Source: an uncultured Mageeibacillus sp. | Lineage (GTDB): Bacteria; Bacillota; Clostridia; Saccharofermentanales; DTU023 | Length of the DNA stretch: 64,000 nt | Direction: 5' to 3' | NCBI GenBank assembly: GCA_964606165.1 | Contig: CAZSFQ010000001.1 | Coordinates: 74,278 to 138,277, forward strand | Notes under the pieces: generated by a model | Database searches by the model: none | Seen by the model: only the letters and a program-made list of their open reading frames with translations | What the model was told of the DNA's origin: nothing | Shown: piece after piece, positions 1 through 64,000 of the stretch | How positions within the stretch are numbered: the first letter of the stretch is position 1 | Layout: each line of letters starts with the position of its first letter | Made by a program: the position numbers and the translations under genes

Positions 1-2
1 GT

Positions 3-1928
3 GTCTACCGCTACGTCGAAGCTCCCGATTTTGATATTCTCCTCATCTCCTATGCTGTAGATGGTGGCGAAGTGCAGACGATTGACCTTGCCAATGGTGA
101 GTCGGTGCCGATAGACCTTATCTCCGCCTTTCTCTCGGACGATGTGATCAAGTGGGCTTTTAACGCTCAGTTTGAACGAATCTGCCTGTCCGAGTGGCTG
201 AAACGAAAGGGCTATGTTTTGGAGCGAACCGTGCCCTTTGGCCATGAGTCGGAATACCTGAACTACCTTGACCCGGAAAGCTGGCGCTGTTCCATGGTTT
301 GGTCGGCCTATCTGGGGCTTCCGCTCTCCCTGGAACAGGCCGGCTCGGTCTTAGGTCTCGACAAGCAGAAGCTGAAAGAAGGCAAAGACCTCATCCGCTA
401 CTTCTCCATGCCCTGTAACCCGACCAAAACAAACGGCGGCAGGACGAGAAATCTGCCGGAGCACGATCCGGAGAAATGGCAGCTCTATAAAGCCTACAAC
501 AAACGGGACGTGGAAACGGAGATGGCGATACAGGAAAGGCTCGAGAGCTTTCCCATGCCGGATATGGAATGGGATAACTACCACCGAGACCAGCAAATCA
601 ATGATCTCGGCATTTTGATTGATAAGGAACTGGCGGAGCAGGCCATTCGCATGGACAAGGAAGTACAGGCGCACGCCCTGCAAAAACTCCGAAGATTCGC
701 AGGCCTTGAAAACCCCAACTCCGTTATGCAGCTGAAAGACTGGTTAGCGGATCAAGGTATCGAGACCGAATCTCTCGACAAAAAGGCGGTCAGGAAGCTT
801 CTAGATACCGCTTCCGGCAAAGTGAAAGCTGTCCTCGAAACGAGACAGGCACTTGCCAAGTCCAGCGTCCGAAAATATCAGGCCATGATGGACTGCGTCT
901 GCCTTGACGGCAGAGCGAGAGGTCTCTTTCAGTTTTACGGTGCCAATCGTACCGGCCGCTTCTCCGGGCGGTTGATTCAACTGCAGAATCTGCCCAGAAA
1001 CAAGATGGATCATCTGGAGGAAGCAAGAACGCTCGTTAGACAAGGCGACCTTGATGCTCTGGAAGTCCTCTTTGATTCTGTCCCGCAGGTCTTATCGGAA
1101 CTTATCCGCACCGCCTTTGTGCCCAAGGAAGGCCGAATCTTTCTTGTTGCCGACTACTCCGCCATCGAAGCAAGGGTGCTGGCCTGGCTCGCTGGAGAAA
1201 GCTGGCGCATGAAGCTCTTTGCTGAGGGTGGCGACATCTACTGCCAATCGGCCAGCGAGATGTTCAGCGTGCCGGTTGTCAAACACGGTGTAAATGGTGA
1301 TCTAAGACAGAAAGGCAAGATATCCGAACTCGCCTGTGGCTATGGCGGCTCGGTCGGTGCCCTCAAAGCGATGGGTGCACTGGAGATGGGCTTAACGGAA
1401 GAGGAGCTGCCTGGACTTGTTCAGTCCTGGCGAAACTCCAATCCCAAAATTGTCCGTTTCTGGTGGGATGTGGACAGCGCCGCCAAGACCGCCGTCAGGA
1501 AAAAAGAAAGAACGGAGGTTCAGGGCATCGGCTTTCGCTATCAAAGCGGGATGCTCATCATCACGCTTCCTTCCGGTAGAGAGCTTTTCTATGTCAAGCC
1601 CCGCATCGGCGAGAACCGCTTCGGCGGTGAATCCATTACCTATGAAGGTGTCGGAACGGGGCGACGCTGGGAGCGTCAGGAAACCTACGGGGCAAAGCTC
1701 GTGGAAAATATCGTCCAGGCCATTTCCAGAGACATCCTCTGCTCAGCCCTTCAAACCTTCAAATATTCCGACATCGTCATGCATGTCCATGATGAGATCG
1801 TCATTGAAGCCGATCCCCGTATGTCGGTTGAAGTGGTCTGCAGACAGATGAGCCGAACACCAGAATGGGCTTCCGGATTAAAGCTTGATGCCGACGGCTT
1901 CACCTGCAACTTCTATCAGAAAGATTAA
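3..1928 (+). CDS. Phage-type family A DNA polymerase (5'-truncated by the window edge)
   Basis: The frame is open from base 3 (VYRYVEAPDFDILLISYAVDGG). Motif A DYSAIEARVLAW, motif B RQKGKISELACGYGG and motif C VMHVHDEIV are present, plus an N-terminal exonuclease-like region (WAFNAQFERICL ... YNKRDVETE). Confidence 0.9.
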   Translation, partial: VYRYVEAPDFDILLISYAVDGGEVQTIDLANGESVPIDLISAFLSDDVIKWAFNAQFERICLSEWLKRKGYVLERTVPFGHESEYLNYLDPESWRCSMVWSAYLGLPLSLEQAGSVLGLDKQKLKEGKDLIRYFSMPCNPTKTNGGRTRNLPEHDPEKWQLYKAYNKRDVETEMAIQERLESFPMPDMEWDNYHRDQQINDLGILIDKELAEQAIRMDKEVQAHALQKLRRFAGLENPNSVMQLKDWLADQGIETESLDKKAVRKLLDTASGKVKAVLETRQALAKSSVRKYQAMMDCVCLDGRARGLFQFYGANRTGRFSGRLIQLQNLPRNKMDHLEEARTLVRQGDLDALEVLFDSVPQVLSELIRTAFVPKEGRIFLVADYSAIEARVLAWLAGESWRMKLFAEGGDIYCQSASEMFSVPVVKHGVNGDLRQKGKISELACGYGGSVGALKAMGALEMGLTEEELPGLVQSWRNSNPKIVRFWWDVDSAAKTAVRKKERTEVQGIGFRYQSGMLIITLPSGRELFYVKPRIGENRFGGESITYEGVGTGRRWERQETYGAKLVENIVQAISRDILCSALQTFKYSDIVMHVHDEIVIEADPRMSVEVVCRQMSRTPEWASGLKLDADGFTCNFYQKD

Positions 1929-2007
1929 TTGCCCAAAATCACCGGTTCTGTCCAAGGGGAAAGTGAAGGGAGTCCCTCCCTTACATCAAACCTTGGAGGA
2001 ACCGATT

Positions 2008-2226
2008 ATGTTTTACACCAAACAGCCTGTCGGAGAAGACAGCGAATTCATCACCTACGTCACGGACGAAAATGTCTATACCACCTGTCCCCGCTGCGGA
2101 GCGGAAGTACCCGTCGACCTGGCAGATGTGCTTCGTGACGAGGACAGCGATTTATACGGCACGGCCGTCTACTGTGACAAATGTGCCAAAGCGTGGCTGC
2201 AAGAGAAGCTCGGCGGTGCGAGATGA
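2008..2226 (+). CDS. Small Zn-ribbon protein (CPRC...CDKC) of phage-like elements
   Basis: GGAGG RBS before ATG 2008; MFYTKQ...TTCPRCGAEVPVDLADVLRDEDSDLYGTAVYCDKC; a type of gene often found after this polymerase family. Confidence 0.7.
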   Translation: MFYTKQPVGEDSEFITYVTDENVYTTCPRCGAEVPVDLADVLRDEDSDLYGTAVYCDKCAKAWLQEKLGGAR

Positions 2227-2600
2227 ACGAGCAAGAACGGGAAGCCATTGCTTTACGCAGAGAGCGTGGTGAACCCATCAATAAAATTGCAAAAGCGCTG
2301 GGCTTGAACTATAACACCGTGAAGTCGTTCTGCCAGAGACAAAATATCTCTATTCAGAACGATGATGCAGGTGTATGTGAAAACTGCGGTAAGACACTAC
2401 CCATCTATCAAGGAGGAAGACGGAGACGCTTTTGTTCGGATAAGTGCCGTCATAGTTTTTGGAGCAAATGGGAGAAGACCTATCAGAAAGAGCATATCTG
2501 TCCGACCTGCGGTATGACCTTCAAAGCAAGATCAACCCGTAAGTACTGCTCCCACGCTTGTTATATCAAAGAACGCTTTCGAGGTACTCGAAATGAATGA
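2223..2600 (+). CDS. HTH (sigma-70 region-4-like) protein with C-terminal Zn fingers
   Basis: ATGA overlap with the upstream stop; INKIAKALGLNYNTVKSFCQR HTH; CENC, FCSDKC, CPTC and YCSHAC cysteine clusters. Confidence 0.75.
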   Translation: MNEQEREAIALRRERGEPINKIAKALGLNYNTVKSFCQRQNISIQNDDAGVCENCGKTLPIYQGGRRRRFCSDKCRHSFWSKWEKTYQKEHICPTCGMTFKARSTRKYCSHACYIKERFRGTRNE

Positions 2601-2787
2601 ACCTTGGAAACAAGAAGCGGATTTTCAACTGGTGGGTGGCATCCTGAGTGCTTTGCTCAAAAAGAGGCTTCTTACCATCTCAGAATACAGGCGCTGTGTG
2701 CGTAAAATTCGTGAAGAAATCAAGCCTCCCGTCACGCTTCTTTGCAGTAATCAAAAGGCCTTAAACGGCTGGAAACAAACCCGCTAA
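2593..2787 (+). CDS. Small SHOCT-like protein preceding the recombinase pair (possible recombination accessory factor)
   Basis: 64 aa overlapping the previous gene; LLKKRLLTISEYRR resembles the SHOCT motif (L..G.IT..EY); position typical upstream of tandem serine recombinases. Confidence 0.55.
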   Translation: MNEPWKQEADFQLVGGILSALLKKRLLTISEYRRCVRKIREEIKPPVTLLCSNQKALNGWKQTR

Positions 2788-2853
2788 AAACGCTGAATAG
2801 CCTTGATATAAGTGCGTCTACGAGCAAATATGTGATGGAAAGGAGATACTGAA

Positions 2854-4146
2854 ATGGACGTTATAAAAATCCCAGTTAAGCTGCCGGAAAGCATAGAAAA
2901 AGAAAAGGTTGCGGCTTATGCCAGAGTTTCGACCAAGAGCGACGCTCAGCTTCATTCACTGGATGCTCAGATTGATTATTACAGGAAAAGGATCAATGCA
3001 CGTGCTGACTGGAGTTTTGTCGGTGTCTTTGTTGATGATGGTCTCACGGGCACAAGAAGTGATCGCCCAGGACTCGAAGACCTTTTGGATCATTGTCGTA
3101 GAAAAAAGATTGACTTTGTCCTGACCAAATCGATCTCACGCTTTGCCCGAAACACTGTCGACCTTCTGGCCATAATCAGGGAACTAAAAGAACTTGGCAT
3201 TGCTGTATTTTTCGAGCGGGAGAAAATCAACACTCTGACTGCCGACGGAGAACTGATGCTAACGCTCCTTGCATCCTTTGCCCAAGAGGAAAGCCGTTCC
3301 ATGAGTCTTAATAAACGATGGAGCATTCATAGGCAGTTTTCTGAAGGTGAGCTGGCAGGCATGGCTCATCTCTATGGCTATGATGTTGTCGATGGAGAGC
3401 TGATCGTAAACGAGCATGAAGCAGAGATTGTCCACATGATGTACGAGGATTATCTAAGCGGTATGCAAAGCTCGGAAATCGCAGAAAAACTTAATCGCAT
3501 GGGTGAACCCAGAAAGCGTGGTGGTAAATGGAAACCGAGAGACATCACAAATGTCTTCAGAAACGAAAAACATACCGGGAACGCCCTGCTGAATAAGCGA
3601 TATGTGCTTGACCCTATAACGAAGCAAACAAAATACAACCATGGTGAACAGCCTCAATACTATATTGAGAATTCCCATGAAGGCATTGTTTCACAGGAAC
3701 TTTTCGATGCCGTACAGGAAGAAATGAAGCGCAGAAGCCCTAACAAGGAAGCACCAAAACCTCATAACAAACCATTCACGGGCATGATCTACTGTGCCTG
3801 TGGAGCGAAGTTCCAACGTAAGAAGTCACCTGTTCGGGTGTTTTGGCGCTGTGGAAGAAATCTTGGCTCATACGGTGGTCACTGTTCCATGAAAGGCATC
3901 CCCGAAGAAACCCTCGAGTCGCTTTGCTGCGATGTTCTTGGAATATCTGAATTTGATGCAAATACCTTTAGAGAATGCGTAGAGCGGATCAATATCACAG
4001 GAGACAACGAACTGACCTTCCTTTTGAAAGACGGAAGGGAGATTCAAAAAACATGGAAGGACCGCTCACGCTCAGAGTCATGGACACCAAAAATGAGAGC
4101 AGAGGTCAGTCGCAAGAATAGAGAGAGGGCAAAACATGGCAAATAA
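2854..4146 (+). CDS. Large serine recombinase 1
   Basis: AAYARVST catalytic-Ser motif, DDGLTGT, TKSISRFARNT, FAQEESRSMS, a recombinase domain and a Zn-ribbon (CACG...WRC); AAGGAG RBS. Confidence 0.92.
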   Translation: MDVIKIPVKLPESIEKEKVAAYARVSTKSDAQLHSLDAQIDYYRKRINARADWSFVGVFVDDGLTGTRSDRPGLEDLLDHCRRKKIDFVLTKSISRFARNTVDLLAIIRELKELGIAVFFEREKINTLTADGELMLTLLASFAQEESRSMSLNKRWSIHRQFSEGELAGMAHLYGYDVVDGELIVNEHEAEIVHMMYEDYLSGMQSSEIAEKLNRMGEPRKRGGKWKPRDITNVFRNEKHTGNALLNKRYVLDPITKQTKYNHGEQPQYYIENSHEGIVSQELFDAVQEEMKRRSPNKEAPKPHNKPFTGMIYCACGAKFQRKKSPVRVFWRCGRNLGSYGGHCSMKGIPEETLESLCCDVLGISEFDANTFRECVERINITGDNELTFLLKDGREIQKTWKDRSRSESWTPKMRAEVSRKNRERAKHGK

Positions 4147-5734
4147 GAAAATAACAGTCATTCCGGCCAAGACTCGCCCTGAAACGATCATCGGCTCAGC
4201 TGAGATTTTACCAAAGAAGCGAGTTGCAGCTTATGCCCGTGTTTCAACCGATATGGACGAGCAGCTGAACAGTTATGAAGCCCAAATCAGCTACTACACC
4301 GAACATATTAAGAAAAACCCCGAGTGGACTTTCGTTAAGGTTTACACCGACGAAGGTATATCGGGGCTGATGACGAAAAAACGAGAAGGCTTTCAGACTA
4401 TGATCAAAGATGCCCTTTCAGGCAAAATCGATCTCATTCTGACCAAGTCCGTATCCCGCTTTGCCAGAAATACAGTTGATACGCTGACCACCGTCAGGAA
4501 ACTAAAAGACAAAGGCATCGAGGTCTATTTTGAGAAAGAAAATATCTGGACAATGGATAGTAAAGGCGAGCTTCTCATTACAATCATGTCGAGCCTTGCC
4601 CAGGAAGAGAGCCGTTCCATTTCAGAAAACGTAACCTGGGGGCAAAGAAAGCGTTTTGCAGATGGCAAGGTTTCTATGCCTTACAAGCAATTTTTAGGCT
4701 ACATGAAAGGTGCTGACGGCAGACCCGAAGTTGTGCCGGAAGAAGCAGAAATCGTCAGGAGAATTTACCAGGAGTTCCTGCTTGGCATGACATATACAGG
4801 AATCGCTAAGGAGCTTGCTAATGACGGGATCTTGTCGCCGGGGGGCAAAGAAACCTGGAGCAGTTCGACAATTAAGAGCATCCTACAAAATGAAAAATAT
4901 AAAGGCGATGCCCTTTTACAGAAACGCTTCACCGTCGACTTCCTGACGAAGAAGCAAAAAGAAAACGAAGGCGAAGTGCCGCAATACTATGTGACGGGCA
5001 GTCATGAAGGCATCGTCAGTGACGAGATCTTCGACATGGTTCAGGTGGAAATTGAGCGCAGGAAGAAATACAAGATCAACGGTTCCTCGCAAAACTTCTT
5101 CTCTGGAAGGATTCTCTGCAGCTGCTGCGGCGAGCCATTTACCAGAAAAGTCTGGCATTCTAACTCCAAATACAAACGCTACATTTGGCAGTGCGGCAAG
5201 AAGTATGCGGGAAAAGAACCCTGCGCCACACCACACTTTTATGAAGATGAAATCGAGTATGCCTTCTTTAAACTGCTGAGCAAACTTTACAGCCATAAAA
5301 GCGATGCCCTGGAAACCTGCAATGTAGTAATTAGCAAAGTGCTGGATACAAAAAAAGATAAAAAGCGTGCTATAGAGTTAGAAGCAGAACTTGACGACGC
5401 CTATCGTGAACTCAGCGAACGCCTCCGCATCATGGGACGACATGCCGAGGATACAGAAGCAGAGCGAGCAAGCTATGAAAATACTTTGCAAGACTACGAG
5501 CAAAAATCAGTAAAGTTAGAAAAACTGAAAGAGCGTATATCCGATAAGGATAAACGCCGCTTCAACTGCATCTGTTTTATTGAAAAACTGAGCAAACTCG
5601 AAGAAAATGACATAGCCTTTAACGAGAATCTCTGGATCAGCCTTGTAGATTATGTGACAGTGCCCAGTGATGATGAGAAAGCGTTAATATTTCATCTGAG
5701 GAGCGGTGAGGAGATCACGATCTTGATATGCTAA
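4136..5734 (+). CDS. Large serine recombinase 2 (with coiled-coil)
   Basis: AAYARVST, DEGISG, TKSVSRFARNT, LAQEESRSIS, KYKGDALLQK, CSCCG Zn-ribbon and a C-terminal coiled coil; overlaps recombinase 1 by 11 nt. Confidence 0.93.
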   Translation: MANKKITVIPAKTRPETIIGSAEILPKKRVAAYARVSTDMDEQLNSYEAQISYYTEHIKKNPEWTFVKVYTDEGISGLMTKKREGFQTMIKDALSGKIDLILTKSVSRFARNTVDTLTTVRKLKDKGIEVYFEKENIWTMDSKGELLITIMSSLAQEESRSISENVTWGQRKRFADGKVSMPYKQFLGYMKGADGRPEVVPEEAEIVRRIYQEFLLGMTYTGIAKELANDGILSPGGKETWSSSTIKSILQNEKYKGDALLQKRFTVDFLTKKQKENEGEVPQYYVTGSHEGIVSDEIFDMVQVEIERRKKYKINGSSQNFFSGRILCSCCGEPFTRKVWHSNSKYKRYIWQCGKKYAGKEPCATPHFYEDEIEYAFFKLLSKLYSHKSDALETCNVVISKVLDTKKDKKRAIELEAELDDAYRELSERLRIMGRHAEDTEAERASYENTLQDYEQKSVKLEKLKERISDKDKRRFNCICFIEKLSKLEENDIAFNENLWISLVDYVTVPSDDEKALIFHLRSGEEITILIC

Positions 5735-5760
5735 TGTGTTTGAATTACCTTGATTCAAGG

Positions 5761-5796
5761 AACTGTCGCAACAAAATATGTTCGGCAGTTTTTTGC
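5761..5796 (+). terminator. Probable intrinsic terminator after the recombinase genes
   Basis: Imperfect inverted repeat AACTGTCG...CGGCAGTT followed by a T run. Confidence 0.5.
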
Positions 5797-5799
5797 TGT

Positions 5800-5869
5800 T
5801 TGCACCCTCTTTTCCAAAAATGCACCCATGCTCTCAAGATTTGCACCCATGATTTTATTTTTGCACCCA
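5800..5869. repeat. Four phased direct repeats of TGCACCC (at 5801, 5821, 5842, 5862)
   Basis: Read directly: TGCACCCTC, TGCACCCATG, TGCACCCATG, TGCACCCATC, with 20/21/20-bp periodicity; a partial fifth copy TTGCACC at ~5982. Confidence 0.85.
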
Positions 5870-6043
5870 TCGTCGAGTAAATTCAAACAAACCACTCGAA
5901 ACAAAAGTGTTTCGTACCGCTAGTATACGAAAAATCGGCACAAGCAGAAAAGAACAAAATCCCAGGCTCCAAGCTGCCGCTTTGCACCGTTTCGTTAATT
6001 TCTCTGATTAAGAAAAAGCCTTGAATATCAGGTGTTTTCGAGC

Positions 6044-6081
6044 AAAAAAATACTCCGCTACGATTGTATCCGTAACGGAGT
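6044..6081 (-). terminator. Intrinsic terminator downstream of tRNA-Cys
   Basis: Minus strand reads ACTCCGTTACG-loop-CGTAGCGGAGT followed by ATTTTTTT. Confidence 0.7.
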
Positions 6082-6088
6082 CCTTTTA

Positions 6089-6163
<75 letters not shown>

Positions 6164-6167
6164 CTAT

Positions 6168-6195
6168 AAAAAGACCGGCGTTTGTCCGCCGGTCT
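6168..6195 (-). terminator. Terminator-like hairpin between tRNA-Gly and tRNA-Cys
   Basis: Minus strand AGACCGGCG-GACAAA-CGCCGGTCT followed by TTTTAT. Confidence 0.5.
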
Positions 6196-6199
6196 CGTC

Positions 6200-6274
6200 T
6201 GGAGCGGGATACGAGATTCGAACTCGCGACTTTCACCTTGGCAAGGTGACACTCTACCACTGAGTTAATCCCGC
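6200..6274 (-). tRNA. tRNA-Gly(GCC)
   Basis: GCGGGATTAACTCAGTGGTAGAGTGTCACCTTGCCAAGGTGA...GTTCGAATCTCGTATCCCGCTCCA. Confidence 0.96.
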
Positions 6275-6319
6275 AAGACAGCGGCATGCGCCGGATCTGG
6301 TTGCCCCTGGCGCCTTGCC

Positions 6320-6349
6320 ATCTTAGCAAAGGGCCTCAAAGATTGTCAA
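6320..6349 (-). promoter_or_regulatory. Sigma-A promoter for tRNA-Gly/Cys
   Basis: TTGACA-18 bp-TAAGAT with an extended -10 TG, ~45 nt upstream of tRNA-Gly. Confidence 0.7.
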
Positions 6350-6362
6350 CCAAATCCTAGCG

Positions 6363-6438
6363 TGGTGGGACCTGCCGGGCTTGAACCGACGACCTCCTGC
6401 GTGTGAAGCAGGCGCTCTCCCTGCTGAGCTAAGGTCCC
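6363..6438 (-). tRNA. tRNA-Val(CAC)
   Basis: GGGACCTTAGCTCAGCAGGGAGAGCGCCTGCTTCACACGCAGG...GGTTCAAGCCCGGCAGGTCCCACCA; anticodon CAC. Confidence 0.95.
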
Positions 6439-6439
6439 A

Positions 6440-6514
6440 TGGTGACCCGAACGGGAATCGAACCCGTGTCTTCGCCGTGAAAGGGCGATGTCTTAACCCC
6501 TTGACCAGCGGGCC
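6440..6514 (-). tRNA. tRNA-Glu(TTC)
   Basis: GGCCCGCTGGTCAAGGGGTTAAGACATCGCCCTTTCACGGCGA...GGTTCGATTCCCGTTCGGGTCACCA. Confidence 0.96.
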
Positions 6515-6518
6515 GTGC

Positions 6519-6595
6519 TGGTGGCGGCAACAGGATTTGAACCTGTGACACTTCGGGTATGAACCGAATGCTCTGGCCAACTGAGCTATACCGCC
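6519..6595 (-). tRNA. tRNA-Met(CAT), elongator type
   Basis: GGCGGTATAGCTCAGTTGGCCAGAGCATTCGGTTCATACCCGAA...GGTTCAAATCCTGTTGCCGCCACCA; G1 start and the GGTTCATACCC arm typical of Firmicutes elongator Met. Confidence 0.92.
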
Positions 6596-6621
6596 GTTTG
6601 CCTTCCAGCGCAACACACTGA

Positions 6622-6651
6622 ATGATATCAGTGTCATTTCGCTTTTGTCAA
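6622..6651 (-). promoter_or_regulatory. Sigma-A promoter for tRNA-Met/Glu/Val
   Basis: TTGACA-18 bp-TATCAT with an extended -10 TG. Confidence 0.72.
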
Positions 6652-6652
6652 A

Positions 6653-7705
6653 TCAAAAATGTTCTGAGAATGCCCCGTCCCGGAACTCATTATACAGGTC
6701 ACAGGTGAGGTCCAGCAGGGGCGCCAGATAAAGAGCGCTCCCCTCCGCTGAACCCGGCGTCCCGTCGTCAATGACAGGCATCATTCCCAGCTCCCTTTGC
6801 GCCAGTTCGCCGCCCGGATCGCTTGCCTGATGCGCGGCGAAAAAAAGCGGACACGTCTCAGGGATAAGCCTGACCAGTGTCAGCGCGGCAGTCAGGGAGA
6901 CCGCGCTGCCGGTCAGAACCGGGATTCCATAAAGGGCCGCTCCCGCAAAAAAACCTGTCATGGCGGCCAGCTCCAGACTTCCCAGTTTCTTTAACACATC
7001 CAGGGTGTTGTGCCTGTTAGCCTCTCTTTGAATGACGGCCGCGCTCAGAACATAAGCCCGGCGGTCAAATAGTTGGCCGGCCTGCCGGGGATCCCTCGCC
7101 ATCAGGTCTTCCGGCTTGCGGTCAAAAAAGACCGCCAGCATGGCTGTCGCGGCAAGTTTGCCGCCTTCGGCCACGCCGTCGGCGGCAAGAAGGGTCATGC
7201 CCTGGTCACGGGCCTGTGAAGCCAGTTCCATGCCGGCCCGGATGGCCGTCATCATGGCCTCTTCTGTCAGGGCATCTTCCCGGACCATGTTGCGGGATCC
7301 CTCCGCCATGACCGGCACATGGACGACCCCCTCAACCGGACCGAGCCCCCGGGTCCCCATATTGACGGTAACAAGCCGGGTCCCGGTCAAGCGGGCCAGC
7401 CTGTTGGCCGGATGTTCGCCCCGCGCCAGCTGCCGGACGGATTCAGCCGTTGATCCATGGCCTGAAGAAAGGCCGCCCTCCTCCATCAACCCGCAGTCCG
7501 ACGCGAAAAGAAAGAGGGCGCGCCGCTTGACATCGAAAGGATCAGGGCTGATCCAGCCGGCCAGGCGGGCGTGGAGAGCCGCCAGGAGACTTGCCCTGCC
7601 CGTCTGGCTGTCCCATCGCCCGGAAACCTCCCCTATTCTGCCCGGGTCAGCATCCGTCCGCCCGGACAGTTCCAAAAAGAAGTCGGCTCTCGTATAGGCT
7701 TTCAT
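6653..7705 (-). CDS. CobT-family (nicotinate-nucleotide:base phosphoribosyltransferase) fold protein with degenerate motifs
   Basis: Overall CobT layout (FASDCG for FAADHG, NMG, GSRNMVREDALT, KLGSLELAAMTGFFAGAA, AHQASDPGG), but the KP.GSLG.LE, GEMGIGNTT, DGF and MRLGEGTG motifs are altered. Confidence 0.7.
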   Translation of the reverse strand: MKAYTRADFFLELSGRTDADPGRIGEVSGRWDSQTGRASLLAALHARLAGWISPDPFDVKRRALFLFASDCGLMEEGGLSSGHGSTAESVRQLARGEHPANRLARLTGTRLVTVNMGTRGLGPVEGVVHVPVMAEGSRNMVREDALTEEAMMTAIRAGMELASQARDQGMTLLAADGVAEGGKLAATAMLAVFFDRKPEDLMARDPRQAGQLFDRRAYVLSAAVIQREANRHNTLDVLKKLGSLELAAMTGFFAGAALYGIPVLTGSAVSLTAALTLVRLIPETCPLFFAAHQASDPGGELAQRELGMMPVIDDGTPGSAEGSALYLAPLLDLTCDLYNEFRDGAFSEHF

Positions 7706-7712
7706 AGCCTGG

Positions 7713-8621
7713 CTATTTCAGGAGCCCTGTCAGGGCCGCCGCGATCAGGGCAATCCCAAGCAGGATCCGGTAGAAGGCGAAAATCCGAAAGTCGTGGCGC
7801 CGGATGTAGCTGAGCAGGAAACGGATGATCATAATAGAGACAAGGTAGGCCACCCCCATGCCTACCAGGATGGAAAGCCATTGGATCAGGTTAAAATTCA
7901 GGCCGATCTTGAGAACTTTAAGGAGGCTGGCGCCCAGCATGACAGGAACTGCCAGGAAAAAAGTAAAGGTGGCGGCGACAGGCCGGGACATGCCGATCAG
8001 GAGCCCGCCAACGATGGTGGCGCCGGAACGGGACGTGCCCGGCAGGATGGCGGCAATCAGCTGAAAAAGGCCAATGAGGAGGGCCGCCTTCCAGTCAATC
8101 TGGCTGGTGGACTGAATGGAGGGCTTGCGGTATTTCCAGCGGATATAGAACTCAATCACCAGAAAAGCCAGGCCGACCACGATCAGCATGACGGCCACAG
8201 TCCACGGATTGTAGAAAATGGCTTCGATTGTGTCGTCAAAGAGGACACCGATCACAGCAGCGGGTACGCAGGCGACCAGGATCATCACCCACAGTCTCAG
8301 GATCTTGTGATCGACTGCCAGAGGGAAGGCTCCTTGATTGGACAGCTGCCTCTCATTTGCCGGATCAAGGGCATCTTTTCGCCGTGGAAAAGGCCACAGC
8401 TGTTGCCAGAAAGTGACAACCACGGCCATGACCGCCCCCAATTGGATGACAACAAGGAAAAAGGAAAAGAAGAGCCGGTTGCTGATGGCGTCCCCCCCCG
8501 CTGTAAAGGGGACGAAACGTTCCAGAATCAGCAGATGCCCCGTACTGCTGATGGGCAGCCACTCTGTTATTCCCTCAACAATTCCGTACAAAACACTTTT
8601 CAAGATATCAAGCCATGCCAT
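7713..8621 (-). CDS. uppP: Undecaprenyl-diphosphate phosphatase (BacA/UppP)
   Basis: GIVEGITEWLPISSTGH, IQLGAV and PGTSRSGATI motifs; multipass membrane protein. Confidence 0.95.
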   Translation of the reverse strand: MAWLDILKSVLYGIVEGITEWLPISSTGHLLILERFVPFTAGGDAISNRLFFSFFLVVIQLGAVMAVVVTFWQQLWPFPRRKDALDPANERQLSNQGAFPLAVDHKILRLWVMILVACVPAAVIGVLFDDTIEAIFYNPWTVAVMLIVVGLAFLVIEFYIRWKYRKPSIQSTSQIDWKAALLIGLFQLIAAILPGTSRSGATIVGGLLIGMSRPVAATFTFFLAVPVMLGASLLKVLKIGLNFNLIQWLSILVGMGVAYLVSIMIIRFLLSYIRRHDFRIFAFYRILLGIALIAAALTGLLK

Positions 8622-8633
8622 TATCTTATCCCC

Positions 8634-11600
8634 TCATTTTCCTTGCCTTAAGACCAGGACGCCACCCGGTAAAAGCGTAAACTCATCGCGTTTGCGCTCC
8701 CAACTGCCCTCGCTGATGGTGTTGCCTCGATGATCGTACAGCGCAAATCTCGTTTCTTGCTGATCCAGCCCCTGAATTGATACGACATGGGCCGACCGGT
8801 CCAGATTCAAGGCGAAAACAAGGATCGAGTCACGCGAACCAAAGGCATAAAATAACACACGGCGCTGGCTGTCGAGCTCCGCTTCCTGTTCCAAATCCTC
8901 CGTTTGATCCTTGGCAGCCTGGCTGCTCCGGACCAGGGCAGGTTCCTCCAAAAGTTGCAGGCCCGATAAGCCCCGGACGGCATTGAGCGCGTGTCCTGTC
9001 AAATGCTTGTCCGTCAAAGAACTGCGGTCCGCGTAATTGATGTCCATAAGGGCAAGCACTGTATTATTGCCCAGATCGGCAAGAACAACACCCACAGCGT
9101 CGACCAGACGGACCGGCTCATGGTCATAGTCAATTTCGACCGAACGGATCAGTTCAGGAACCAGGACCCCGCCTGACATGCCGCGCCTGGGGATGCTGTT
9201 GATCCAATCATTAAGGATTTCTTCAAGCGTCTCTTCCGAATCAAGCGGCTGGCCGAGCCGGAGATCACCGGCATGGTAATCGGCAGTCGTGTGGCTCCGG
9301 CCGTCATCGTACTGCATGGAGTCAATGAAGAAGACCTGATTTCTGATGCCCTGAAAGTCAGGCGCGGCCTTGATCTGATCCATGAGCCAATGAACGTAGT
9401 TGGCGCGGGAGGCGTCGTTGGGAAGAATCCCTCCCCCATCGGTCAGCTCGATATAAATCAGGCTGAAAGTGTCGGTCCAGCGTCCGATGGCGCCGTCGCG
9501 CGACCTGAGCTTGCCGTAAGTGGACAGGGGTGATCCCGCCAGGTACTCGACCAGGTGGGCCAGCTCCGCGGGTGTCGCGTGAAGGTCGACCACCAGCCAG
9601 GGCGAGGCTCCCTGTGTTTCCACATACTGCAAGGCCGTCCCCAGATTGTGGGCGCGGGTGTCATTACCCCCGGCGCTCCCCGTCCCCTCGGGCAGGGACC
9701 AGAATTCTTCCCCGTATCCCTGGCGTCCGATCGGCACGCTGTCGAGCCTGATCACATCAGCGCGGGCAGACTTTTCCTCTGTCAGGAAATCCGACAAGGC
9801 TCCTGGCGTGTCATCGTTTCTCCCAAACCAGATATTGTCCAGGTGAAGGGTTCCGGATCCGGCAAATCCAAAATTGATCCAAAGCTCATCATCCAGTTTC
9901 AGGCCGCGCGGGAACAAGAGCGTAAAGCGCCGGTGCTGCCACGCTTCACCCTGGATCCTGACCGATTCACCCACCGTGGGAAGGGAGCCTGCAAACCACA
10001 CTTCGATGGGACCATCAATTTGGCCTGTGACCCGGACGTCAAATTCAAGCCGGTAAAAAGGCAGGGTATCACTGACGACAAGCCGCGACAGGTCAAGTTT
10101 TTGTGTCAGCCTGGCGTCCAGATAGGGCCTGTCAGGGTTGTTGACCGGGGTCATGGAGGAAATACCCTGACGCACGGAAAACAAGACTTCTTTTGACGGC
10201 GGTTCGTCTTGATCCTCCTGGCCGGCCGATGGATCCGTCCCTGTTTTTTCAATAGAAAGGGCACCGGAGCCTCCGGAATCATAGCCTTCCTTCCCTTCAC
10301 GGGCATCGTCAGAGGTCACAAATGAAGCGCCGCCTGACAGGGCCCATTCACCGGCGGGCAGGGCTTCCTCACGCAGGACATAGCTTATTTCCTGTGTATT
10401 GAGCTCCGGTGATTCGGAGAGACGGATGGTCATTAAGTCACCCGCGGCGACGCTGCCGCCTTCCAGGGCCGGCTCAAAACGAAACTGAGCGGTCAGTTCT
10501 GCCTGGATCATGGTCCCATCGCGTTTGGCCAGGAAGATATCGCCGGAGGGGAAAAGGGCGAACCGCTCAAGCCTGCTTTCATCAAAGGGGTTCTCGAGGT
10601 TCCAGGACTTACCGCCGTCTTTGGAATAAAGCAGCCGGCCATCAGCCGCCAGAACGACAAATTTGTCCGATGACATGACCATGATCTCCGTCAGGTCCGT
10701 CAACTCAATCAGGTTTTCTTCCGGTTCAAGGAAACGCACTACTCCCTTGTCCGGCCTGACCGCCATCTTCCCTCCCGCGCCGGCAAAAAGGGTAATCCCT
10801 CCCCCGGCTTTGGCGGCCAGCCAGGCTCCGTTGGATTGCAGGGATTCCTCGATTTGCCACTCGATTCCATTTGAGGAAGAGGCGACATTGCCCTGGTTCC
10901 CCAGGGCGTAAAGGATCCCGTCACCAGCTTTAACCAAGGACGTGACCTGATCGTCGAGTGGGAATGACAGCAGCTCCATGCCCCACGGATGACCGAAAAA
11001 GAGTTCACCCGGCCCGCCCGAGGCCAGGAAGAAACCATTCTCGTAATCGGGCAGATCCATGTACTCGATGGACCGGACCGCGTAACCGGGAGAGGCCTGG
11101 GTGATCAGGTTCCAATTGGTCCCGTCCGGTGACGCGTACAATTTCCCGTCTGAATCACCTGCGAGCAGGCCACCTGGTCCGGCGGCAATGGCAGTCAGAT
11201 CGACGCTGAAGCGGAAGGCCATCTGTTCGGGCGCCGCGTCGCGCGGCAACTTGACGAGGGCTCCCCCCGTCCCGCACGCGTAAACGGTTCCGCCGGCTTC
11301 GGCAAAGTCGCTCCAGCGCGGGTTCGCGGTCTCCAAGGGGATTGAAAGTTCCCGCTTGCCCGATACGATGCCCGCCTCATAACCGGTAATCCTGCCCGAG
11401 TTGATCAGGGTCATCTCGGACAGCGATTCGCGAAAAAGAGAAAAAGCAGCGCCAGCGTAATAGTCTTTTGCCAAGGGAACCTGCGAACGCGCCTCCGTCA
11501 TCTTGATGCGAAGTTCATCCGCCTTGCCGTCATTGGCAAAATAGTGAGCGTGGTGTGTAAGGGGCGAGAAGGACCCGCCGGTGACGAGATTGGTCGAGGG

Positions 11601-11831
11601 CAGGCCGGTCAAATTGATGCCGGTGCCGGTCAGGACAAGCTGGCTGGCCGCTTTATCGCTTACACGGACATGAGACGCCGGCCGGCTCCCCAAAATCCCC
11701 GCCGCCTGCCAGACAATGGAAAGCACGACCACAGCGATGACCAGCAAGACGACCGCAGTGGTCAGGACGGTCCTCCGTCTCAGGCTTCTTGGAATCAATC
11801 GGAAACGTGCCACCTCAAACCGCCGCCTCAT
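8634..11831 (-). CDS. ~1065-aa membrane-anchored surface protein: beta-propeller (BNR/YCF48-like) + carbohydrate-binding-like domain + GH51-like barrel lacking the GNE motif
   Basis: RBS before ATG 11831; basic N-terminus plus one TM helix; BNR boxes (YASPDGTNW, SSNGIEW, YSKDGGKSW); GSGTLHLDNIWFG; VEYLAGSPLSTYGKLRSRDG...WTDTFSLIYIELTDG resembles GH51 alpha-L-arabinofuranosidase-like barrels. Confidence 0.65.
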   Translation of the reverse strand: MRRRFEVARFRLIPRSLRRRTVLTTAVVLLVIAVVVLSIVWQAAGILGSRPASHVRVSDKAASQLVLTGTGINLTGLPSTNLVTGGSFSPLTHHAHYFANDGKADELRIKMTEARSQVPLAKDYYAGAAFSLFRESLSEMTLINSGRITGYEAGIVSGKRELSIPLETANPRWSDFAEAGGTVYACGTGGALVKLPRDAAPEQMAFRFSVDLTAIAAGPGGLLAGDSDGKLYASPDGTNWNLITQASPGYAVRSIEYMDLPDYENGFFLASGGPGELFFGHPWGMELLSFPLDDQVTSLVKAGDGILYALGNQGNVASSSNGIEWQIEESLQSNGAWLAAKAGGGITLFAGAGGKMAVRPDKGVVRFLEPEENLIELTDLTEIMVMSSDKFVVLAADGRLLYSKDGGKSWNLENPFDESRLERFALFPSGDIFLAKRDGTMIQAELTAQFRFEPALEGGSVAAGDLMTIRLSESPELNTQEISYVLREEALPAGEWALSGGASFVTSDDAREGKEGYDSGGSGALSIEKTGTDPSAGQEDQDEPPSKEVLFSVRQGISSMTPVNNPDRPYLDARLTQKLDLSRLVVSDTLPFYRLEFDVRVTGQIDGPIEVWFAGSLPTVGESVRIQGEAWQHRRFTLLFPRGLKLDDELWINFGFAGSGTLHLDNIWFGRNDDTPGALSDFLTEEKSARADVIRLDSVPIGRQGYGEEFWSLPEGTGSAGGNDTRAHNLGTALQYVETQGASPWLVVDLHATPAELAHLVEYLAGSPLSTYGKLRSRDGAIGRWTDTFSLIYIELTDGGGILPNDASRANYVHWLMDQIKAAPDFQGIRNQVFFIDSMQYDDGRSHTTADYHAGDLRLGQPLDSEETLEEILNDWINSIPRRGMSGGVLVPELIRSVEIDYDHEPVRLVDAVGVVLADLGNNTVLALMDINYADRSSLTDKHLTGHALNAVRGLSGLQLLEEPALVRSSQAAKDQTEDLEQEAELDSQRRVLFYAFGSRDSILVFALNLDRSAHVVSIQGLDQQETRFALYDHRGNTISEGSWERKRDEFTLLPGGVLVLRQGK

Positions 11832-12765
11832 CCCTCTTCCTGCTTGTCTTTCGCAGGACCAGCATGCCGGCAAGGCCGATCAGCACGAAGGCATAGAGTA
11901 CGTAGACAATGATTTCTTCCGCCCGCTCCCCTGCTCCCGTCAAGCGGACAAGCCAGCCGGAGCCAATGAAATTGAAGATGGCGTGCATGGCGATCGGGAT
12001 CGCGATATTGCGGGTCAGATGATAGGCCATGGTCAAGGCAAAGCCGGCAATCAGGACATAGGAGCCCTGGATCAGATCAAGGTGGAAGAGGGCAAATAGA
12101 AGGGTCGTCCCCACTACGGAAACGGAAGCCGGAAAAGCCTTGCGCAATTCTCCCTGGACGATGCCCCGGAAAAGAAGCTCTTCACCGACCGGGACCAGGA
12201 GTACCGTCGCGATGAAATCGAGGGCGGACACCGAGGACGCGGCGTCAAACAGGACCATCTTTTCCATGTAGTCCGCAAAGAGACGGCCCAGGGCCGATGC
12301 CGGATCGAACGAGGCCAGGATGGCCATCCACAGCTGGGTCAGACCCAGGGCCCCCAGGATAAGGGCAACCGAGCTCAGGGATTGGACCCAGGTCACGCGC
12401 TCAAAGGGAACGGACAGGTCCAGTCTCTTTCTGCGCCGGTACAAATAGAAAGTATATACGGGAATCAGGATGACCATGCCGAGCAGCGAAGCGTAGATCA
12501 TGGCACCGCTTTCGACCAGGATCCGCAGCATAACCGCGCTGTCGGCCGCGCTTTCTCGGAGTTCGGCCTGAAGCGACGGGTTGGAATAAAGATAGGAGAA
12601 AGTGCGGGCAAGGGAAATGCCGTTCAGGACGGCGTGATGCAGCAGCATAAAAAGTAAGGGCGCGAGAAAGGTTCGGGCCGTGACCCGCCTGCCGCCGGCT
12701 GGCGGCAACATACCAACCGCAGGTTCCTGTGTGCTGTGTACGTATTGTTCTGTGTTTTGCACCAT
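11815..12765 (-). CDS. CPBP/CAAX-family intramembrane glutamic endopeptidase
   Basis: PVGEELLFRG, LFALFH and IAMHAIFN motifs; multiple TM helices. Confidence 0.9.
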   Translation of the reverse strand: MVQNTEQYVHSTQEPAVGMLPPAGGRRVTARTFLAPLLFMLLHHAVLNGISLARTFSYLYSNPSLQAELRESAADSAVMLRILVESGAMIYASLLGMVILIPVYTFYLYRRRKRLDLSVPFERVTWVQSLSSVALILGALGLTQLWMAILASFDPASALGRLFADYMEKMVLFDAASSVSALDFIATVLLVPVGEELLFRGIVQGELRKAFPASVSVVGTTLLFALFHLDLIQGSYVLIAGFALTMAYHLTRNIAIPIAMHAIFNFIGSGWLVRLTGAGERAEEIIVYVLYAFVLIGLAGMLVLRKTSRKRDEAAV

Positions 12766-12811
12766 GGCAGGCTGGCTCCATCCACAAGCCCGGCTATAGG
12801 AAGCGGGTCAG

Positions 12812-13162
12812 CTAGGGGCGGGCGATCGAGCCGGTATACCGTTCAAAAAAATACTCAAAGGCGCGATCAAGTTCTTTCCTGCTTGTGACGGAAGAAAAGA
12901 CGTGCTCACCGTTTTCATCCTTCCACGAACGCATGATGACGACTTCGGGGCTGGCCCTTTTGCCGTCATCCGGTTCGTAATTATACATAACGGTGTAGGT
13001 CTGCCCCCCGATCGAAAAGGAGTCCAGGAGCGACACATAATACTCGCGGCCGCTCCGCTCATCCACAATGATGGCAAGAACGCCGTCCCCCGCGCTCCTC
13101 CGGTCACTTTCCCGAAGCGGGCGTTCGCGCGGCTGTTTACGCTTCCGGGAAGTCTCCGTCAT
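12812..13162 (-). CDS. DUF1292-like protein with basic N-terminal tail
   Basis: IIVDERSGREYYVSLLDSFSIGGQTYTVM...VVIMR...GEHVFSSV...ELDRAFEYF matches the DUF1292 pattern. Confidence 0.6.
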   Translation of the reverse strand: MTETSRKRKQPRERPLRESDRRSAGDGVLAIIVDERSGREYYVSLLDSFSIGGQTYTVMYNYEPDDGKRASPEVVIMRSWKDENGEHVFSSVTSRKELDRAFEYFFERYTGSIARP

Positions 13163-13499
13163 CTTCGCACTCTTCCAGCAGGGCCTGGTAGGCCTGGTAG
13201 ACAGCTTCGTCCTCGTCGTCCTCGAGACCTACGAGGACTTCCTCCCCGTCATCCCCGGCCACAAACTTCATGAAGAACAAGCTCATCTCGTCTTCGTCGC
13301 CTTCGGATGGATCGACCAGGACACAATATTCCTCCCCTTCATGGGAAAAGGTATCCGCCATGATGAAAGAGTAGTCTTCTCCTGTTTCTGTATCGGTCAA
13401 AACGACATAGGCGTCCTCGTCAAAAAGCTCATCGACACCTTCTTCACAACAACAGTCATGCTCATCTTCCGACATGTAGAGTACCTGTAATTTCTTCAT
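13137..13499 (-). CDS. DUF1292 (YrzB/UPF0473-like) acidic protein
   Basis: VVLTDTETGEDYSFIMADTFSHEGEEYCVL...LVGLEDDEDEAVY; located after ruvX as usual; alternative start at 13475. Confidence 0.8.
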   Translation of the reverse strand: MKKLQVLYMSEDEHDCCCEEGVDELFDEDAYVVLTDTETGEDYSFIMADTFSHEGEEYCVLVDPSEGDEDEMSLFFMKFVAGDDGEEVLVGLEDDEDEAVYQAYQALLEECEDDGDFPEA

Positions 13500-13578
13500 T
13501 GCTTGATTCCTCCAAGGAGTTATTTGCTTTTCACACGCGGTCCGTCATCCGACAGGCGCGGTGATCGAAGGCATTATA

Positions 13579-14037
13579 TCACGATCCGCAGGGGCCCGCT
13601 GTCAGACCCCCCCTCTCACGGTCAAGCCAATCCTGCAAGAGGATCTCAGCCGCGATGCGGTCGACAAGGCTCTTATCCCTTTTTTTCTTTTTACTGGCGG
13701 TTTCGACGATTACCCGGGAAGCCAGAACCGATGTGTACCGTTCATCATAGAGTTCAACCCTGCAGTCAGAAGCCTGACGCAAGGCGTCCGCGAAAGCCGA
13801 CGCGAGCGCGCCTGTTTCCGAATCCCTCCCGTCGGTCCGGGCCGGGAAGCCGACCACGATGGTGTCCACATCATGCTCCTCGCACAAGGCGGCAATTTCG
13901 CTGACAGGGCCCTCGCCGTCACCGCGGACCCGGTCGATGGTTACAAGGCGCCGCGCCAGGAAACGCAGCGGGTCGCTCAAGGCAACGCCGATCCGGCGGG
14001 TTCCGAAATCAATGCCCAAAACGCGCCGGCGCGTCAC
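13579..14037 (-). CDS. ruvX: Holliday-junction-resolvase-like/pre-16S rRNA nuclease YqgF
   Basis: VLGIDFGTRRIGVALSD, VVGFP, YDERYTS and VDRIAAEILLQ; the start could be GTG 14037 or ATG 14085. Confidence 0.92.
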   Translation of the reverse strand: MTRRRVLGIDFGTRRIGVALSDPLRFLARRLVTIDRVRGDGEGPVSEIAALCEEHDVDTIVVGFPARTDGRDSETGALASAFADALRQASDCRVELYDERYTSVLASRVIVETASKKKKRDKSLVDRIAAEILLQDWLDRERGGLTAGPCGS

Positions 14038-14038
14038 C

Positions 14039-14290
14039 TCAGAGGCGGTCGACGTAATCCCTGATGACGACTTCAAGCAGTTCATCCCGCTCCAGGCGGC
14101 GGATCACTCCGCGGGCACCAAGGTGGCTGGTGATGTAAGTGGGATCCCCCGAAAGAAAGTAACCGACCAGCTGATTGATCGGGTCGTAACCTTTTTCCTC
14201 GAGCGCTTTCATTACCTCAGCCATAATCTGGTGGGCGGCAAGGCGTTTTTCGCTGCCTATTTCAAAACGATTCGTATCCTGTTCTTCCAT
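14039..14290 (-). CDS. ireB: IreB/ReoM-family regulatory phosphoprotein (UPF0297)
   Basis: [43 protein letters not shown]; GGAGG RBS before ATG 14290. Confidence 0.92.
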
Positions 14291-14336
14291 AACTACCTCC
14301 TGCTCAAGTTTACCACGTTGCCAGGCCAAAAACCGT

Positions 14337-15650
14337 TTAGGCGATCACCGCCAGCGCCATATCTCCCTCAAGGCCGACTATGCGCGCGGCTCTGATTTGC
14401 CCCCGCCGCAAGGCTGCGGTTTGCGGGCCGGCAGGCCCTCCTTTGACCTGGATGTATTCGGGGGTATATCCCAGTGCCTTTCCTTCCTGGTCGATCCGCT
14501 CAACCAAAAGGTCCCGGGTCTGACCCAGCCGGGCCCTGATGGCCCGGGCGGCCAGTTCAGACGCGGTCTTGTGCAGGATCAAGGACCGCAAGGCGGCCAG
14601 CTCTTCAGGAACCTGGCCGGTCATGGCGGAAGCGGCCGTACCCGGCCTGGCCGAGAAACGAAAGACATGGATTCTCAAAAAGCCTATTTCATGACAGAAG
14701 GCAACGGTTTCCTCGAAATCGCGATCCGTCTCCCCCGGGAAACCGACGATCAGATCCGTCGTGATCCCAGCCCAGGGAAAGCATGCCCGGATCCGCCCGA
14801 CGGCATCCCGGAATTGCGCGCTTGTGTCTCTTCGCCTCATGGCCTTCAGTATCCGGTCCGAGCCGCTTTGCAAAGAAAGATGAAAGGAGGGGCAAAGGTG
14901 ACGAAGACCCGACACACGAGCCATAAACTGCGGGGTGATGGTTCCTGATTCGAGCGAGCCAAGCCTGATCCGCCTGATTCCGTCCACCTTGTCCAGCATA
15001 TCCAGGACATCCGCCAGACCGGCTGCCTGACCGCCCCCTTTGAAGTCGATTCCATAGGCGTTGATATTGGTCCCCGTCAGGACGATCTCGGAAAAGCCCC
15101 GCCGGGCAAGATCTTCCGCTTCCCCGCGTATCTTTTCCATGGACCGGCTCCTGGCCGGCCCCCGCGCCAGACAAATGGCACAGTAGGCGCAGCGGTTGTC
15201 GCAGCCGTCCTGAATCTTCAGGCAGGCCCGCGTTTCCTCTGGCACCGCTGTGGCGCCCAGCTCCTCGTAGACGGCTCCTGACAATGAAGATTGAATCATG
15301 CTGGCCGGAAGATCCGTCTTTCCTTTGAGGGCCCCGAGAATCAGCTCCGGCAGCTGATCGCGAAGGCTGGTTCCCGACGTCAGGTCTGCCAGCGAGGCCA
15401 GGTCATCAAGCTGGGAGTAGCAGCCACAGGCCACGATGAGGGCTCCGGGGTTTTCCCTGCGAAAACGCCGCAGGATCTGGCGGGATTTTCTTTCCGCCTC
15501 GCCCGTCACTGCGCAGGTGTTGAGGACATAAATATCCGCCCGCTCCCCGGGTGCGGCCGGCGTCAGACCGTAACCGCAAAGTTTTTGGGCCAGGGCGTCC
15601 ATCTCGTATTGATTTGTTTTGCAGCCCAGCGCTGAAACCGCAAATTTCAT
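14337..15650 (-). CDS. mtaB: tRNA t6A37 methylthiotransferase
   Basis: [20 protein letters not shown], radical-SAM [20 protein letters not shown] and [10 protein letters not shown]. Confidence 0.93.
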
Positions 15651-15689
15651 TGACTTATCCCTCCCGCCGTCCGGGTCATGGGTGTGGAT

Positions 15690-15711
15690 AAAAAAAGAGC
15701 CGCGAGGCTCT
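15690..15711 (-). terminator. Intrinsic terminator after secG
   Basis: Minus strand AGAGCC-TCGC-GGCTC followed by a T run. Confidence 0.7.
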
Positions 15712-15743
15712 CCTTAGGATCTTCCGGTAAAAAACGGAGCCGG

Positions 15744-16001
15744 TCAGGCGCCGCGTCCTGTCAGAAGATAGAGGACCAGTGTAAAAACAGCAAAGGCGAT
15801 GGCGAAGCCGGTTGTCAGCTTCTTCAGAATGCCTTCCTTGGTGCGGCCTTTTGTCTTGCCGTAAAAGGTATCGGAGCTGCCGGAATCACCTGAAAGCACT
15901 CCAAGTCCCTTGGATTTGCTTTCCTGCATCATGACCGTCACGATCAGGCCGATGCAGGCCAGGATATCAAGAATGATGAATATGATCTGCGCAGCTTTCA
16001 T
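15744..16001 (-). CDS. secG: Preprotein translocase subunit SecG
   Basis: Two TM helices, VMMQESKSKGLG...KGRTKEGILKKLT; GGAGG RBS before ATG 16001. Confidence 0.9.
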   Translation of the reverse strand: MKAAQIIFIILDILACIGLIVTVMMQESKSKGLGVLSGDSGSSDTFYGKTKGRTKEGILKKLTTGFAIAFAVFTLVLYLLTGRGA

Positions 16002-16071
16002 TGCTGTTCCTCCCCTTGGCGTCGCACGCCGGACAATCATAGCATAAAGGCGCGATCAGCCGCAAGTCGCC

Positions 16072-17448
16072 CTAGGCGTCCGGTTCATATGACGCGATTG
16101 CCGTGACCGGCCGCCTCTCAAGGTGACGCATGTAGCAGGGTAAGGCGATGACCAGAGCCAGTCCGGCCAGGTTGGTCGTAATGGAAAAGGACCACCAGAT
16201 CCCACTGACGCCCAGAGCAGTGCCCGAAAGATAAGTGCCGAGCGGGATCCGCGAGACCATGAGTCCGGTTACCACAATGGAGGGCACCAGGGACTGGCCA
16301 AGCGCCGCGAAGGCGGAACTGGTCAGAAGCTGGATCCCCATAAGGAGCTGGGAAGCGGACAGGATACGCAGATAATCGGCGCCGTGTCCGAGAGCCAGGG
16401 GGTCCTTGAAGAAAATGGTCATGATGGGAGCGCCGAAAAGCAGGAGAATCAAAGAGGTGACCGTGCAAATGCCGGATACCAGCCAGAAGCCGGACCAATA
16501 CCCCCTGCGGACACGGCGGTGTTCTCCCGCGCCAAAGTTTTGTGCCATGAAGGCATTGACCGCCGCGGCGAAACCGTCAGCTGTCATCCAGGAAATGCTT
16601 TCAATCTGGGCGCCCAGCCTTTGCGCGGCCACAGCCAGGTCGCCGAAGCGGACGACCAGGCGGGAAATCAGGATGGTGACGATGGCGTGAACGCCCGACT
16701 GCATAGCGACAGGAGCTCCCAGCTTGGCGATGGGCTTGAGACGATGGATCTCCACCGGGCCGCTGAAGAGGCGGAGGCGGGCAAAATACTCATTGCGCCT
16801 GACGGCGGCCAGCATGAGGATGAAGGCGGTTGTTTCAGACAGGAGCGTTGCGATCGCGGCACCCGCGACATCCATCTTGAAGACAAGGATGAAAAGAGGG
16901 TCAAGTAACATATTGAGCACAAGTCCCGTGACGAAGATGACGAAGGGAGTGAAGCTGTTGCCGGAAGCGGTCAGGATGGCGCTGTAAAGCCTGCCGCCGA
17001 CACGGGCGATCATACCCAGGCCGACGATCCACAGGTAAGTCTCTGTGCGTACGATGGTCTCCAGATCATTGAAGTGAAAAATCGATGTCAAGGGGCTTTG
17101 GAGGAAGACAAAAACAAGGGTCAGGGCCGCCGCCATCAGATAACCTGTCCGAAGCGCCGCGCGGGCCCATCCCCTGGCTTCTTCAATATCACCTGCCCCC
17201 AGGGACTGGCCGACCAGGACCTGGCCGCCAATACGCGGCAGGGCGAACAGGCTCTCAACCAGCCAGAAGAGAATGCCCGCCGAACCGACAGCGGCGACCG
17301 CCCGCTCACCCAGCGATGATACCCAGAACATATCGGTCAGGTTATAGGCCAAACCAACGAAAGAGGTGGCCATGATGGGCATGGCCAGCTTCACCACAGT
17401 GGGAAGAATCCGGCCTTTTAGCAAGTCAAGCTGTTTTTCTTTTTGCAT
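16072..17448 (-). CDS. MATE-family efflux transporter
   Basis: KLAMP, YNLTDMFWV, GNSFTPF, LNMLLDPLFI, GAAIAT and FMAQNFGAG; 12-TM pattern. Confidence 0.92.
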   Translation of the reverse strand: MQKEKQLDLLKGRILPTVVKLAMPIMATSFVGLAYNLTDMFWVSSLGERAVAAVGSAGILFWLVESLFALPRIGGQVLVGQSLGAGDIEEARGWARAALRTGYLMAAALTLVFVFLQSPLTSIFHFNDLETIVRTETYLWIVGLGMIARVGGRLYSAILTASGNSFTPFVIFVTGLVLNMLLDPLFILVFKMDVAGAAIATLLSETTAFILMLAAVRRNEYFARLRLFSGPVEIHRLKPIAKLGAPVAMQSGVHAIVTILISRLVVRFGDLAVAAQRLGAQIESISWMTADGFAAAVNAFMAQNFGAGEHRRVRRGYWSGFWLVSGICTVTSLILLLFGAPIMTIFFKDPLALGHGADYLRILSASQLLMGIQLLTSSAFAALGQSLVPSIVVTGLMVSRIPLGTYLSGTALGVSGIWWSFSITTNLAGLALVIALPCYMRHLERRPVTAIASYEPDA

Positions 17449-17526
17449 GGATCACTCTTCGCGCGCTTAATTTCAACTGATTCTAGCACAGAAGGTATCT
17501 TTTCAAGCATGTGGTCCAATTCGATA

Positions 17527-17556
17527 TTGAAATACCGGAATACTTGCCTTACACTA
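17527..17556 (+). promoter_or_regulatory. Putative sigma-A promoter of the rnf operon
   Basis: TTGAAA-18 bp-TACACT, ~95 nt upstream of rnfC. Confidence 0.5.
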
Positions 17557-17651
17557 TTAAAGGATTTTTAAGAGTACCCGTAAGCGTGTGCCACCATGCC
17601 GGGAAGTCCGGCAGATGACCCGAACGGCTAAGAGGAGTAGGGAAGAGAAAG

Positions 17652-19013
17652 ATGAGAATGAACTTGCTTGGTTTGTCCCGGGCCATCCATCCGAAAGACA
17701 ACAAGAACACAGTCGGAATGGCGATTAAACCGCTTTCCGGCTTTTCAAAAGTAACCATCCCGCTTAACATGCAGATCGGCCCCGGATGCGAGGCCATTGT
17801 CGCCAAAGGTGATCACGTCGACGTCGGGCAGCCCTTGGGCAAGCCGACCGGGGCCTGGAGTGTCCCGGTCCACGCCAGCGTTTCCGGCCAGGTCGCCTCC
17901 ATCAGCGATGAGATCTGGAGTGATGGCAGCCTGGCCAAATACGTCACCATTATCCCTGACGGCCTGGATACCGTCAGCCCCGGGGTCAAGCCTCCTGTCG
18001 TCACCGACAAGGAGAGTTTCCTTGCCGCGGTACGTGACTCTGGCCTGGTCGGCCTTGGCGGCGCGGCCTTTCCCGCCCATGTCAAGCTCAACCCCCCGGC
18101 CGACAAGCCGGTCGACACACTGATTGTCAACGCGGCTGAGTGTGAGCCCTATATCACTGCTGATTGCGCCGTCTGCTGCAACAATGCCGGCGAGGTGGTT
18201 GATGGGGCCCTGGCTGCTGCCAAATGGTGCGGCTTTGACCAGGTGATTTTCGGTATTGAAGACAACAAGAAGGACGGCGCAAAAGCCTTGCGGGAAGCCA
18301 TCGACAGGAAAAAGGATGACCCCGACTGGCCCAAGGGCGGCATGGTCCTCAAAGTACTGAAAACTGCCTACCCGACCGGAGCCGAGAAAGTTCTGATACA
18401 CCTGCTGAACGGCAGGGTAGTTCCCGAGGGAGGCCTGCCCTGCGACGTCGGTGTAATCGTCCATAACGTCTCAACACTCCATTTTCTGGCCCGCTACCTG
18501 AAAACCGGCATGCCGCTTATAAAAAAGGTCATTACCGTGGACGGCAGCGCCGTCGCGGAACCCGGCAACTTTGAAGTTCCCATCGGTGCCATGATTGAAG
18601 AAGTCATCGAGAAGGCGGGCGGAACCAAGACAGCGCCCGGGAAAATCATCATGGGGGGACCCATGATGGGTATCGCCGTCGACGAACTCACGCGGCCCAT
18701 CGTCAAGCATAACAACGCCATCCTCATCTTTGACGAGAAAGATGCTATCCTGCCGGAAGAATCGGCCTGCATCCTATGCGGACGCTGCATCCGGGCCTGC
18801 CCCATGAAGCTGATGCCCATGGCGCTCGACAAGGCCGCCCGCGCGCTCAGCGTGAATGAGCTGAACGAACGCCATGTCCTGACTTGCATTGAGTGCGGAA
18901 GCTGCTCCTACGTCTGTCCCGCCAAACGCTATCTTGTCCAGAACATCCGCAACGGGAAGGCCCTGGTGCAAGCTGCCGCGGCGGCTTCGACCGAAAAAGG
19001 AGGGAAATCGTAA
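17652..19013 (+). CDS. rnfC: Rnf complex subunit C
   Basis: VHASVSG, GLVGLGGAAFP, NAAECEPY, YPTGAEK, MGGPMMG and two 4Fe-4S motifs (CILCGRC, CIECGSCSYVCP). Confidence 0.95.
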   Translation: MRMNLLGLSRAIHPKDNKNTVGMAIKPLSGFSKVTIPLNMQIGPGCEAIVAKGDHVDVGQPLGKPTGAWSVPVHASVSGQVASISDEIWSDGSLAKYVTIIPDGLDTVSPGVKPPVVTDKESFLAAVRDSGLVGLGGAAFPAHVKLNPPADKPVDTLIVNAAECEPYITADCAVCCNNAGEVVDGALAAAKWCGFDQVIFGIEDNKKDGAKALREAIDRKKDDPDWPKGGMVLKVLKTAYPTGAEKVLIHLLNGRVVPEGGLPCDVGVIVHNVSTLHFLARYLKTGMPLIKKVITVDGSAVAEPGNFEVPIGAMIEEVIEKAGGTKTAPGKIIMGGPMMGIAVDELTRPIVKHNNAILIFDEKDAILPEESACILCGRCIRACPMKLMPMALDKAARALSVNELNERHVLTCIECGSCSYVCPAKRYLVQNIRNGKALVQAAAAASTEKGGKS

Positions 19014-19933
19014 TGCTTCATGTCTCCGCTTCACCGCATATACGCGACCGCGTCACCACGCGTTCCGTCATGCTGCATGTCATCATCGCCCTGGTGCCGG
19101 TGATCGTCGCTTCCTTCTTCATCTTCGGACTGGCCGGACCCATGCTCTTCGTCATCAGCGCGGCGGCCTCAGTCGGCTTTGAGGCGCTCTCGCGCGTCAT
19201 CATGAAACGGGAACAAACCGCCGGCGACCTGTCGGCCCTTGTGACGGGCCTGCTCCTGGCCGCCAGCCTCCCTGCCAACACGCCCCTTTGGGTCCTGATT
19301 ACCGGTAACTTTGTGGCCATCGTCGTCGTCAAGCAGATGTTCGGAGGCCTGGGCGATAACTTCGCCAACCCGGCCGTTACGGCCCGGATCGTCCTCTTCG
19401 TCTCCTTTACCAACCAGGTGGCTACCTTCTCTGTCGCAGAAAAATTGCCCGGCATCGACCTGGTCACCCAGGCCACGCCCTTGTCCGGCGCCGCGGCACC
19501 CTCCTTCCTGGATCTTTTCCTGGGCAACCACGCGGGCTGCATCGGTGAGACATCCATCGCCGCCTTGCTGGTTGGAGGTATCTTTCTTCTGGTAACCGGG
19601 ATTATCGATATCTGGGCGCCGCTGACCTTTATCGGCACGACCGTCCTCTTTACCTGGGCGACCGGCGCCGACCCGCTCCTGCACCTGATGTCCGGCGCGC
19701 TGATCCTGGCCGCTTTCTTCATGGTGACCGACTATGTAACAACGCCGACGACCCTGGTGGGGAAAATCATTTTCGGGGTGGGGGCAGGTCTTCTGACCGG
19801 CCTCATGCGGATCTACAGCCCCATGCCGGAAGGCGTTTCATTCGCCATTCTCTTCATGAATATCCTGACGCCGCATATCGAGCGCTGGACTGCGCCAACG
19901 GCTCTCGGAGGTGTTAAACATGCCAAAAAATAA
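19013..19933 (+). CDS. rnfD: Rnf complex subunit D
   Basis: SASPHI, DLSALVTGLL, KQMFGGLGDNFANPA, flavinylation site DLVTQATPL, GCIGETS and TDYVTTP. Confidence 0.95.
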   Translation: MLHVSASPHIRDRVTTRSVMLHVIIALVPVIVASFFIFGLAGPMLFVISAAASVGFEALSRVIMKREQTAGDLSALVTGLLLAASLPANTPLWVLITGNFVAIVVVKQMFGGLGDNFANPAVTARIVLFVSFTNQVATFSVAEKLPGIDLVTQATPLSGAAAPSFLDLFLGNHAGCIGETSIAALLVGGIFLLVTGIIDIWAPLTFIGTTVLFTWATGADPLLHLMSGALILAAFFMVTDYVTTPTTLVGKIIFGVGAGLLTGLMRIYSPMPEGVSFAILFMNILTPHIERWTAPTALGGVKHAKK

Positions 19934-21464
19934 GAAACAAGCAAACGGGAAGACTCCTGTCATCGAACGGGGGCCCATGCCCGTTTTGATCCTGGTCATT
20001 ATCTGCACCGTTTGCGTCGCGCTCCTGGCACTTACAGCCACCATGACAGCGGACGCCATCGAGGCCCAAAAACTGGAAGCGGCCAACGCGGGCAAGAAAG
20101 CCCTATTCCCTGACGCGGTCCAGTTCCCGGAGGAAAGTCTGGCCCAACTGGTCGCCGCCATCCCCGGTGCGTCCATGATTGATCTCAATGCTTCCGAGTT
20201 TTCCGACGTCAAGGCCGTCACCCGGGCAGTTGATCGTGAGGGAAAAACGATCGGCCTTATCATCGAAGTGGCCAGCTCCGGCTACAAGGGACCCGTACCG
20301 GTCATGGCCGGTATCGACATGGCGGGGAGAATCTCGGGCATCGTAGTCGACGCTTCCGGTGAGACGGCAGGCGTCGGATCCCCCGTAGGTGAAAGTTCCT
20401 TCACCGACCAGTTCATCGGTTTGGCAACCGACGACACCTTTGCCGGGATCGATATGGTCAGCGGCGGAACCATTTCATCGGGTTCTGTCATCAAGTCGGT
20501 CAAGCTCGTCTCCTCGGTCTTCAATGCCATTTTGGGCTTTGAGGGCGCGGATGATGGCGGAGCCACCAGGGAAGACTTCTTCCCTGATGCAGTCGATTTC
20601 CCGGTTGAGAGCCTGGAAGAGGCCGTCGGTCAGATCCCGGGAGCTGTCCTAGTGGATCTGACGGCCGAAGACTATGACGGTTTCCGGAGCCTGACCCGGG
20701 CGGTGGACGCCGATGGCAAGACAATCGGCCTTCTGATCGAGGTCGCCAAGAACGGCTACCACGGACCGGTTCCGGCTGAGGTGGCCTTCGACCTGTCCGG
20801 CCAGATCCTCGGCCTGATCGTGGACGCCTCTGAAGAAACCTTCGGAGTCGGTCAGCCGGTTGGTGAGAAAGAATACACCGACCAGTTTGTCGGCAGGCCC
20901 GCGGACGATTCATTCGAGGATGTGGACATCATCAGCGATGCCACCATCTCCTCCAATTCGGTCATCCGCTCGGTCAAGCTGGCTTCAAAGATTTTCAGTG
21001 ACCTGATGACCGGCCAGGCTGAAGAACCAGCCGAAGAAGTGAGCGAGCTCCAGGTCCTCTTCCCGGACGCGGAAGAAGAGCTTGTGGAAGCCGAAATTGA
21101 CGGGATGGAAGCCCCGGAAGGCACAGGCATCAAGTTCGCCCTGGGAGAGACCAGCGGCGACAGGGCCGGCCTGATCGTCCGGGTCACGGGTGAGGGCCGC
21201 AACGGCCCCCTGCCGGTCACGGTCGGCCTTGATCTTTCCGGCCGCATCACCGGACTTCTGGTCGACGCTTCCGGCGAAACACCCGATATCGGCCAGCCGG
21301 TCGGAGAAAAAGACTTCACGGATCAATTCATCGGACGCCAGGTGGACGAACTCTTCGATGACATCGACGCAGTCAGCAGCGCCACCATTTCATCCAATGC
21401 CGTCGTCCAGGCAATTCAGGCAGCCTCGGCAGTCTATGGATCCTTCCAGGAAGGAGGCCACTAA
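19920..21464 (+). CDS. rnfG: Rnf complex subunit G with three tandem FMN-binding domains
   Basis: Position between rnfD and rnfE; one TM anchor; three repeats each containing FPDA, GYxGP-like, ET.G.G, FTDQF and D.(V/I)S..TISS. Confidence 0.9.
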   Translation: MPKNKKQANGKTPVIERGPMPVLILVIICTVCVALLALTATMTADAIEAQKLEAANAGKKALFPDAVQFPEESLAQLVAAIPGASMIDLNASEFSDVKAVTRAVDREGKTIGLIIEVASSGYKGPVPVMAGIDMAGRISGIVVDASGETAGVGSPVGESSFTDQFIGLATDDTFAGIDMVSGGTISSGSVIKSVKLVSSVFNAILGFEGADDGGATREDFFPDAVDFPVESLEEAVGQIPGAVLVDLTAEDYDGFRSLTRAVDADGKTIGLLIEVAKNGYHGPVPAEVAFDLSGQILGLIVDASEETFGVGQPVGEKEYTDQFVGRPADDSFEDVDIISDATISSNSVIRSVKLASKIFSDLMTGQAEEPAEEVSELQVLFPDAEEELVEAEIDGMEAPEGTGIKFALGETSGDRAGLIVRVTGEGRNGPLPVTVGLDLSGRITGLLVDASGETPDIGQPVGEKDFTDQFIGRQVDELFDDIDAVSSATISSNAVVQAIQAASAVYGSFQEGGH

Positions 21465-22291
21465 TGGCAACAAAACGATCAGCCGGCTATGAGCTTACCA
21501 AGGGTGTCTTTAAAGAAAACCCCCTGCTCATCCTCATGCTGGGAACCTGCCCCGCCCTCGCCGTCACGACGACGGCCTACAACGGGCTGGGGATGGGAAT
21601 CGCGTCGACAGCGGTCCTCCTCCTATCCAATGTGGTCATCTCCCTGCTTCGCAAAGTCATTCCCGACAAGGTCAGGATCCCCGCCTATATCACCATCATC
21701 GCGAGCCTGGTCACCATCCTGCACCTTTTGCTCCAGGCCTACCTGCCAGGCTTGAACGAGGCCCTGGGGATCTTCATTCCCCTGATTACCGTCAACTGCA
21801 TCATCCTGGGCCGGGCTGAGGCCTTCGCCAATAACCACGGCATCCTGGTCTCCGCCCTTGACGGCCTGGGCATGGGGGCGGGCTTTACCCTGGCTCTTCT
21901 GGCTATCGGCGGTCTTCGCGAAGTACTGGGAGCGGGCACCTTCTTTGGCCTGGCCATGCCCTGGATCCAGGAAGGCGGCCTGCAGCCCATGATGATCTTC
22001 GCCCTCCCCGCTGGCGGCTTTGCCATCTACGGGATCATGGTGGCCGTCACAGAGAAAATTAATAAGCGTTTTTACGCCCAGCGTCCCCAGCGGACCATGA
22101 CCCGTGACCGCTACCCCGGCAGCATCAGCGAGCGTACCGACGCCGTCTATGATGTGACGGAGGTTCTGGACGGCCCGCGCCGCTCCAAGACACCGGCACT
22201 TGATGCCGTTCCTCCTGCGGTCAAGGAGCCTGGCGCTTTCGCCGCGAAAGATGAAGCGCCCAAGCAAGCGGTTGAAAGTGAGGAGAACTAA
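21464..22291 (+). CDS. rnfE: Rnf complex subunit E (with C-terminal extension)
   Basis: ENPLLILMLGTCPALAVT, VRIP.YI, IPLITVNCIILGRAE and LPAGGF. Confidence 0.95.
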   Translation: MATKRSAGYELTKGVFKENPLLILMLGTCPALAVTTTAYNGLGMGIASTAVLLLSNVVISLLRKVIPDKVRIPAYITIIASLVTILHLLLQAYLPGLNEALGIFIPLITVNCIILGRAEAFANNHGILVSALDGLGMGAGFTLALLAIGGLREVLGAGTFFGLAMPWIQEGGLQPMMIFALPAGGFAIYGIMVAVTEKINKRFYAQRPQRTMTRDRYPGSISERTDAVYDVTEVLDGPRRSKTPALDAVPPAVKEPGAFAAKDEAPKQAVESEEN

Positions 22292-22881
22292 TGAAAGAAT
22301 TTTTCGTAATTTTATTCAGCGTTATCCTGATCGATAACCTTGTCCTTTCGCGGTTCCTGGGCGTCTGTTCCTTCCTGGGACTGACCAAAAGCGTCAAGAA
22401 CGCGATGGGGATGAGCGTCGCGGTGATTTTCGTCATGCTGGTCGCGACAGCGGTCACCTACCCCATCTACTGGAATCTCCTCGACCCGGTGGGCCTGGGC
22501 TATCTTCAGACCGTCGTCTTTATCCTGGTGATCGCCTCAGTCGTCCAGGTTCTGGAGGCTGTTATCCGCAAGGCCTTCCCGCCCCTTTACCGGGCCATGG
22601 GAATCTACCTGCCCCTCATCACGACCAACTGCGCCATTCTGGGTGTCATGCTGATCAATATCCAGGAAACCTACGGATTCCTGGCTGCCATGATGTCCTC
22701 TCTGGGCGCGGGCGTCGGTTACATGCTGGCCATGTTCCTGTTCGCGGGCGTCAGGGCGAAAATGGAAAAAGCCGATATTCCGTCCTTTATGGAGGGTCTT
22801 CCCTCCACCTTGATGGCAGCAGCAATCGTCTCTGTCTCCTTCATGGGATTCAAAGGCGTGATTGAGAACCTGTTCGGATAG
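22291..22881 (+). CDS. rnfA: Rnf complex subunit A
   Basis: [16 protein letters not shown] and [15 protein letters not shown]. Confidence 0.95.
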
Positions 22882-22904
22882 GCCGGCATGATCGGAGGAA
22901 TTTG

Positions 22905-23747
22905 ATGATCTTATCACTCTTGACAAACCCAATCTTCCTGCCGGCCCTTGTCGGCGCGGGAGTTTCACTTCTGGCGGGCGTCGTTATCCTGCTCGTCTTC
23001 CGCTTCTTCCACGTGGAGACCAACCCTCTTCAGAAGCTGGTGGAGGATGTCCTGCCTGGCATTAACTGCGGCGGGTGCGGATACAGCGGCTGCGCCGCCT
23101 ACGCGGCAGCCCTGGCGGACGGCTCTGAGCCCCTGACCACGCTTTGCACCGCGGGCGGACAGGACACGGCCACGGCCGTTGCCGAGGTCATGGGCGTTGA
23201 GGCCGGCACCGTCATCCCAATGGTCGCCAATGTCTTTTGCCAGGGAACGACCAAGAATACCCACAAGCGCTACGAGTACACCGGACCCCAGCACTGCGCG
23301 GAAGCGGCGGGACTTTTCTCGGGACCCAACTCCTGTACCTTTGGCTGCCTGGGGTTCGGGGACTGCGTCGCCGTTTGCGAATTCAACGCGCTCTACCTGG
23401 AAAACGGCATCGCCCATGTCAACCACGATAACTGTACGGCCTGCGGCAAATGTGTTGATGCCTGCCCCAAGCACATCATCCACATGATCCCCAAGCATGA
23501 GCTGGCCACCAACGTGACCTGCTCCAATCACTGGCCGCCCAAGGTTGTGAGAAAGGCCTGCACGGTCGGCTGCATTGCCTGTGGACGCTGTGTACGCGTT
23601 TGCCCCGTCGATGCCATCGTCATTGAAGACAACCTGGCCGTAATCGACCAGCTCAAGTGCATCCACTGCGGCAAATGCATTGAAGTCTGCCCGACAAACG
23701 CCATCCGTGAAGGATTGCTGGGCGGACCGGGGGAGTCCAGCGCCTAG
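22905..23747 (+). CDS. rnfB: Rnf complex subunit B (polyferredoxin)
   Basis: [25 protein letters not shown] and several CxxCxxCxxxCP motifs; GGAGG RBS before ATG 22905. Confidence 0.95.
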
Positions 23748-23787
23748 AAACCATAGGAAACGAAGAGAAAACCTCACGGGGCAGTGC

Positions 23788-25131
23788 ATGCAGATGTTGG
23801 ATCCAAATGGCAATAGACAAGCAGGGAAACAAGATCATCTGCCCCGGGGGTCCGCTCTCCTGAAATCCGACACCCGGATCGTCCATTTATTTTTCCTGGT
23901 CTTTTCGCTCTTCTTCCTGCTCGCTGCCCCTTTCGCGGGCCCTGTCGATCAGCTTATACCCGGTTTTCTGAAGATACTCACCAGCCCGCAGATACTGACT
24001 ACCGACGCCTGCGCCCTGGGCGGACTCAACGGAGCCCTGCTCAATGCGGGTCTTCTCGGGCTCCTGTCCTGGGCGCTCATGAAGTTTTCAGGGGATCCAG
24101 CGACCGGCGCGTCTTTTTCTGCCTTTTTTCTCACCCTGGGTTACGCCTTTTTCGGACAGAACTGCCTGAATGTGCTCCCCCTGATCCTGGGCACCTGGCT
24201 TTTCTCCAAGATTAAAAGGCAGCCCTTTCGCAATTACGTCAATATGTCGCTTTTCGCCTGCTCCCTGGCCCCCCTGGTCAGCGAGGTCCTCTTTCCCCGC
24301 TACCACGACTATTCCCTCCTGATCGGCATCCCCCTGGCCCTCCTTCTTGGCCTGCTGGTGGGCTTCATCTTCCCTCCCCTTGCCGCTCACACGGCTGGCA
24401 TGCATAAGGGGCACAGTCTTTTCAACGCGGGCCTGACTGCCGGTCTTTTGGGCCTGATTCTTTTCGCCGTCTACAAAACATTGGTCCTGGCACCTCTGGA
24501 TCTAGTGTCCGGCTATCAACTGAACAGTGTCCTGTCCCCAGGCTACCCACTTTTCTTTCCCCTCTTCCTGGCCTCCTTGTTTGCCGCGACCCTGCTGGCG
24601 GGAATCCTTCTGAATGGCAGATCTTTCAGGGGATACGGGAATCTTCTCAGGCAAAGCGGTTACAAGTGCGACTTTCTGGCCCGGGAGGGGGCAGCCAGAG
24701 TTTTTATTAATTTCGGGCTTCTGGGCCTCATGGCCCTCCTCTATATGATTGTGGTCAAAGCGCCCTTTACCGGCCCCACAGTGACCTCCATCCTCTGCCT
24801 GGCCTGCTTGTCGGCCACGGGCAGTCACCTGATCAATGTCCTCCCCATCATGGCCGGTTACGCCCTGGTTTCGATCGCGGCCGTGTGGACCCTGGGAGCC
24901 CAGGCCATTGTCGTTGGTGTCTGTTTTGCCACCTGCCTCTCACCCATCAGCGGCCGGGGCGGCTGGTTTTGGGGACTGGCGGCCGGCGCCCTGCACGCGG
25001 GCCTGGTCACTTACATGCCCGCCTTGCACGGAGGCTTCAACCTCTACAACGGCGGATTCACGGCGGGTCTGGCAGCCATAATCCTTGTCCCCCTTCTGGA
25101 GTATTACAAAAAGACACCGGTCCCTGAATGA
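23788..25131 (+). CDS. DUF1576-family multipass membrane protein (start uncertain)
   Basis: ILTTDACALGGLNGALLNAG, FACSLAP, HKGHSLFNAGLTAG and HGGFNLYNGGF internal repeat pattern recalled for DUF1576. Confidence 0.75.
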   Translation: MQMLDPNGNRQAGKQDHLPRGSALLKSDTRIVHLFFLVFSLFFLLAAPFAGPVDQLIPGFLKILTSPQILTTDACALGGLNGALLNAGLLGLLSWALMKFSGDPATGASFSAFFLTLGYAFFGQNCLNVLPLILGTWLFSKIKRQPFRNYVNMSLFACSLAPLVSEVLFPRYHDYSLLIGIPLALLLGLLVGFIFPPLAAHTAGMHKGHSLFNAGLTAGLLGLILFAVYKTLVLAPLDLVSGYQLNSVLSPGYPLFFPLFLASLFAATLLAGILLNGRSFRGYGNLLRQSGYKCDFLAREGAARVFINFGLLGLMALLYMIVVKAPFTGPTVTSILCLACLSATGSHLINVLPIMAGYALVSIAAVWTLGAQAIVVGVCFATCLSPISGRGGWFWGLAAGALHAGLVTYMPALHGGFNLYNGGFTAGLAAIILVPLLEYYKKTPVPE

Positions 25132-25200
25132 GCTGACTTCTGATTTTTAATAAGGAAGGTGACTCGGACCAGTCCGGGATCAGGAAAAAAAGCAGGGCAC

Positions 25201-25243
25201 AAAAAAGGCTGCCCCCACCTGTCTGGTGTCCAGAGGGTCAGCC
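25201..25243 (-). terminator. Terminator after rpmB (convergent with DUF1576 gene)
   Basis: Minus strand GGCTGACCC...GGGGGCAGCC followed by TTTTTT. Confidence 0.55.
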
Positions 25244-25269
25244 TCCATTTTGTTTGAATTAAAGCCGGC

Positions 25270-25467
25270 TCAGGCGCGCTCGACGGCTCCGCTTCGCAGG
25301 CAGCGGGTGCAGACATTCATTCTTTTGGGAACCCCGTCAACCACCACATGTACTTTTTTTACATTGGCGCGCTGCCGATGCAGACCGCGGCCCGAAATCT
25401 GCGAACGCGTAATCTTGATTTTTCTGCCAAAAAACATGTGTTTGTCACAAATTTCACATCTGGCCAT
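25270..25467 (-). CDS. rpmB: 50S ribosomal protein L28 (Zn-binding C+ form)
   Basis: MARCEICDK...FGRKI...ANVKKV...VCTRCLRSG; GGAG RBS. Confidence 0.92.
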   Translation of the reverse strand: MARCEICDKHMFFGRKIKITRSQISGRGLHRQRANVKKVHVVVDGVPKRMNVCTRCLRSGAVERA

Positions 25468-25621
25468 TGTCTATCTCCTTGTTTGACGGGTCCAGCCCGA
25501 ATGATTGATGCAGCAAAAGGCGCAACTGGTATATTAGCATCATTTGGGCGCTTGTGCAAATCCTTTTTCACTGAAAGTCATTCCGTTACAGGCTTGTATT
25601 TTAGCCCTTGAGGTGTATCAT

Positions 25622-25645
25622 ATATATGAACATATGCTCATATAT
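25622..25645. promoter_or_regulatory. ArsR/SmtB-type operator (inverted repeat) at the cadA-unit promoter
   Basis: ATATATGA-ACATATGC-TCATATAT immediately after TTGTAT-16-TATCAT; resembles SmtB/ZiaR/CadC boxes. Confidence 0.75.
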
Positions 25646-25672
25646 CAAAATATTGACTTGGAGGATGCAGTC

Positions 25673-26059
25673 ATGGCTCGCCAACCGGATGATCAGGATT
25701 TGTTCTGTGATCTACCCTTGATTCACGAGGAAGCGGTCCGCCGTGTGTTCGAGCTCCTGCCCCGGGAAGATCGAACCGCGGGACTTGCTGAGCTCTTCAA
25801 GGTCTTCGGAGACCCTACCCGTGTCCGTATCCTGCAGGCTTTAGGTCATTCGGAGCTGTGTGTCTGTGACCTGTCCGCCCTTCTGGCCATGTCGCAGTCG
25901 GCAGTCTCCCACCAGCTGCGAATCCTGAGGGGAGCCCGGCTGGTCCGGAATCGCCGTGAGGGGCGGGTGATCTATTATTCCCTGATGGATGATCACGTCA
26001 AGACCATCCTGGATGTCGGCAGTGAGCATCTGGCTGAAGAAGCAGAAAGTGAAAGGTAA
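25673..26059 (+). CDS. ArsR/SmtB (CadC-like) metal-sensing repressor
   Basis: FKVFGDPTRVRIL, ELCVCDL, SQSAVSHQLR.LR and DDHV; N-terminal Cys/His; GGAGG RBS. Confidence 0.92.
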   Translation: MARQPDDQDLFCDLPLIHEEAVRRVFELLPREDRTAGLAELFKVFGDPTRVRILQALGHSELCVCDLSALLAMSQSAVSHQLRILRGARLVRNRREGRVIYYSLMDDHVKTILDVGSEHLAEEAESER

Positions 26060-26060
26060 A

Positions 26061-28061
26061 ATGATGATTGACCAGGGAGGATCGTGCTCAAGCGGGAGCT
26101 GTGATCTGGGAGCAGGCCCCACCTGCGGCCACTGCCGGACCGATCAGGCCATTTCGCTGGATGGTTTTCTCGGGCGGTACCCGCTGCTCGGGCGTTTGAC
26201 CGCACCCTGGATCAGGATCCTGGCGGGCGTCCTTCTCTTCGCCGGTGGTCTGCTGGCCCGTGGTTACGGCACGACTTCCTTTTTGCTTTTCCTTGCGGGT
26301 TACCTGATCGTCGGAACCGGCGTGATCATCCAGGCATTTGCCGGTGCTTTTCGCGGCCATCTTTTTTCCGAACACTTCCTGATGACAGTCGCCACCATCG
26401 GTGCCTTCGTCATCGGTGAGTACGCCGAAGGTTTTGCGGTCATGCTCCTTTACCTGGTCGGTGAGGAGCTGGAACACCGCGCTGTCGACCGGACCAGGCG
26501 TTCCATCGACGCCCTGAACCGGATCCGGCCCGTCACCGCCCACCTGGTCACTGAGGAGGGTGTTGTGGATAAGAGTCCTGCCAGCATTGTGCCCAGCGAC
26601 CGGATTCTTGTTTATCCGGGTGAGCGGATTCCTCTCGACGGCCGGCTGGAAAATAAGGGCGGATCGGTTGACTATTCTGCGCTTACCGGAGAATCAAGGC
26701 CGGTATCCCTTGAGGCGGGAGATGAAGTCATGGCAGGCGCCATCAATGGAGCGGCGCTTCTGACCCTGTCCGTCATCCGCGACGAAAATCACTCAGCTGT
26801 CATGCGGATCATGGAGCTGGCCCAGGAAGCTGGCCAGAAGAAAACCCGGGTTGAAATGTTCACCGAACGGTTCGCCCGTATTTATACTCCCCTTGTCGTT
26901 TTTCTGGCGATCGGCATTGCCCTTTTTCCTCCGCTGGCGTTCGGCTTGGACATCAGCGTCTGGGTCTACCGGGCTCTTAGCTTCCTGGTCATTTCCTGCC
27001 CCTGCTCCCTGGTTATCTCGGTGCCGCTCGCCTACATCGCGGGGATGGGCAACGCCTCGCGCCGTGGCATCTATATCCGGGGCAGCCAGTACCTGGAGGC
27101 TCTGACTGATCTGGACACGGTCATCTTCGACAAGACAGGTACGCTGACAGACGGCACATTCGGGATCACCGGACTGGTGACCGCGCCCGGCGTTTCTTCG
27201 GGCGAGCTGGTGGCTTTGGCGGCGGCCATTGAAGAGCACTCGACTCACCCGGTCGCCGATGCCGTCCGAAGATTCAAGAAGGAATCTCTTGATGTGGCGG
27301 ACGAGACTCCTGCTCTTGACGCGGTCACTGACTTTGAGGAAATCGCGGGACACGGAATGGTGGCCAGGGCCGGTCAACAGCAAATCCTGGCCGGCAACGG
27401 AAGATTAATGGAGATGTTTGGCGTGGAAGGGATTATGGAAGCCAATAATGATCATTCCGGATCCACCATACATATCGCCAGGGAGGAGCGGTGGCTTGGC
27501 AGCTTATTCGCCTCCGACACCTTGAGACAGGGCGCTGTCCAGGCGGTCAGCCGCTTGCGGCATCAGGGTACCTCCTCGATCGCCGTCCTGTCGGGCGACC
27601 GGGAGGAGGCTGTCTTTGGGGCCGGCAAGGCCATCGGTGCCGACCTGGTCGCCTCGGAACTCCTGCCGGAAGACAAGATAAGAGAAGTTGAAAGCCTGCA
27701 GGAACTGACCGGGGGGCGCACAGCCTTTGTCGGTGACGGCATCAACGACGCGCCGGTTCTTCGCCGGTCCGATGTCGGCATCGCCATCGGCGGGCTGGGC
27801 TCGGACGCCGCGGTCGAGGCGGCTGACGTCGTCATCATGACCGATGAATTGGAACGCATTCCCGACGCGGTCTCCATCGCCCGCAAAACAAAACGGCGCG
27901 TCCATGAGAACGTCGCCGTCATCCTGGCTGTCAAAGCCATTCTCCTGGCTCTGGGGGCTCTGGGCATCACGCCTTTATGGGGAGCTGTCTTCGCCGATAC
28001 CGGAGTCATGCTCCTGACCGTGGTCAATTCGCTGCGCGCTTACTACAGCCGCGTATCCTAA
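26061..28061 (+). CDS. cadA: P1B-2-type Zn/Cd/Pb-exporting ATPase
   Basis: TGES, SCPC in TM6, DKTGT, HP, GDGINDAP, TM7 Lys and TM8 DTG; no classical HMA domain, only a short Cys-rich N-terminus. Confidence 0.9.
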   Translation: MMIDQGGSCSSGSCDLGAGPTCGHCRTDQAISLDGFLGRYPLLGRLTAPWIRILAGVLLFAGGLLARGYGTTSFLLFLAGYLIVGTGVIIQAFAGAFRGHLFSEHFLMTVATIGAFVIGEYAEGFAVMLLYLVGEELEHRAVDRTRRSIDALNRIRPVTAHLVTEEGVVDKSPASIVPSDRILVYPGERIPLDGRLENKGGSVDYSALTGESRPVSLEAGDEVMAGAINGAALLTLSVIRDENHSAVMRIMELAQEAGQKKTRVEMFTERFARIYTPLVVFLAIGIALFPPLAFGLDISVWVYRALSFLVISCPCSLVISVPLAYIAGMGNASRRGIYIRGSQYLEALTDLDTVIFDKTGTLTDGTFGITGLVTAPGVSSGELVALAAAIEEHSTHPVADAVRRFKKESLDVADETPALDAVTDFEEIAGHGMVARAGQQQILAGNGRLMEMFGVEGIMEANNDHSGSTIHIAREERWLGSLFASDTLRQGAVQAVSRLRHQGTSSIAVLSGDREEAVFGAGKAIGADLVASELLPEDKIREVESLQELTGGRTAFVGDGINDAPVLRRSDVGIAIGGLGSDAAVEAADVVIMTDELERIPDAVSIARKTKRRVHENVAVILAVKAILLALGALGITPLWGAVFADTGVMLLTVVNSLRAYYSRVS

Positions 28062-28372
28062 CCGCTCTGCTCTTCCGAATAATTCCGCCTCTTGCGAAGC
28101 TCCGCGATCAGGTCTTCAAGAGGAATGGCCGACGCGGCAAGCAGGACGATCAGGTGGTAGACCAGATCAGCGCTTTCGTAGACAATATCACTTTTGTGGC
28201 CATTCTTGGCGGCAATGGCTACCTCAATGGCCTGGACTCCCAGCTTGTTCAGAATTTTATCAAGTCCCTTGTCGAGCAGGTAATTGGTATAGGAACCGGA
28301 TACCGGGTTTTCCGCGCGCTCGATCACGACCTTGTAAAGTTCTTCCAGAATCGCCTCGTGCTTCTCAGACAC
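28058..28372 (-). CDS. hisE: Stand-alone phosphoribosyl-ATP pyrophosphohydrolase (HisE-like)
   Basis: SGSYTNYLLDKGLDKILNKLG...YESADLVYHLIVLL; GTG start with GAGG RBS; converges on cadA with a 4-nt overlap. Confidence 0.85.
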   Translation of the reverse strand: MSEKHEAILEELYKVVIERAENPVSGSYTNYLLDKGLDKILNKLGVQAIEVAIAAKNGHKSDIVYESADLVYHLIVLLAASAIPLEDLIAELRKRRNYSEEQSG

Positions 28373-28487
28373 CGTTTCACCTCTTTCCTTTGATGTTATG
28401 TAAGGATAGCACAGATTTCGCAAGCCTTGCCGGCAATTTCTTATGCATGATTACACGATAATAATGCATTATATATCAAATTTATAC

Positions 28488-28516
28488 TTGACAAAGCCAA
28501 TGGGCAATGGTAGGAT
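28488..28516 (+). promoter_or_regulatory. Orphan near-consensus sigma-A promoter facing the 3' end of alr
   Basis: TTGACA-17 bp-TAGGAT with an extended -10 (TGG), AT-rich upstream region, and no plus-strand gene downstream. Confidence 0.65.
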
Positions 28517-28522
28517 TCGATT

Positions 28523-28608
28523 AATACAATTATAAATTTTCGTTTCTGCTTCTTGCATAGGACAACGGCCGGACCCCCTCCCGGTCGTTTGTCTGTTGCT
28601 GGTTTTTT
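28523..28608 (+). ncRNA. Candidate ~85-nt small RNA with a C-rich loop
   Basis: Downstream of the orphan promoter; 12-bp stem (28561-28593) with loop ACCCCCUC followed by GGUUUUUU; no ORF. Purely predicted. Confidence 0.35.
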
Positions 28609-28621
28609 ATTGGGATTGCAA

Positions 28622-29785
28622 TTAGTCGGCACCGACCCGCGGCACACGCTCACTGATACCGCAAAATAGTTCGTAATCGATGCTACCGTAGAGATCGGTG
28701 ATTTCGCTTGCGTCCTTGCGGATCCATTCATCCTGGCCGAAAAAGGTGACCTGATCCCCGACCTTGACATCGTCAAGCCCGGTGACATCAACTATGCACC
28801 GATCCATGCAAACGCGGCCCCGGATAGGAAGCTCCCGGCCCTTGTGGAAGAAGGAACCACAGTTGGAGAGCAGCCGGGGCAGGCCGTCAGCATAACCCAT
28901 GTTGATGACAGCCAGGACGGAATCAACCGGCGTCGTCCAGGTTCCGCCATAGCTGACCCGCGTTCCCGCGTCCACGCCCTCCACCTGTTCGATCAGACTT
29001 TTAACGGTCATGACAGGCTTGAGCCCCGGCCAGGCTTCCTTGTCCGGGCCGGCCCTGCCTCCGTAGAGTACGATGCCGGGACGGACCAGATCAAAATGAT
29101 AGTCAGGCCCAAGAGGGATGGCCGAGCTGGCGGCCAGATGGCGGATCACGCGGGGAAAGCCTCGTCTTTCTGCCTCGTCCACGGTGTCAGCGAAGCGTTG
29201 TCGCTGCAATTTCGCGTAGTCAGGGTCGCAATCGGCGGTTGCCAGGTGCGAATAGATGCCGGTCACTTTAAGCGACGGCTCACGCGCGGCAGCCAGGATA
29301 ACCTGTACCGTCTTCTCCCTGTGCCTTTCATCTGCCTTCAAGCCCAGCCGGGTCATACCGGTATCGAGCTTGATGTTAACTTCAAGCGGAGGGCCCCCTG
29401 TTTTTTCGGACTGACGGGCAAATTCCGCCACTTCCCCGGCTGTCACGATCGACTGGGTCAGCCGGTAACGTTTGAGGTAGGGGATGTGCTGGCTCCTGGT
29501 TGCCCCAAAAATCAAAATGGATGATCGCGCGCCGCCCTGGCGCAGGGAGATGGCTTCATCCAGGGTCGCCACAAAGAGATGGCGAATGCCCGCTTCTTCC
29601 AGAAGCGGCACGACGAGTTCAACACAGTGACCGTAAGCATTGCCCTTGATCACGGGCGCCATGCCGATCCCCGGGCCGCCTATGTGCGACCGGATGACTG
29701 CCAGATTATTGACAAGGGCGCTTCTGGAAATCTCCGCCCAGACCTTCTTTGTATACCAGGGATCCTTGTCCTGCGAGCACTTCAT
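28622..29785 (-). CDS. alr: Alanine racemase
   Basis: WAEISRSAL, PLP-Lys motif IKGNAYGH, KLDTGMTRLG, YSHLATAD, VRPGIVLY, GYADG, GRVCMD and IDYELFC. Confidence 0.93.
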   Translation of the reverse strand: MKCSQDKDPWYTKKVWAEISRSALVNNLAVIRSHIGGPGIGMAPVIKGNAYGHCVELVVPLLEEAGIRHLFVATLDEAISLRQGGARSSILIFGATRSQHIPYLKRYRLTQSIVTAGEVAEFARQSEKTGGPPLEVNIKLDTGMTRLGLKADERHREKTVQVILAAAREPSLKVTGIYSHLATADCDPDYAKLQRQRFADTVDEAERRGFPRVIRHLAASSAIPLGPDYHFDLVRPGIVLYGGRAGPDKEAWPGLKPVMTVKSLIEQVEGVDAGTRVSYGGTWTTPVDSVLAVINMGYADGLPRLLSNCGSFFHKGRELPIRGRVCMDRCIVDVTGLDDVKVGDQVTFFGQDEWIRKDASEITDLYGSIDYELFCGISERVPRVGAD

Positions 29786-29804
29786 GGCATTTTTACATCT
29801 TTCG

Positions 29805-30866
29805 TCAGATCAGCTTCTTGGTGACATAAGGTGAGGTCATGGCCCGAAGGAGCGCCGCGTAGTCGGGGGAGAAGTCCAGCACATCGCCTACCTTGAAATC
29901 GCGCAGGGCCAGGCTGACATCCAGGATCATATGGTCACTTGAGGCGCCAAGGAAGCCGATATGGGCTTCTTTCGGCGTGAGGGTGTCGCAGCGCGTGTCC
30001 TGTTCGCCGATGGCAAGAATCGCGCGCCACAAGTTCCCGTGGTCTTCAAAGACAGGAATCTCATTGAAGGAATTGGGCCCGATCTTGCCTTGCGGAACCG
30101 AGGGTTTTCGCCTGAGCTCTACGATTTCAGCCCGCAGCGTGAAGACATCTTCATACATATCACCAATGGCCAGCCTGTAAGAAGTCTCAACACCCGTCAG
30201 GAAACCTTCCCCGATGCGAAGATGCGTAATGCCTTTTGGCATCCGGCCTTCCTTGAGTAAATAGAGAGAGCCTGAATTGCCCCCCGAAACGATGGGGAGG
30301 GGAATGGCGAACCGCTCGCGGATAGCTTCGGCCAGCAAGACCAGCTCTTCCAGCTGCTTTTCTTCCGGGATCACGCCGCCGTAACAGTTGAAATTGGCGC
30401 CGATCCCCGCCAGCCAGACACCGCGCAAATTGAGGACCCGCGACGCGACATCAAGCACTTCCTCCGGCATGAAGCCCTCACGCAGATCACCCATTTCGAC
30501 CATGAGAATGACCCCATGCATGCAGTCGAGGGCAAGGGCCGCGTCAGACAGCGACTCGATGACGGCCAGATCCGAATTAAGACTCAGGTCCGCGTAGCGC
30601 ACCGTGTCCATGGCCTGGGAGATCATGGGAATCCGCACCAGCATACGCGACAGTCCCAGGTCCTGGATGGTGGCAAGGTTCTCGACGCGGGCGTCCGCGA
30701 AGTATTCGGCGCCCGCCTCATGCATGGCTTCAACGACAGGCCGCCAGGCACAAAGGCACTTGGTGACGAAATGGATCTGGATATCCTGGGCCGCGGCCAT
30801 CTTGAGCAAGGTTCCGATATTGTGCTTCAATTTGAAACGATCAATCAGCAATTCTGGTAATGCCAT
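29805..30866 (-). CDS. orr: Ornithine racemase
   Basis: Alanine-racemase-family N-terminal fold (VTKCLC, GDLREG, NFNCYGG, VSGGNSGS, HLRIGE, GASSDH) inside the ora cluster. Confidence 0.88.
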   Translation of the reverse strand: MALPELLIDRFKLKHNIGTLLKMAAAQDIQIHFVTKCLCAWRPVVEAMHEAGAEYFADARVENLATIQDLGLSRMLVRIPMISQAMDTVRYADLSLNSDLAVIESLSDAALALDCMHGVILMVEMGDLREGFMPEEVLDVASRVLNLRGVWLAGIGANFNCYGGVIPEEKQLEELVLLAEAIRERFAIPLPIVSGGNSGSLYLLKEGRMPKGITHLRIGEGFLTGVETSYRLAIGDMYEDVFTLRAEIVELRRKPSVPQGKIGPNSFNEIPVFEDHGNLWRAILAIGEQDTRCDTLTPKEAHIGFLGASSDHMILDVSLALRDFKVGDVLDFSPDYAALLRAMTSPYVTKKLI

Positions 30867-30881
30867 CTTTACCTCCTGTCA

Positions 30882-32234
30882 TCATTTCGTCAGTGAGTCC
30901 ATCAGGAGCTGGACGGCAGCTTCCGGATAGGTCCTGGCGATGACGCCGCAAGACGCCATCAGGTAGTCTTTGTCTATCATAACATTCACTTGTGGAGGCG
31001 GGAAAAGCCGTTCACTGCCTGCCTTTTGCAGTAGATCTGCGACCAGGGAGGTGACGCCGGCCAGCCGGGTCAGGGCGCCTCCGGTCACGATCAAGGCCTG
31101 GACAGCTGTCAGGTCACGCCCCCGGACCACAGTGCGCCTGCCCCGCGCGGTAAAAATTTCGGTTATACGGCCGGCGTGCCGGTCCAGGGCTTCGCGGCAG
31201 CAGGTTCGTACCAGGGGAAGGATCAGGGCTTCCTCCTCCGGTCCCTGCGGTATTTCCGGAACGCCCTGCAGGCCTTCCGTGTAGTCAGCGGGAAGCTGCT
31301 CCCGCTCGTCAGCAGTCATGGCCTGGATAACGTGATCGCGATTGACGAAAACGCCCAGATCCCCTTCCACTGTCCTTTTCGCGAAGGGTTCGGGGTTGAT
31401 CCGAAAATCGATCAGGGCTTCACTCCCCTCTGTCACTGAATGCACATCGGTGGTTGCCCCGCCTACATCGAGGGCGACCAGGTCACCCAGCACCGGGTAC
31501 ATTCTTTCGGCCATGGCCATGACCGCGCCTGGGGTGGGCATGATGGGACCGGTCACAGCCTGGTGGATATGGGCCATCCCGGGCGCTTCAATGATGTGTT
31601 CCTCGAAAATGGCCTGGATGACGATGCGGGCCGGCCCGATATTGAGATTGTCAAGGGAGGGATAGACATTCCCGGTCACATAGACTTTGACCCGGTATCT
31701 TTCTGCCATGGCCCGGATCTCTTCGTCATTGTCGGCATTGCCAGCGTATAAAAAGGGAGTCTGCGGCATGGCTTGCGCCAGCTTTTCGAAATTGAAAAGA
31801 GCTGTCTCCCGCTCCCCGCCATCCGTTCCCCCCGCGATCATGATGATGCGGGGCTTGGCGGCCCGGACGCGCTCAAGGTCATGTTGACGGAGTTTGCCGG
31901 ATGAAACCATGCGCAGGACCGCGCCTGAGCCGAGCGCCGCTTCACGCGCGGCCCGCACCGTCATCTCGGGCACCAGGCCGTGGACAGTCATGGAAAGTCC
32001 GCCCGCCGCCGAACTGGTCGCGAAGACCTCATGGGCTTCGAGACTCTCCCGGCCCAGCCGGGAGGCGAGACGCTGCCTGGCCAGTTCGAGACCCTGCGTC
32101 ACATCCCCCTGGGGAATGGAGGTCGCCGCCGTTGCCTGTCCGAGGAAACGGGGGCGCCCCTCCTTGATTCCCGTAAACGCATTGACGATTGTCGTTGTAC
32201 TGCCGATCTCAGCGACAAGCAGATCAACTTTCAT
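30882..32234 (-). CDS. GlmL/MutL-like reactivating factor of D-ornithine aminomutase
   Basis: VAEIGSTTT, SSAAGGL, AGGTDGG, MPTPGAV, DVGGATTDVHSV and KRTVEGDLG. Confidence 0.88.
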   Translation of the reverse strand: MKVDLLVAEIGSTTTIVNAFTGIKEGRPRFLGQATAATSIPQGDVTQGLELARQRLASRLGRESLEAHEVFATSSAAGGLSMTVHGLVPEMTVRAAREAALGSGAVLRMVSSGKLRQHDLERVRAAKPRIIMIAGGTDGGERETALFNFEKLAQAMPQTPFLYAGNADNDEEIRAMAERYRVKVYVTGNVYPSLDNLNIGPARIVIQAIFEEHIIEAPGMAHIHQAVTGPIMPTPGAVMAMAERMYPVLGDLVALDVGGATTDVHSVTEGSEALIDFRINPEPFAKRTVEGDLGVFVNRDHVIQAMTADEREQLPADYTEGLQGVPEIPQGPEEEALILPLVRTCCREALDRHAGRITEIFTARGRRTVVRGRDLTAVQALIVTGGALTRLAGVTSLVADLLQKAGSERLFPPPQVNVMIDKDYLMASCGVIARTYPEAAVQLLMDSLTK

Positions 32235-32237
32235 CGG

Positions 32238-34493
32238 TCATGATTCCTCCCGCATTTCCCGCCGCCGCTTGACCAGGAAACTCGCGACATCAATTCCGTG
32301 GCTTCCGCGGCCAAAACCGGCATCCATGCCGGACTCAACGGCCGTCTCATTGGCAACCTGAGTGCCTCCTGCCACCAGAATCAATTGCTCGCGAACTCCC
32401 TTTTCAATACAAGTGTCAGCCAGTTTCCTCATGTTCTCGTAATGGACATTGTTGTGGGAGATGATGGTTGAGATCAGGATGGCATCCGCCTTGGTCTCCA
32501 CGGCCGCGTCGACAAGCTTGTCGACGGGACAGGAAGTCCCCAGGTAATGGTACTTGATCCCAAATCCTTCGATCCCCCCGTGCTTGATGTCCAGAATTTC
32601 TTTCATTCCGACGGAATGCTCATCTTCCCCGACCGTGGCCGCGACAACCGTCAGGGGGCTTTCGTGGACATCTGCCCTGATTTCCGCCTCGGACAGGGTT
32701 TCGATTTCTTCCGGCAGGACCAGCTGCGTCAAATCGATATCAAAGCCTACCTTGCCCTTCATCTCGATGTAGGTGCCCTCAGCCGGATGCATGACCTGGC
32801 TGTGGATGACCTCACACTCGGAAAGGCCCATTTTTTCCCCGATCAGGATGGCCGCCGCCTCCGCGTGTCTTTTATCGCAGGGCAGCAGCATGGTCAGGAC
32901 CAGGGTCCCGTCGGCCAAAAACTCAACTTCAGGCCGGATCAGGTTGGTATTGTCGTAGTACTTCTGTCTTTCTTCAATGCGTACATTGACATTGTCGTAG
33001 TCATCGAGCTCATCGATAAACTGAATCTTGGACGGATCTTCGAAGGTGTCTCCGCCGATCGCTTCGCTGGCTGACTGGAACCGGGGCGGGATCTTGTTGT
33101 TGCCGAAATGGACAGACACAGGCGCGAAGTAGTCATCGGCCCGGCGGTAAAGCGTGTCGTTGCCGATTCCCCCGTCGAGTTCGCGCGCGATGCCGTCACC
33201 CTTGCGGTCGGGATACTCGGCGCTGTCAACGAAGAAACCTCCTTCAACTGCGCTGTAGTAGCCGCCTGCCTCAATGATCTCCTCCATGAAGAGGATGGCC
33301 CGCTCCTTGAGCTCCCGGACACGGTCGCCCAGGGGCCCGTCGCGATTGATGTCCACCATCTGTCGGATGCCGTCCAGGCCGTTGAGGCTCTGACGGGCCG
33401 TGTTGACCGCGTTGATGTTGAAGTAGTGCCAGGGCACATTGCGCCCTTCATCAGGCGTGATGGTTGACTGGACGTCGGCCGATGTCAGCCGGGAGATGAC
33501 CATGTTGAGCGTATGCGTCACAGTCGCCTCGCGTGTCTCCGACTCCATGTACTTGGTGTTTTGCTGGGCCCGGATCTTGTAATCGCGGAAGAAATCGCGC
33601 AGGGCCACCGCGTAGGGCAGGTCAAGCCGCATGCAGGGCGCCGGCGGCGCCGTCGGCGGCACACTTGACAGGGCAATATTCTCCGGCTTGATCCCGCACC
33701 GGACTGAAAAGGCAGTATTGATGGCGTGCTGGACCATGAGTTCCGGCATCACCTTCCAGGCTTCCATGGCGGTCGCGTTGGCGTTGTGGGCGCCATCGAT
33801 CTGCAGCTGGCCGCCGTAGGCGATGATGGCCTTGCTCTCGCAGGCGTCAACGAAGCTTCTCAGCATGTTGATGTTGCGGTAGAGCACGTTGTATTGCGGA
33901 TCCTGGTGTACACCGGATACGCCTTCCTCAACAAACATGACGGCGATGTCGGGACCGGCTACCCCTGAAACATAGGAATGGTAGTTGATGGGTCTGCCGA
34001 CCTCATCTTCAATCAGGTCCAGGGCCCGCCGTGTGGCCCGGCATTGTTTTCTGGTGATGGGAATGCCGCCGATCCCCTGGGTGGTCCCTTCGATCAGGGA
34101 ATCGATGTGGGACTGGCCGGTTGTCCGGATGACCATGACATGGTCGGCGCCGGCCCAGGCGGCCATCCGCATACGGCGGACATCGTCTTCAAAACGTCCG
34201 GACGCGATTTCCGTCGTGATCACACAGTCAGGCTGCGGGTCAATGTAACCAAAGCCGCGGCTTCCGGGCAGGGGAACCGACTGTTTCAGCGGTTTCGATA
34301 CTTCATAGTAGCTGAAGTCACCCACCTGTCTCTCTTGATCGCGCTCCTCGCGCCAATGCCAGGGCCGGCGCGGCGAGTGATAATCCTCCAGGCCTTCCAG
34401 GATCTTGCGGATGTCCAGTCTTTGATCCGGCTGGAGTGAAAGGGTGGTTTCACGCGCCGGCACAAGACGGTCTTTTTTCTCCCTGCCGCTCAT
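32238..34493 (-). CDS. oraE: D-ornithine 4,5-aminomutase large subunit (PLP/B12)
   Basis: TEIASGRFEDDVRRMRMAAWAGADH, HQDPQYNVLYRNIN and the B12-binding GEDEHSVGMKEILDIKHGG. Confidence 0.95.
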   Translation of the reverse strand: MSGREKKDRLVPARETTLSLQPDQRLDIRKILEGLEDYHSPRRPWHWREERDQERQVGDFSYYEVSKPLKQSVPLPGSRGFGYIDPQPDCVITTEIASGRFEDDVRRMRMAAWAGADHVMVIRTTGQSHIDSLIEGTTQGIGGIPITRKQCRATRRALDLIEDEVGRPINYHSYVSGVAGPDIAVMFVEEGVSGVHQDPQYNVLYRNINMLRSFVDACESKAIIAYGGQLQIDGAHNANATAMEAWKVMPELMVQHAINTAFSVRCGIKPENIALSSVPPTAPPAPCMRLDLPYAVALRDFFRDYKIRAQQNTKYMESETREATVTHTLNMVISRLTSADVQSTITPDEGRNVPWHYFNINAVNTARQSLNGLDGIRQMVDINRDGPLGDRVRELKERAILFMEEIIEAGGYYSAVEGGFFVDSAEYPDRKGDGIARELDGGIGNDTLYRRADDYFAPVSVHFGNNKIPPRFQSASEAIGGDTFEDPSKIQFIDELDDYDNVNVRIEERQKYYDNTNLIRPEVEFLADGTLVLTMLLPCDKRHAEAAAILIGEKMGLSECEVIHSQVMHPAEGTYIEMKGKVGFDIDLTQLVLPEEIETLSEAEIRADVHESPLTVVAATVGEDEHSVGMKEILDIKHGGIEGFGIKYHYLGTSCPVDKLVDAAVETKADAILISTIISHNNVHYENMRKLADTCIEKGVREQLILVAGGTQVANETAVESGMDAGFGRGSHGIDVASFLVKRRREMREES

Positions 34494-34858
34494 GACACCA
34501 CCTCCCCGAAGAGTTCTTGCGCCTCTTTCCAGTATTTGCCTTCTGCCAGGGCAAGGCCTGTGTCACGGATCTCCATGCCAAGTTTCTCCGACAGACGCCA
34601 GACAAGATGGCCCGCGCCGTGCGGAAGCAGGCGGTGTTCAGTGGCGCCGCTGACGATGGCCTGCGCCTCCAGGCTTGAAAAGCCCATGCGGAGAAGGATA
34701 CTGCGTTCAATGGCCGGTGTCGTATAAATCCTCCCCGCCTCGACGAGGGGGTCGACGATCTTCCCGGCCAGTTCCCAGAAATAGTCATAAAGCGCCTGGT
34801 CGGACATGCCCTCCAGATGCTTTCGCCTTTCTTCAAATTTTTGATCTGTCACTCTCAT
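34490..34858 (-). CDS. oraS: D-ornithine 4,5-aminomutase small subunit
   Basis: FEERRKHL...LYDYFWELAGKIVDPL...TTPAIERSILLRMGFSSLEA. Confidence 0.93.
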   Translation of the reverse strand: MRVTDQKFEERRKHLEGMSDQALYDYFWELAGKIVDPLVEAGRIYTTPAIERSILLRMGFSSLEAQAIVSGATEHRLLPHGAGHLVWRLSEKLGMEIRDTGLALAEGKYWKEAQELFGEVVS

Positions 34859-34876
34859 CCCTCCCTTTGTTTCTGC

Positions 34877-36274
34877 CTAAAGGTCGCGGAGCAAGGCTTC
34901 GGTCTCTTTGGCACCGAGATTGATCTCGGCCGCCATGTAAAGGATCTCTTCCCCGGACCACTGGTCACGGCCTTCCGCCATCCGGCGCAGCGCGGACAGC
35001 CTCAGTCGCCCCATGTCATAATCGCGGACGCGGATCATGGAGGGGTGGGACGGAAGCACGATGGACTGTCCGGCGATCTCTTCCTCCGGGTCACCAAAGT
35101 AAATATCAATCCCGTTTTGCCTTGCGAATGTCAGCTGGGGCATGGGGTGCTTGCCCGCGCCTGTGTATTCGGTCTCCTGGACAACAATGGTCTGGTTTTC
35201 AGGCAGTTCACGCGAAAGCGCGAAGGCTGCCGCCAGTGATGTATTCCCGGCAGGTCCCCGCTCGATCCCCTCCAGGGATGCCAGCATCTCCGTAGTGTAG
35301 AAAACCTCACCCTGCTTAACCAACAGATAGCGGTCAATGTAGCGGAGCGCCCGTGCTGCATTGCGCGGCACATCCGAACGGTCAGGCAGGGAGGCAAAGG
35401 GGATGCCGAATCCCGTATGACCTGTGGTAAAGGATTTACGGTTGAAGTCGCGGTCGGATGCCATGGACAGGCCGGAAAGATCAACGCTGGCAGCGTATAC
35501 CCTGGTATCCTTCAAGCCCGCCTTGATCAGACCGCGGGCGGTCCCGGTCAGGTTGCCGCCCCCTGCGTGGGTCACCATGACGATTTCGGGCACGAGATCA
35601 TAGTCCTCGCGGCATTGCCGGGCAATCTCGACTCCCAGGGTCTCAATCCCCGCGATGGCTGAGGGGGAGTAAAGGGAGGCATTGTAGAAACCGGTTTCCT
35701 CAAGCAGGCTGAGCGCGTAGTAGAAAAGTTCCGGTCCTACGGTCATCTGGATAACCTCGGCCCCCAGGGCTTCACATTTGCGCTGTTTTTCCAGAATCTC
35801 CGGCTGCCCCTTGATCCCGCTGTCGTAACACTCCTGGATGACGATGCACTTGAGCCCCAGCCGGGCGGCCATGCTGGCAACCGCGGCGCCGTAGTTGCCG
35901 GATGTCGCGGCAATGACGCCCTCATAGCCCTTGCGCCTGGCGTCCCAGACAGAAAGAGCTGCCCGGCGCGCCTTGAAGCTTCCCGAAGGGTTGGCGGCCT
36001 CATCCTTGACCAGGATGCGGGCGCCATAGCCCGGTTTGGCAAGTTTTCTTGCCAGGTCTGTGATATTTTTCATATCCATGAGCGGCGTATTGCCGACGCC
36101 CATGTCTTTTTGGATCCTGGCCACTTCATCGACCGTGATTCCCACATCCGCCATCATGGCCTCGTAGTCAAAGACGATGCCACCGCCTTCATAGTCGCTG
36201 TAATCGATCCCCAGGGCCTTGCCCATGATCTCATTTTGTCTGGCCATGACGGCTTCATAAGTCATATCTTTCAT
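34877..36274 (-). CDS. ortB: 2-amino-4-oxopentanoate thiolase beta subunit
   Basis: GVGNTPL, KDEAANPSGSFKARRA, ATSGNYGAAVA, THAGGGN, DRSDVPRNAARALRY and QETEYTGAGKH. Confidence 0.93.
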   Translation of the reverse strand: MKDMTYEAVMARQNEIMGKALGIDYSDYEGGGIVFDYEAMMADVGITVDEVARIQKDMGVGNTPLMDMKNITDLARKLAKPGYGARILVKDEAANPSGSFKARRAALSVWDARRKGYEGVIAATSGNYGAAVASMAARLGLKCIVIQECYDSGIKGQPEILEKQRKCEALGAEVIQMTVGPELFYYALSLLEETGFYNASLYSPSAIAGIETLGVEIARQCREDYDLVPEIVMVTHAGGGNLTGTARGLIKAGLKDTRVYAASVDLSGLSMASDRDFNRKSFTTGHTGFGIPFASLPDRSDVPRNAARALRYIDRYLLVKQGEVFYTTEMLASLEGIERGPAGNTSLAAAFALSRELPENQTIVVQETEYTGAGKHPMPQLTFARQNGIDIYFGDPEEEIAGQSIVLPSHPSMIRVRDYDMGRLRLSALRRMAEGRDQWSGEEILYMAAEINLGAKETEALLRDL

Positions 36275-37635
36275 CGGCCGTCACCTCCAAACAGCATGTC
36301 CCGGACCTGCTGGTGAATGACCTGCAGTTCGGGAATGTAGTCACCATAATCATGCGACGGCGCGAGGTCTCGGCTGGTCAGGCTGCCTTCAACCGTGCGG
36401 CCGCTCATGGTTTGCACGCGGACACGCTCCCCTGCCTTGGCCGCCTCAAGGAGCCAGCCTTTTGTAAAGGCGATCAGGGGCGTCTTGGCTGTGTCCTCAG
36501 GAACCTGAGGCGCCCGCTGCCCGACAGGGAGAACAGTCTCCTGGATGACGGCGTAATCGCCCTTCCTGAAATCTGTCTTTCTGTCTCGATCCAGCTGCTC
36601 GGCATAGTTGCCTAAAATCGCTCTTGGCACGGGCAGGTCCAGCATGGAACGCAGGCCCGGTTTGGCGGAGAGCACATGGGGAATCATATTGACTACCATG
36701 GCGATGGTTCCGATCCCGCCCGGCGTCTCGGGGACGATGGACAGGTTCATATCGTAGCCGTCGGCGTGAATGGTGACGTAATCACCGGTATTGACCCCTT
36801 CATCCTCGGGGCAGATCTGCTGCGGGTGATCGAGATGGATGAAAACCTTGCCATCCGCCGTCCGTCCGTAGCTCTGCTGGCGGATACCGGCCAGATGGCC
36901 TTTTTTCGCCTCCCCGTAGGCCGATTTTCGGTCGACATTGGTAATGATTGGTTCCCGGGTCTGCTCGATGCTGGTCAGTTCGACTCCCATGCCGGCGGCG
37001 ATCATTTCCATGGACTCTGGGAAACCAACGTGGCCGGCCAGGCTGTCTTCAGCGATGCGGCGGTCGAACTCCTCCACGGGAATACCGACACCCTGCTCCT
37101 CCATGACCGCCTTGCCGAAGGGAGCCAGGTCATTGATCCGCGCCGCGTCGATCGATTCGACGTGTTCACAGGTCCCGCTCACAGCCAGGATCAGGTAGTC
37201 GAGGACGAAGCCGGGGTTGATCCCCGTGCCAAGCACCGCCACCTTGCGCTGTCTGGCCAGGGCGTCGATCCTGTCCGACATTTCTTTATTCTGGGCCCAG
37301 GGCCAGGCCATCTCCTCAGCGGTTGAGATAATATGGACACCCTGCTCCAGGCAGAAGATGAGTTTGTCATACTGGGCTTCGACAAAGGAGTCGGTCGCCA
37401 GGATAACGATATCGCAAAGGTCATTACGGACAACCTCGGTGATGTCACCGGTGATGATGACGGGCGGCCGGTCCCCCCGCTCAATGCCCAGATACGAATA
37501 GACTTCCTGACCGATGAGTTTGTCCCACCGGTCGCAAACACCGGAGATGACAAGCCCCTCCTTGGAGGCGATCATCTTTCCGATGCCGCTGCCCATGGCG
37601 CCGAAACCCCACAAGGCCACCCTGATATCCCGCAT
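36271..37635 (-). CDS. ord: 2,4-diaminopentanoate dehydrogenase fused to the AKP-thiolase alpha subunit (Ord-OrtA)
   Basis: N-terminal WGFGAMGSG, STAEE, LGTGINPGF and GGIGTIAMVVNMIP (Ord); the C-terminal ~100 aa KGDYAVI...RAPQVPEDT.KTPL...KGWL...GRTVEG...HDYGDYIPEL is OrtA-like; single ORF. Confidence 0.9.
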   Translation of the reverse strand: MRDIRVALWGFGAMGSGIGKMIASKEGLVISGVCDRWDKLIGQEVYSYLGIERGDRPPVIITGDITEVVRNDLCDIVILATDSFVEAQYDKLIFCLEQGVHIISTAEEMAWPWAQNKEMSDRIDALARQRKVAVLGTGINPGFVLDYLILAVSGTCEHVESIDAARINDLAPFGKAVMEEQGVGIPVEEFDRRIAEDSLAGHVGFPESMEMIAAGMGVELTSIEQTREPIITNVDRKSAYGEAKKGHLAGIRQQSYGRTADGKVFIHLDHPQQICPEDEGVNTGDYVTIHADGYDMNLSIVPETPGGIGTIAMVVNMIPHVLSAKPGLRSMLDLPVPRAILGNYAEQLDRDRKTDFRKGDYAVIQETVLPVGQRAPQVPEDTAKTPLIAFTKGWLLEAAKAGERVRVQTMSGRTVEGSLTSRDLAPSHDYGDYIPELQVIHQQVRDMLFGGDGR

Positions 37636-37688
37636 ATGCTACCCTCCTCCCTCCTGGCAACTGGTGCCTGCTTGGTGCTGAACGAATA

Positions 37689-38609
37689 TTACAAACTGAT
37701 GTGTGTCCCTGTTTTCCCCGCGATCCCGTCCCGGGCGCGTTCCAGTGAGGTGATCAGGGCGGTGCGGCCCTTGCCGGACTTGGCGAAGGCAACGCTGGCC
37801 TCCACTTTCGGCAGCATGGACCCGGGCGCGAAGTGCCCTTCTTTCATGTATTGTTCCATTTCGGCGGCCGTGACGCGGTCCAGCCACTTCTCCTGCGGCT
37901 TGCCGTAATGCAGGGCCACTTTTTCAACGGCTGTCAAAATGATCAGATAATCGGCGTCGACAATCTCCGCCAGTATTTCTGAAGCGAAATCCTTGTCAAT
38001 GACGGCGGCCACACCTTCCAGATGATCTCCTTCACGAACCACGGGGATGCCCCCGCCGCCAACTGTGATGACGACCTGACCGTCACGGATCAGGGCGTTA
38101 ACCGTCCGGTCTTCAACCACAGCGACCGGTTTCGGTGAAGCGACCACGCGGCGGTAACCGCGTCCGGCATCCTCTTTCATGATGAAGCCGGTTTTCTCCG
38201 CGATCTGCTCCGCTTCTTCCTTGCTGTAAAAGGAGCCGATCGGCTTGGTCGGATCCTGGAAGGCGGGATCATTTTTGTCCACCACAACCTGGGTCACAAC
38301 GGTCGCGACGGGCCTGTCCAGGCCGCGCGACAGCAGCTCCTCGCGGAGCGCGTTTTGAAGGTGGTAGCCGATGTAGCCCTGGCTCATGGCACCGCATTCC
38401 GGAAAGGGCATGGCCGGGACCACGCCGCTGTCAAAGGCCAGGTTGATCATGCCAACCTGCGGTCCGTTGCCGTGGGCCAGGACAAGTTCATGCCCCTCGG
38501 CGATTAAGTCCGCGAGGGGGACGGCCGTCTGGCGTACAAGTTGGCGCTGTTCCTGCGCTGTATTGCCAAGGGCGTTGCCACCCAGGGCGACGACGATACG
38601 TTTTTTCAC
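37689..38609 (-). CDS. arcC: Carbamate kinase
   Basis: VALGGNAL, HGNGPQVG, SQGYIGY, DPTKPIG, GRGYRRVVASP, VIDKD and GSMLPKV. Confidence 0.95.
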   Translation of the reverse strand: MKKRIVVALGGNALGNTAQEQRQLVRQTAVPLADLIAEGHELVLAHGNGPQVGMINLAFDSGVVPAMPFPECGAMSQGYIGYHLQNALREELLSRGLDRPVATVVTQVVVDKNDPAFQDPTKPIGSFYSKEEAEQIAEKTGFIMKEDAGRGYRRVVASPKPVAVVEDRTVNALIRDGQVVITVGGGGIPVVREGDHLEGVAAVIDKDFASEILAEIVDADYLIILTAVEKVALHYGKPQEKWLDRVTAAEMEQYMKEGHFAPGSMLPKVEASVAFAKSGKGRTALITSLERARDGIAGKTGTHISL

Positions 38610-38653
38610 AAAGTGCCTCCGTGGTTAAGTATTTAACACTTGCCGTGTTTTTA

Positions 38654-39649
38654 TCAGCGGCCGATTGTGGCGACCATGATCGCCTTAATCGAGTGTAAAC
38701 GGTTTTCGGCCTGGTCAAAGACGCGGGAGTGCTTGCTGCGGAAAACTTCATCCGAACACTCCATGGCGGTCAGGCCGTATTCCTCATGTATCTGTCTGCC
38801 GATGCTCGTATTGAGGTCGTGGAAAGCCGGCAGGCAGTGAAGGAAGATGACGTCGGTGTTGCCGGTCATCTCCACCATTTTCATATTGACCTGGTAATCC
38901 CTCAGCTGGCGGATCCGCTCCTCGAACATGGCCTCTTCGCCCATGGAGACCCAGACATCGGTGTAAAGGACATCAGCGCCTTTGACAATGTCGAGGCTTT
39001 CAGAGCATTCGATGCTGCCACCCGTTTCTTTCGCCACAAGCTTCATCTCCGCGATAAGCCCCTCATCGGGCCACAGCCCGCGTGGCGCGAAGGCGGCAAA
39101 ATCCATACCCAGCTTGGCGCAGCCGATCATGAGCGAGTTGCCCATGTTGTTGCGGGCGTCGCCGGCGTAAACCAGTTTGACCCGGTTGAGGGGTTTCGGC
39201 ACGTACTCGCGGATGGTCATCATGTCGGCCAGGATCTGCGTCGGATGGTAAAGATCCGTCAGCCCGTTCCAGACCGGCACGCCGGCGTGGGCGGCCAGCT
39301 CTTCCACCGTTTCCTGGGCAAAGCCCCTGAACTCAATTCCGTCATAAAAACGGCCCAGTACCCTGGCCGTGTCCTCGACCGATTCCTTCTTGTTCATCTG
39401 CGAATCGCCGGAACCCAGGAAGGTGACCCCAGCCCCTTCGTCCATGGCCGCCACCTCAAATGCGCAGCGCGTCCTGGTCGAGGTTTTTTCGAAAAGAAGG
39501 ACAACGTTTTTACCCTTGAGCAGATCACCGGGAATGCCAAGCCTCTTTTTCGTCTTCAGCTCGGACGCCAGGTCGAGAAGCCATCGGATTTCATCGGATG
39601 AGAAGTCTTTTAGCGTGAGAAAATGCCTGCCTTTTAAACTGATGGCCAT
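38654..39649 (-). CDS. arcB: Catabolic ornithine carbamoyltransferase
   Basis: FEKTSTRTRCAFE, WNGLTDLYHPTQ, YTDVWVSMGE, FLHCLP and AENRLH. Confidence 0.95.
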   Translation of the reverse strand: MAISLKGRHFLTLKDFSSDEIRWLLDLASELKTKKRLGIPGDLLKGKNVVLLFEKTSTRTRCAFEVAAMDEGAGVTFLGSGDSQMNKKESVEDTARVLGRFYDGIEFRGFAQETVEELAAHAGVPVWNGLTDLYHPTQILADMMTIREYVPKPLNRVKLVYAGDARNNMGNSLMIGCAKLGMDFAAFAPRGLWPDEGLIAEMKLVAKETGGSIECSESLDIVKGADVLYTDVWVSMGEEAMFEERIRQLRDYQVNMKMVEMTGNTDVIFLHCLPAFHDLNTSIGRQIHEEYGLTAMECSDEVFRSKHSRVFDQAENRLHSIKAIMVATIGR

Positions 39650-39682
39650 GAATAATCTCCTTTATTTTTGCTAGCCGCCATA

Positions 39683-39711
39683 AGACTAGCCCATAAATAA
39701 AAATAATACAA
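39683..39711 (-). promoter_or_regulatory. Putative internal promoter upstream of arcB
   Basis: TTGTAT-17 bp-TAGTCT in an AT-rich patch ~35 nt before the arcB start. Confidence 0.45.
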
Positions 39712-39991
39712 TTTACGCGCACCAGCGCGTCCCGCGCACTTTTGCCGCTTGCGACCCGGTTGATCCAAGCGGGTCATCGGCGGCCATCTTCCGGGCTTGT
39801 CTTCCTGGTCAAATTCCAGTGCCTTGCCCAAGTCGTGGATATTGGCGATGATCTTGAAAATGATCCTGGCCGGCAGATCAAATGGATATTTCCCCAAAAT
39901 GGGTTCACCATAAATAAAGGAGACAGCTCTGCCTGATCCGGAAAGGGAGGGGCAGGTAAATCCAGCGGTCAAGGCGCGTTTTGAGGACTGC

Positions 39992-41212
39992 CTAGCCGAT
40001 GTCTTCCCGCCACAGGGGCTGGGTCATGCATCGCGGGCCGCCGCGTCCCCGGGACAATTCGGACGACACAATTTCATGGACTTTTACGCCCGCTTCCCGA
40101 AGCAGGCGGTTAGTGACCCGGTTTCGGTCATAGGCAATCACTTCGCCTGGCGCGATGGCCAGGGAATTGGCGCCGTCATTCCATTGTTCGCGCTGCGAAT
40201 CAATCCGGCTCCCCCCGCCGCAGCGGATCAGCTCCACCTCGTTCAAGCGCAGGTAGGTTTTGAGAATGGACGACAGGTTATTTCCAAGATTCTTGATCCG
40301 CAGCTCCTCCCGCGCGTTGACCGTAATGTCGTAGAGTTCCAAAGGCCCCTCGATCTCGGGATGGATGGTAAAGATATCGCGGTCGACCATGGTGAAGACC
40401 GTGTCCAGGTGCATGAAGGCCCTGCGCTCTGGAATCATGAAAACCAGGACATGGCGGAAACCGTCACCAGCTGTCAGAACGCGCTGAGCCAGGGTCTTGA
40501 CCGCCGCTGTTTCCGTTCGCTGGGAGACACCGACAGCCAGGACTTCGCTGGAGAGGATGAGGATGTCGCCCCCCTCCAGGGTGGCGTTTTCCCCGCGGCT
40601 GAAATAGAGGGGGACCTGCTCAAACAAGGGATGGTATTTGATGACATAGTGAGGAAGAAGCGATTCACGCTGCCTGGTTTCCGCCCACATACAGTTGACC
40701 GAGACACCGCGGCCGATGACCGACATGGGATCACGTGTGAAGTAGAGATTGGGCATGGGATCGAAGAGCAGCATCTTCTTGCGGTCGAGCAGGTCGAGCG
40801 AGGTTCCGTTATGCCGGTATTCTTCACGTCTCAAGCCGGCCATGACAATGGTGACAAGCTTCTGTATGTCATCCATGGAGAGCAAATACTCATAAAGGTG
40901 CGGCAGGGACGGCAAAAAGACGTGGGCCTCGCTTAGGAATTCGTTGAGGAAGGCCTGGCGGTGTGCGGGATCGGCCAGCACGTCCGCGACAATGTCGTTG
41001 GTATGGTAGACCTCGGCACCCGCTTCTTCCAGGATAGCGACGAACTGATCATGCTCATCACCGGCTGAGACATGGTCGGGAATGTCTTCGAAAAGAAATT
41101 CTTTCATGGTAGGCGGTGTCAGATTGTCCAGTTCGGGGCCCGGTCGGTGAACAATCACACGCCTCAGCTTCCCGATCTCGGAATACACCTTTACGCCGTT
41201 TCGATCAGCCAT
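39992..41212 (-). CDS. arcA: Arginine deiminase
   Basis: VYSEIGKL, HRPG.EL, PMPNLYFTRD, LEGGD, FMHLDTV, EQWNDGAN and ELSRGRGGPRCM. Confidence 0.96.
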   Translation of the reverse strand: MADRNGVKVYSEIGKLRRVIVHRPGPELDNLTPPTMKEFLFEDIPDHVSAGDEHDQFVAILEEAGAEVYHTNDIVADVLADPAHRQAFLNEFLSEAHVFLPSLPHLYEYLLSMDDIQKLVTIVMAGLRREEYRHNGTSLDLLDRKKMLLFDPMPNLYFTRDPMSVIGRGVSVNCMWAETRQRESLLPHYVIKYHPLFEQVPLYFSRGENATLEGGDILILSSEVLAVGVSQRTETAAVKTLAQRVLTAGDGFRHVLVFMIPERRAFMHLDTVFTMVDRDIFTIHPEIEGPLELYDITVNAREELRIKNLGNNLSSILKTYLRLNEVELIRCGGGSRIDSQREQWNDGANSLAIAPGEVIAYDRNRVTNRLLREAGVKVHEIVSSELSRGRGGPRCMTQPLWREDIG

Positions 41213-41309
41213 AAATACCTCCGGTCAATTGGATGCGACTGGAGAGGGATCAAATTAGGAAATACAGGATTTTGTCAAATTCCCCCTCAGACAAATCCCC
41301 TCGCGACTC

Positions 41310-41339
41310 ATTATAAACGTGTCCGGCAGACATTGGCAA
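41310..41339 (-). promoter_or_regulatory. Sigma-A promoter upstream of arcA
   Basis: TTGCCA-18 bp-TATAAT directly after the V-ATPase D stop codon. Confidence 0.65.
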
Positions 41340-41342
41340 CCA

Positions 41343-42032
41343 TCAAAGCTGACTGCGCCGTTCCTCCATATGACGCCGGCGTTTCTCAATCTCCTGCTCA
41401 ACGATCATGTCCTTGACCTTCATCAGCCGGGTCAGGTTGCCGCGCTCATTCTCGTCCATCTTCATGGTAATGGAGCGGATGGTCTCCTCCAGTGAAGGGA
41501 TCATGACATATTCCAGGGAGTTGACCCGGCGCCTGGTCCGTTCGATTTCCGCCGCCATGAGATGGACCTTGTGCTCCAAGGTGGCCAATTTCATCATAAA
41601 AGGCAGCGCTTCGTGAAGGGAATCGACCGCTTGATCCAATTCACCCGTCACTGATGTCAGGCCGTAAGGAAGCGTTATTTTTCTCGCTTTGCCCTCCGGG
41701 TCCTGCGGGAAGAGGATGACCGGGGTCTGAACACTCATGGTGTTCTCGCGGCTGACCGTCACGCATAGTGGATGGCCTTCTGCCATCAGGGCGCCGTCAA
41801 TCAGCAGGGGGCCGTTGACCGCCCGGGCCAGCATCATCTCCTTGTGCGCCCGCTCAATGATTTTTTCTGTTTCGCGCCTTAATTCGTCTACTTCCAGCAC
41901 CAGGGTCAGGAACTGGCGCATCAGTTCGTCGCGTTTATCTTTCAGGAGTTTGTGGCCGCGGCGCGCGACGCGGAGCTGCTCCTTTAAACGGAGCAATTCC
42001 ATACGGTTGGGGTTGACGCGCATAATGGCCAT
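41343..42032 (-). CDS. ntpD: V/A-type ATPase subunit D
   Basis: VNPNRMEL..LK...RGHKLLKDKRD and ERTRRRVNSLEYVMIP. Confidence 0.94.
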   Translation of the reverse strand: MAIMRVNPNRMELLRLKEQLRVARRGHKLLKDKRDELMRQFLTLVLEVDELRRETEKIIERAHKEMMLARAVNGPLLIDGALMAEGHPLCVTVSRENTMSVQTPVILFPQDPEGKARKITLPYGLTSVTGELDQAVDSLHEALPFMMKLATLEHKVHLMAAEIERTRRRVNSLEYVMIPSLEETIRSITMKMDENERGNLTRLMKVKDMIVEQEIEKRRRHMEERRSQL

Positions 42033-43423
42033 TAAGCGTCAACCTCCTCCGGTGTGCCCTCATAATACTGATCGATGTATTCCTGGTGTACCCGCTTCAG
42101 TTCGTTGGCCGGCAGCATGGAAAGGAGCTTCCAGCCGATGGCAAGGGTCTCCTCAATGGAGCGGTCGGCATTAAAGCCCTGGGAGACGTAACTTTCTTCA
42201 AAGGCCACGGAAAAACCGGCGTAGACCAGATCCAGTTCGCTCAAGGCCTCTTCGCCAAGAATAATCTGGAGGTCACGCGCGTCTTTCCCACGCGAATAGG
42301 CAGCAAAAAGCTGGTTCATGGTATCGGCGTGATCAGCCCGTGTCTTGCCTTCACCGATCCCCTTGTCTTTCAAACGCGAAAGTGAGGGCAGCACGTCGAT
42401 GGGCGGCTGGATGCCGCGGCGATGAAGGTCACGCGACAAGATGACCTGGCCTTCCGTGATGTAGCCGGTCAGGTCAGGAATGGGGTGGGTCTTGTCGTCG
42501 TCGGGCATGGTCAGGATGGGAACGAAAGTGATCGAACCCCTGCGATCCTTTATACGTCCGGCCCGCTCATAGATGCTGGCCAGGTCGGTGTAAAGATAGC
42601 CCGGATAGCCGCGCCGGCCCGGGACTTCCTTCCTGGCGGCCGACACCTCGCGAAGGGCCTCGGCATAGTAGGTGATATCGGTCATGAGGACCAGCACGTG
42701 CATGTCAAGGTCATAGGCCAGGTACTCGGCGGCCGTCAAGGCCATGCGGGGGGTGGCGATGCGCTCAATGGCCGGATCATCGGCCAGGTTGATGAACATG
42801 ACGGCGCGGTCAATGGCCCCGGTGCGCCGGAAGTCATTGATGAAAAAGTCAGCTTCCTCAAAGGTAATGCCCATGGCAGCGAAAACCACGGCAAAATCCT
42901 CCTCGCTGTTCAGGACTCCAGCCTGGCGGGCGATCTGGGCGGCCAGTTGGGCGTGGGGCAGTCCGGCGCCCGAGAAGATGGGCAGCTTCTGGCCCCTGAC
43001 CAGGGTATTCAAGCCGTCGATGGCAGAAACCCCTGTCTGGATGAATTCGTTGGGATAGTCGCGGGCGGCCGGGTTGATGGGGGTACCGTTGATGTCACGC
43101 ATGGCTTGGGGGATGATGTCCAGTCCGCCGTCCTTGGGCCGGCCCATGCCGTCAAAGATCCGGCCAAGCAAGTCGGGTGACACGCCGAGCTCGAGCCCGC
43201 GTCCCAAAAACCGGACCGTACTTTTTTCAATATTGAGCCCGATGGAACTTTCAAAAAGCTGGACCAGCGCGTCCGTGCCCTCGATTTCAAGCACCCGGCA
43301 CTGGCGGAGCCTGCCGTCCTCGAGCTCGATTTCCCCCAGCTCGTCAAACTTAACATTCTCGACGCCGCGGACCAGCATCAATGGGCCCGTCACTTCCTCG
43401 ATAGTACGATATTCTCTCGCCAT
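42032..43423 (-). CDS. ntpB: V/A-type ATPase subunit B
   Basis: [45 protein letters not shown] and [10 protein letters not shown]. Confidence 0.96.
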
Positions 43424-43437
43424 TAGACTCTGCCTTC

Positions 43438-45210
43438 CTAGTCAGCCAGCCCGCTCATCTCGGCGAGCAGCTGCTCTTTTCTCAGCTCAAACCAGCGGTC
43501 GACTTCCTGTTCGGGCACGTATTTAAAGCGCGCGATATCGGCCCGGATGGGAAGCTTCATGATGGCCGCGAAATCAGCCGACCGGGCCAGGGCTTTTTGC
43601 GCCTCGTAGTAAAACAGCATAACCAGCGATAACATTTTGTACTGCTTGTTCATGGAGGTGTATGTGTCGATGTCGTCAAATGAGTTCTGGTGGAGGAAGT
43701 CCTCCCGCAAAGACCGCGCAGACTCCAGTTTCAGCCTGTCTGTATCGGACAGGGCGTCCTGGCCGATCAGGCGGACGATCTCTTCCAGCTCGGACTCCTC
43801 CTGCAGGAGGGTCATGGCGTCCAGCCTGGTCCGGCTGAAATCGGGAGCGACCTGGTCATTCAGCCAGTTGTCGATTTTTGTCTGATAGAGCGAATAGCTG
43901 GTCAGCCAGTTGATGGCAGGGAAGTGACGCCTGTAAGCCAGATTGGAGTCCAAACTCCAGAAAACCTGGACAATCCTCAAGGTCGACTGGGCCACCGGGT
44001 CGGACAGGTCACCGCCCGGGGGAGAGACAGCGCCGATGGCTGTCAATATGCCGACGCGATCTTCCCCGTCCCCGCAAAGGCAATGGACCATGCCCGCGCG
44101 TTCATAAAAACCAGCCAGCCGCGATCCCAGATAGGCCGGATAGCCCTCCTCTCCCGGCATCTCCTCGAGCCGTCCCGACATCTCACGCAGTGCCTCGGCC
44201 CAGCGTGAAGTCGAATCAGCCATAAGAGAAACAGAATAGCCCATGTCACGAAAATATTCCGCGATGGTGATCCCCGTGTAGATGGAGGCCTCACGCGCGG
44301 CCACAGGCATGTCGGAGGTATTGGCAATCAGGATGGTCCGTTTCATCAGGGGGTAACCTGACTTGGGATCTTTCAGCTGGGGAAATTCCATGAGGACATC
44401 GGTCATTTCGTTGCCGCGCTCGCCGCAGCCGATGTAGACGACCACGTCAGCCTGGGCCCATTTTGCCAGCTGGTGCTGGATGACCGTCTTGCCGCTCCCG
44501 AAAGGACCCGGCACAGCCGCTGTCCCGCCCTGGGCGACAGGGAAGAAGGTATCGATGGGGCGCTGTCCCGTGATCAGCGGCTCGACCGGGGAAATCTTCT
44601 CGCGGTAGGGCCGGCCGATGCGGACGGGCCAGCGCTGGATCAGGGTGATCTCGACGCGGCCGGCCCGGTCATCTTCGAGCACGGCCACGACATCCGTGAC
44701 CTTGAAGCTGCCCGCTTTGATCTCCCTGAGGATGCCGGACCGGCCGGGAGCCACCATGACGCGGTGCTCCATCAGCTCAGTTTCGGGCACGACACCGATG
44801 ATGTCGCCTCCCGTGACCCGGTCACCTTCTTTTTTGACCGGCTTGAATTCCCATACCTTGTCACGGTTCAGGGCAGGCGCGAAGGCGCCACGCGTAATCC
44901 GGTCACCCTCCATGTCAACCAGGACGTCGAGGGGGCGCTGAATCCCGTCAAAGATCTCTCCGATCAGGCCGGGACCCAGCTCAACCGACAAGGGGGTCCC
45001 GCGCGAGACGACACTTTCGCCCGGACCCAGGCCCGCTGTTTCCTCATAGACCTGGATCGACGCCTCGTCGCCGTGCATTTCGATGATTTCGCCGATCAAC
45101 CGCTTTTCCGATACTTCAACGACATCGAACATGTCGGCGTCACGCATTCCTTTCGCGACGACCAGGGGGCCGGATACCTTGACGATTTCTCCCTGACTTC
45201 TTCTATCCAT
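43438..45210 (-). CDS. ntpA: V/A-type ATPase catalytic subunit A
   Basis: P-loop [39 protein letters not shown] and YPAYL. Confidence 0.96.
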
Positions 45211-45247
45211 GGAATCTCTCCCTTTATCTGCTGCTCACTGTTAAAAC

Positions 45248-45589
45248 TCACGCGTCCCCGGACATTTGCCGGCGCTGTCCGATCATGTCAATTCCTGTCG
45301 CCTTGCGGATCGCCGTCCGGAGTTCCAGTCCCCCCAGCCATGCCTGGCGCCGGGCTGACGGGATGATGGTGACGGCGGGCAGGTAACGGAGGCGCCAGGC
45401 GGCCAGGCGGGGCCCCATCATCTCAGCCAGCTCCTCCGTTATGAAGATCACCGCATAGTCCTCATCCGCCCACTGGTTGAGAACCTGCTCCGCCTCATCG
45501 GCATCGGCCGCTTCGCGGACGCTCAAGCCCAGCGCGCGAAAACCGCTGATGCTGTCGTGCTCGCCCAAGACCCCGATCTTATGTTCCAT
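45248..45589 (-). CDS. V/A-type ATPase subunit F
   Basis: KIGVLGEHDSISGFRALG...YAVIFITE...IRKATG. Confidence 0.9.
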   Translation of the reverse strand: MEHKIGVLGEHDSISGFRALGLSVREAADADEAEQVLNQWADEDYAVIFITEELAEMMGPRLAAWRLRYLPAVTIIPSARRQAWLGGLELRTAIRKATGIDMIGQRRQMSGDA

Positions 45590-45602
45590 CGCTTCCCTGC
45601 TC

Positions 45603-46640
45603 CTAAAAATCCCGGCGGAGCGGGCCGGCCGCCTCGCGGCTCAACCCGTCTGTCAGTGACGCCATGACAATGCGCACATTTTTAAACTCACACTCCCGGG
45701 CCATGATGTAGGCGATGACCCTGGGAGGCCCTGAGAGTGTCCGGGACCCTGCTTCCAGATAGCCGAAAAGGAGCCGGTCCACATCCAGGGAAAACAAGGA
45801 GGCGCCGCCTTCCCCGTAGGTGATGAGGTGGCCGGAGAGTGGCTGATAGGGTGTTTTTTCAAGGCCTTCCTTGACCGCTTGAACAGGAGCGTCAAAGAAA
45901 GAAAGCCAGGTCTCCCTCCGGATGATGCCGTCGGCCAGAAGACTATCCGCGTACGCGGGCAACTCCATGGCCCTGGCCCTGACCCGCAGGAGCGTTTCGA
46001 GATTGGCAAGGTCTCTTACCCGGTCAAAATAGCCCGCCAGCCAGGCGTCATCAAAGCCCGCCGCGATTTCAGCGATCAAGGCGTGAATGTCGCGGTCGAC
46101 TGACCGGTCCATGGCCGAGGCGTCATGAGCGGCCAGGAAGGCTTCTTTAGCCCTCGAAATGATGGCTTGGGCCCAGGCCGGCAGGTTTTTTTCCTTTTCG
46201 CCGCGCGCCACCGCGCACCACAGGGTGTCCGCCTGGATCAGGGATGGTCTCAGCAGCCAGGACTTAAATTCGTCCTCGGCTGGCGGATCAGCCATAAAAG
46301 CCGTTTTCAGGGAGGTCTTCAGATTGTGCGCGTCCTTGCGCAAAAGCAGTACCTGGTGATAACCGTCATCCGGGGTCACTTCATCAAGAAGCTCATAGAG
46401 CCGGCAGTTTTCATCCATGACCATTCCCTCGACGGTATCCTTTTGGGGGTAACGGTGTTCGAGCAGGAGACGCCTGACGTCATCCACTGATTCCGCGGCG
46501 TAAAGGCGGTCCAGTCCCGGCCGGCCGAGCAGGTCCTTTTCCAGGCACCATACCCTGCCGGTGGCATGCCCCCAGGATCCCGCCTTATTTTTACGTACGA
46601 CGGGCAGGGGAATTGCGTTCTGCTTAAGCTTTTTAGCCAT
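45603..46640 (-). CDS. ntpC: V/A-type ATPase subunit C (d)
   Basis: GRVWCLEKDLL, DAHNLK, DLANL..LLR and AYIMARECEFKNVRIV; start re-picked at ATG 46640. Confidence 0.85.
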   Translation of the reverse strand: MAKKLKQNAIPLPVVRKNKAGSWGHATGRVWCLEKDLLGRPGLDRLYAAESVDDVRRLLLEHRYPQKDTVEGMVMDENCRLYELLDEVTPDDGYHQVLLLRKDAHNLKTSLKTAFMADPPAEDEFKSWLLRPSLIQADTLWCAVARGEKEKNLPAWAQAIISRAKEAFLAAHDASAMDRSVDRDIHALIAEIAAGFDDAWLAGYFDRVRDLANLETLLRVRARAMELPAYADSLLADGIIRRETWLSFFDAPVQAVKEGLEKTPYQPLSGHLITYGEGGASLFSLDVDRLLFGYLEAGSRTLSGPPRVIAYIMARECEFKNVRIVMASLTDGLSREAAGPLRRDF

Positions 46641-47232
46641 CCCGTCCTTCCCCTGCCCCGCCCATTCCGAGAAAGTCCAGGGCTGCCCGCGCCAGCTCAG
46701 CCCGGTAATCACGCACCACCACATCATAGGTCAGGTTGTCGCGGATGCGGCCGTGTGTGACCGCGATCCCTCCCGCGAAATCGCCGTCCTGGCCGTCAAT
46801 GGAGAAGCGGCCCTGAGGCAAAGCCTCGAGGAGATCTTCACCCAGTTCGATCCGGTCGGCGGCCGATAAAGTAATGACGCCTTCTTCAAGATCCAGGGAA
46901 CGGATCCAGCCCGCGTAAAGTCTGACGCGTTCGGGCGCGGCCTTCTCCTGAAGCAGACGGAGTGCCCGCAGGATGATCTGGTCAGCCAGGGCCTGCTTGC
47001 GCTCCAGCTCCTGCTTGCGCAGCAGGGCCTCGGCCACACCCTCACCCCTTTTGACAATCAGCTCCGCCTCCTGCTGTGCACGTTCCCGGGCTTCTTCAAT
47101 AATCTTTCCGCACTCTTTTTCGGCATTCGAAATCTCCTGGTCGACCAGGACCTTCGTCTCCGCGGCCAGGGCTTCAACTTCAGATTCTGCTTCCGCCAGA
47201 ATGTGGCGCCTGATTCGATCGATTCCTTCCAT
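46633..47232 (-). CDS. ntpE: V/A-type ATPase subunit E
   Basis: MEGIDRIRRHILAEA coiled coil; GGIAV...NLTY. Confidence 0.85.
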   Translation of the reverse strand: MEGIDRIRRHILAEAESEVEALAAETKVLVDQEISNAEKECGKIIEEARERAQQEAELIVKRGEGVAEALLRKQELERKQALADQIILRALRLLQEKAAPERVRLYAGWIRSLDLEEGVITLSAADRIELGEDLLEALPQGRFSIDGQDGDFAGGIAVTHGRIRDNLTYDVVVRDYRAELARAALDFLGMGGAGEGRDG

Positions 47233-47273
47233 CTTGTCAGAGCTCCCTCTTTTTATGCTCCGCCCGGGCGGCT

Positions 47274-47750
47274 TCAAACCGCAATGCTCAGGACGCCTAG
47301 AATGGTCGCTAGAAGAGCGAGAATGGCATAGGTTTCGACCATGACAGCCAGGACAATGGCGTTGCCGCTTGTATGGCCGTGTTTGGTGACCAGGGCCATG
47401 CCGCCTTCCGCCACATTGCCCTGATGAAAGGCGGACAGAAGACCGATGAAAGCGACAGGGAGCGAGGCCAAAAGGAAGAGCAGGCCCTGTTGTGTGCTGA
47501 TCGCGAGGCTGCCGCTCAGCATGCCCGAGTGGTTCATGATCATGAACCAGCCAAGGAGGCCGTAGATGCCCTGAGTTCCAGGCAAGGCCTGCAGAATCAG
47601 AAGCTTGCCGAACAAGGTGGGGTCTTCAGCCATTATTCCTGAGGCCACCTGCCCCAGTTTGCCGACAACCTTGGCTGAGCCGTAGCCGGGCAGGATGACC
47701 GCCAGGGCGGCTGCCAGATAGACCAAGAGCGGACCGGTGATGGATACCAT
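47274..47750 (-). CDS. ntpK: V/A-type ATPase rotor subunit K (c), Na+-binding signature
   Basis: Four TM helices; LPGTQGIYG, SAFHQG and MVETYA correspond to the NtpK Na+ ligands. Confidence 0.92.
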   Translation of the reverse strand: MVSITGPLLVYLAAALAVILPGYGSAKVVGKLGQVASGIMAEDPTLFGKLLILQALPGTQGIYGLLGWFMIMNHSGMLSGSLAISTQQGLLFLLASLPVAFIGLLSAFHQGNVAEGGMALVTKHGHTSGNAIVLAVMVETYAILALLATILGVLSIAV

Positions 47751-47818
47751 AACTTTCCTCCCAAGACCAACCGCTGCCGGTTGGACCGCTGATGCCCGAA
47801 GCTTGTGTCCGGGCTATT

Positions 47819-49825
47819 TCAAGAAGCGTTGACCGCTTCTTCCTTCACTGTTTGACCCTTCTGCTTTTTGTCCTCAATCCTGACGTAGGTGGTCGCTCGG
47901 CGCAAAGGATTCCAGAAGGCGCCGCCGCCGACAAAAAACTTGCCGAACATTTCCACGTATTGCAAACGGCAGGTGTGGACAAAGGCCGACAGGGCGGAGA
48001 GGGCCAGGTTCAAGGTGTGCCCGAATACCCCGATGACGGCGAAGAGAATATAGCCGAAAACCGACTTGCCTCCCAGCATGCCCAGCATGTTGACCACGGT
48101 GGCGATGACGCTGGTCGCAAGAACCAGGGCCAGGACGCGCGCATAAGAGAGGATGTCGCTCAGGTAAGAGGTAATGCCGTACAGGGCGCCAAAACCTTTG
48201 ATTAAACGCTTGAAGGGGTTTTTAATCCCGTGACCGGCGAAGATAAGTCCGAAGGCCGCCCCCGCCAGGGCCACCCATTGCCCAATACTCTTAAGCAGGG
48301 CCACGGTCGCGGCCTTGTCGGAAAGAGCGCCCGCGCCAAGCATGAGGCCCAGCCCCGGAATAATCAGGTACCAGGTCACTGAGTCGGCCAGGCCGCCGAT
48401 CAGGTTGCCTTTCATCTTCTCATTCCGGATATGGATGCCCAGTCCGAAAAAGAGATGGATCACCCCGAATATCATGCTGAAGAGGAGCAGCTGAACGGGC
48501 GAATCCATGGGATTGAACCAGAGAACAGGAAAGCTCGCCTTGCCCTGGCTCACAGCTGTGATCATATCACCAAAGAAACCGCCGAAGATAAAACCCCAGA
48601 TTACAGAGGAAATCCCCGAGATGAAGAGCATCATGCTCATCTGGCGCGTGCCGCCCTCCACCTTCTTTTTGAAGAGCAGCCAGGCTGTGCCGGCCATCAA
48701 CATGGCCCCGTAGCCGACATCACTCAGCATCATGCCAAAGAGAATCATATAGAAGGGCGCCATGACCGGCATGGGATCCGTTTCCTGGCTGCTGGGCGCG
48801 CCGTACATCTCAAGCACGATCTCAAAAGCCCTTACCAGAAAATTATTTTTCAGCTTGACCGGGCTTTCCTCGTCTTCTCCCGCCGGCCGGTATGACCAGG
48901 CCAGGTCGAACTGCTCCGCCAGCTGGCGGCCGATTATGTCCGCCTGGTCAGCGGCAACCCAGACCTGCAGATAAAAGGTATAGGTCCCTTCCTGCGTCAT
49001 TTCACCGGCCCCTGCCCGGTCGTAGCGTACGAGCAGGTAGTCGTGGAAGGTCATGAGGCGGCCGCAGCGATCCGCCATCTTCTCCAGACGGTCTTCCAGA
49101 TCCTCGTATTCCGCCTCCAGCTTTTCGATCTCTCCCTCAAGGGAATGGATTGTCGCCCGGGCTGTGCCGGTAAAGGGCAGCTTGGGCATCTCATGAAAGG
49201 CACAGGAGGACAGGCGGGACCGGACCCGCGGGAGCTGTTCATTCAGGGTAATAATGGCGGTCTTAGCGGGGAACAGGCCCTCTTCTTCCAGAAGATGGAC
49301 CGCCGCGAGCGGAAAATCCCGCAGTAAATCGCCTTGAAAAGAATCGAGCGAAGCGGCATCCATGAAAATGCCGAAAATAACCGATGTCCGCGAGCTTCCC
49401 TGTTCCGTCAGATCGAGGGTGACAGGTGACCAGGGCTGGAGCTGGGCGATCTGCTGCTCCAGCAGGGTGATCCGGTGTTGGATGGAATCCTCCCGGGAGG
49501 TCAGGCTTTCGTAATGGGCAACCAGCTCTTCCAGCTCCGCCTCTTCGCAGTCTGTGAAAGAAAACTCGTCTTCGGTGACAGGCAGTTTTCTGGCCGACAG
49601 CTGCCTGACAGAGGGGAAGCGCTTTTGCAGGCCCTCTATGACACGGGCAAGCCGCGCCCTCATTTCGAGATTGCCGGCATGGGCCGCCCCCGGCAGGGGA
49701 CGGTCGTCCCCAATCCCGATCCTGTCGATCTCCGCCGCTCCCAGGCGCATCAGTGCGTCGATGATTGTGTCACGATCCTCCCGCACTCCCAGGATCGTCA
49801 TTTTGCTCATTTTAACGATGCTCAA
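47819..49825 (-). CDS. ntpI: V/A-type ATPase subunit I (a)
   Basis: IVKMSK, YGAPSSQETDP, FGMMLSDVGYG, GGFFGD, SDILSYARVLAL, HTCRLQYVEMF; TTG start at 49825 (or ATG 49810). Confidence 0.92.
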   Translation of the reverse strand: MSIVKMSKMTILGVREDRDTIIDALMRLGAAEIDRIGIGDDRPLPGAAHAGNLEMRARLARVIEGLQKRFPSVRQLSARKLPVTEDEFSFTDCEEAELEELVAHYESLTSREDSIQHRITLLEQQIAQLQPWSPVTLDLTEQGSSRTSVIFGIFMDAASLDSFQGDLLRDFPLAAVHLLEEEGLFPAKTAIITLNEQLPRVRSRLSSCAFHEMPKLPFTGTARATIHSLEGEIEKLEAEYEDLEDRLEKMADRCGRLMTFHDYLLVRYDRAGAGEMTQEGTYTFYLQVWVAADQADIIGRQLAEQFDLAWSYRPAGEDEESPVKLKNNFLVRAFEIVLEMYGAPSSQETDPMPVMAPFYMILFGMMLSDVGYGAMLMAGTAWLLFKKKVEGGTRQMSMMLFISGISSVIWGFIFGGFFGDMITAVSQGKASFPVLWFNPMDSPVQLLLFSMIFGVIHLFFGLGIHIRNEKMKGNLIGGLADSVTWYLIIPGLGLMLGAGALSDKAATVALLKSIGQWVALAGAAFGLIFAGHGIKNPFKRLIKGFGALYGITSYLSDILSYARVLALVLATSVIATVVNMLGMLGGKSVFGYILFAVIGVFGHTLNLALSALSAFVHTCRLQYVEMFGKFFVGGGAFWNPLRRATTYVRIEDKKQKGQTVKEEAVNAS

Positions 49826-50132
49826 GGATGCCGATAATCCTTTCAGCAAGCGCGGCTGCCGCCTCATTCATCAGGCTCTCAGAGGGCTCAGACGAGTGGG
49901 GATCACCGGCTGCGGAGGCGGTGGCTACCAGATCCTGGTAGCGCGCCTGTGCTTTCTCCGTCTGCTCCTGCCGGATCTTTCCCGCCAGCTGATACGCTTG
50001 ATCAATCATGTCAACTGCCTCTTGCCGGGCTGCCTGGCGCTTCAACTGTGATTCTTCGCGCGCCTTTTCGACCCGCAAAACAGCTTCTGATTCTGTTTCT
50101 TTGATTTCAGCCAAAAAATCACGGTCCGCCAC
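49812..50132 (-). CDS. V/A-type ATPase peripheral-stalk subunit G/H
   Basis: First gene of the operon; charged coiled coil (LAEIKETESEA...AREE); AGGAGG RBS before GTG. Confidence 0.75.
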   Translation of the reverse strand: MADRDFLAEIKETESEAVLRVEKAREESQLKRQAARQEAVDMIDQAYQLAGKIRQEQTEKAQARYQDLVATASAAGDPHSSEPSESLMNEAAAALAERIIGILEHR

Positions 50133-50281
50133 AGGCAATCCTCCTCAAGGTGCACAGTTCACACCTTTCAAACATTGGCCGGTTCCGGGCAACAAAAAGC
50201 GAAGCCCTGCCGGCCCATAAACAAAATAAGGTTAGCACAGAACAGCTTAAAACGAAAGAAGTTGAAGTGGTTCTTCACCCC

Positions 50282-51541
50282 TCAAATATCGGAAAGGAAG
50301 CGGTCAAAGTGGTTATCCCTGGCCCAGGAATAGCGGCTGTAATCCGTGAGCAGGGCAACGAACCCTTCCTCTTCCGGGTAAGCGCGCCAGATGATCTCCT
50401 GGTCGGGGAGATTGACGAAATGGCCCGGGTGACAGTAAAGGGAGGGTGTCGTTTCGATCTCAAAATGGACGGGCGGGGCATCCTCGTCGTCGAGAAATGA
50501 CAGACCGTCCCGGGACAGGATCAGTTTTCCGGAACGTTCCGTGCGCGCGGGATCATCGCCGTCACCAAGATTTTCCAGCAGGACCATCCGGCACCTGCTT
50601 TCCAGGGATTGATCCGAAAGAAGCGCCTCTTCCATTCGCTTCCGCTGCCAGGTCGCGTACTCAAGGGGGTGATCGAAGGGGGCTGGCGAGCCGGGCGAGG
50701 CGCTGAAGAAACCGGCCGCGTCGACACGCAGGCTCAGTTCACAGACTCGACAGAAGAGTTTTCTTTTTTCGCTGCGCATGACAAGGGGCCGGTCACAGGA
50801 CGGGCACCAGTGACAAACATAGGAGAGTTTTTCCGCCCGCCGTCTTGAAAAAAACCGGGCAGGGCGTTTGCGCTCCGACTGCCAGGCGTAGTCGTCCACA
50901 TTCAAAACCTTGACAAGCCGGGCCTGGATTTCATCTACCGAAAGCCTGACCGCCTCCTCGGCGGACAGGAGCAGCCGGGTACTGACCTCCATCTTGCCTG
51001 GCCGGGGCAATCGTGCCCAGCGCGGCCAGCCCAGGTAGCCGCCACGGCAGATAACCGCTGCGACCGGCGCCTTCAGGTGCTTGATCAGTTTGGCGGTCGC
51101 CGGGCCGAAGGGTGTCAAATTGCCTGCCATGGAACGCTGAGTTTCAGGATAGAGGGCAACCGAACACTTGTTGGCAATTGAAAGAATGATTTCCTTGGTC
51201 GTTGAGAAGTTAACCCGGAAGGGCCTGATCTCGATGATGCCCAGCTTCCTGAAAATGGCGCCCAGAACCCTCCAGTTGGCGATCTCCTGCCCCGCGACAA
51301 AGCGGATGCGCTGGCCGGGCATAGCCGCCGCGCAGACAGCCGGATCAAAATAGGCTACATGATTGCCCACAATAAAAAAGGGCCCCCTGGACGCGGCAAG
51401 GGCAGGATCCCGGTCATAGCGGACGCGGTAAAGAAGCTTAAGCAGTAGGCGCACAAGGAGCAGGAAAAAACCGTAAGCAAGTGGTTTTGGCGCCCTGATT
51501 GTCTGACGGTCAACTTTTTCCTTTTGTTTGATTCTGCTCAA
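50282..51541 (-). CDS. PlsC-like lysophospholipid acyltransferase with C-terminal extension
   Basis: NHVAYFD (HxxxxD), YPETQRS, and CHWCPSC / FCRVC Zn-like cluster. Confidence 0.85.
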   Translation of the reverse strand: MSRIKQKEKVDRQTIRAPKPLAYGFFLLLVRLLLKLLYRVRYDRDPALAASRGPFFIVGNHVAYFDPAVCAAAMPGQRIRFVAGQEIANWRVLGAIFRKLGIIEIRPFRVNFSTTKEIILSIANKCSVALYPETQRSMAGNLTPFGPATAKLIKHLKAPVAAVICRGGYLGWPRWARLPRPGKMEVSTRLLLSAEEAVRLSVDEIQARLVKVLNVDDYAWQSERKRPARFFSRRRAEKLSYVCHWCPSCDRPLVMRSEKRKLFCRVCELSLRVDAAGFFSASPGSPAPFDHPLEYATWQRKRMEEALLSDQSLESRCRMVLLENLGDGDDPARTERSGKLILSRDGLSFLDDEDAPPVHFEIETTPSLYCHPGHFVNLPDQEIIWRAYPEEEGFVALLTDYSRYSWARDNHFDRFLSDI

Positions 51542-51654
51542 TATGGCGCCCCCTTTTCATTTATGCCACATTATTTTAACATCTTGGCGCTAGAGTTGGG
51601 GCAAGGTCCGGCGATGGTCCGGAAAGGTCAGTTGAAAAGATCCGGGGATTACCG

Positions 51655-52533
51655 ATGGCAAGATACTGTTTCTACTGCGGGCGTGAGCTGGAAGACAATG
51701 AAAAATGCGATTGCCGCATGCGGCCGGGAGTGACAGGCGGAAGCGGGAATTCTTCTTCAGCGGGCCGTGAAAGAGCAACGGATCAATCTGCCGCGAGAGA
51801 AGAGCCAAAGGGAGCCTCATCGGATCCTTTCAGTTCCGGTCACTGGCAACACCGCCAGGAGGAGGCGCCTCCGAAAAGGAAGCAGAAGAACCGGCCGGCC
51901 GGCGCGTCTTCTTATTACAGCCGCACACCCGCCGACCGGACCCGGCACCTCCAGTCCTTCCTCCAATTTTTCGCCGCCCCTGCTGACACCATGGCGCGCG
52001 AACTCTCCCCCCGGTGGACCCGCTCCCACTCAATCTGGCTGGCCGTCACGATCGCCCTGTCAGGTCTCCACTACATGGTTTTGAACCGGAGCCTCACGGC
52101 CCTTCTGACCGGCCAGAAAGTTGAATTGGGTGCAGGGGAATCACTTCTGTCCTGGCTTGCCGGCTCGGCCTTCATCGGTCTGATTCTCATCCTTTTCACC
52201 CTGACCCTCTGGCTTCTCGCCCGTTTTCTCTACCGCCAGGGCGGCCTGCCCTTCCCCCACGCGCTTGCGGCCGGCAGGACATCCTGGAAATACCTGACCT
52301 TATTCTTTCTTCTGGCCCTGCCCTCACTTTTCACGGGGGGCGCTGTCTACGGACTGGTCCTGGCCCTGATGGGTCTCGTTTTTGCCGTCATGGTGCACGC
52401 CAAACAGGTCGCCGCCCTGACGCATCTGGATGAGAACAGGACCTGGCAGCTCTCCTACCTTGCCATCATCATCTTCGCGGGCATCTTGTCCTCTGTCACC
52501 ACCCTGGTCCGCATGCTCAATCTAGTGAAATAA
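51655..52533 (+). CDS. Membrane protein with N-terminal Zn-ribbon, disordered linker and Yip1-like TM region
   Basis: YCFYCGREL...KCDC, a low-complexity linker and about five TM helices. Confidence 0.6.
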   Translation: MARYCFYCGRELEDNEKCDCRMRPGVTGGSGNSSSAGRERATDQSAAREEPKGASSDPFSSGHWQHRQEEAPPKRKQKNRPAGASSYYSRTPADRTRHLQSFLQFFAAPADTMARELSPRWTRSHSIWLAVTIALSGLHYMVLNRSLTALLTGQKVELGAGESLLSWLAGSAFIGLILILFTLTLWLLARFLYRQGGLPFPHALAAGRTSWKYLTLFFLLALPSLFTGGAVYGLVLALMGLVFAVMVHAKQVAALTHLDENRTWQLSYLAIIIFAGILSSVTTLVRMLNLVK

Positions 52534-52602
52534 GCCGGCCAGCCCTTCCGGCAAAAACTGTTATAATTGGTGGCGCTGATTGGAGAGGGGACATTCTTCG
52601 CT

Positions 52603-54537
52603 GTGTTGAAAAAACTGATAAGACAATTTCATTGGCTGCTGGAAAAGTATCAGCGCGAATACACCTTCGCCACCATTTTCGTCACCCTTAATTACCTGGT
52701 CTCGGTTTTGCCGCCCTGGTTCGCGGGCCATGCCGCCGACCGGATTTTTGCCTCCAATCTGACCGTCGGCACCCTGCTGGTTTACGTCGCCATCATGCTC
52801 ACGGTGACTGCTCTCGCTTATGTATCCGGCTATTTTTGGTCCTACTACCTGATCAAGGCCTATGACGTGACGGAACTCATGGCGCGGCAGCGGACATTTT
52901 CGAAACTCCTCAACCAAAACGCGCCCTTTTTCCTGGCCCAGTCGACGGGCAGCCTGATGGGGAAATCGACCAACGACGTCTCCTCCATCGCCGAGATGGC
53001 GGGCTTTGGCATGATGGTGCTCTTTGACTCCACCCTTTACCAGCTGGTGCTTCTCGCCATCATGGCCATCAACGGCTCCTGGCAGCTGACCCTGCTGACC
53101 TTCCTGCCCTACCCCTTCCTTATTTTCTTATCCAGGAAAATCGGCAACCGGCTTTACTCGGAATATGACCTGGCCCAGCAGGCCTTTGACGACATCAACG
53201 ATCATGTCCTAGAGAACATTCAGGGAATCCGGGTCATCCGGGCCTTCGTCATGGAAGACCAGGAAGGCAAACAGTTTGCCGACCGCACTTCCCATCTCTT
53301 CCGGCAGAACATGAAGGTGGCCAGGCTGGACGCCCTCTTTATGCCGGCGTCGCGCCTGGTCCAGGGGAGTTCCTTCATAATCGCCCTTTTGGCCGGCGCC
53401 AGACTCATCGGCCAGGGTGTCATCACCATCGGCCAGCTCATGTCCCATGTCTTCTATCTGGGCATGCTGGCCTGGCCTATGATCGCCATGGGTGAGCTGA
53501 TCAACATCGCCCAGCAGGCGACCGCCTCCATGGACCGGGTCCAGGAAATCTGGGACTGGCGGGAGGAGATCCTCGATCCCCCCGACGCCATCACCTGCGA
53601 ATCGATTGGTGACATCACCTTCGATCACTTTTCTTTTTGCTGGCCCGGCCAGTCAGAAGCTGTTCTGAAAGACCTGTCCTTCACCATCCGCCAGGGCATG
53701 ACGGTCGGTCTTGTCGGCCGTGTCGGGTCAGGCAAGACAGCCCTCCTGAAGCAGATCCTGCGCTTTTACCCCCAGGAAGCCGACCTGCCGGCCGGACCTG
53801 TGGACGCCGGCCTTCCGCCTCCGGCTGAACGCTTGCGCATTCACGGCCTTCCCATCCGCCTCTTCGACAGAAGGAGCCTGAGACGGCACATCGGCTACGT
53901 ACCGCAGGAGAGCAACCTCTTCTCTCTTTCCGTCCGCGAGAATATCCTCATGGGCGCCCGGTCACAAACGGGCGGCTGGCCGCTCACGGAAGAAGACCGT
54001 GACCGCGAAGTCGCTTTCTGGAAGAAACCTTACCGGGCCATTGTCAAGGCGGTTGAGGAGCGCCAGGCGGCGCCCCCCGCCCCGCCGCCCGTCTCCGATG
54101 AACTGTTCGAAGGCGTTATCCGCATCGCTGACTTCGCCAAGGATATCGATGATTTGCCCGAAGGCCTGGACACCTTGACCGGTGAACAGGGGATCGCGCT
54201 CTCGGGGGGACAAAAGCAGCGCATATCCATCGCCCGCGCCCTCCTGGGCGATCCCGAGGTCCTGATCCTGGATGACTGTCTTTCGGCCGTTGACGCCATC
54301 ACGGAAAAAAATGTACTCCAGGCCCTGACCAGGGAGCGGGCAGGCAAAACAACCCTGGTCATTTCACACCGGCTGTCGGCTGTCCGGGACGCCGATCTGA
54401 TCCTGGTCCTGGAAGATGGTGCCATCGCCGCCCGGGGCAACCACGCGTCGCTGATGGAGGAAGGCGGCTGGTACGCCGGCCAGTATGAATTGCAGCAGCT
54501 GGAAGAACAAAGAACAACAGGGAAGGAGGCCATGTAA
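52603..54537 (+). CDS. Heterodimeric ABC exporter, half 1 (degenerate Walker B)
   Basis: TMD + GRVGSGKT, LSGGQKQR, LILDDCLSAVD and SHRLS; start uncertain (52567/52603/52606). Confidence 0.92.
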   Translation: MLKKLIRQFHWLLEKYQREYTFATIFVTLNYLVSVLPPWFAGHAADRIFASNLTVGTLLVYVAIMLTVTALAYVSGYFWSYYLIKAYDVTELMARQRTFSKLLNQNAPFFLAQSTGSLMGKSTNDVSSIAEMAGFGMMVLFDSTLYQLVLLAIMAINGSWQLTLLTFLPYPFLIFLSRKIGNRLYSEYDLAQQAFDDINDHVLENIQGIRVIRAFVMEDQEGKQFADRTSHLFRQNMKVARLDALFMPASRLVQGSSFIIALLAGARLIGQGVITIGQLMSHVFYLGMLAWPMIAMGELINIAQQATASMDRVQEIWDWREEILDPPDAITCESIGDITFDHFSFCWPGQSEAVLKDLSFTIRQGMTVGLVGRVGSGKTALLKQILRFYPQEADLPAGPVDAGLPPPAERLRIHGLPIRLFDRRSLRRHIGYVPQESNLFSLSVRENILMGARSQTGGWPLTEEDRDREVAFWKKPYRAIVKAVEERQAAPPAPPPVSDELFEGVIRIADFAKDIDDLPEGLDTLTGEQGIALSGGQKQRISIARALLGDPEVLILDDCLSAVDAITEKNVLQALTRERAGKTTLVISHRLSAVRDADLILVLEDGAIAARGNHASLMEEGGWYAGQYELQQLEEQRTTGKEAM

Positions 54538-56306
54538 TGGAAAGAGAAGCGGAAAGCAAAAAACGCTCCAGCCTTTGGCGCCTGACCCGGTACGCCCGCT
54601 ACGCCATCCCTTCCCTGGTGACCGGCTTCATCCTGACTGTCATGACAGTCGGGCTGGATCTTGCGGGTCCCTACATTATTTCGCGGATGCTGGACAAGGA
54701 GATTGTCATCGGCAGGGGGATGCGGGATCCGCGGATTTTCCTGTATATGATCCTGCTTTACGCCGTTTCCCTGCTTCTTTCACTGTTCACGCGCTATGGG
54801 GGCAATATCTACAACCAGAAGGCTGCCAACCATATTTCAGCCAGGATGCAGGAGGAGATTTTCAGCCACGTCCAAAAAATGCCGGTCGCCTACTTCGATA
54901 CACTGGCGGCAGGCACGGTTGTCTCCCGCGTCACCAACGACACCAAGGCAGTCCGCGTCTTTTTCACCACGGTCCTGTCACGGCTGCTCATGGCCGGTGT
55001 ATTTGCCTTTGGCATCCTCATCAGCCTGCTCAGCCTCGACTGGCGGCTCTTCCTGATCGCCTCAATCTCTTTTCCTGTCCTCTTTTTCCTCTTTCGGGAT
55101 TTCCAAAAAAAATCTCTTAGCTACAGCAGGAAATACCGCAAGGGCATCAGCCGGCTCAACGCCAGCCTGAATGAGAATATCAACGGCATTGAGGTCATCC
55201 AGGCCTTCAACCGTGAACGCGATATGTATGACAGCTTCGGACGGATCAATGAAGATGTTTTCAAAAACGGGCTCGGCATGACCCGGCTTCACGCTTACAG
55301 CGGCTGGAATGTCACGGAAGCGCTCAACTATTCCATGTTCGCCCTGGCCCTCCTTTATTTTGGACTTGGCAATATCCAGGGCACCAATCTGGTACCCATC
55401 GGCTCCCTTTACCTTTTTATTGACTACATGCTCCGCTTTTTCGCCCAGATGAACCAGGCCATGCAGAACCTGGGCAACCTGGAGCGGGCGCGGGGCGCGG
55501 CCGACCATATCTTCGAACTCCTGGACCGCCAGGCGCTCCCTGATGACGGCGAAATCCTGGACCACATGGAGGGCGATGTCGCTTTCGAAGGCATCACCTT
55601 CGCTTACAAAAAAGACGAAACCGTTCTCAGGGACGTCAGCTTTTCCGTTCCCCGCGGCGTGACGGCCGCCTTCGTCGGCCAGACCGGGGCAGGCAAGTCG
55701 ACCATCATGAATCTTCTCTTCTCCTTCTATGAGCCGGAGGAGGGCCGCATCCTGATCGACGGCCTCGATTTGAAAGCCCTGAACAAGCGGTCGGTGCGAA
55801 AGCACATGGCCATCGTCACCCAGGAACCCTTCCTTTTCACAGGGACCATCGAATCCAATATCACCCTGGACCGCCCCGGCCTTGGCGCCGGGGACGCCCA
55901 GGCCGCGCTGATCGAGGTCGGGGGCAGCTCTTTTCTCGCCCGGCTGGCCGACGGGGTCAAAACGGAGGTCAGGGAACGGGGAAGCGAGTTTTCCGCCGGG
56001 GAACGTCAGCTGATCTCCTTTGCCCGCGCCCTGGCCCAAAACCCTACAGTCCTCATTCTTGATGAAGCGACTTCCCATATCGACTCCGAAACAGAGGACA
56101 TTATTCAGAAGGGCATCGAACGCCTGTCAAGGGGCCGCACGACATTGATTATCGCCCACAGGCTGTCGACCATACGCCACGCCAGCCGGATCTACGTCCT
56201 CGACCAGGGCGGGATTGTTGAGTCAGGCAGCCACGAAGAGCTGATGGCAAAGCGGGGGATCTTCGCCGATATGGTAGCCTTGCAGACAAGGCAGAGCTGG
56301 AATTAG
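54537..56306 (+). CDS. Heterodimeric ABC exporter, half 2 (degenerate signature)
   Basis: TMD + GQTGAGKS, FSAGERQL, LILDEATSHID and AHRLS; coupled to half 1 through TAATG. Confidence 0.93.
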   Translation: MEREAESKKRSSLWRLTRYARYAIPSLVTGFILTVMTVGLDLAGPYIISRMLDKEIVIGRGMRDPRIFLYMILLYAVSLLLSLFTRYGGNIYNQKAANHISARMQEEIFSHVQKMPVAYFDTLAAGTVVSRVTNDTKAVRVFFTTVLSRLLMAGVFAFGILISLLSLDWRLFLIASISFPVLFFLFRDFQKKSLSYSRKYRKGISRLNASLNENINGIEVIQAFNRERDMYDSFGRINEDVFKNGLGMTRLHAYSGWNVTEALNYSMFALALLYFGLGNIQGTNLVPIGSLYLFIDYMLRFFAQMNQAMQNLGNLERARGAADHIFELLDRQALPDDGEILDHMEGDVAFEGITFAYKKDETVLRDVSFSVPRGVTAAFVGQTGAGKSTIMNLLFSFYEPEEGRILIDGLDLKALNKRSVRKHMAIVTQEPFLFTGTIESNITLDRPGLGAGDAQAALIEVGGSSFLARLADGVKTEVRERGSEFSAGERQLISFARALAQNPTVLILDEATSHIDSETEDIIQKGIERLSRGRTTLIIAHRLSTIRHASRIYVLDQGGIVESGSHEELMAKRGIFADMVALQTRQSWN

Positions 56307-56316
56307 GAGCAAGCGT

Positions 56317-56817
56317 ATGACCGGCGGCAATCACCGCGAAAAGAAGGAGCAAGCAGGCAGGCAGCCGGGGCGGAGCCGCTGGATGACGGTTCTGCTTCTT
56401 GGTCTTTTTCTCTTTTTCCTGATCGAACTCCTGGGTTCGTCCTGTTTTTTCGCCCGGGTTTTTGGCATCCCCTGCCTGGGCTGCGGGAGCAGCCGGGCCC
56501 TTTCTCTTTTATTACAGGGCCGTTTTGGCGAGGCCTTCCGCATGCATCCGCTCATCCTGGTCAGCCTGGCCCTCATCCTTGCCATCCTGGTTTTCATTGT
56601 CATGAAGCTTTGGGCCATCCGGCAGGGGAAATCCTTCCAGCTGCCGCTTTCGCCGCGGACGACCCGGGCCATTCTCTTTTCCCTGATCGCCCTCTACCTC
56701 ATTGTCTACCTGGTGCGGATGATCCTTTTCTTCCCGCATACGGAACCCATGTGCTACAATCCCGATTCCGTCTGGGGAAGGCTGATCGCCCTGATCGGGG
56801 GCCTGGCCAGGCGCTGA
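56317..56817 (+). CDS. DUF2752-family membrane protein
   Basis: CFFARVFGIPCLGCGSSRAL...F.EAFRMHPL motif. Confidence 0.85.
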   Translation: MTGGNHREKKEQAGRQPGRSRWMTVLLLGLFLFFLIELLGSSCFFARVFGIPCLGCGSSRALSLLLQGRFGEAFRMHPLILVSLALILAILVFIVMKLWAIRQGKSFQLPLSPRTTRAILFSLIALYLIVYLVRMILFFPHTEPMCYNPDSVWGRLIALIGGLARR

Positions 56818-56908
56818 CCGCGTCGTTTCTTTCACTTCATTGATTAGCCCGCGCCTAGTGGAGTATGCTTGACCTGTCAGCCGGCTTTTTCACAATGGAG
56901 GATTTACC

Positions 56909-58432
56909 ATGAGCTATTCACCCCTTTTATCTTCAGCCTTCAACGACACAAGCATGAGAAGCAAACACGTCTCCCCCCTGTCGGGCATGTGCTCCTTTTG
57001 CAGCCAGGACTGTCCCGGAACCTGTGAGATTGCCCTGGCGGCGGTTCTGGGCAAGCAAACGGTCTACCCGACCAACACAGGCGCCAATCAGGTCGCTTCC
57101 GAAAAGGATTACCCCATCGATTTCTCGCACTTCAATATCAACGGACGTGTCTTTGGAGCGGCCGGGGCCGGTGAGACCTACGAGGAAGCCACCATCTGGC
57201 ACGTCAATTTGAAAAGAAGCTACGGTCAGTTCAAGCCGGTTGAAATGACCATGCCCATCATCCTGCCCGCCCTCATCAAGCTCAACTGGCAGGACTATTT
57301 CGGCGGAGCCGCCATGGCCGGCGTCACCTGCGTGATTGGTGAGGAAGCCAGGTACAGGGATATCCATTTTCGTATTGAAGGAGGACGGGTGGTTCATTTT
57401 CCCGCCCTGGGGGGGATGCTGGATGCCTTCCGCCGCTACGACCGCGGCTACGGGCAGATTGTCCTCCAGTGCAATGTGGAGGACGACCTGCTGGGCATCC
57501 CTGAGTATGCTGCTGAAAAGTACGGCGTCGACGCCATCGAATTCAAGTTCGGCCAAAGTGCCAAGGGCACCCAGCCGGTGCGCCGGCTGCGCGACAGGGC
57601 CGACGCCATTGATAAGCAAAAAGCCGGCATGCTGGTGTTTCCCGATCCCCTGGATCCGGTCATGGAAGAGCTGGACCGGCAGGGTAACTGCCCCGGTTTT
57701 TACTCCTACGCCCGGCTGCCCCTGTGGGATGAGTCCTATCTGATCCCCCGGATCAGGCAACTGAGGGAGCTGGGAGTCACCAATATCTACCTGAAAATGG
57801 CAGGCTATGACAGAAAGGACCTGGAGAGGGTTTTAAGGATGGGCAGTGAGGCCGGGGTCGATATGATCACCTTCGACGGAGCGGGCGGGGGCACGGGTTA
57901 CAGCCCCACCAAAATGATGAACGAATGGGGCCTGCCGGCCATCCTGATGCAGGAGGCTCTCCTTAGTATAGTCAAGAAGATGAAAGCGGAAAATCACCCC
58001 CTCCCCGCCCTCACCATGACCGGTGGATTCAGCTCCGAGGATCAGGTTTTCAAGTCGCTGGCCCTTGGCGGCGGGGCCGTCACTGCCGTGGGCATTTGCC
58101 GTGCGGCCATGGCGGCGGCCATGACCGGGGAGAATGTGGGAAAACGGATCAGGGAGGGCAAGGTCCCCAGGATCTTCCAGCGCTTCGGCGGGACTGTGGA
58201 GGAGATTTATACCGACCTGGCGGACCTGCGTGCCATTTATGGCAGGGAGGCCGACGGATTTTCCCTGGGAGCCGTCGGTGTCTTCTCCTACCTCAACAAG
58301 ATCGCCTTCGGGCTCAGGCACCTGGCGGCCCTCAACCGCAAGTTCGACGTCTCCCTGCTCGACCGGAGCGACCTGATCCCCTTGACTTTCCAGGCCAGGC
58401 AGCTTCTGAAAGGCTCCTGGTTTGACTCCTGA
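56909..58432 (+). CDS. FMN-binding glutamate-synthase-family protein
   Basis: N-terminal CSFCSQDCPGTCE, EFKFGQSAKG, LKMAGY, FDGAGGGTG and TGGF...VFKSLALG. Confidence 0.85.
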   Translation: MSYSPLLSSAFNDTSMRSKHVSPLSGMCSFCSQDCPGTCEIALAAVLGKQTVYPTNTGANQVASEKDYPIDFSHFNINGRVFGAAGAGETYEEATIWHVNLKRSYGQFKPVEMTMPIILPALIKLNWQDYFGGAAMAGVTCVIGEEARYRDIHFRIEGGRVVHFPALGGMLDAFRRYDRGYGQIVLQCNVEDDLLGIPEYAAEKYGVDAIEFKFGQSAKGTQPVRRLRDRADAIDKQKAGMLVFPDPLDPVMEELDRQGNCPGFYSYARLPLWDESYLIPRIRQLRELGVTNIYLKMAGYDRKDLERVLRMGSEAGVDMITFDGAGGGTGYSPTKMMNEWGLPAILMQEALLSIVKKMKAENHPLPALTMTGGFSSEDQVFKSLALGGGAVTAVGICRAAMAAAMTGENVGKRIREGKVPRIFQRFGGTVEEIYTDLADLRAIYGREADGFSLGAVGVFSYLNKIAFGLRHLAALNRKFDVSLLDRSDLIPLTFQARQLLKGSWFDS

Positions 58433-58516
58433 AGGATCTTTTCTGCCGGTGCCAGGCCCTGGGTCCGGGCAAAAAGATTATGCTAAAATAGTGACACTTC
58501 AAGAGGTTTGGGGAAG

Positions 58517-60988
58517 ATGAAGGACCAGAATCAAAGACGACCGCAAAAGGGACGCAGGCCGCAGGATGAGCGCCTTATGGCTGAAGCGACGCGCCGCGCG
58601 CCCCGTTTCTCCGCCGCCAATGACGGCGCCGCGCGTCCGGCTGTCCGCAAAAGCAGGACAGCGCCTCCGGCACAGCACACCCTGCCCCAGGAAATCCGGC
58701 AAAGCCAGAAATACAAGAAAAGTAAACGCAAGCTCCGGAAGCGGGTGACCGGACGCCCTTCAAGGAATATGGCAGTTGTATCGGTGCCCGGGGCGCTTTG
58801 GTCGGGAGTAAAAAAGGCACTGCTTGTGGTCACCGTCCTGATCCTTGCCCTTCTGGCTTTTATTGGCGGCAGCGGGCTCGGCATGTTGTCCGGTTATATT
58901 TCGACGGCGCGCCCCCTTGAGATCAAGGACATCAAGGAAACTTATGAGGCCACCTACATCTATGACAAGAACGGCAATCAGGCGGCTGTCCTGACCGGCT
59001 CACAAAATATCCTGCGTGAATACGTTTCCATCTCCGTGATCAAACGAACCTACATCGATGACGCCTTCATCGCCATTGAGGACGAGCGCTTTGAGACACA
59101 CAACGGCATCGACCCCAAGCGGATCGCCAACTCGGTTGGCAATGTGTTTTTGAGTTTCGGGACTGACACCCACGGGGCTTCGACCATCACCCAGCAGGTT
59201 GTCAAAATGATGTCGGGGGCCGACGACCGCTCCGCCCAAAGGAAAATTCAGGAATGGGAGCGCGCCATTGATCTGGAGAAGCAGCTGTCCAAGGACCAGA
59301 TCATGGAATTGTTTGTCAACATGGTGCCTATGGGCGGCCAGTATGTCGGCGTCCAGTCAGCCGCCAAAGCTTATTTCGGCAAGGACATTTCCCAGCTGGA
59401 CCTGGCTGAATGCGCCTTTTTGGCCGGTATCCCCAACCTTCCCTCCATTTATAACCCCGCGACCGAGTACGGCAAACGGAACGCCCTGCGGCGGATGCGG
59501 ATAACCTTGTCCAAGATGCTGGAAATAGGGAAAATCACCGAAGAGGAATACCAGGATGCCCTCAACCGCGAACTGGTTTTCAAAAAAACAGAACAGGAGA
59601 CCGGCTCCTCGACGGTCAATTCCTATTTTATTGACGCGGTCATCAATGAAGTCATCAATCAGCTGATCACTCAGCGTGGCTATTCCCGTGAACTGGCCAA
59701 TGTCGCTGTTTTCCAGCACGGCTTGACCATCGAGACGACCCTGGATCCGGAGATCCAGCGGATGGCTGAGGCCAGCTTCCAGAAGAAAGAACTCTTTTCA
59801 ACCAATTACGACGCCCTCCCTGAAAGCCCCCAGATCCCTCAGGCGGCCATCACCGTGATCTCGAACCAGCCCGACTCCTTTGGCCAGATCGTCGCCATGG
59901 TCGGCGGCTTCGGCGAAAAAAAGAAAAACCTGGTCTTCAACCGTGCGACCCAGGCCTATCGTCAACCCGGATCGTCGATCAAGCCGGTCCTTGTTTACGC
60001 GCCTGCCCTGGACACCGGTCTGGTGACCGCGGCGACCGTCCTGGTCGATGAAGTCAAGAACCTGGATCCCAGAAATCCCGGCCGCTCCTGGCCGCGCAAC
60101 TCGGGCGGGGGCTACAATGGGCCGGTCACCATCCGGCGGGCGCTTCGCCAGTCGCTCAACACCATCGCCGTCGAAGTGTATACGCAGATCATGAATCCCT
60201 CCATCGGCCTTTCCTACATGAAGCACATGGGGGTCGACCGGACAGATGAACCGCAGCCGGCAGGCGCTTTGGGAGCCTTTGCCTGGGGCATGAACAGCGT
60301 TGAGATGGCCGGCATGTTCACCGCTCTTGCCAATCACGGAATTTTTACCCAGCCCTACCTGTACACCCGTGTGCTCGACGCCGACGGCAATGTCCTGCTT
60401 GAGCACAAGCCCCGTATCGAGCAGGTATTCTCGACCGAGACGGCCGATCTGGTGACCAATCTCCTGGTCGATGCTGCCCGCAACGCAAGTTGGATCCGTC
60501 CCTTTGTGAGCATCGGAAATCAGCCGGTGGCCGGTAAGACGGGCACATCGGACGAGCGCATCGACCGCTGGTTCTGCGGCTACACCCCCTATTACACTGC
60601 CGCTGTCTGGTACGGATTTGACAATGCCAACGGCCGGCGCACAGAAATCAACAGCAGTGATGTGGCGAGCCCCATCAAGATCTGGCGCGATGTCATGTTC
60701 CAGATTCACGAAGATCTCGAGGTGAAGCAGTTCACCATGTCGGACAAGCTGGTGTCGCGAAGGGTCTGCGCCGAGTCGGGCATGCTGCCGACCGAATACT
60801 GTCCGGAAGTAATTTCCGAGTATTTCGATTCGACCAAACGGCACACTTTCCCCGAGCTTCCCTGCACCCTGCACAGCGAGCCGCTGGAAGAACCTGAGCC
60901 GGAACCGACGGAACCGACGCAGCCGTCCGAACCGATCATCGTCGATGATCCCGGCAGTACCGTGACGGAGCCGGACGAAAACCCCTGA
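58517..60988 (+). CDS. Class A penicillin-binding protein (transglycosylase/transpeptidase)
   Basis: IAIEDERF, GASTITQQ, QPGSSIKP (SxxK), SLN and KTGT; basic N-terminal tail + TM; Pro/Glu/Thr C-terminal tail. Confidence 0.94.
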   Translation: MKDQNQRRPQKGRRPQDERLMAEATRRAPRFSAANDGAARPAVRKSRTAPPAQHTLPQEIRQSQKYKKSKRKLRKRVTGRPSRNMAVVSVPGALWSGVKKALLVVTVLILALLAFIGGSGLGMLSGYISTARPLEIKDIKETYEATYIYDKNGNQAAVLTGSQNILREYVSISVIKRTYIDDAFIAIEDERFETHNGIDPKRIANSVGNVFLSFGTDTHGASTITQQVVKMMSGADDRSAQRKIQEWERAIDLEKQLSKDQIMELFVNMVPMGGQYVGVQSAAKAYFGKDISQLDLAECAFLAGIPNLPSIYNPATEYGKRNALRRMRITLSKMLEIGKITEEEYQDALNRELVFKKTEQETGSSTVNSYFIDAVINEVINQLITQRGYSRELANVAVFQHGLTIETTLDPEIQRMAEASFQKKELFSTNYDALPESPQIPQAAITVISNQPDSFGQIVAMVGGFGEKKKNLVFNRATQAYRQPGSSIKPVLVYAPALDTGLVTAATVLVDEVKNLDPRNPGRSWPRNSGGGYNGPVTIRRALRQSLNTIAVEVYTQIMNPSIGLSYMKHMGVDRTDEPQPAGALGAFAWGMNSVEMAGMFTALANHGIFTQPYLYTRVLDADGNVLLEHKPRIEQVFSTETADLVTNLLVDAARNASWIRPFVSIGNQPVAGKTGTSDERIDRWFCGYTPYYTAAVWYGFDNANGRRTEINSSDVASPIKIWRDVMFQIHEDLEVKQFTMSDKLVSRRVCAESGMLPTEYCPEVISEYFDSTKRHTFPELPCTLHSEPLEEPEPEPTEPTQPSEPIIVDDPGSTVTEPDENP

Positions 60989-61126
60989 TTTTAGCAAGCG
61001 AAAAGACCCGCTTTCCCAACCCGGTCCGGGATCTTAGCTGATCCCCCTGTTTCGCCGTGCCAAAGGCTTATGCGATAATGGACGGCAAAGAATACAAAGC
61101 ACGCATCGATCAAAAGAGGAGGTTAT

Positions 61127-61963
61127 ATGTCCACGCCACAAACTTTTGACCAGTACAAGAAAGCCGCGGACTGGCTGAAGGAGCGCACGGGTATCCGGCC
61201 GGAGTTCGCTGTCATCCTGGGATCCTCGCTTGGGGCCATCACCGGGCGGATGACGGACAGGCAGAGTTTTCTTTACCGTGACATTCCCGGCTTCCTGCTG
61301 TCGACCAATCCATCCCATGCCGGCGAGCTGCACTTCGGAAACCTGGGCGGCCGGCCCTCGGTCATCATGTCCGGCCGTTTCCATTACTATGAGGGCTATT
61401 CCTACCCGGAGCTGGCCCTGCCCGTCCGCGTCCTCTCGCTTTTGGGAGTCCGGGCCCTGATCACCACCAATGCCGCCGGTGGCGTCAATCTCGACTTTGA
61501 GGTCGGCGATATCATGGTGATTTCCGATCACATCAACCTGGCTGGCGCCAGCCCCATGACAGGACCCAATATTGCGGAATTCGGGCCGCGCTTTTTCGAC
61601 ATCAGCTGGCTCTACACGCCTGCGCTTCGGAAACTGGCTCACCAGACAGCCGCCAAACTTGATCCACCCTTAAACCTGGTGGAGGGCGTCTACTATTTTT
61701 GCACGGGCCCCCATTTTGAGACACCGGCCGAAATACGCGCCATCCGGACCCTGGGGGGAGATGCCGTGGGCATGTCAACCGTGACGGAAACTTTGACAGC
61801 CGCCCATTGCGGCATGGAAGTCCTGGGCTTCTCCCTGATCACCAATATGGCGGCCGGGGTCCTTGACCAGGCCCTCTCCGACGAAGAGGTCGGTGTGGTG
61901 GCCAAGGCATCGGCCGACCGGCTGGGAGCGCTCATCGAAGGCATCATTGCGGGGAAAGGATAG
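61127..61963 (+). CDS. punA: Purine-nucleoside phosphorylase (trimeric type)
   Basis: ILGSSLG, GRFHYYEGY, TNAAGG, DHIN, GPHFETPAE, VGMSTV and ITNMAAG. Confidence 0.92.
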   Translation: MSTPQTFDQYKKAADWLKERTGIRPEFAVILGSSLGAITGRMTDRQSFLYRDIPGFLLSTNPSHAGELHFGNLGGRPSVIMSGRFHYYEGYSYPELALPVRVLSLLGVRALITTNAAGGVNLDFEVGDIMVISDHINLAGASPMTGPNIAEFGPRFFDISWLYTPALRKLAHQTAAKLDPPLNLVEGVYYFCTGPHFETPAEIRAIRTLGGDAVGMSTVTETLTAAHCGMEVLGFSLITNMAAGVLDQALSDEEVGVVAKASADRLGALIEGIIAGKG

Positions 61964-61967
61964 ACCA

Positions 61968-63272
61968 ATGCTATTTCACGACATCGCCCTGATCGGCCAG
62001 GACGGGAAGACCCGGGAGCACATGAATGTCCGGGTCGCCGGCGCCTACATTGACGCCGTCGAACCCTGCGGGACCACACTTGACCAGGCCCGCGCCGGGG
62101 AAAAGGATGTCTATGACGGCCGCGGGAAACTCCTTATCCCCGGTTTTTTCAACAACCACTCCCACGTCCCCATGACCCTGACGCGTGGTTACGGTGAAGA
62201 CTTGTCTCTTTATGACTGGCTTTATAAACGGATCTTCCCTTTTGAAGCGCTGCTGACCGAAGAGGATATGTATTGGGGCGCCCTTTTGGGGATCGCCGAA
62301 ATGCTGAGCGGCGGCACCGTTTCTTTCACCGACATGTACATGCGGATCCAGGGGATTTTCCGGGCCGTGGTCGAATCGGGCATCAAGGCCAGCCTGTCCA
62401 ACGGCCTGACGGGTGACGCGGCAACCCTGCTCGAGGAAACCGCCTGGTACCGCGAGACGGAAACCATGATCCGTGACGCCCAGACATCCAAGGGCCTGGT
62501 CATAGCCAACGCCTCGCTTCACGCCCAGTACACCAGCGCCCCCGAACTGGTCCGCCAGATCGCGGATTATGCCAGGGACAGAAAGCTTCGGATGCACGTC
62601 CACCTGTCGGAAACCAAGGGCGAGCACGAGGAATGCAAGGAAAAGTACGGCAAGACCCCGGCCCGCTACCTGGCTGACCTGGGGCTTTTCGATGTGCCAA
62701 CCACGGCTGCCCACGCAATTTTCATTGAGGATGAGGATTATGACATCCTGAAGAACAAGGGCGTGACACTCAGCCATCAGCCCTCTTCCAACCTGAAGAT
62801 CGGCAGCGGCCTGCCCGATGTCAAAGCCTGGCGCGATTATGGCATTCGCGTCACAATCGGTACGGACGGCGCGGGAAGCAATAACAACCTGGACATGATC
62901 GAGGAAGTGACGCTGGCCTCTTTCCTGGCCAAGGGCATGCACCGCGACCCGCTCCTTTTCTCGACGGGGGAGCTTTTGACCTTCGCGACCCGAAACGGCG
63001 CCCTGGCCCAGGGGCGTAAAGACACGGGCCTGCTTGAGGAGGATTACCGGGCCGACCTGACCGTCCTCGACATGACGACGCTGAAGTTCCAGCCTGTTTA
63101 CGATTACGGAACCAGCCTCTTTACCAATGCCAACGCCTCCGATGTGGCGCTGACCATGGTGGATGGCCGGGTGCTGTATAAGGATGGTGAGTTTACAACC
63201 ATCGACATTGAGAAAGTCATCCACAATGTCTATCGCATCCGGGACGAGAAGCTGAAGGCACTGGCTGGCTGA
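61968..63272 (+). CDS. Amidohydrolase, MtaD-like (MTA/SAH or adenosine deaminase)
   Basis: PGFFNNHSHVPM, GTVSFTDMY, HVHLSET, AAHAIF, HQPSSNLKIGSG and GTDGAGSNN. Confidence 0.88.
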   Translation: MLFHDIALIGQDGKTREHMNVRVAGAYIDAVEPCGTTLDQARAGEKDVYDGRGKLLIPGFFNNHSHVPMTLTRGYGEDLSLYDWLYKRIFPFEALLTEEDMYWGALLGIAEMLSGGTVSFTDMYMRIQGIFRAVVESGIKASLSNGLTGDAATLLEETAWYRETETMIRDAQTSKGLVIANASLHAQYTSAPELVRQIADYARDRKLRMHVHLSETKGEHEECKEKYGKTPARYLADLGLFDVPTTAAHAIFIEDEDYDILKNKGVTLSHQPSSNLKIGSGLPDVKAWRDYGIRVTIGTDGAGSNNNLDMIEEVTLASFLAKGMHRDPLLFSTGELLTFATRNGALAQGRKDTGLLEEDYRADLTVLDMTTLKFQPVYDYGTSLFTNANASDVALTMVDGRVLYKDGEFTTIDIEKVIHNVYRIRDEKLKALAG

Positions 63273-63410
63273 TCAGGGTTTTATGGAAATACTCCCCCAA
63301 AAGTTGATAGGGACCCGGGCGGGTCCCTATCGAGGAGACGTATGAAGAGGTGTTGTCGTAGCGTCTTGCTACGGTCATAATATAACGCCCATTTGTTGAG
63401 CAGAAACATC

Positions 63411-64000
63411 ATGAATTTGAACAATTGTCACAATTGCGTGTTACGGCGCAGGCAAAAACGAAATTGGCCAAGGGTTGCAGCCCTCTTCCTTCTTGTGATC
63501 ATGGCGGCAGCCTTGCCCAGCCTGTCCGCCTGCTATTTCAAGGGCTCCGGAATACCATCGGGGCCTGACCTGACGACGCCCCACCCCTCACGGACGGATA
63601 ACCGGCCCCTTCAGATTCCCACGGACCATCCCCTGACGGAAGAGGAAGCGGCCCTGGCCGCGGCCGCCTTTGATCTGCCCCTGGAGACCTACGACCTGCT
63701 CCGCCCCGGCGGGGCGGTCGATCTTTCCCGGCTCGAGGAGGTGGAAATCTTCCGGGTGGTTGACGGCGACACCCTGATCGTCATGCGGGACGACCGGCCG
63801 GTCAGGCTCCGGCTCATCGGGCTTGACGCCCCCGAATCCTATTCACATCACGATGAAAAGATGAGGACCCACCAGGGCGAGTCGGTCTCGCGCCTGGTCA
63901 CTGCATGGCTGGCTGGCCGCACGGCCTACCTCCAGTTCGATGTCGAGCCGGCCGACCCTTACGACCGGCTTTTGGCCTATGTATGGCTGGACGCCCATAC
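63411..64000 (+). CDS. Thermonuclease (SNase)-family lipoprotein, 3'-truncated by the window edge (not in the supplied ORF track)
   Basis: Translated by hand: signal peptide with lipobox LSAC, then RVVDGDTL, VRLRLIGLDAPE and DPYDRLLAYVW; preceded by TTGTCG-17-CATAAT. Confidence 0.88.
   Translation, partial: MNLNNCHNCVLRRRQKRNWPRVAALFLLVIMAAALPSLSACYFKGSGIPSGPDLTTPHPSRTDNRPLQIPTDHPLTEEEAALAAAAFDLPLETYDLLRPGGAVDLSRLEEVEIFRVVDGDTLIVMRDDRPVRLRLIGLDAPESYSHHDEKMRTHQGESVSRLVTAWLAGRTAYLQFDVEPADPYDRLLAYVWLDAH

Follow-up and report, generated by a model that had tools for sequence, protein, structure and literature searches.

Why would the RnfG subunit of an Rnf ion pump carry three extracytosolic flavin domains in place of one, and what would the additional two contribute? 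The question arises from an operon that we analysed within a 64-kb stretch of DNA (64,000 nucleotides; hereafter the window); its host is a bacterium of the Saccharofermentanales (Clostridia), so far uncultured, that is found in anaerobic digesters and wastewater.

The rnf operon and its three-domain RnfG

The rnfCDGEAB operon is complete, with all six subunits recognised by Pfam and NCBIfam models in the order C-D-G-E-A-B, and apart from RnfG the encoded ferredoxin:NAD+ ion pump is ordinary. The rnfG gene lies between rnfD and rnfE, the operon position that identifies an RnfG; its first 14 nt lie within the end of rnfD, and rnfE follows directly. With rnfB three genes downstream, the locus also has the RnfB by which Méheust et al. 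2021 recognised RNF clusters. Metatranscriptome contigs overlap parts of rnfG, and a scan for promoters and terminators gave counts no better than chance. The genes are as follows.

17652..19013, + strand: rnfC, NAD(H)-side subunit, 453 aa (Pfam RnfC_N, Complex1_51K, SLBB and Fer4; TIGR01945, 427 bits)
19013..19933, + strand: rnfD, 306 aa (PF03116, 331 bits; TIGR01946 match)
19920..21464, + strand: rnfG, 514 aa, three tandem ectodomains (Pfam FMN_bind, TIGR01947, clade profile)
21464..22291, + strand: rnfE, 275 aa (PF02508, 212 bits; TIGR01948 match)
22291..22881, + strand: rnfA, 196 aa (PF02508, 174 bits; TIGR01943 match)
22902..23747, + strand: rnfB, ferredoxin-side polyferredoxin subunit, 281 aa (Pfam FeS and several Fer4; NCBIfam RnfB models)

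Opened from GTG, the rnfG reading frame would span 19911..21464 (+). The likely start codon is the ATG at 19920, which yields a 514-aa product and is preceded by a GGAGG 8 nt upstream; MPKNK forms the N-terminus of all rnfG orthologues. A hydropathy scan found a single hydrophobic helix at about aa 20-42, and in the AlphaFold (AF2) model aa 20-62 form one continuous helix. The anchor region aligns with the N-terminal helix of the RnfG chains 7zc6_G and 9eri_G. One N-terminal membrane helix followed by an extracytosolic FMN domain of RnfG/NqrC fold is the layout of an RnfG; here the one helix is followed by three such domains.

19977..20105, + strand: membrane anchor helix, aa 20-42, and linker helix, aa 43-62 (hydropathy, AF2, alignment)
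20106..20534, + strand: domain 1, aa 63-205, contiguous with the anchor (matches 7zc6_G and 9eri_G, PDB sequences)
20580..21011, + strand: domain 2, aa 221-364 (RnfG ectodomain profile, 143 bits; matches 8p2b_A and 7zc6_G)
21060..21461, + strand: domain 3, aa 381-514 (RnfG profile, 99 bits; matches 7zc6_G residues 67-188)

The first-pass annotation of this DNA had proposed an RnfG with one anchor helix and three FMN-binding domains, and had suggested counting Pfam FMN_bind matches. That count gave three distinct stretches with 133 bits, the cut-off being 22; the best lies in domain 3 at aa 426-502. TIGR01947 (rnfG) likewise matches in three stretches with 155.4 bits against a cut-off of 102, and aa 23-202, where it matches best, align to positions 2-186 of the 187 in the profile. 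A custom profile derived from five one-domain RnfGs of the same clade matches the 514-aa protein three times (250, 143 and 99 bits); match 1 spans the full profile including the helix, and matches 2 and 3 span positions 60/61-207, the whole ectodomain. Hydropathy, Pfam, TIGR01947 and the clade profile thus agree with the proposed architecture. The repeats begin with LFPDA at 20103, FFPDA at 20577 and LFPDA at 21057, exactly where they had been placed, and the short stretches that link them are acidic and about 15 residues long; the spacing of domain 1 from the anchor is that of a canonical RnfG. The repeat unit is the whole RnfG ectodomain, and these analyses show that the whole extracytosolic FMN domain of RnfG was tandemly amplified within a narrow lineage.

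It could be objected that the repeats reflect an assembly artefact or a decaying duplication, so that no single expressed three-repeat gene exists. One low-depth contig, from run X2, does join 19740 to 21514 and bypass rnfG, with a shorter side of 25 letters. Against an artefact stand the divergence of the ectodomains, whose pairwise identity is 43-54% in protein and at most 65% in DNA, an 18.9-kb contig from an independent run that is collinear across 19000-23800 with 2 differences, and the presence of rnfG in at least 20 metagenome runs (bioreactor, wastewater, digester). The three-domain layout is shared by orthologues of 82-99% identity, among them orthologues from other assemblies and MAGs. 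Against decay stand an intact frame and dN/dS values of 0.09, 0.11 and 0.31 for domains 1, 2 and 3, respectively; all three domains are under purifying selection, and the rate in domain 3 is about three times that in domains 1 and 2. We therefore reject an assembly duplication, in agreement with the first reading of the repeats as diverged, and regard the objection as so improbable that it can be set aside.

Flavin sites and structural models

Each ectodomain contains one candidate flavinylation motif, directly followed by ISS.

20451-20471, + strand: motif DMVSGGT, domain 1 (acceptor Thr184 at 20469-20471)
20925-20945, + strand: motif DIISDAT, domain 2 (acceptor Thr342 at 20943-20945)
21366-21386, + strand: motif DAVSSAT, domain 3 (acceptor Thr489 at 21384-21386)

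The first-pass annotation had named these motifs and the trailing ISS correctly, but the coordinates it gave for them (20460, 20934 and 21375) fall on the Ser codons, 9 nt downstream of the motif starts. Its observation that none of them fits [ST]GA[ST] holds for SGGT, SDAT and SSAT alike, and the strict form D-x-x-[S/T]-G-A-[S/T] is found in none of the three domains. The deviations are Gly at -1 in domain 1, Asp at -2 in domain 2 and Ser at -2 in domain 3; all three domains retain the leading Asp, Ser at -3 and the acceptor Thr. A 99%-identical relative (P0001) has the canonical SGAT in domain 3. Gly at -1 is rare, occurring in about 1% of roughly 520 counted motifs; [ST]GGT is found in three domains of P0048, a four-domain RnfG from an rnf operon. 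Variants of this kind are also the only sites of single-domain relatives in the same syntenic rnf operon, SAAT in P0042 and SSST in P0063. The RnfD of the window has DLVTQATPL, with Gln at -2, and RnfDs of the clade have Q, K, T or S at this position. Given the motifs of the single-domain relatives and the RnfD variation at the same position, we interpret the deviations as typical of the lineage and not as decay.

Mutational data indicate that G-to-A and A-to-V substitutions in the motif leave about 50% flavinylation. In the crystal structure of CbFMN4-D1 (Tong et al. 2023, PMC10339131), the flavin is contacted by the Thr of an 'ET' loop, the acceptor Thr and the Ser at +2. Alignment to CbFMN4-D1 places these residues in every domain of the window RnfG (T149/T184/S186, T307/T342/S344 and T454/T489/S491), and they are invariant across orthologues of 82-99% identity. 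In the AlphaFold model each acceptor Thr opens a long C-terminal helix, like Thr164 of Clostridium tetanomorphum RnfG. From these sequence features we consider it probable that Thr184, Thr342 and Thr489 carry covalent FMN attached by the organism's ApbE. A tblastn search with two ApbE queries gave no match in the window (best E 0.057), as expected given that it samples only 64 kb of the genome.

The AlphaFold model of the full protein contains three well-folded domains joined by low-confidence linkers (pTM 0.49), with block-mean pLDDT mostly 85-94 in domain 2. A model of domains 2-3 alone also has low-confidence linkers (pTM 0.59), and neither model shows confident packing between domains. Foldseek ranked the RnfG chains 9eri_G, 7zc6_G and 8rb8_G first for the full model, followed by NqrC; the ranking was the same for the model of domains 2-3 alone, which aligned to 7zc6_G at an rmsd of 3.0 Å over 146 columns. 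As modelled, the RnfG ectodomains are beads on a string without a fixed wire, a picture already published for multi-FMN proteins. Because there is no confident interdomain packing, flavin-to-flavin distances, and hence an ordered form of the possible 'flavin wire' named in the first-pass annotation, are unsupported. In FMN-bind2 proteins (Huang et al. 2024), beta-sheet insertions bring the domains to about 160 aa, and the domains, mostly even in number, form paired two-flavin units. The window RnfG has three domains of about 145 aa, an odd number, and its AF2 output contains no confident contacts between them.

Relatives and known multi-flavin proteins

We were interested in the origin of the additional domains. 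A sister lineage (P0042, L012) has a syntenic rnf operon with a single-domain RnfG of 210 aa, to which domain 1 is 59% identical. Since this lineage functions with one domain, the extra domains are dispensable for Rnf itself; the syntenic single-domain sister is a natural comparison for the three-domain RnfG and is new here. Domain 1, domain 2 and P0042 group together with 98% bootstrap support but with no firm order among the three, and domain 3 joins them in only 47% of replicates. The simple history in which the triplication took place once the single-domain lineage had split off thus finds no clear support in this tree.

Four further multi-domain RnfGs, P0005 (at least 4 domains), P0048 (4), P0049 (4) and P0011 (4), are encoded within or directly beside rnfCD(G)EAB operons; these examples, like a related-locus search that returned 8 loci, do not amount to an unbiased survey of RnfG lengths. 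Their identity to the domains of the window RnfG is at most 38%. P0049 and P0011 have canonical-type motifs only, whereas P0005 and P0048 have deviant motifs in some domains, with that of P0005 domain 2 strongly degenerate (AEVT). A first alignment hinted at domain-by-domain orthology with P0005; the identity matrix and bootstrap analysis did not bear it out. The P0005 domains cluster together, apart from those of the window, and their amplification therefore appears independent.

Canonical RnfG/NqrC proteins (C. tetanomorphum 7ZC6 chain G, A. woodii 9ERI chain G, A. vinelandii 8AHX chain G) resemble the window RnfG in operon position, in the N-terminal helix and linker helix, in fold (Foldseek E 2e-9 to 1e-6) and in the acceptor Thr that begins the C-terminal helix. 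They differ in having one ectodomain (187-237 aa, against three in 514 aa) and the motif [ST]GAT. The usual size assumed in the first-pass annotation, about 200 aa with one FMN, agrees with a canonical range of about 190-210 aa (189 aa in 7zc6_G, 207 aa in 9eri_G and 210 aa in P0042). That annotation had also stated that its reading would fail if multi-domain RnfG were already a described common variant. This is true in part, the class having been described: Méheust et al. 2021 (eLife, PMC8238504) found RNF clusters whose RnfGs are multi-flavinylated and suggested that such RnfGs open an additional route for electrons to extracytosolic acceptors. The window RnfG, with more than one FMN_bind domain and an N-terminal membrane anchor, fits their operational definition and belongs to the same architecture class. 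It differs in its non-canonical motifs, in having a syntenic single-domain sister lineage and in lacking the multi-haem domain of their Christensenellales examples. A multi-flavin RnfG and its proposed role were thus already described in 2021, and this lineage adds a member. As far as the searchable literature shows, no multi-flavin RnfG has been characterised biochemically; the terms 'multi-flavinylated' and 'multiple FMN' are absent from a 2025 RNF/NQR review.

Outside Rnf, SaFMN3 and CbFMN4 were shown to carry 3 and 4 covalent FMN upon ApbE co-expression (Tong et al. 2023, PMC10339131; PDB 8P2A, 8P2B). They share tandem FMN_bind domains with the window RnfG, and domain 2 aligns with CbFMN4-D1 including the flavin contacts. 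Their domains, however, are FMN_bind cores of about 85-90 aa and not full RnfG ectodomains of about 145 aa, and the paper describes putative flavin transferase (ApbE) genes as flanking theirs, with no mention of an rnf operon link. Literature analogies are offered by Listeria PplA and the Rnf-associated multihaem protein MmcA of Methanosarcina, outer-face multi-cofactor carriers that bring electrons of a membrane complex to outside acceptors. PplA, from flavin-based extracellular electron transfer, is a lipoprotein fed by Ndh2 and quinone and not a pump subunit, and the cofactors of MmcA are haems; kinship of either to the window RnfG was examined only through the shared FMN_bind domain.

Possible roles of the additional domains

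The structural literature describes RnfG as a mobile shuttle with an exposed FMN, moving between two sites that lie 29 Å and 8 Å from the RnfAE centre; this movement is thought to be limiting and costly in energy. Our overall reading, in which we place about equal belief and doubt, is of a three-flavin RnfG with domain 1 as the shuttle and domains 2-3 as tethered carriers for a side branch or buffer. Domain 1 would perform the normal RnfG task of travelling back and forth from the iron-sulfur centre of RnfA/E to the flavin of RnfD, a role we assign to it on the basis of its position after the anchor, its canonical spacing and its conservation. Domains 2 and 3 would be reduced by collision with the exposed flavin of domain 1, and the branch or buffer so formed on the outer face would deliver ferredoxin-derived electrons to soluble or wall-associated acceptors. 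That domains 2-3 are such collision-fed carriers is, as a separate claim, less likely than not; it is the function that Méheust et al. 2021 (PMC8238504) proposed for multi-flavinylated RnfGs. By our estimate, three domains of about 4 nm cannot alone span the Gram-positive wall.

The first-pass annotation had inferred that the flavin chain could buffer electrons or pass them to external acceptors or syntrophic partners. An outlet of the latter kind, from ferredoxin through RnfB, RnfA/E and three tethered flavins to soluble flavins, humics, Fe(III) or a syntrophic partner, appears unlikely. The gene content lends the acceptor route no support: neither the operon nor the 64-kb window contains an acceptor, reductase, ApbE, cytochrome or second FMN_bind gene. 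A DUF1576 gene 3' of rnfB was considered as a partner of the flavin chain and rejected as a general link, since its relatives elsewhere adjoin formate dehydrogenase and Wood-Ljungdahl genes.

The same lack of accompanying acceptor genes would suit a relay or buffer inside the complex that has no external acceptor, with the extra domains tuning turnover or reversibility of the pump. They might do so as additional local shuttles, by placing one domain at RnfA/E and another at RnfD, or by storing a few electrons. In favour of a relay, RnfG must cover two sites by a movement thought to be limiting and costly. A relay is also consistent with the conservation of all three domains and with the recurrence of RnfG amplification in complete rnfCDGEAB operons without added partner genes. 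However, the tether geometry is canonical for domain 1 alone, the copy number varies (3 here, 4 in each of four other sampled lineages) in a way that poorly fits a two-site mechanism, and no structural model of such an arrangement exists; we regard the relay as rather doubtful.

A further alternative is partial flavinylation, with domains 2-3 serving as flavin-free spacer or binding modules, or with a domain 1 (SGGT) that has lost its flavin and a distal domain acting as the shuttle. The departure of all three motifs from Dxx[ST]GA[ST], the rarity of Gly at -1, the AEVT of domain 2 in the independent four-domain P0005 and the faster evolution of domain 3 all point this way. Set against them are the invariant acceptor Thr, Ser at +2 and 'ET' loop, the dependence of single-domain relatives on the equally non-canonical SAAT and SSST, dN/dS well below 1 in every domain and the partial tolerance of ApbE for motif substitutions. 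Partial flavinylation is, in our judgement, improbable.

The lineage is a convenient test case, with a syntenic single-domain sister, three domains that are diverged enough to be distinguished by mass spectrometry, and the variants SGGT, SDAT and SSAT, through which one can ask how much motif variation is tolerated by ApbE, an enzyme also employed for protein labelling. For the electron outlet, the sister lineage (P0042, L012) would act as a natural control. If the outlet is real, it would constitute cytochrome- and quinone-free extracellular electron transfer fed directly by Rnf. Should the additional flavins prove redox-active, the Rnf of some anaerobes would go beyond a closed ferredoxin:NAD+ loop and act as a branch point able to release low-potential electrons to the outside, with consequences for redox balance, hydrogen yield and interspecies electron transfer in digesters.

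The rnf operon and its three-domain RnfG

The rnfG gene lies within a complete rnf operon, each subunit of which was assigned by Pfam and NCBIfam. Translation probably begins at the ATG at 19920, giving 514 aa, because GGAGG lies 8 nt upstream and MPKNK begins all orthologues. The first 14 nt of the gene lie within the 3' end of rnfD, and the rnfG stop codon shares one base with the rnfE start. The RnfG N-terminus is basic and leads into one hydrophobic helix (aa 20–42), which runs on to aa 62 as a linker helix.

Features of the operon and of RnfG (window positions)
17652–23747, +, complete operon rnfC-rnfD-rnfG-rnfE-rnfA-rnfB
19013–19933, +, rnfD, with motif DLVTQATPL
19911–21464, +, rnfG open reading frame
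20103, +, first repeat start, LFPDA
20451, +, first flavinylation-type motif, DMVSGGT
20577, +, second repeat start, FFPDA
20925, +, second flavinylation-type motif, DIISDAT
21057, +, third repeat start, LFPDA
21366, +, third flavinylation-type motif, DAVSSAT

The repeat starts agree exactly with those of the first-pass annotation; its motifs are also present, although the coordinates it gave are those of the Ser codon and not of the motif start. As it had proposed, RnfG contains three FMN-binding domains: three distinct segments match Pfam FMN_bind (133 bits; cut-off 22), and TIGR01947 (rnfG) scores 155 bits against 102. A clade-specific profile built from five single-domain RnfGs gave three matches (250, 143 and 99 bits), of which the last two span profile positions 60/61–207; the duplicated unit is therefore the whole RnfG ectodomain, beyond the 77-residue Pfam core. 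The repeats are indeed diverged and not an assembly artefact, with 43–54% protein identity and at most 65% DNA identity between them. An independent run yielded an 18.9-kb contig that follows the window collinearly over the operon, with 2 differences, and rnfG is present in at least 20 metagenome runs (bioreactor, wastewater, digester) from at least 8 studies. Orthologues of 99, 88 and 82% identity keep the three-domain layout, which also occurs in three loci of other assemblies or MAGs. The three-domain RnfG is thus confirmed. Metatranscriptome contigs over parts of rnfG in two runs are modest evidence of transcription.

Two further observations concern the operon. One metagenome run (X2) holds a low-depth contig (4.9 versus about 45 for the main strain) joining 19740 in rnfD to 21514 in rnfE and skipping all of rnfG; it has just 25 letters on its shorter side, and a chimeric k-mer path or a related strain may account for it. 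RnfE (21464–22291, +) is 275 aa long and its Rnf-Nqr domain stops near aa 192; beyond it, a C-terminal tail of ~75 residues is hydrophilic and charged. RnfE measures 271–276 aa at three related loci (L012, L018 and L019), which marks the tail as a clade-typical feature.

Fold, flavin contacts and selection in each domain

Each domain (D1–D3) matches solved structures by sequence: the helix with D1 matches RnfG 7zc6_G and 9eri_G, D2 matches CbFMN4-D1 (8p2b_A) and 7zc6_G (E about 4e-4), and D3 matches residues 67–188 of 7zc6_G. The AlphaFold model of RnfG (mean pLDDT 77.8, with D2 the highest-confidence domain) repeats three times a pattern of four strands, short helices and a long C-terminal helix. 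Foldseek searches of the PDB with the full model placed RnfG (9eri_G, 7zc6_G, 8rb8_G) on top and NqrC next, and a separate D2–D3 model (pLDDT 81) again retrieved RnfG best (7zc6_G, rmsd 3.0 Å over 146 columns). The 'ET'-loop Thr, the acceptor Thr and the Ser at +2 hold the flavin in the crystal structure of CbFMN4-D1 (Tong et al. 2023, PMC10339131). Their aligned equivalents, T149/T184/S186, T307/T342/S344 and T454/T489/S491, are invariant among orthologues, and in every domain the model places the acceptor Thr within the C-terminal helix's first turn; Thr164 of Clostridium tetanomorphum RnfG is likewise at the helix start. Compared with the 82%-identical orthologue, D1, D2 and D3 have dN/dS values of 0.09, 0.11 and 0.31. 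The structure matches, invariant contacts and dN/dS are unlike what is expected of decaying copies.

Relatives, origin and host

Multi-domain RnfG as a kind is already known, as is the mechanistic idea of the first-pass annotation. RNF gene clusters with multi-flavinylated RnfGs have been described, with a proposed second route to extracytosolic acceptors, in a study that reported 2081 multi-FMN proteins in 1530 genomes (Méheust et al. 2021, PMC8238504). Full occupancy has been demonstrated for three- and four-FMN proteins (Tong et al. 2023, PMC10339131) and AlphaFold models of multi-FMN proteins resemble beads on a string (Huang et al. 2024); the terms 'multi-flavinylated' and 'multiple FMN' are absent from a 2025 RNF/NQR review. 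Searching 1.84 billion representatives with the helix and D1 returned 3443 matches at E ≤ 0.001; at least two matched stretches, and up to 13, occur in 145 of the 150 best, which is not a frequency, as summed scores favour multi-domain proteins. For context we took a sample of seven multi-domain proteins, all predicted to have an N-terminal membrane helix.

Genomic setting of the sampled multi-domain proteins
Window clade, multi-domain RnfG: in rnf operon
P0005: in rnf operon
P0048: in rnf operon
P0049: in rnf operon
P0011: directly upstream of rnfCDEAB
P0009: with ApbE only
P0044: with ApbE and an iron ABC transporter

At another locus (L002, 5966–13421) the order is apbE, a four-domain FMN_bind protein, rnfC, rnfD, rnfE, rnfA, rnfB and a FAD synthetase gene, with no rnfG between rnfD and rnfE; a single cluster there combines the multi-domain RnfG with its flavin transferase and with a flavin-cofactor enzyme.

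D1, D2 and D3 are 59, 54 and 48% identical to the domain of P0042, a single-domain RnfG, and share no more than 38% identity with any P0005 domain. D1, D2 and P0042 cluster at 98% bootstrap, D3 is more diverged with weaker support, and the P0005 domains tend to cluster together. Identities and grouping therefore indicate amplification inside a narrow lineage, independent of that in P0005.

The nearest genome records are digester MAGs labelled Saccharofermentanales and 'Clostridiaceae bacterium'. The window also encodes the arginine deiminase pathway, an ornithine/lysine aminomutase set and a V-type ATPase, a gene content consistent with an amino-acid fermenter that would use Rnf for ion-gradient formation. 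On the minus strand, 28622–50138 carries genes for two alanine-racemase-like proteins, a MutL-like protein, an ornithine/lysine aminomutase, carbamate kinase, ornithine carbamoyltransferase and arginine deiminase, as well as for one or more V-type ATPase subunits, which suggests arginine/ornithine fermentation with ion-gradient coupling via Rnf and V-ATPase.

Elsewhere, a gene 40 nt 3' of rnfB and on the same strand (23788–25131, +) encodes a membrane protein of 447 aa in which DUF1576 is repeated twice over (two copies, 274 bits). The three-domain clade (window, L004, L019) alone has this gene behind rnfB; it is absent from the single-domain loci L012 and L018, where the L28 gene comes directly 3' of rnfB. 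Distant DUF1576 relatives adjoin formate dehydrogenase (L021) or the Wood-Ljungdahl genes FTHFS, FolD and ACS (L022), hinting at a possible role in C1 or formate metabolism; our literature search found no mention of the family. A family-A DNA polymerase gene and, after it, two adjacent large serine recombinases (72–5734, +; GC 0.45 versus about 0.58 elsewhere) probably mark where a prophage or integrative element borders the rest of the sequence. For an ORF of 1079 aa that has a hydrophobic helix at its N-terminus (8634–11873, −), there is no Pfam match at E ≤ 1e-5.

Flavinylation motifs and the proposed working of the extra domains

None of the three motifs fits Dxx[ST]GA[ST], as the first-pass annotation had observed. 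The motifs of relatives weaken this concern. In the single-domain RnfGs P0042 (SAAT) and P0063 (SSST), whose loci are syntenic with the window (MatE / rnfCDGEAB / L28 / ArsR-ATPase), a non-canonical motif is the sole site. Position −2 of the RnfD motif is Q, K, T or S in the clade, with Ala constant at −1 (window and loci L001, L002, L004, L007–L009), so the RnfD site is also off the textbook [ST]GA[ST] in these Clostridia. The four-domain P0048, from an rnf operon, has [ST]GGT in three of its four domains, and published mutagenesis found that G→A and A→V substitutions keep about 50% flavinylation. P0001, the 99%-identical orthologue, carries Gly at the Ser487 site (21378–21380), giving canonical SGAT in D3 against SSAT in the window; position −2 thus varies at strain level. 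By a rough count of about 520 motifs in 185 FMN_bind proteins, a residue other than Gly occupies −2 in about one fifth and Gly occupies −1 in only ~1%. We infer a tolerant ApbE in this lineage and probable use of all three sites, D1 (SGGT) being the least certain; partial occupancy, with flavin at only some sites, appears unlikely. The 64-kb window contains no ApbE gene, and a sample this small says little about the genome.

RnfG is established as a mobile shuttle with an exposed FMN, moving back and forth between the iron-sulfur centre of RnfA/E and the flavin of RnfD. D1 is the most conserved copy, and anchor and linker helix are spaced from it as in single-domain relatives; from these features, D1 would fill the canonical role. 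D2 and D3 are joined via acidic linkers of about 15 residues, and the whole ectodomain is very acidic (pI about 4.05; 82 Asp/Glu versus 28 Lys/Arg). The AlphaFold models (pTM 0.49 and 0.59) contain no confident inter-domain contacts; the best-supported picture is therefore one of tethered carriers colliding, with D2 and D3 predicted to exchange electrons in this way. The interpretation in the first-pass annotation is partly supported: three FMN-binding domains on Rnf stand, an ordered rigid wire is not supported.

Where these electrons would go is more tentative. A side branch to outside acceptors is a possible but doubtful destination: no acceptor genes lie near the operon, one domain suffices in the sister lineage, and by our estimate three domains alone would not reach across a Gram-positive wall. 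That the extra domains act as a relay or buffer inside the Rnf complex seems rather improbable, at slightly lower odds. The added value of this locus lies in a natural pair, one-domain and three-domain RnfG in identical synteny, together with informative motif variants.

Follow-up and report, generated by a model that had tools for sequence, protein, structure and literature searches.

RsaE represses mRNAs of arginine catabolism, its C-rich motifs pairing with G-rich motifs, and rocF of Staphylococcus aureus is down-regulated in this way (PMC6158497). In Lactococcus lactis the small RNA ArgX represses the arc operon, alongside ArgR (PMC6586332). Here we describe a candidate small RNA (sRNA) gene located at the 3' end of an arginine/ornithine operon of an uncultured member of the Clostridia. 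The analysis started from one window, i.e. the whole stretch of 64,000 nucleotides, and was extended to the relatives of its source genome. The candidate very probably represents a real and previously undescribed sRNA family.

The candidate resembles RsaE/RoxS (RF01820; Staphylococcus, Bacillus) in being a free-standing Firmicute sRNA of about 100 nt that has a promoter of its own and ends in a Rho-independent terminator. Base pairing of unpaired C-rich sequence with G-rich or Shine-Dalgarno (SD) sequences would be a further likeness, which in our case is predicted. However, RF01820 is absent among the cmscan matches at E<=10, and there is no homology in sequence or structure. The candidate has one C-rich loop (ACCCCCUC) and a CU-rich strand rather than duplicated CCCC motifs; a second C-rich element, AUCCCAC, is seen in genus g4 only. 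It is also confined to 3-4 genera of uncultured Clostridia, where it is syntenic with a single operon, and in the genus of the window (g1) it is predicted to bind a G-rich hairpin loop that precedes the SD rather than the SD as such.

ArgX, too, is a small RNA transcribed from a promoter of its own, and it down-regulates arc (arginine deiminase) mRNAs, which for our candidate are the predicted target. But ArgX lies within the 3' UTR of argR, with arcC1 as its proposed target, whereas the present gene is on the opposite strand at the operon's 3' end. Here the two genes are on separate contigs, argR on C12 and the sRNA on C1 beside alr, and pairing is predicted with the arcA leader. The sRNA is thus a member of neither the RsaE/RoxS nor the ArgX family. 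There is also a likeness to CopA/CopT and RNAI/RNAII, as the predicted recognition starts between two apical loops with 7-9 GC-rich base pairs. Those antisense RNAs are encoded in cis on plasmids and are fully complementary to their targets, whereas here the partner is 12.7 kb away, the complementarity is limited to the loops, and the leader has a competing copy of the sRNA loop sequence.

The locus and the sRNA gene

The non-coding spacer at 28373-28621 separates the stop codon of alr from a HisE-like gene, both genes being on the minus strand (Table 1). The operon that ends with alr is about 13 kb long, it has the order arcA-(arcB)-arcC-ord::ortA-ortB-oraS-oraE-reactivase-orr-alr, and its route leads from arginine through ornithine to acetyl-CoA and alanine. 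According to the alignment of relatives the HisE-like gene starts at GTG 28372 (MSEKHEAILEELY...) and not at TTG 28423 as given in the list of open reading frames. This gene has an extended -10 promoter of its own (TGcTATCCT, hexamer at 28403-28408), which is kept in the relatives as TGnTATnCT.

Table 1. Features of the sRNA locus, the neighbouring genes and the arcA leader in the window.
Feature	Position	Strand	Description
P-type ATPase	25989-28061	+	converges on HisE-like gene
Stand-alone PRA-PH (HisE-like) gene	28058-28372	-	Pfam PF01503; divergent from sRNA promoter
Direct-repeat boxes TGCATGATTACA / TGCATTATATAT	28443-28477	.	candidate transcription-factor site
sRNA promoter	28488-28516	+	TTGACA 28488-28493, 17-nt spacer, TG 28508-28509, TAGGAT 28511-28516; extended -10
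Predicted sRNA primary transcript, ~85-86 nt	28523-28608	+	inferred from promoter and terminator
CU-rich single-stranded motif CGUUUCUGCUUCUUGCAU, core UUCUGCUUCU	28541-28558	+	nearly invariant across g1, g4 and g10; flanks diverge
Terminator hairpin	28561-28593	+	12-bp stem, one bulged U, 8-nt loop ACCCCCUC
U-run GGUUUUUU in U-rich tail GGUUUUUUAUU	28601-28608 within 28601-28611	+	plus-strand intrinsic terminator
alr (alanine racemase)	28622-29785	-	Pfam Ala_racemase_N and Ala_racemase_C; last gene of arc/ornithine operon; convergent with sRNA
orr	29805-30866	-	operon member
MutL-like reactivase	30882-32234	-	operon member
oraE	32238-34493	-	operon member
oraS	34490-34858	-	operon member
ortB	34877-36274	-	operon member
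ord::ortA fusion	36271-37635	-	operon member
Carbamate kinase	37689-38609	-	operon member
Ornithine carbamoyltransferase	38654-39649	-	operon member
arcA	39992-41212	-	operon head
arcA promoter and leader	41213-41339	-	TTGCCA-18-TATAAT at 41339-41310, 11/12; leader ~90 nt; predicted target
arcA SD GGAGG	41222-41218	-	after C-box
Leader C-box CCCUCUCC	41248-41241	-	genus form CCCCCUCC; 25-30 nt past G-run
Leader hairpin P1	~41298-41267	-	loop GAGGGGG at 41288-41282

The first-pass annotation of this DNA had proposed that the plus strand of the spacer encodes a stand-alone sRNA whose loop is rich in C. The parts from which it was assembled, i.e. the promoter TTGACA-17-TAGGAT with its extended -10, the 12-bp hairpin and the U-run that follows it, are all present. 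The promoter scores 10/12 with the extended -10. The start of the sRNA was placed 7 nt past the -10 box and its end at the U-run. The 5' arm of the hairpin is at 28561-28572, the loop at 28573-28580 and the 3' arm at 28581-28593. The U-run begins 7 nt past the stem; if the stem is lengthened by 3 bp (GCA/UGC), this gap shrinks to 3 nt. The window by itself gives weak evidence for an sRNA gene: 2 promoter-like sites were counted as against 1.0 +/- 1.1 in shuffles, and the z-score of the hairpin fold is -2.3. The locus is judged to be more than a chance arrangement because there are 34 homologous copies of it.

Scanning 27000-30000 and 28430-28630 against Rfam (cmscan, E<=10) gave noise matches only and no family for the sRNA. 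There is no conserved open reading frame in the sRNA copies, which contain single-base indels and do not keep the minus-strand ATG; a small minus-strand reading frame (MQEAETKIYN...) was rejected, as neither its ATG nor its frame is conserved. The locus thus has what is generally asked of a free-standing sRNA gene: its own promoter, its own intrinsic terminator, no conserved reading frame, and conservation that goes beyond the flanks. We infer that the sRNA is expressed.

The first-pass annotation also described the sRNA as antisense to the end of the operon. The sRNA ends by 28611, about 11 nt short of the alr stop codon (28622-28624), and does not overlap the coding sequence; it is therefore convergent with alr and not antisense to the alr coding sequence. 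An antisense role would require transcripts of alr to continue past the hairpin.

Conservation and genomic context

A DNA search of the relatives recovered one conserved block (~28541-28593, 78-96% identity), the remaining spacer having diverged. The block was found in 20 of the 22 other genomes of the genus and in 2 of a sister genus. The covariance model R1, built on 18 copies (alignment A1), matches the window at 28525-28612 with 95.7 bits and finds one copy each in 23/23 genomes of g1, 7/7 of g4 and 7/8 of g10. One of the two g7 genomes has a match at E=0.003, and in the other the contig ends inside oraE. R1 had no match in six other genera of the family and essentially none in the 46 genera that make up the rest of the order, with one borderline match at E~1e-3. 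The bearers are labelled in an exact-pattern scan as uncultured "Mageeibacillus sp.", "Clostridiaceae bacterium AS..." and "Clostridiales bacterium DTU032", and by these labels they are MAGs from anaerobic digesters. The same scan returned 45 matches, of which about half fall in unrelated phyla and seem to be fortuitous.

The promoter is kept in all 28 assessable copies, i.e. TTGAC(A/T), a spacer of 17-18 nt, the -10 hexamer and the same distance to the hairpin; the extended TG before the -10 is present in the g1 and g10 copies and absent in g4. Across the 34 copies (alignment A5) 95.6% of the stem cells are paired and 8 of the 12 pairs show compensatory changes, which is the outcome of the covariance analysis that had been suggested for this spacer. 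None of 500 shuffles reached the observed values, and the slide controls were also far lower. The core of the loop, CCCCUC, is invariant, and the loop CCCCUCC together with the single-stranded UUCUGCUUCU is nearly so.

The strand can be read from the wobble pairs. There are 23 stem cells with G-U or U-G that become A.C mismatches on the minus strand and only 5 C.A cells, all of them at the poorly aligned base of the stem; the gene is assigned to the plus strand because the wobble pairs fit this strand only. A U-rich tract directly follows the stem in most homologues (U6 in g4), and this tail is seen on the plus strand only; in the closest relative, L117, no U-run follows the hairpin. Read on the minus strand, the stem contains A.C mismatches, a U-tract is missing and the z-score of the fold is -0.24. 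A stable stem with a U-tract on both strands, as in a bidirectional intrinsic terminator, was not found here, the failing strand being the minus one. It had been considered from the outset that the hairpin might be an unconserved terminator of alr and nothing more. As the hairpin is conserved, its G-U pairs are compatible with the plus strand only and the minus strand has no U-tract, it is not merely the alr terminator. With the promoter, the covarying stem and the wobble signal, the proposal of a free-standing plus-strand gene is well supported.

It is conspicuous that the sRNA gene has the same place in every bearing genome: it is directly 3' of alr, convergent to it and about 6 kb from oraS, and this holds even where the alr products share just 31-47% identity. 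The HisE-like gene is next to the sRNA in most genomes and absent from several, and in one sub-lineage a LuxR-type regulator is found instead. Wherever a genus has the sRNA, its operon begins with arcA. In g5, g8 and g9, on the other hand, the genes from ord to alr are present, the arc genes are absent, and the homologous position is without the sRNA. Three genomes have a liv-type ABC transporter between arcA and arcB.

The two TGCAT half-sites noticed in the first pass are at 28444-28448 and 28465-28469, exactly 21 bp apart, between the divergent promoters of the HisE-like gene and the sRNA. Both boxes are kept as TGYATnAWTAHA in about 9 of 19 copies of the genus and are absent from the g4 and g10 copies. 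ARG boxes are tandem 18-bp imperfect palindromes (TNTGAATWWWWATTCANW) that are 2-3 bp apart. Against the ARG-box consensus the two boxes score 13/16 and 11/16, values equalled or exceeded at 47 and 1104 sites, respectively, in the non-coding part of the genome. A genome-wide scan for tandem sites with a position weight matrix found no second tandem TGCAT site, i.e. no regulon, and the arcA promoter has no similar box. The genome has one ArgR (Arg_repressor_C match at C12:17572-17772; the sRNA is on C1). The proposed control of the sRNA by ArgR did not hold up and is unsupported by the sequence data: the consensus matches are unremarkable, the boxes are direct repeats and not palindromes, they are missing in g4 and g10, and there is no second site. 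Some signal may act through the TGCAT boxes, which could serve either the sRNA promoter or that of the HisE-like gene.

Candidate targets of the sRNA

The ribosome-binding regions of ord and oraS, which the first-pass annotation considered as the targets, read CAGGAGGGAGGAGGGUAGCAUAUG and AAAGGGAGGGAUGAGAGUG, respectively, just as it had given them. Among 1430 translation-initiation regions ranked by pairing with the loop, ord is at rank 30, oraE at 36 and oraS at 175. The two proposed sites are above average, but this kind of complementarity is generic, and it is the arcA leader that changes in step with the sRNA. The functional link to the arginine/ornithine operon is supported in part, by the synteny with its 3' end and by the co-occurrence with the arc genes, but not with ord and oraS as the preferred sites.

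In all 19 genome pairs the arcA leader contains a perfect complement of 6-9 nt to the loop of the cognate sRNA, and in 17 of the 19 the complement is at least 7 nt long. Where the loop changes, the leader changes with it: the loop and leader sequences are CCCCCCUC and GAGGGGGG in G005 (whose own leader C-box keeps five C's), UCCCCCUCC and GGAGGGGGA in G007, CCCCCUCU and AGAGGGGG in G010, ACCCCCUC and GAGGGGGU in L119, L121 and L126, and CCUCCUG and CAGGAGG in L132. Cognate pairs have longer complements than permuted ones (p=0.0003 for all pairs and p=0.005 within g1, in a permutation that ignores phylogeny). In the genome of the window the match to arcA is just 7 nt (GAGGGGG), a heptamer that occurs in about 1.4% of the leaders, and about 10% of the leaders have a match of at least 7 nt to the extended loop.

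The arcA leaders of g1 share a hairpin, P1, that was found in 10/10 leaders of the genus with GAGGGGG in the apical loop and covarying stems (UUUGUC/GACAAA, CUUGUC/GACAAG, UUCCGC/GCGGAA). P1 was judged sequence by sequence because RNAalifold on the MAFFT-aligned leaders, in which the two types of P1 stem are misaligned, recovered only a helix between the G-run and the C-box. The sRNA loop has the same sequence as the leader C-box and is complementary to the G-run. The leader has alternative folds, i.e. G-run with C-box or C-box with SD, according to a thermodynamic prediction in which the state of minimum free energy differs between genomes. A genome-wide search for G-loop hairpins gave 87 matches, almost all in coding sequence, and the arcA leader has the only GAGGGGG in a hairpin loop that belongs to a purely non-coding 5' leader of the window's genome. 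The leader matched no Rfam family, even at permissive thresholds.

In the other genera the predicted contacts are longer. The sister genera have duplexes of 9-20 bp with the arcA leader, in which the arcA SD is complementary, and in both g4 and g10 the arcA leader contains boxes of 9-11 nt that are complementary to the single-stranded motif. For g4 the sRNA and the leader are predicted to form a bipartite duplex of 18-20 bp (-27.6 kcal/mol, z=-4.8). In g10 the loop CCCCUCCCG or CCCCUCCUG matches the arcA SD CGGGAGGGG or CAGGAGGGG, the single-stranded motif pairs with a box at about -60 in the leader (duplex GAGAAGCAGAA:UUCUGCUUCUC), and a second duplex, GAUAACUCG:CGAGUUAUC, is formed by the 5' part of the sRNA, CGAGUUAUC. 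In g7 a divergent form of the single-stranded motif covers the arcA SD.

For the g1 form of the single-stranded motif, which is the best-conserved element of the sRNA, no recurrent site was found in the arcA leader (z about 0) or in the rest of the operon. Scanned with this motif, glgD, glgC, the gene of an EamA transporter and that of PepF have z of about -3 to -4. The start codon of PepF, an M3 oligoendopeptidase, was rejected as a conserved target: the match, 16 contiguous bp in the window's own genome, becomes poorer as the relatives diverge, and 14/23 genomes of the genus lack the gene. Duplex scans using the 14-nt loop with its closing pairs were swamped by GC-rich coding matches and were uninformative.

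Taken together, the best-supported target in these comparisons is the arcA leader, rather than ord or oraS. Given the synteny and the co-evolution of loop and leader, the sRNA most likely tunes the translation of the operon. We put the probability that it acts in trans on the leader of arcA, the first gene of the tail-to-tail operon, at roughly 0.55; that it would be a regulator dedicated to the arc/ornithine operon by way of this leader has about even odds, or marginally better.

Proposed mechanism and alternative explanations

We propose that 28523-28608 on the plus strand would be a trans-acting regulatory RNA of about 86 nt, transcribed from a sigma-A-type promoter and ended by its own intrinsic terminator. 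It would carry two pyrimidine-rich recognition modules, the single-stranded UUCUGCUUCU and the apical loop ACCCCCUC. In g1 the loop would form a kissing complex of 7-9 bp with the GAGGGGG loop of P1. The C-box of the leader (CCCCCUCC; CCCUCUCC in the window) may pair either with the G-run or with the arcA SD; with the sRNA on the G-run the C-box would become free, the SD would be sequestered and the translation of arcA would be lowered. In the sister genera the sRNA would pair with the arcA SD directly and with the extended boxes farther upstream in the leader. In this model repression is the presumed direction, and the sRNA and the leader C-box are thought to compete. The complete switch, in which the sRNA is a trans-acting mimic of the C-box that kisses P1, displaces the helix of G-run and C-box and closes the SD, is a tentative suggestion and on balance an unlikely one.

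Other explanations have to be weighed against the arcA-leader reading. The sRNA could be a global regulator of the RsaE/RoxS type that covers many G-rich sites (ord, oraE, glgCD), with arcA as one target among them or a coincidental one. RsaE operates in this manner (PMC6158497), and both the high ranks of ord and oraE for loop pairing and the four genes at z of about -3 to -4 agree with such a role, as does the ability of CUUCUU to pair with AGGAGG via G-U wobbles. However, the PepF match fades among the relatives, many of which have no such gene, and the synteny with one operon and the loss of the sRNA along with the arc genes point to a dedicated role. We consider a global regulator doubtful, though not far-fetched; it would be compatible with an action on the arcA leader. 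Somewhat more doubtful is a role in cis, in which the sRNA or its strong promoter controls the 3' end or the stability of the operon mRNA, or hisE, by antisense pairing or interference of convergent transcription. The invariant position beside alr would fit, the HisE-like gene is next to the sRNA in most genomes, and read-through is plausible with a minus-strand hairpin that has A.C mismatches and no U-tract. Yet a purely cis-acting antisense RNA needs no conserved sequence, while here two short motifs stay the same from genus to genus as the rest of the spacer diverges; the HisE-like gene comes with a conserved promoter of its own and is missing in several sRNA-bearing genomes; and the co-variation with a leader 12.7 kb away is left unaccounted for.

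Two further readings are very improbable. The hairpin might be a structural terminator or insulator between the convergent units, its promoter being fortuitous or a source of spurious transcription, and it is true that promoter and fold are marginally above the shuffles when the window is taken alone. But such an element needs no invariant loop, no upstream motif and no promoter at a fixed distance, and the latter is kept in 28/28 copies from four genera. An equally slight chance is given to a sponge whose CU- and C-rich motifs titrate an RNA-binding protein. It would explain two pyrimidine-rich motifs, one single-stranded and one in a loop, of which the former is without an mRNA partner in this genus; against it, no candidate protein is tied to the locus, and the extended duplexes of g4 and g10 with the arcA leaders fit base pairing.

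Under the arcA-leader reading the target logic would be unusual, because the regulator duplicates an element of its own target leader and the predicted contact is between loops upstream of the SD. Moreover, the sRNA gene is oriented towards the operon's 3' end, so operon read-through and sRNA synthesis could interfere mutually; if this is true, the two ends of one 13-kb operon would be joined in a feedback loop. The practical value is modest, i.e. the annotation of a new RNA family and of the arcA leader element, and perhaps a compact switch for heterologous hosts. To our knowledge, very few regulatory RNAs have been described in anaerobic amino-acid-fermenting Clostridia, and we know of none for the arginine deiminase/oxidative-ornithine (Stickland-type) pathway. 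Strict synteny combined with cross-genome co-variation can assign sRNA targets in organisms that cannot be cultured. If our interpretation is true, abundant uncultured bacteria of biogas reactors would have an sRNA family that is new to Rfam and has a testable target, the arcA leader.

The arcA leader

The leader of arcA is a conserved structured RNA that consists of a covarying hairpin presenting GAGGGGG, a C-box and the SD sequence, and a comparison of this leader with Rfam returned no match. Two alternating states appear among its predicted folds. The leader, the predicted target of the sRNA, may thus be a translational switch even apart from that role. The signal for such a switch might be something besides the sRNA.

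Genome G002 provides a rearranged example. Here arcA has shrunk to a remnant of about 30 codons, and the leader, with its G-loop and C-box intact, now precedes arcC, lying about 300 nt upstream of it (locus L123).

Complementarity, copies and neighbourhood of the sRNA

The start of a PepF-like (M3 oligoendopeptidase) gene, located on another contig of the same genome, is AUGCAAGAAGCAGGAA and forms 16 contiguous complementary pairs with the conserved sRNA motif. This complementarity is limited to the genome of the window and its closest relative.

Some genomes give a second, weaker match to the covariance model built on the sRNA copies, and these matches are possibly paralogues or fragments of the sRNA. 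A decayed copy is found between alr and the hisE-like gene in genome G072 of the sister genus g10 (L105), in which the hairpin is kept, the mutated loop reads AACUCUUU, and nothing is left of the motif UUCUGCUUCU.

The HisE-like and P-type ATPase genes are convergent with a 4-nt overlap, and there is no terminator between them. In the sub-lineage that has no HisE-like neighbour, the sRNA promoter is immediately preceded by a co-oriented gene for a LuxR/GerE-type regulator of 356 aa, a candidate for local control in that sub-lineage.

Features discussed in this section (window positions unless a contig or locus is named)
Feature	Location	Strand
tRNA genes (five, clustered)	6092-6595	-
HisE-like/P-type ATPase overlap	28058-28061	-/+
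ord::ortA	36271-37635	-
arcA-arcB spacer	39650-39991	-
arcA leader	41213-41303	-
PepF-like gene	C26:632-2389	+
LuxR/GerE-type gene	L016 210-1280	+
Weaker model match, G025	C25:17088-17173	
Weaker model matches, G004 (two)		
Weaker model match, G065	C71:4733-4813	
liv-type transporter insertion (G005, G001, G034)	L120, L124, L128 with L143-L145	

Gene order and content of the operon

Pfam places DAP_DH_C (Ord) and OrtA domains in a single ORF, which confirms the ord::ortA fusion; this fusion is kept throughout the loci of the family.

The spacer between arcA and arcB is 340 nt long and holds a further C-box, GCCCCUCCCUUUCC. The motif UUAUGGGCUAGUCUUAUGGCGG stands immediately ahead of the arcB RBS and is also conserved in genomes G005 and G001. 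A 112-aa ORF called within the spacer had no match in Pfam and is probably not a gene. In three relatives arcA and arcB are separated by an inserted liv-type ABC transporter of five genes (a binding protein, two permeases and two ATPases), which may be the arginine/ornithine uptake system that is absent from the operon of the window.

Follow-up and report, generated by a model that had tools for sequence, protein, structure and literature searches.

The window is a 64,000-nucleotide stretch from an uncultured anaerobic-digester bacterium, a member of a Saccharofermentanales genus with genomes of about 1.5 Mb. The host assembly is 93.7% complete and the genomes compared with it are MAGs. [quoted passage not shown] The preliminary description had claimed these ten genes, and all are present in this location, each being assigned to its expected family by Pfam and NCBIfam models. 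The array is flanked upstream by a V-type ATPase operon and downstream by a hisE-like gene, beyond which lies a convergent gene for a P-type metal ATPase. The features are as follows.

41213..41342, minus strand: promoter-like site TTGCCA-18-TATAAT (41339-41310; 11/12 matches in a scan) and structured leader GAGGGGG...CCCCCTC, upstream of arcA
39992..41212, minus strand: arcA, arginine deiminase, 406 aa (PF02274, E 3.8e-109; NF002381, 462.7 bits, cutoff 414)
39650..39991, minus strand: arcA-arcB spacer, 342 bp, deletion scar of a LivKHMGF-type ABC importer, from similarity to the locus of sister species G005
about 39817-39906, minus strand: relic of a LivF-like ATPase gene (decayed 3' end) in the spacer, from nucleotide and translated comparison with G005
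38654..39649, minus strand: arcB, ornithine carbamoyltransferase, 331 aa (TIGR00658, 398.6 bits, cutoff 280.85)
37689..38609, minus strand: arcC, carbamate kinase, 306 aa, GTG start (TIGR00746, 399.8 bits, cutoff 358.25)
36271..37635, minus strand: ord-ortA fusion, one 454-aa ORF (NF040740, 465.7 bits, cutoff 400; NF040739, 89.2 bits, cutoff 70)
34877..36274, minus strand: ortB, AKP thiolase PLP subunit, 465 aa (NF040741, 776 bits, cutoff 550)
34490..34858, minus strand: oraS, D-ornithine 4,5-aminomutase small subunit (PF16552, E 1.9e-44)
32238..34493, minus strand: oraE, D-ornithine 4,5-aminomutase large B12-binding subunit, 751 aa (NF040743, 1297.8 bits, cutoff 800)
30882..32234, minus strand: glmL-like gene, GlmL-related Or-4 protein (PF13941, E 8.7e-140; NF040744, 576.2 bits, just below the cutoff of 600)
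29805..30866, minus strand: orr, ornithine racemase, 353 aa (PF01168; NF040742, 423.6 bits, below the cutoff of 480)
28622..29785, minus strand: alr, alanine racemase, 387 aa (TIGR00492, 315.6 bits, cutoff 168; PF01168 and PF00842)

The genes had been described as mostly overlapping or closely spaced. This is the case from arcB to alr, where no gap exceeds 53 bp and there are two 4-nt overlaps, one of them between the ortB start and the ord-ortA stop. The successive gaps from arcA to alr are 342, 44, 53, -4, 18, -4, 3, 15, and 19 bp, the first being that between arcA and arcB. Shine-Dalgarno sites precede all of the array genes except alr, the start of which has no clear Shine-Dalgarno sequence. 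The arrangement is not due to chance, as every one of the 18 same-genus loci fetched has the genes in this order, which is found in more distant relatives as well.

Against TIGR01078, ArcA scores slightly below the cutoff (465.2 bits; cutoff 489). Its C-terminal GGPRCM catalytic cysteine motif aligns with that of the S. pyogenes ADI 4BOF (390 bits). A genome search identified arcB as the sole ornithine carbamoyltransferase (OTC) gene, the other carbamoyltransferase-like match being only a YgeW homologue. No argH was found in the genome and the role of arcB is therefore likely to be catabolic, judging from the gene complement. The single tblastn match for carbamate kinase is arcC, which is thus the only such gene of the genome; its product could also, or alternatively, work for the YgeW carbamoyltransferase. 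Five members of the genus are without any OTC yet retain arcA and arcC, which means that the arc part of the array does not amount to a working ADI pathway in every member of the genus. An OTC was also sought in the arcB-less relatives, where the sole match is the YgeW carbamoyltransferase paralogue, rather than PyrB or a divergent OTC. YgeW scores 755 bits in the host genome and in G003, the arcB-less relative examined, while three other arcB-less genomes have a match of about 117 bits to the OTC model with a length matching YgeW.

In the ord-ortA product, the 2,4-diaminopentanoate dehydrogenase domain Ord occupies residues 4-342 and the AKP thiolase subunit OrtA residues 357-448. It aligns to the 2,4-diaminopentanoate dehydrogenase of PDB 7XDU with 381 bits, and the same fusion is present in 16 of the 62 loci outside of the clade, among the best 80 of roughly 600 OrtB loci. 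OraE matches the solved C. sticklandii OraE, PDB 3KOW, with 1096 bits. For Orr and the GlmL-like protein, NF040742 and NF040744 are the best family matches, both under their curated cutoffs. The GlmL-like Or-4 protein is presumed, from its family, to be a reactivase or chaperone of the mutase. Nearly all of the compared loci that reach that far have orr directly after the glmL-like gene.

In five relatives, both the -35 and -10 elements before arcA and the arms of the leader hairpin are conserved. With Rfam at its gathering thresholds, no known riboswitch or leader was matched within 27500-51000, and no canonical ARG box (TGAATWWWWATTCA, with up to 2 mismatches) is present in the window. An ArgR gene is located on contig C12 of the host genome. 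No minus-strand terminator-like sites were found between arcB, arcC, and ord; the scan did return a promoter-like site inside arcC. From this spacing and sequence, arcB to alr is almost certainly a single transcription unit. The 342 bp gap contains a weak hairpin at 39715-39730 and a canonical terminator follows arcA in the closest relative, G022, therefore arcA may be a separate unit.

The oxidative L-ornithine degradation cluster of Clostridium (Acetoanaerobium) sticklandii was reportedly described by Fonknechten et al. in 2009. According to papers citing that work, the cluster of C. sticklandii and Clostridioides difficile is composed of orr, oraS, oraE, or-4, ord, ortA, and ortB (PMC3091704, PMC8803604). 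All seven functions have a match in the array, and the internal order of ord, ortA, ortB, oraS, oraE, glmL-like, and orr is that of most of the best 80 of roughly 600 loci. The array differs from these clusters in having ord and ortA as one gene, arcABC joined upstream, and alr downstream. It is also without the NhaC-type carrier that has been listed in the operon of C. difficile (bioRxiv 10.1101/2020.01.04.894915). C. sticklandii has an arginine/ornithine antiporter and, for the reductive branch, ornithine cyclodeaminase, whereas neither an APC-type antiporter nor a cyclodeaminase was found in the host genome; a joined array such as this one is not described in PMC3091704. The arc operons surveyed by Noens and Lolkema (2016, PMC5300872) contain arcABC with arcD or arcE, one of these exchangers being required by the definition of a cluster. 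The arcA, arcB, and arcC genes here are homologous to these and adjacent, with the catalytic cysteine motif of ArcA retained. Unlike those operons, the array has no Arg/Orn exchanger, and its ornithine would be fed to the linked catabolic pathway rather than exported. Sister species of the host also depart from them in having an ATP-driven LivKHMGF-type importer inside the cluster.

The union of arc, ora, and alr genes had been proposed to be less common than either cluster alone, and the synteny comparison agrees with this. Only one of the 69 other OrtB loci, among the best 80 of roughly 600, has its ornithine cluster joined to a full set of arc genes. The joined array is therefore uncommon outside of the genus, while its chemistry is ordinary and holds nothing new. 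No literature joining Saccharofermentanales with arginine and ornithine was found. It is the 5' end of the array that differs among the relatives, which can have arcA-arcC without arcB, arcA followed by an ABC importer and arcB, Opp and an M24 peptidase before arcC, or arcA next to ord. In one of these loci the M24 peptidase and OppBCDFA genes are directly upstream of arcC-ord. The arc gene most often beside ord is arcC, although the relative L046 does not have it.

There is no intact transporter gene within 28622-41212, as had been noted in the preliminary description, and no Arg/Orn exchanger, whether ArcD of the APC family or ArcE of TC 2.A.118, within 28622-41342. At exactly the arcA-arcB site, two sister species, G005 and G001, have all five genes of a LivKHMGF-type ABC importer intact. 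One part of the host spacer matches the livF-like gene of G005 (81% nucleotide identity over 43 bp), and another the intergenic region between livF and arcB of G005 (83% over 47 bp). Translated, the relic is identical to LivF-like residues 192-219 at 17 of 30 positions. The spacer ORF has no Pfam match; an earlier reading of it as an HD-domain relic was dropped for that of a LivF-like ATPase relic on the comparison with G005. On this sequence evidence, the array of the host is without a transporter because of a recent loss, and this condition is derived. Consumption of ornithine inside the cell had been offered as the explanation for the missing antiporter. The loss of the importer does fit with there being little use for an Arg/Orn exchanger, but the absence of a transporter is itself a later loss. 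The rest of the host genome contains Opp-type peptide-binding proteins and an unlinked gene of the YfcC family (the family of ArcE, TC 2.A.118) on contig C6, beside an M20 peptidase. Searches of the host genome for APC family permeases, polar amino-acid binding proteins or ABC systems, and HAAT-family (LivK-type) ABC systems found none.

It is probable, on the basis of the gene families, that the array encodes a route, self-contained and cytoplasmic, by which a fermenter of peptides and amino acids with a small genome turns arginine into acetyl-CoA and alanine. Transcription would start at the conserved promoter and leader before arcA. Arginine would most likely enter as peptides via Opp-type systems, or via the YfcC/ArcE-family carrier; a primordial arcABC using peptide-derived cytoplasmic arginine has been proposed (PMC5300872). 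ArcA would convert arginine to citrulline and ammonia, ArcB citrulline to ornithine and carbamoyl phosphate, and ArcC would make ATP from the latter. The ornithine would be kept in the cell and racemised by Orr, and OraSE with its GlmL-like helper would then generate 2,4-diaminopentanoate, which the Ord domain would oxidise with release of NAD(P)H and ammonia. From the resulting 2-amino-4-oxopentanoate, OrtA and OrtB would form acetyl-CoA and D-alanine. Alr would interconvert D- and L-alanine, and would also link the pathway to the D-alanine supply of the cell wall. This succession of the ADI pathway, the oxidative ornithine pathway, and Alr was part of the preliminary description and fits both the family assignments and the physiology of C. 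sticklandii, which runs the arginine/ornithine route and excretes L- and D-alanine (PMC3091704).

Elsewhere in the genome there are pta-ackA, PFOR, glycine/sarcosine reductase with thioredoxin reductase, and PntA. Pta-AckA could supply a second ATP from acetyl-CoA, and the reducing equivalents probably go to glycine/sarcosine reductase by Stickland coupling, with PntA helping. Neither an [FeFe]-hydrogenase nor an ornithine cyclodeaminase was found in the genome, and the best match for alanine dehydrogenase is PntA, so no alanine dehydrogenase was found either; the electron sink and the fate of the alanine therefore have to be deduced. In the gut and in protein-fed anaerobic digesters, fermentation of arginine and ornithine is one of the main ways by which nitrogen and carbon are turned over, and the ornithine exported there by users of the ADI pathway feeds other species. 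The array would instead keep the whole route in one cell and at one place in the chromosome, without an exchanger. Its relatives illustrate the steps by which such a route is put together and cut back, with an importer gained or lost, arcB lost, and alr attached. The Liv-type ABC system is a concrete candidate for basic amino-acid uptake in ornithine-fermenting anaerobes.

A less favoured but possible alternative is that the modules are neighbours used separately. Here arcA or arcABC would provide ATP and ammonia from arginine, arcB-to-alr or ord-to-alr would serve mainly for cross-fed ornithine or citrulline, and adjacency would reflect a shared history of regulation rather than one line of flux. 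The variable 5' end, the G022 terminator, and the promoter-like site within arcC are in keeping with this. ArcA is also much less conserved, with 57-65% identity in most relatives versus about 62-90% for the other array genes, and Petroclostridium has a homologous ABC importer linked with an ornithine cluster that lacks arc genes. Cross-feeding of ornithine to such clusters has been documented (bioRxiv 10.1101/2020.01.04.894915). Against separate use, only 44 bp separate arcB from arcC and 53 bp arcC from ord, with no minus-strand terminator-like site between them. In addition, the importer is deleted and no HAAT-family (LivK-type) ABC, APC, or polar amino-acid ABC transporter was found, which makes internal arginine the most available source of ornithine for the host.

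The variation at the 5' end can also be seen as swappable entry modules attached to a near-constant core running from arcC to alr, a scheme that is speculative and rather unlikely as a whole. In it the linked Liv-type ABC system would be an unrecognised importer of ornithine, citrulline, or arginine, and arcB-less species would free ornithine from citrulline by another enzyme. D-alanine from the pathway would be the normal cell-wall source, with the sole Alr working mainly from D to L. The core of this scheme has arcC, ord-ortA, ortB, oraSE, the glmL-like gene, orr, and alr as its members. Its entry modules are arcA-arcB, arcA alone, arcA with the LivKHMGF-type importer and arcB, and Opp with a peptidase.

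The alr product aligns to PDB 4Y2W with the PLP-lysine motif VIKGNAYGH and the catalytic tyrosine of SYGG both in place. Its gene is single-copy in the host and in nearly all of the 23 genus genomes. As the sole alanine racemase of the genome it must also serve the cell wall, and together with the lack of a clear ribosome-binding site this would suit an alr that is at the end of the array purely as a peptidoglycan housekeeping gene. That it plays no particular part in the pathway is nonetheless improbable, given that alr adjoins ornithine clusters in at least 6 further loci from several unrelated lineages, in two different positions (upstream or downstream) and from separate Alr clades. In three larger genomes (G027, G041, G042) the cluster-linked alr is present as an extra paralog; besides it, Petroclostridium X23, G042, and G027 have one or two other alr genes. 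D-alanine, the product of the pathway, is moreover the direct substrate of Alr (PMC3091704). The repeated linkage and the extra paralogs support a role in handling D-alanine, and this comparison favours counting alanine racemase among the functional members of the ornithine pathway. The earlier proposal that alr was recruited for this D-alanine thus stands as regards the link to the product, but not as an exclusive function.

It is very unlikely that arcC, perhaps with arcB, mainly serves carbamoyl phosphate from the YgeW knotted carbamoyltransferase rather than the ADI pathway: arcC is the only carbamate kinase gene and the most frequent arc neighbour of ord (L046 excepted), and YgeW is present in the host and G003 and matched in length in the three other arcB-less genomes, but argH was not found, arcB is the sole OTC gene, and the window has arcA, arcB, and arcC side by side and intact.

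The ten consecutive open reading frames called on the minus strand at 41212–28622 form a real and conserved array, in which two well-known pathways are combined with an alanine racemase gene. The chemistry of the array is already known; what is new in detail is that the pathways are joined, that the entry end varies, and that an importer has left a scar. The Pfam and NCBIfam assignments, from arcA to alr, are as follows.

Genes of the array within 41212–28622
Gene 1, minus strand, arcA, arginine deiminase (ADI)
Gene 2, minus strand, arcB, ornithine carbamoyltransferase (OTC)
Gene 3, minus strand, arcC, carbamate kinase
Gene 4, minus strand, ord-ortA, 454 aa, 2,4-diaminopentanoate dehydrogenase (residues 4–342) and OrtA thiolase subunit (residues 357–448)
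Gene 5, minus strand, ortB, OrtB
Gene 6, minus strand, oraS, OraS
Gene 7, minus strand, oraE, OraE
Gene 8, minus strand, glmL-like, GlmL-related Or-4 protein
Gene 9, minus strand, orr, ornithine racemase
Gene 10, 28622–29785, minus strand, alr, alanine racemase

Most of the ten proteins surpass the curated Pfam/NCBIfam cutoffs. Orr, at 423.6 (cutoff 480), and the GlmL-like protein, at 576 (cutoff 600), come out slightly under theirs in NCBIfam, but in each case this is still the best match and the gene is in the canonical position. The family assignments are supported by solved structures for ArcA (390 bits against the S. pyogenes ADI, in an alignment that includes the GGPRCM cysteine motif), OraE (1096 bits against the C. 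sticklandii enzyme), the Ord domain (381 bits against PDB 7XDU, deposited as 4-hydroxy-tetrahydrodipicolinate reductase), and Alr (PLP-lysine and tyrosine motifs aligned). Successive gaps from arcA to alr are 342, 44, 53, −4, 18, −4, 3, 15, and 19 bp. A GGAGG-type ribosome-binding site precedes nine of the ten genes, alr being the exception. The reading frames, family assignments, and gaps bear out the preliminary description of co-directional genes that mostly overlap or are closely spaced.

Directly upstream of the array on the minus strand is a V-type ATPase operon (49867–41343; subunits I, C, F, A, B, and D recognised), with an Rnf complex further left of it, and the downstream side has a hisE-like gene and, in convergent orientation, a P-type metal ATPase gene. 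A scan identified a strong promoter-like site, TTGCCA-18-TATAAT (41339–41310), between ntpD and arcA, the −35 and −10 elements of which are conserved in alignment with five relatives. A GAGGGGG...CCCCCTC hairpin within 41213–41300, between this promoter and the arcA ribosome-binding site, is likewise kept in five relatives. It follows that the array is more than a tail of the ATPase operon and has a start of its own. No known RNA families were found at the arcA leader in an Rfam scan. A further promoter-like site is located inside arcC. In the closest relative, G022, a canonical GC-rich hairpin and T-run come right after arcA (locus L033:4861–4979), pointing to separate transcription of arcA in that genome. 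In the window, too, arcA may be a unit apart from the other nine genes.

The window is on contig C1 of an assembly of 1.58 Mb in 41 contigs, which is 93.7% complete. Close OrtB homologues are from metagenome-assembled genomes (MAGs) that carry the label Saccharofermentanales, Mageeibacillus, or Clostridiaceae, and for many of them the sample name is of the anaerobic-digester type. Each of the other 22 genus genomes has OraE, with a score over the family cutoff in 21. The order arcC, ord-ortA, ortB, oraS, oraE, glmL-like, orr, alr is kept in 18 of 18 fetched loci, as far as the contigs reach, with an arcC-ord gap of about 46–60 bp in most. Usually the ATPase operon and arcA come before the array in these loci, and hisE and the metal ATPase gene after it.

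The arc part of the array is evolutionarily labile. ArcA identity is only 57–65% in most relatives, compared with about 62–90% for the other array genes; Alr identity is 46–81% across the clade, and Alr and ArcA diverge much faster than the core ornithine genes. In genus member G009 (C11:273962–275155) the arcA match is broken into three segments and contains an in-frame TGA, so that the gene is probably a pseudogene. Genome searches found no arcA in G002 or G021. Protein and family searches of the whole assemblies found no OTC in five genus members (G003, G016, G006, G010, and G002). In the first four of these arcA adjoins arcC (loci L022, L025, L027, and L028), while G002 has arcC but gave no arcA match. 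The sole OTC-related gene in these five species encodes the YgeW knotted carbamoyltransferase, which is also found in the window's genome (C3:95052–96284; L128:553–1785; 755 bits). Since the array arcC is the only carbamate kinase gene of that genome, it may serve YgeW as well.

The union of arc, ora, and alr had been noted as less commonly described than either cluster alone, and the synteny comparison agrees. The comparison set was the best 80 of roughly 600 OrtB loci, diverse and with 10-kb flanks, 11 being from the clade and 69 from elsewhere. Within this best 80 of roughly 600, arcA, arcC, and arcB are joined to the ornithine cluster in one of the 69 non-clade loci (L057, an uncultured Eubacteriales MAG). 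A single arc-like gene is nearby in four more, and alr is within 700 bp of the ornithine cluster in six. The union is therefore typical of the clade and rare elsewhere.

As first described, the array contains no intact transporter gene, but this absence is a derived state. Two sister species, G005 (86–94% identity for most genes) and G001, carry a LivKHMGF-type ABC importer between arcA and arcB, in the same orientation. Its five genes encode a Peripla_BP_6 binding protein, two BPD_transp_2 permeases, a LivG-like ATPase, and a LivF-like ATPase. The window's 342-bp arcA-arcB spacer (39650–39991) is colinear with the end of this cassette. Positions 39823–39865 match the livF-like gene of G005 near its 3' end with 81% identity, and 39674–39720 have 83% identity to the livF-arcB intergenic region. 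The translated relic (about 39817–39906; ...IFKIIANIHDLGKAL...) shares 17 of 30 positions with LivF-like residues 192–219. The spacer is therefore an importer deletion scar; a weak hairpin (39715–39730) is located inside it. An HD-domain relic in the spacer was rejected, as alignment to G005 identifies the motif as the LivF-like ATPase remnant.

Genome-wide searches of the window's genome found no further HAAT-family (LivK-type) ABC transporter, nor any APC-family permease or binding protein for polar amino acids. In Petroclostridium sp. X23 a homologous importer cassette (binding protein 39% identical) is upstream of alr-ord, without arc genes there. This points to ornithine, or a basic amino acid related to it, as a possible substrate of the importer. 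The sole carrier of the YfcC family, to which the ArcE exchanger belongs (PMC5300872), is at C6:17671–20451 (L039), with an M20 peptidase gene next on the same strand, and is unlinked to arcABC. Several Opp-type binding proteins are encoded in the genome, and in a more distant relative (L076:466–7191) an M24 peptidase gene and complete OppBCDFA immediately precede arcC-ord-...-alr and run in the same direction. These transporter findings make peptide-derived cytoplasmic arginine the most likely substrate here, in agreement with the "primordial arcABC" that Noens and Lolkema proposed (PMC5300872).

In C. sticklandii ornithine is converted to D-alanine, and both D- and L-alanine are excreted (PMC3091704). 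The proposal that alr was recruited to handle the D-alanine product stands in part. In three larger genomes of other lineages (Petroclostridium X23, G042, and G027) the ornithine-cluster alr is extra, beside one or two other copies, and the link between alr and the pathway is supported. However, alr is the only alanine racemase gene in the window's genome, and must therefore also supply or balance cell-wall D-alanine. It is single-copy in nearly all 23 genus genomes, and the ornithine-linked alr is likewise the only copy in the small genomes G043 and G044. In the Alr tree, upstream-linked copies form one group and downstream-linked Saccharofermentanales copies another, with two further linked copies placed elsewhere, indicating at least two separate linkage events. 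Loci L046, L048, and L076 have alr in the same position, just 37–38% identical to the window Alr. An uncultured Clostridia MAG (L063:3378–7379) has, in this order, arcA, an M20-family hydrolase gene, alr, and the cluster from ord onwards; the hydrolase may be an amidohydrolase that cleaves citrulline.

Searches of the genome (assembly 93.7% complete) found no argH, ornithine cyclodeaminase, or [FeFe]-hydrogenase gene, and in the search for alanine dehydrogenase the sole similar match was PntA. OTC would run catabolically, and alanine would be excreted or transaminated. The genome encodes pta-ackA and PFOR. The NAD(P)H from Ord would be re-oxidised via glycine reduction. A glycine/sarcosine reductase gene set is present on contig C21 (3604–13973; L127), with GrdX, GrdE/G-like, a selenoprotein-B-like ORF, thioredoxin reductase, and a fused component C beta-alpha. 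The selenoprotein-B-like ORF ends at residue 349 of the 431-position model, which fits a selenocysteine TGA.
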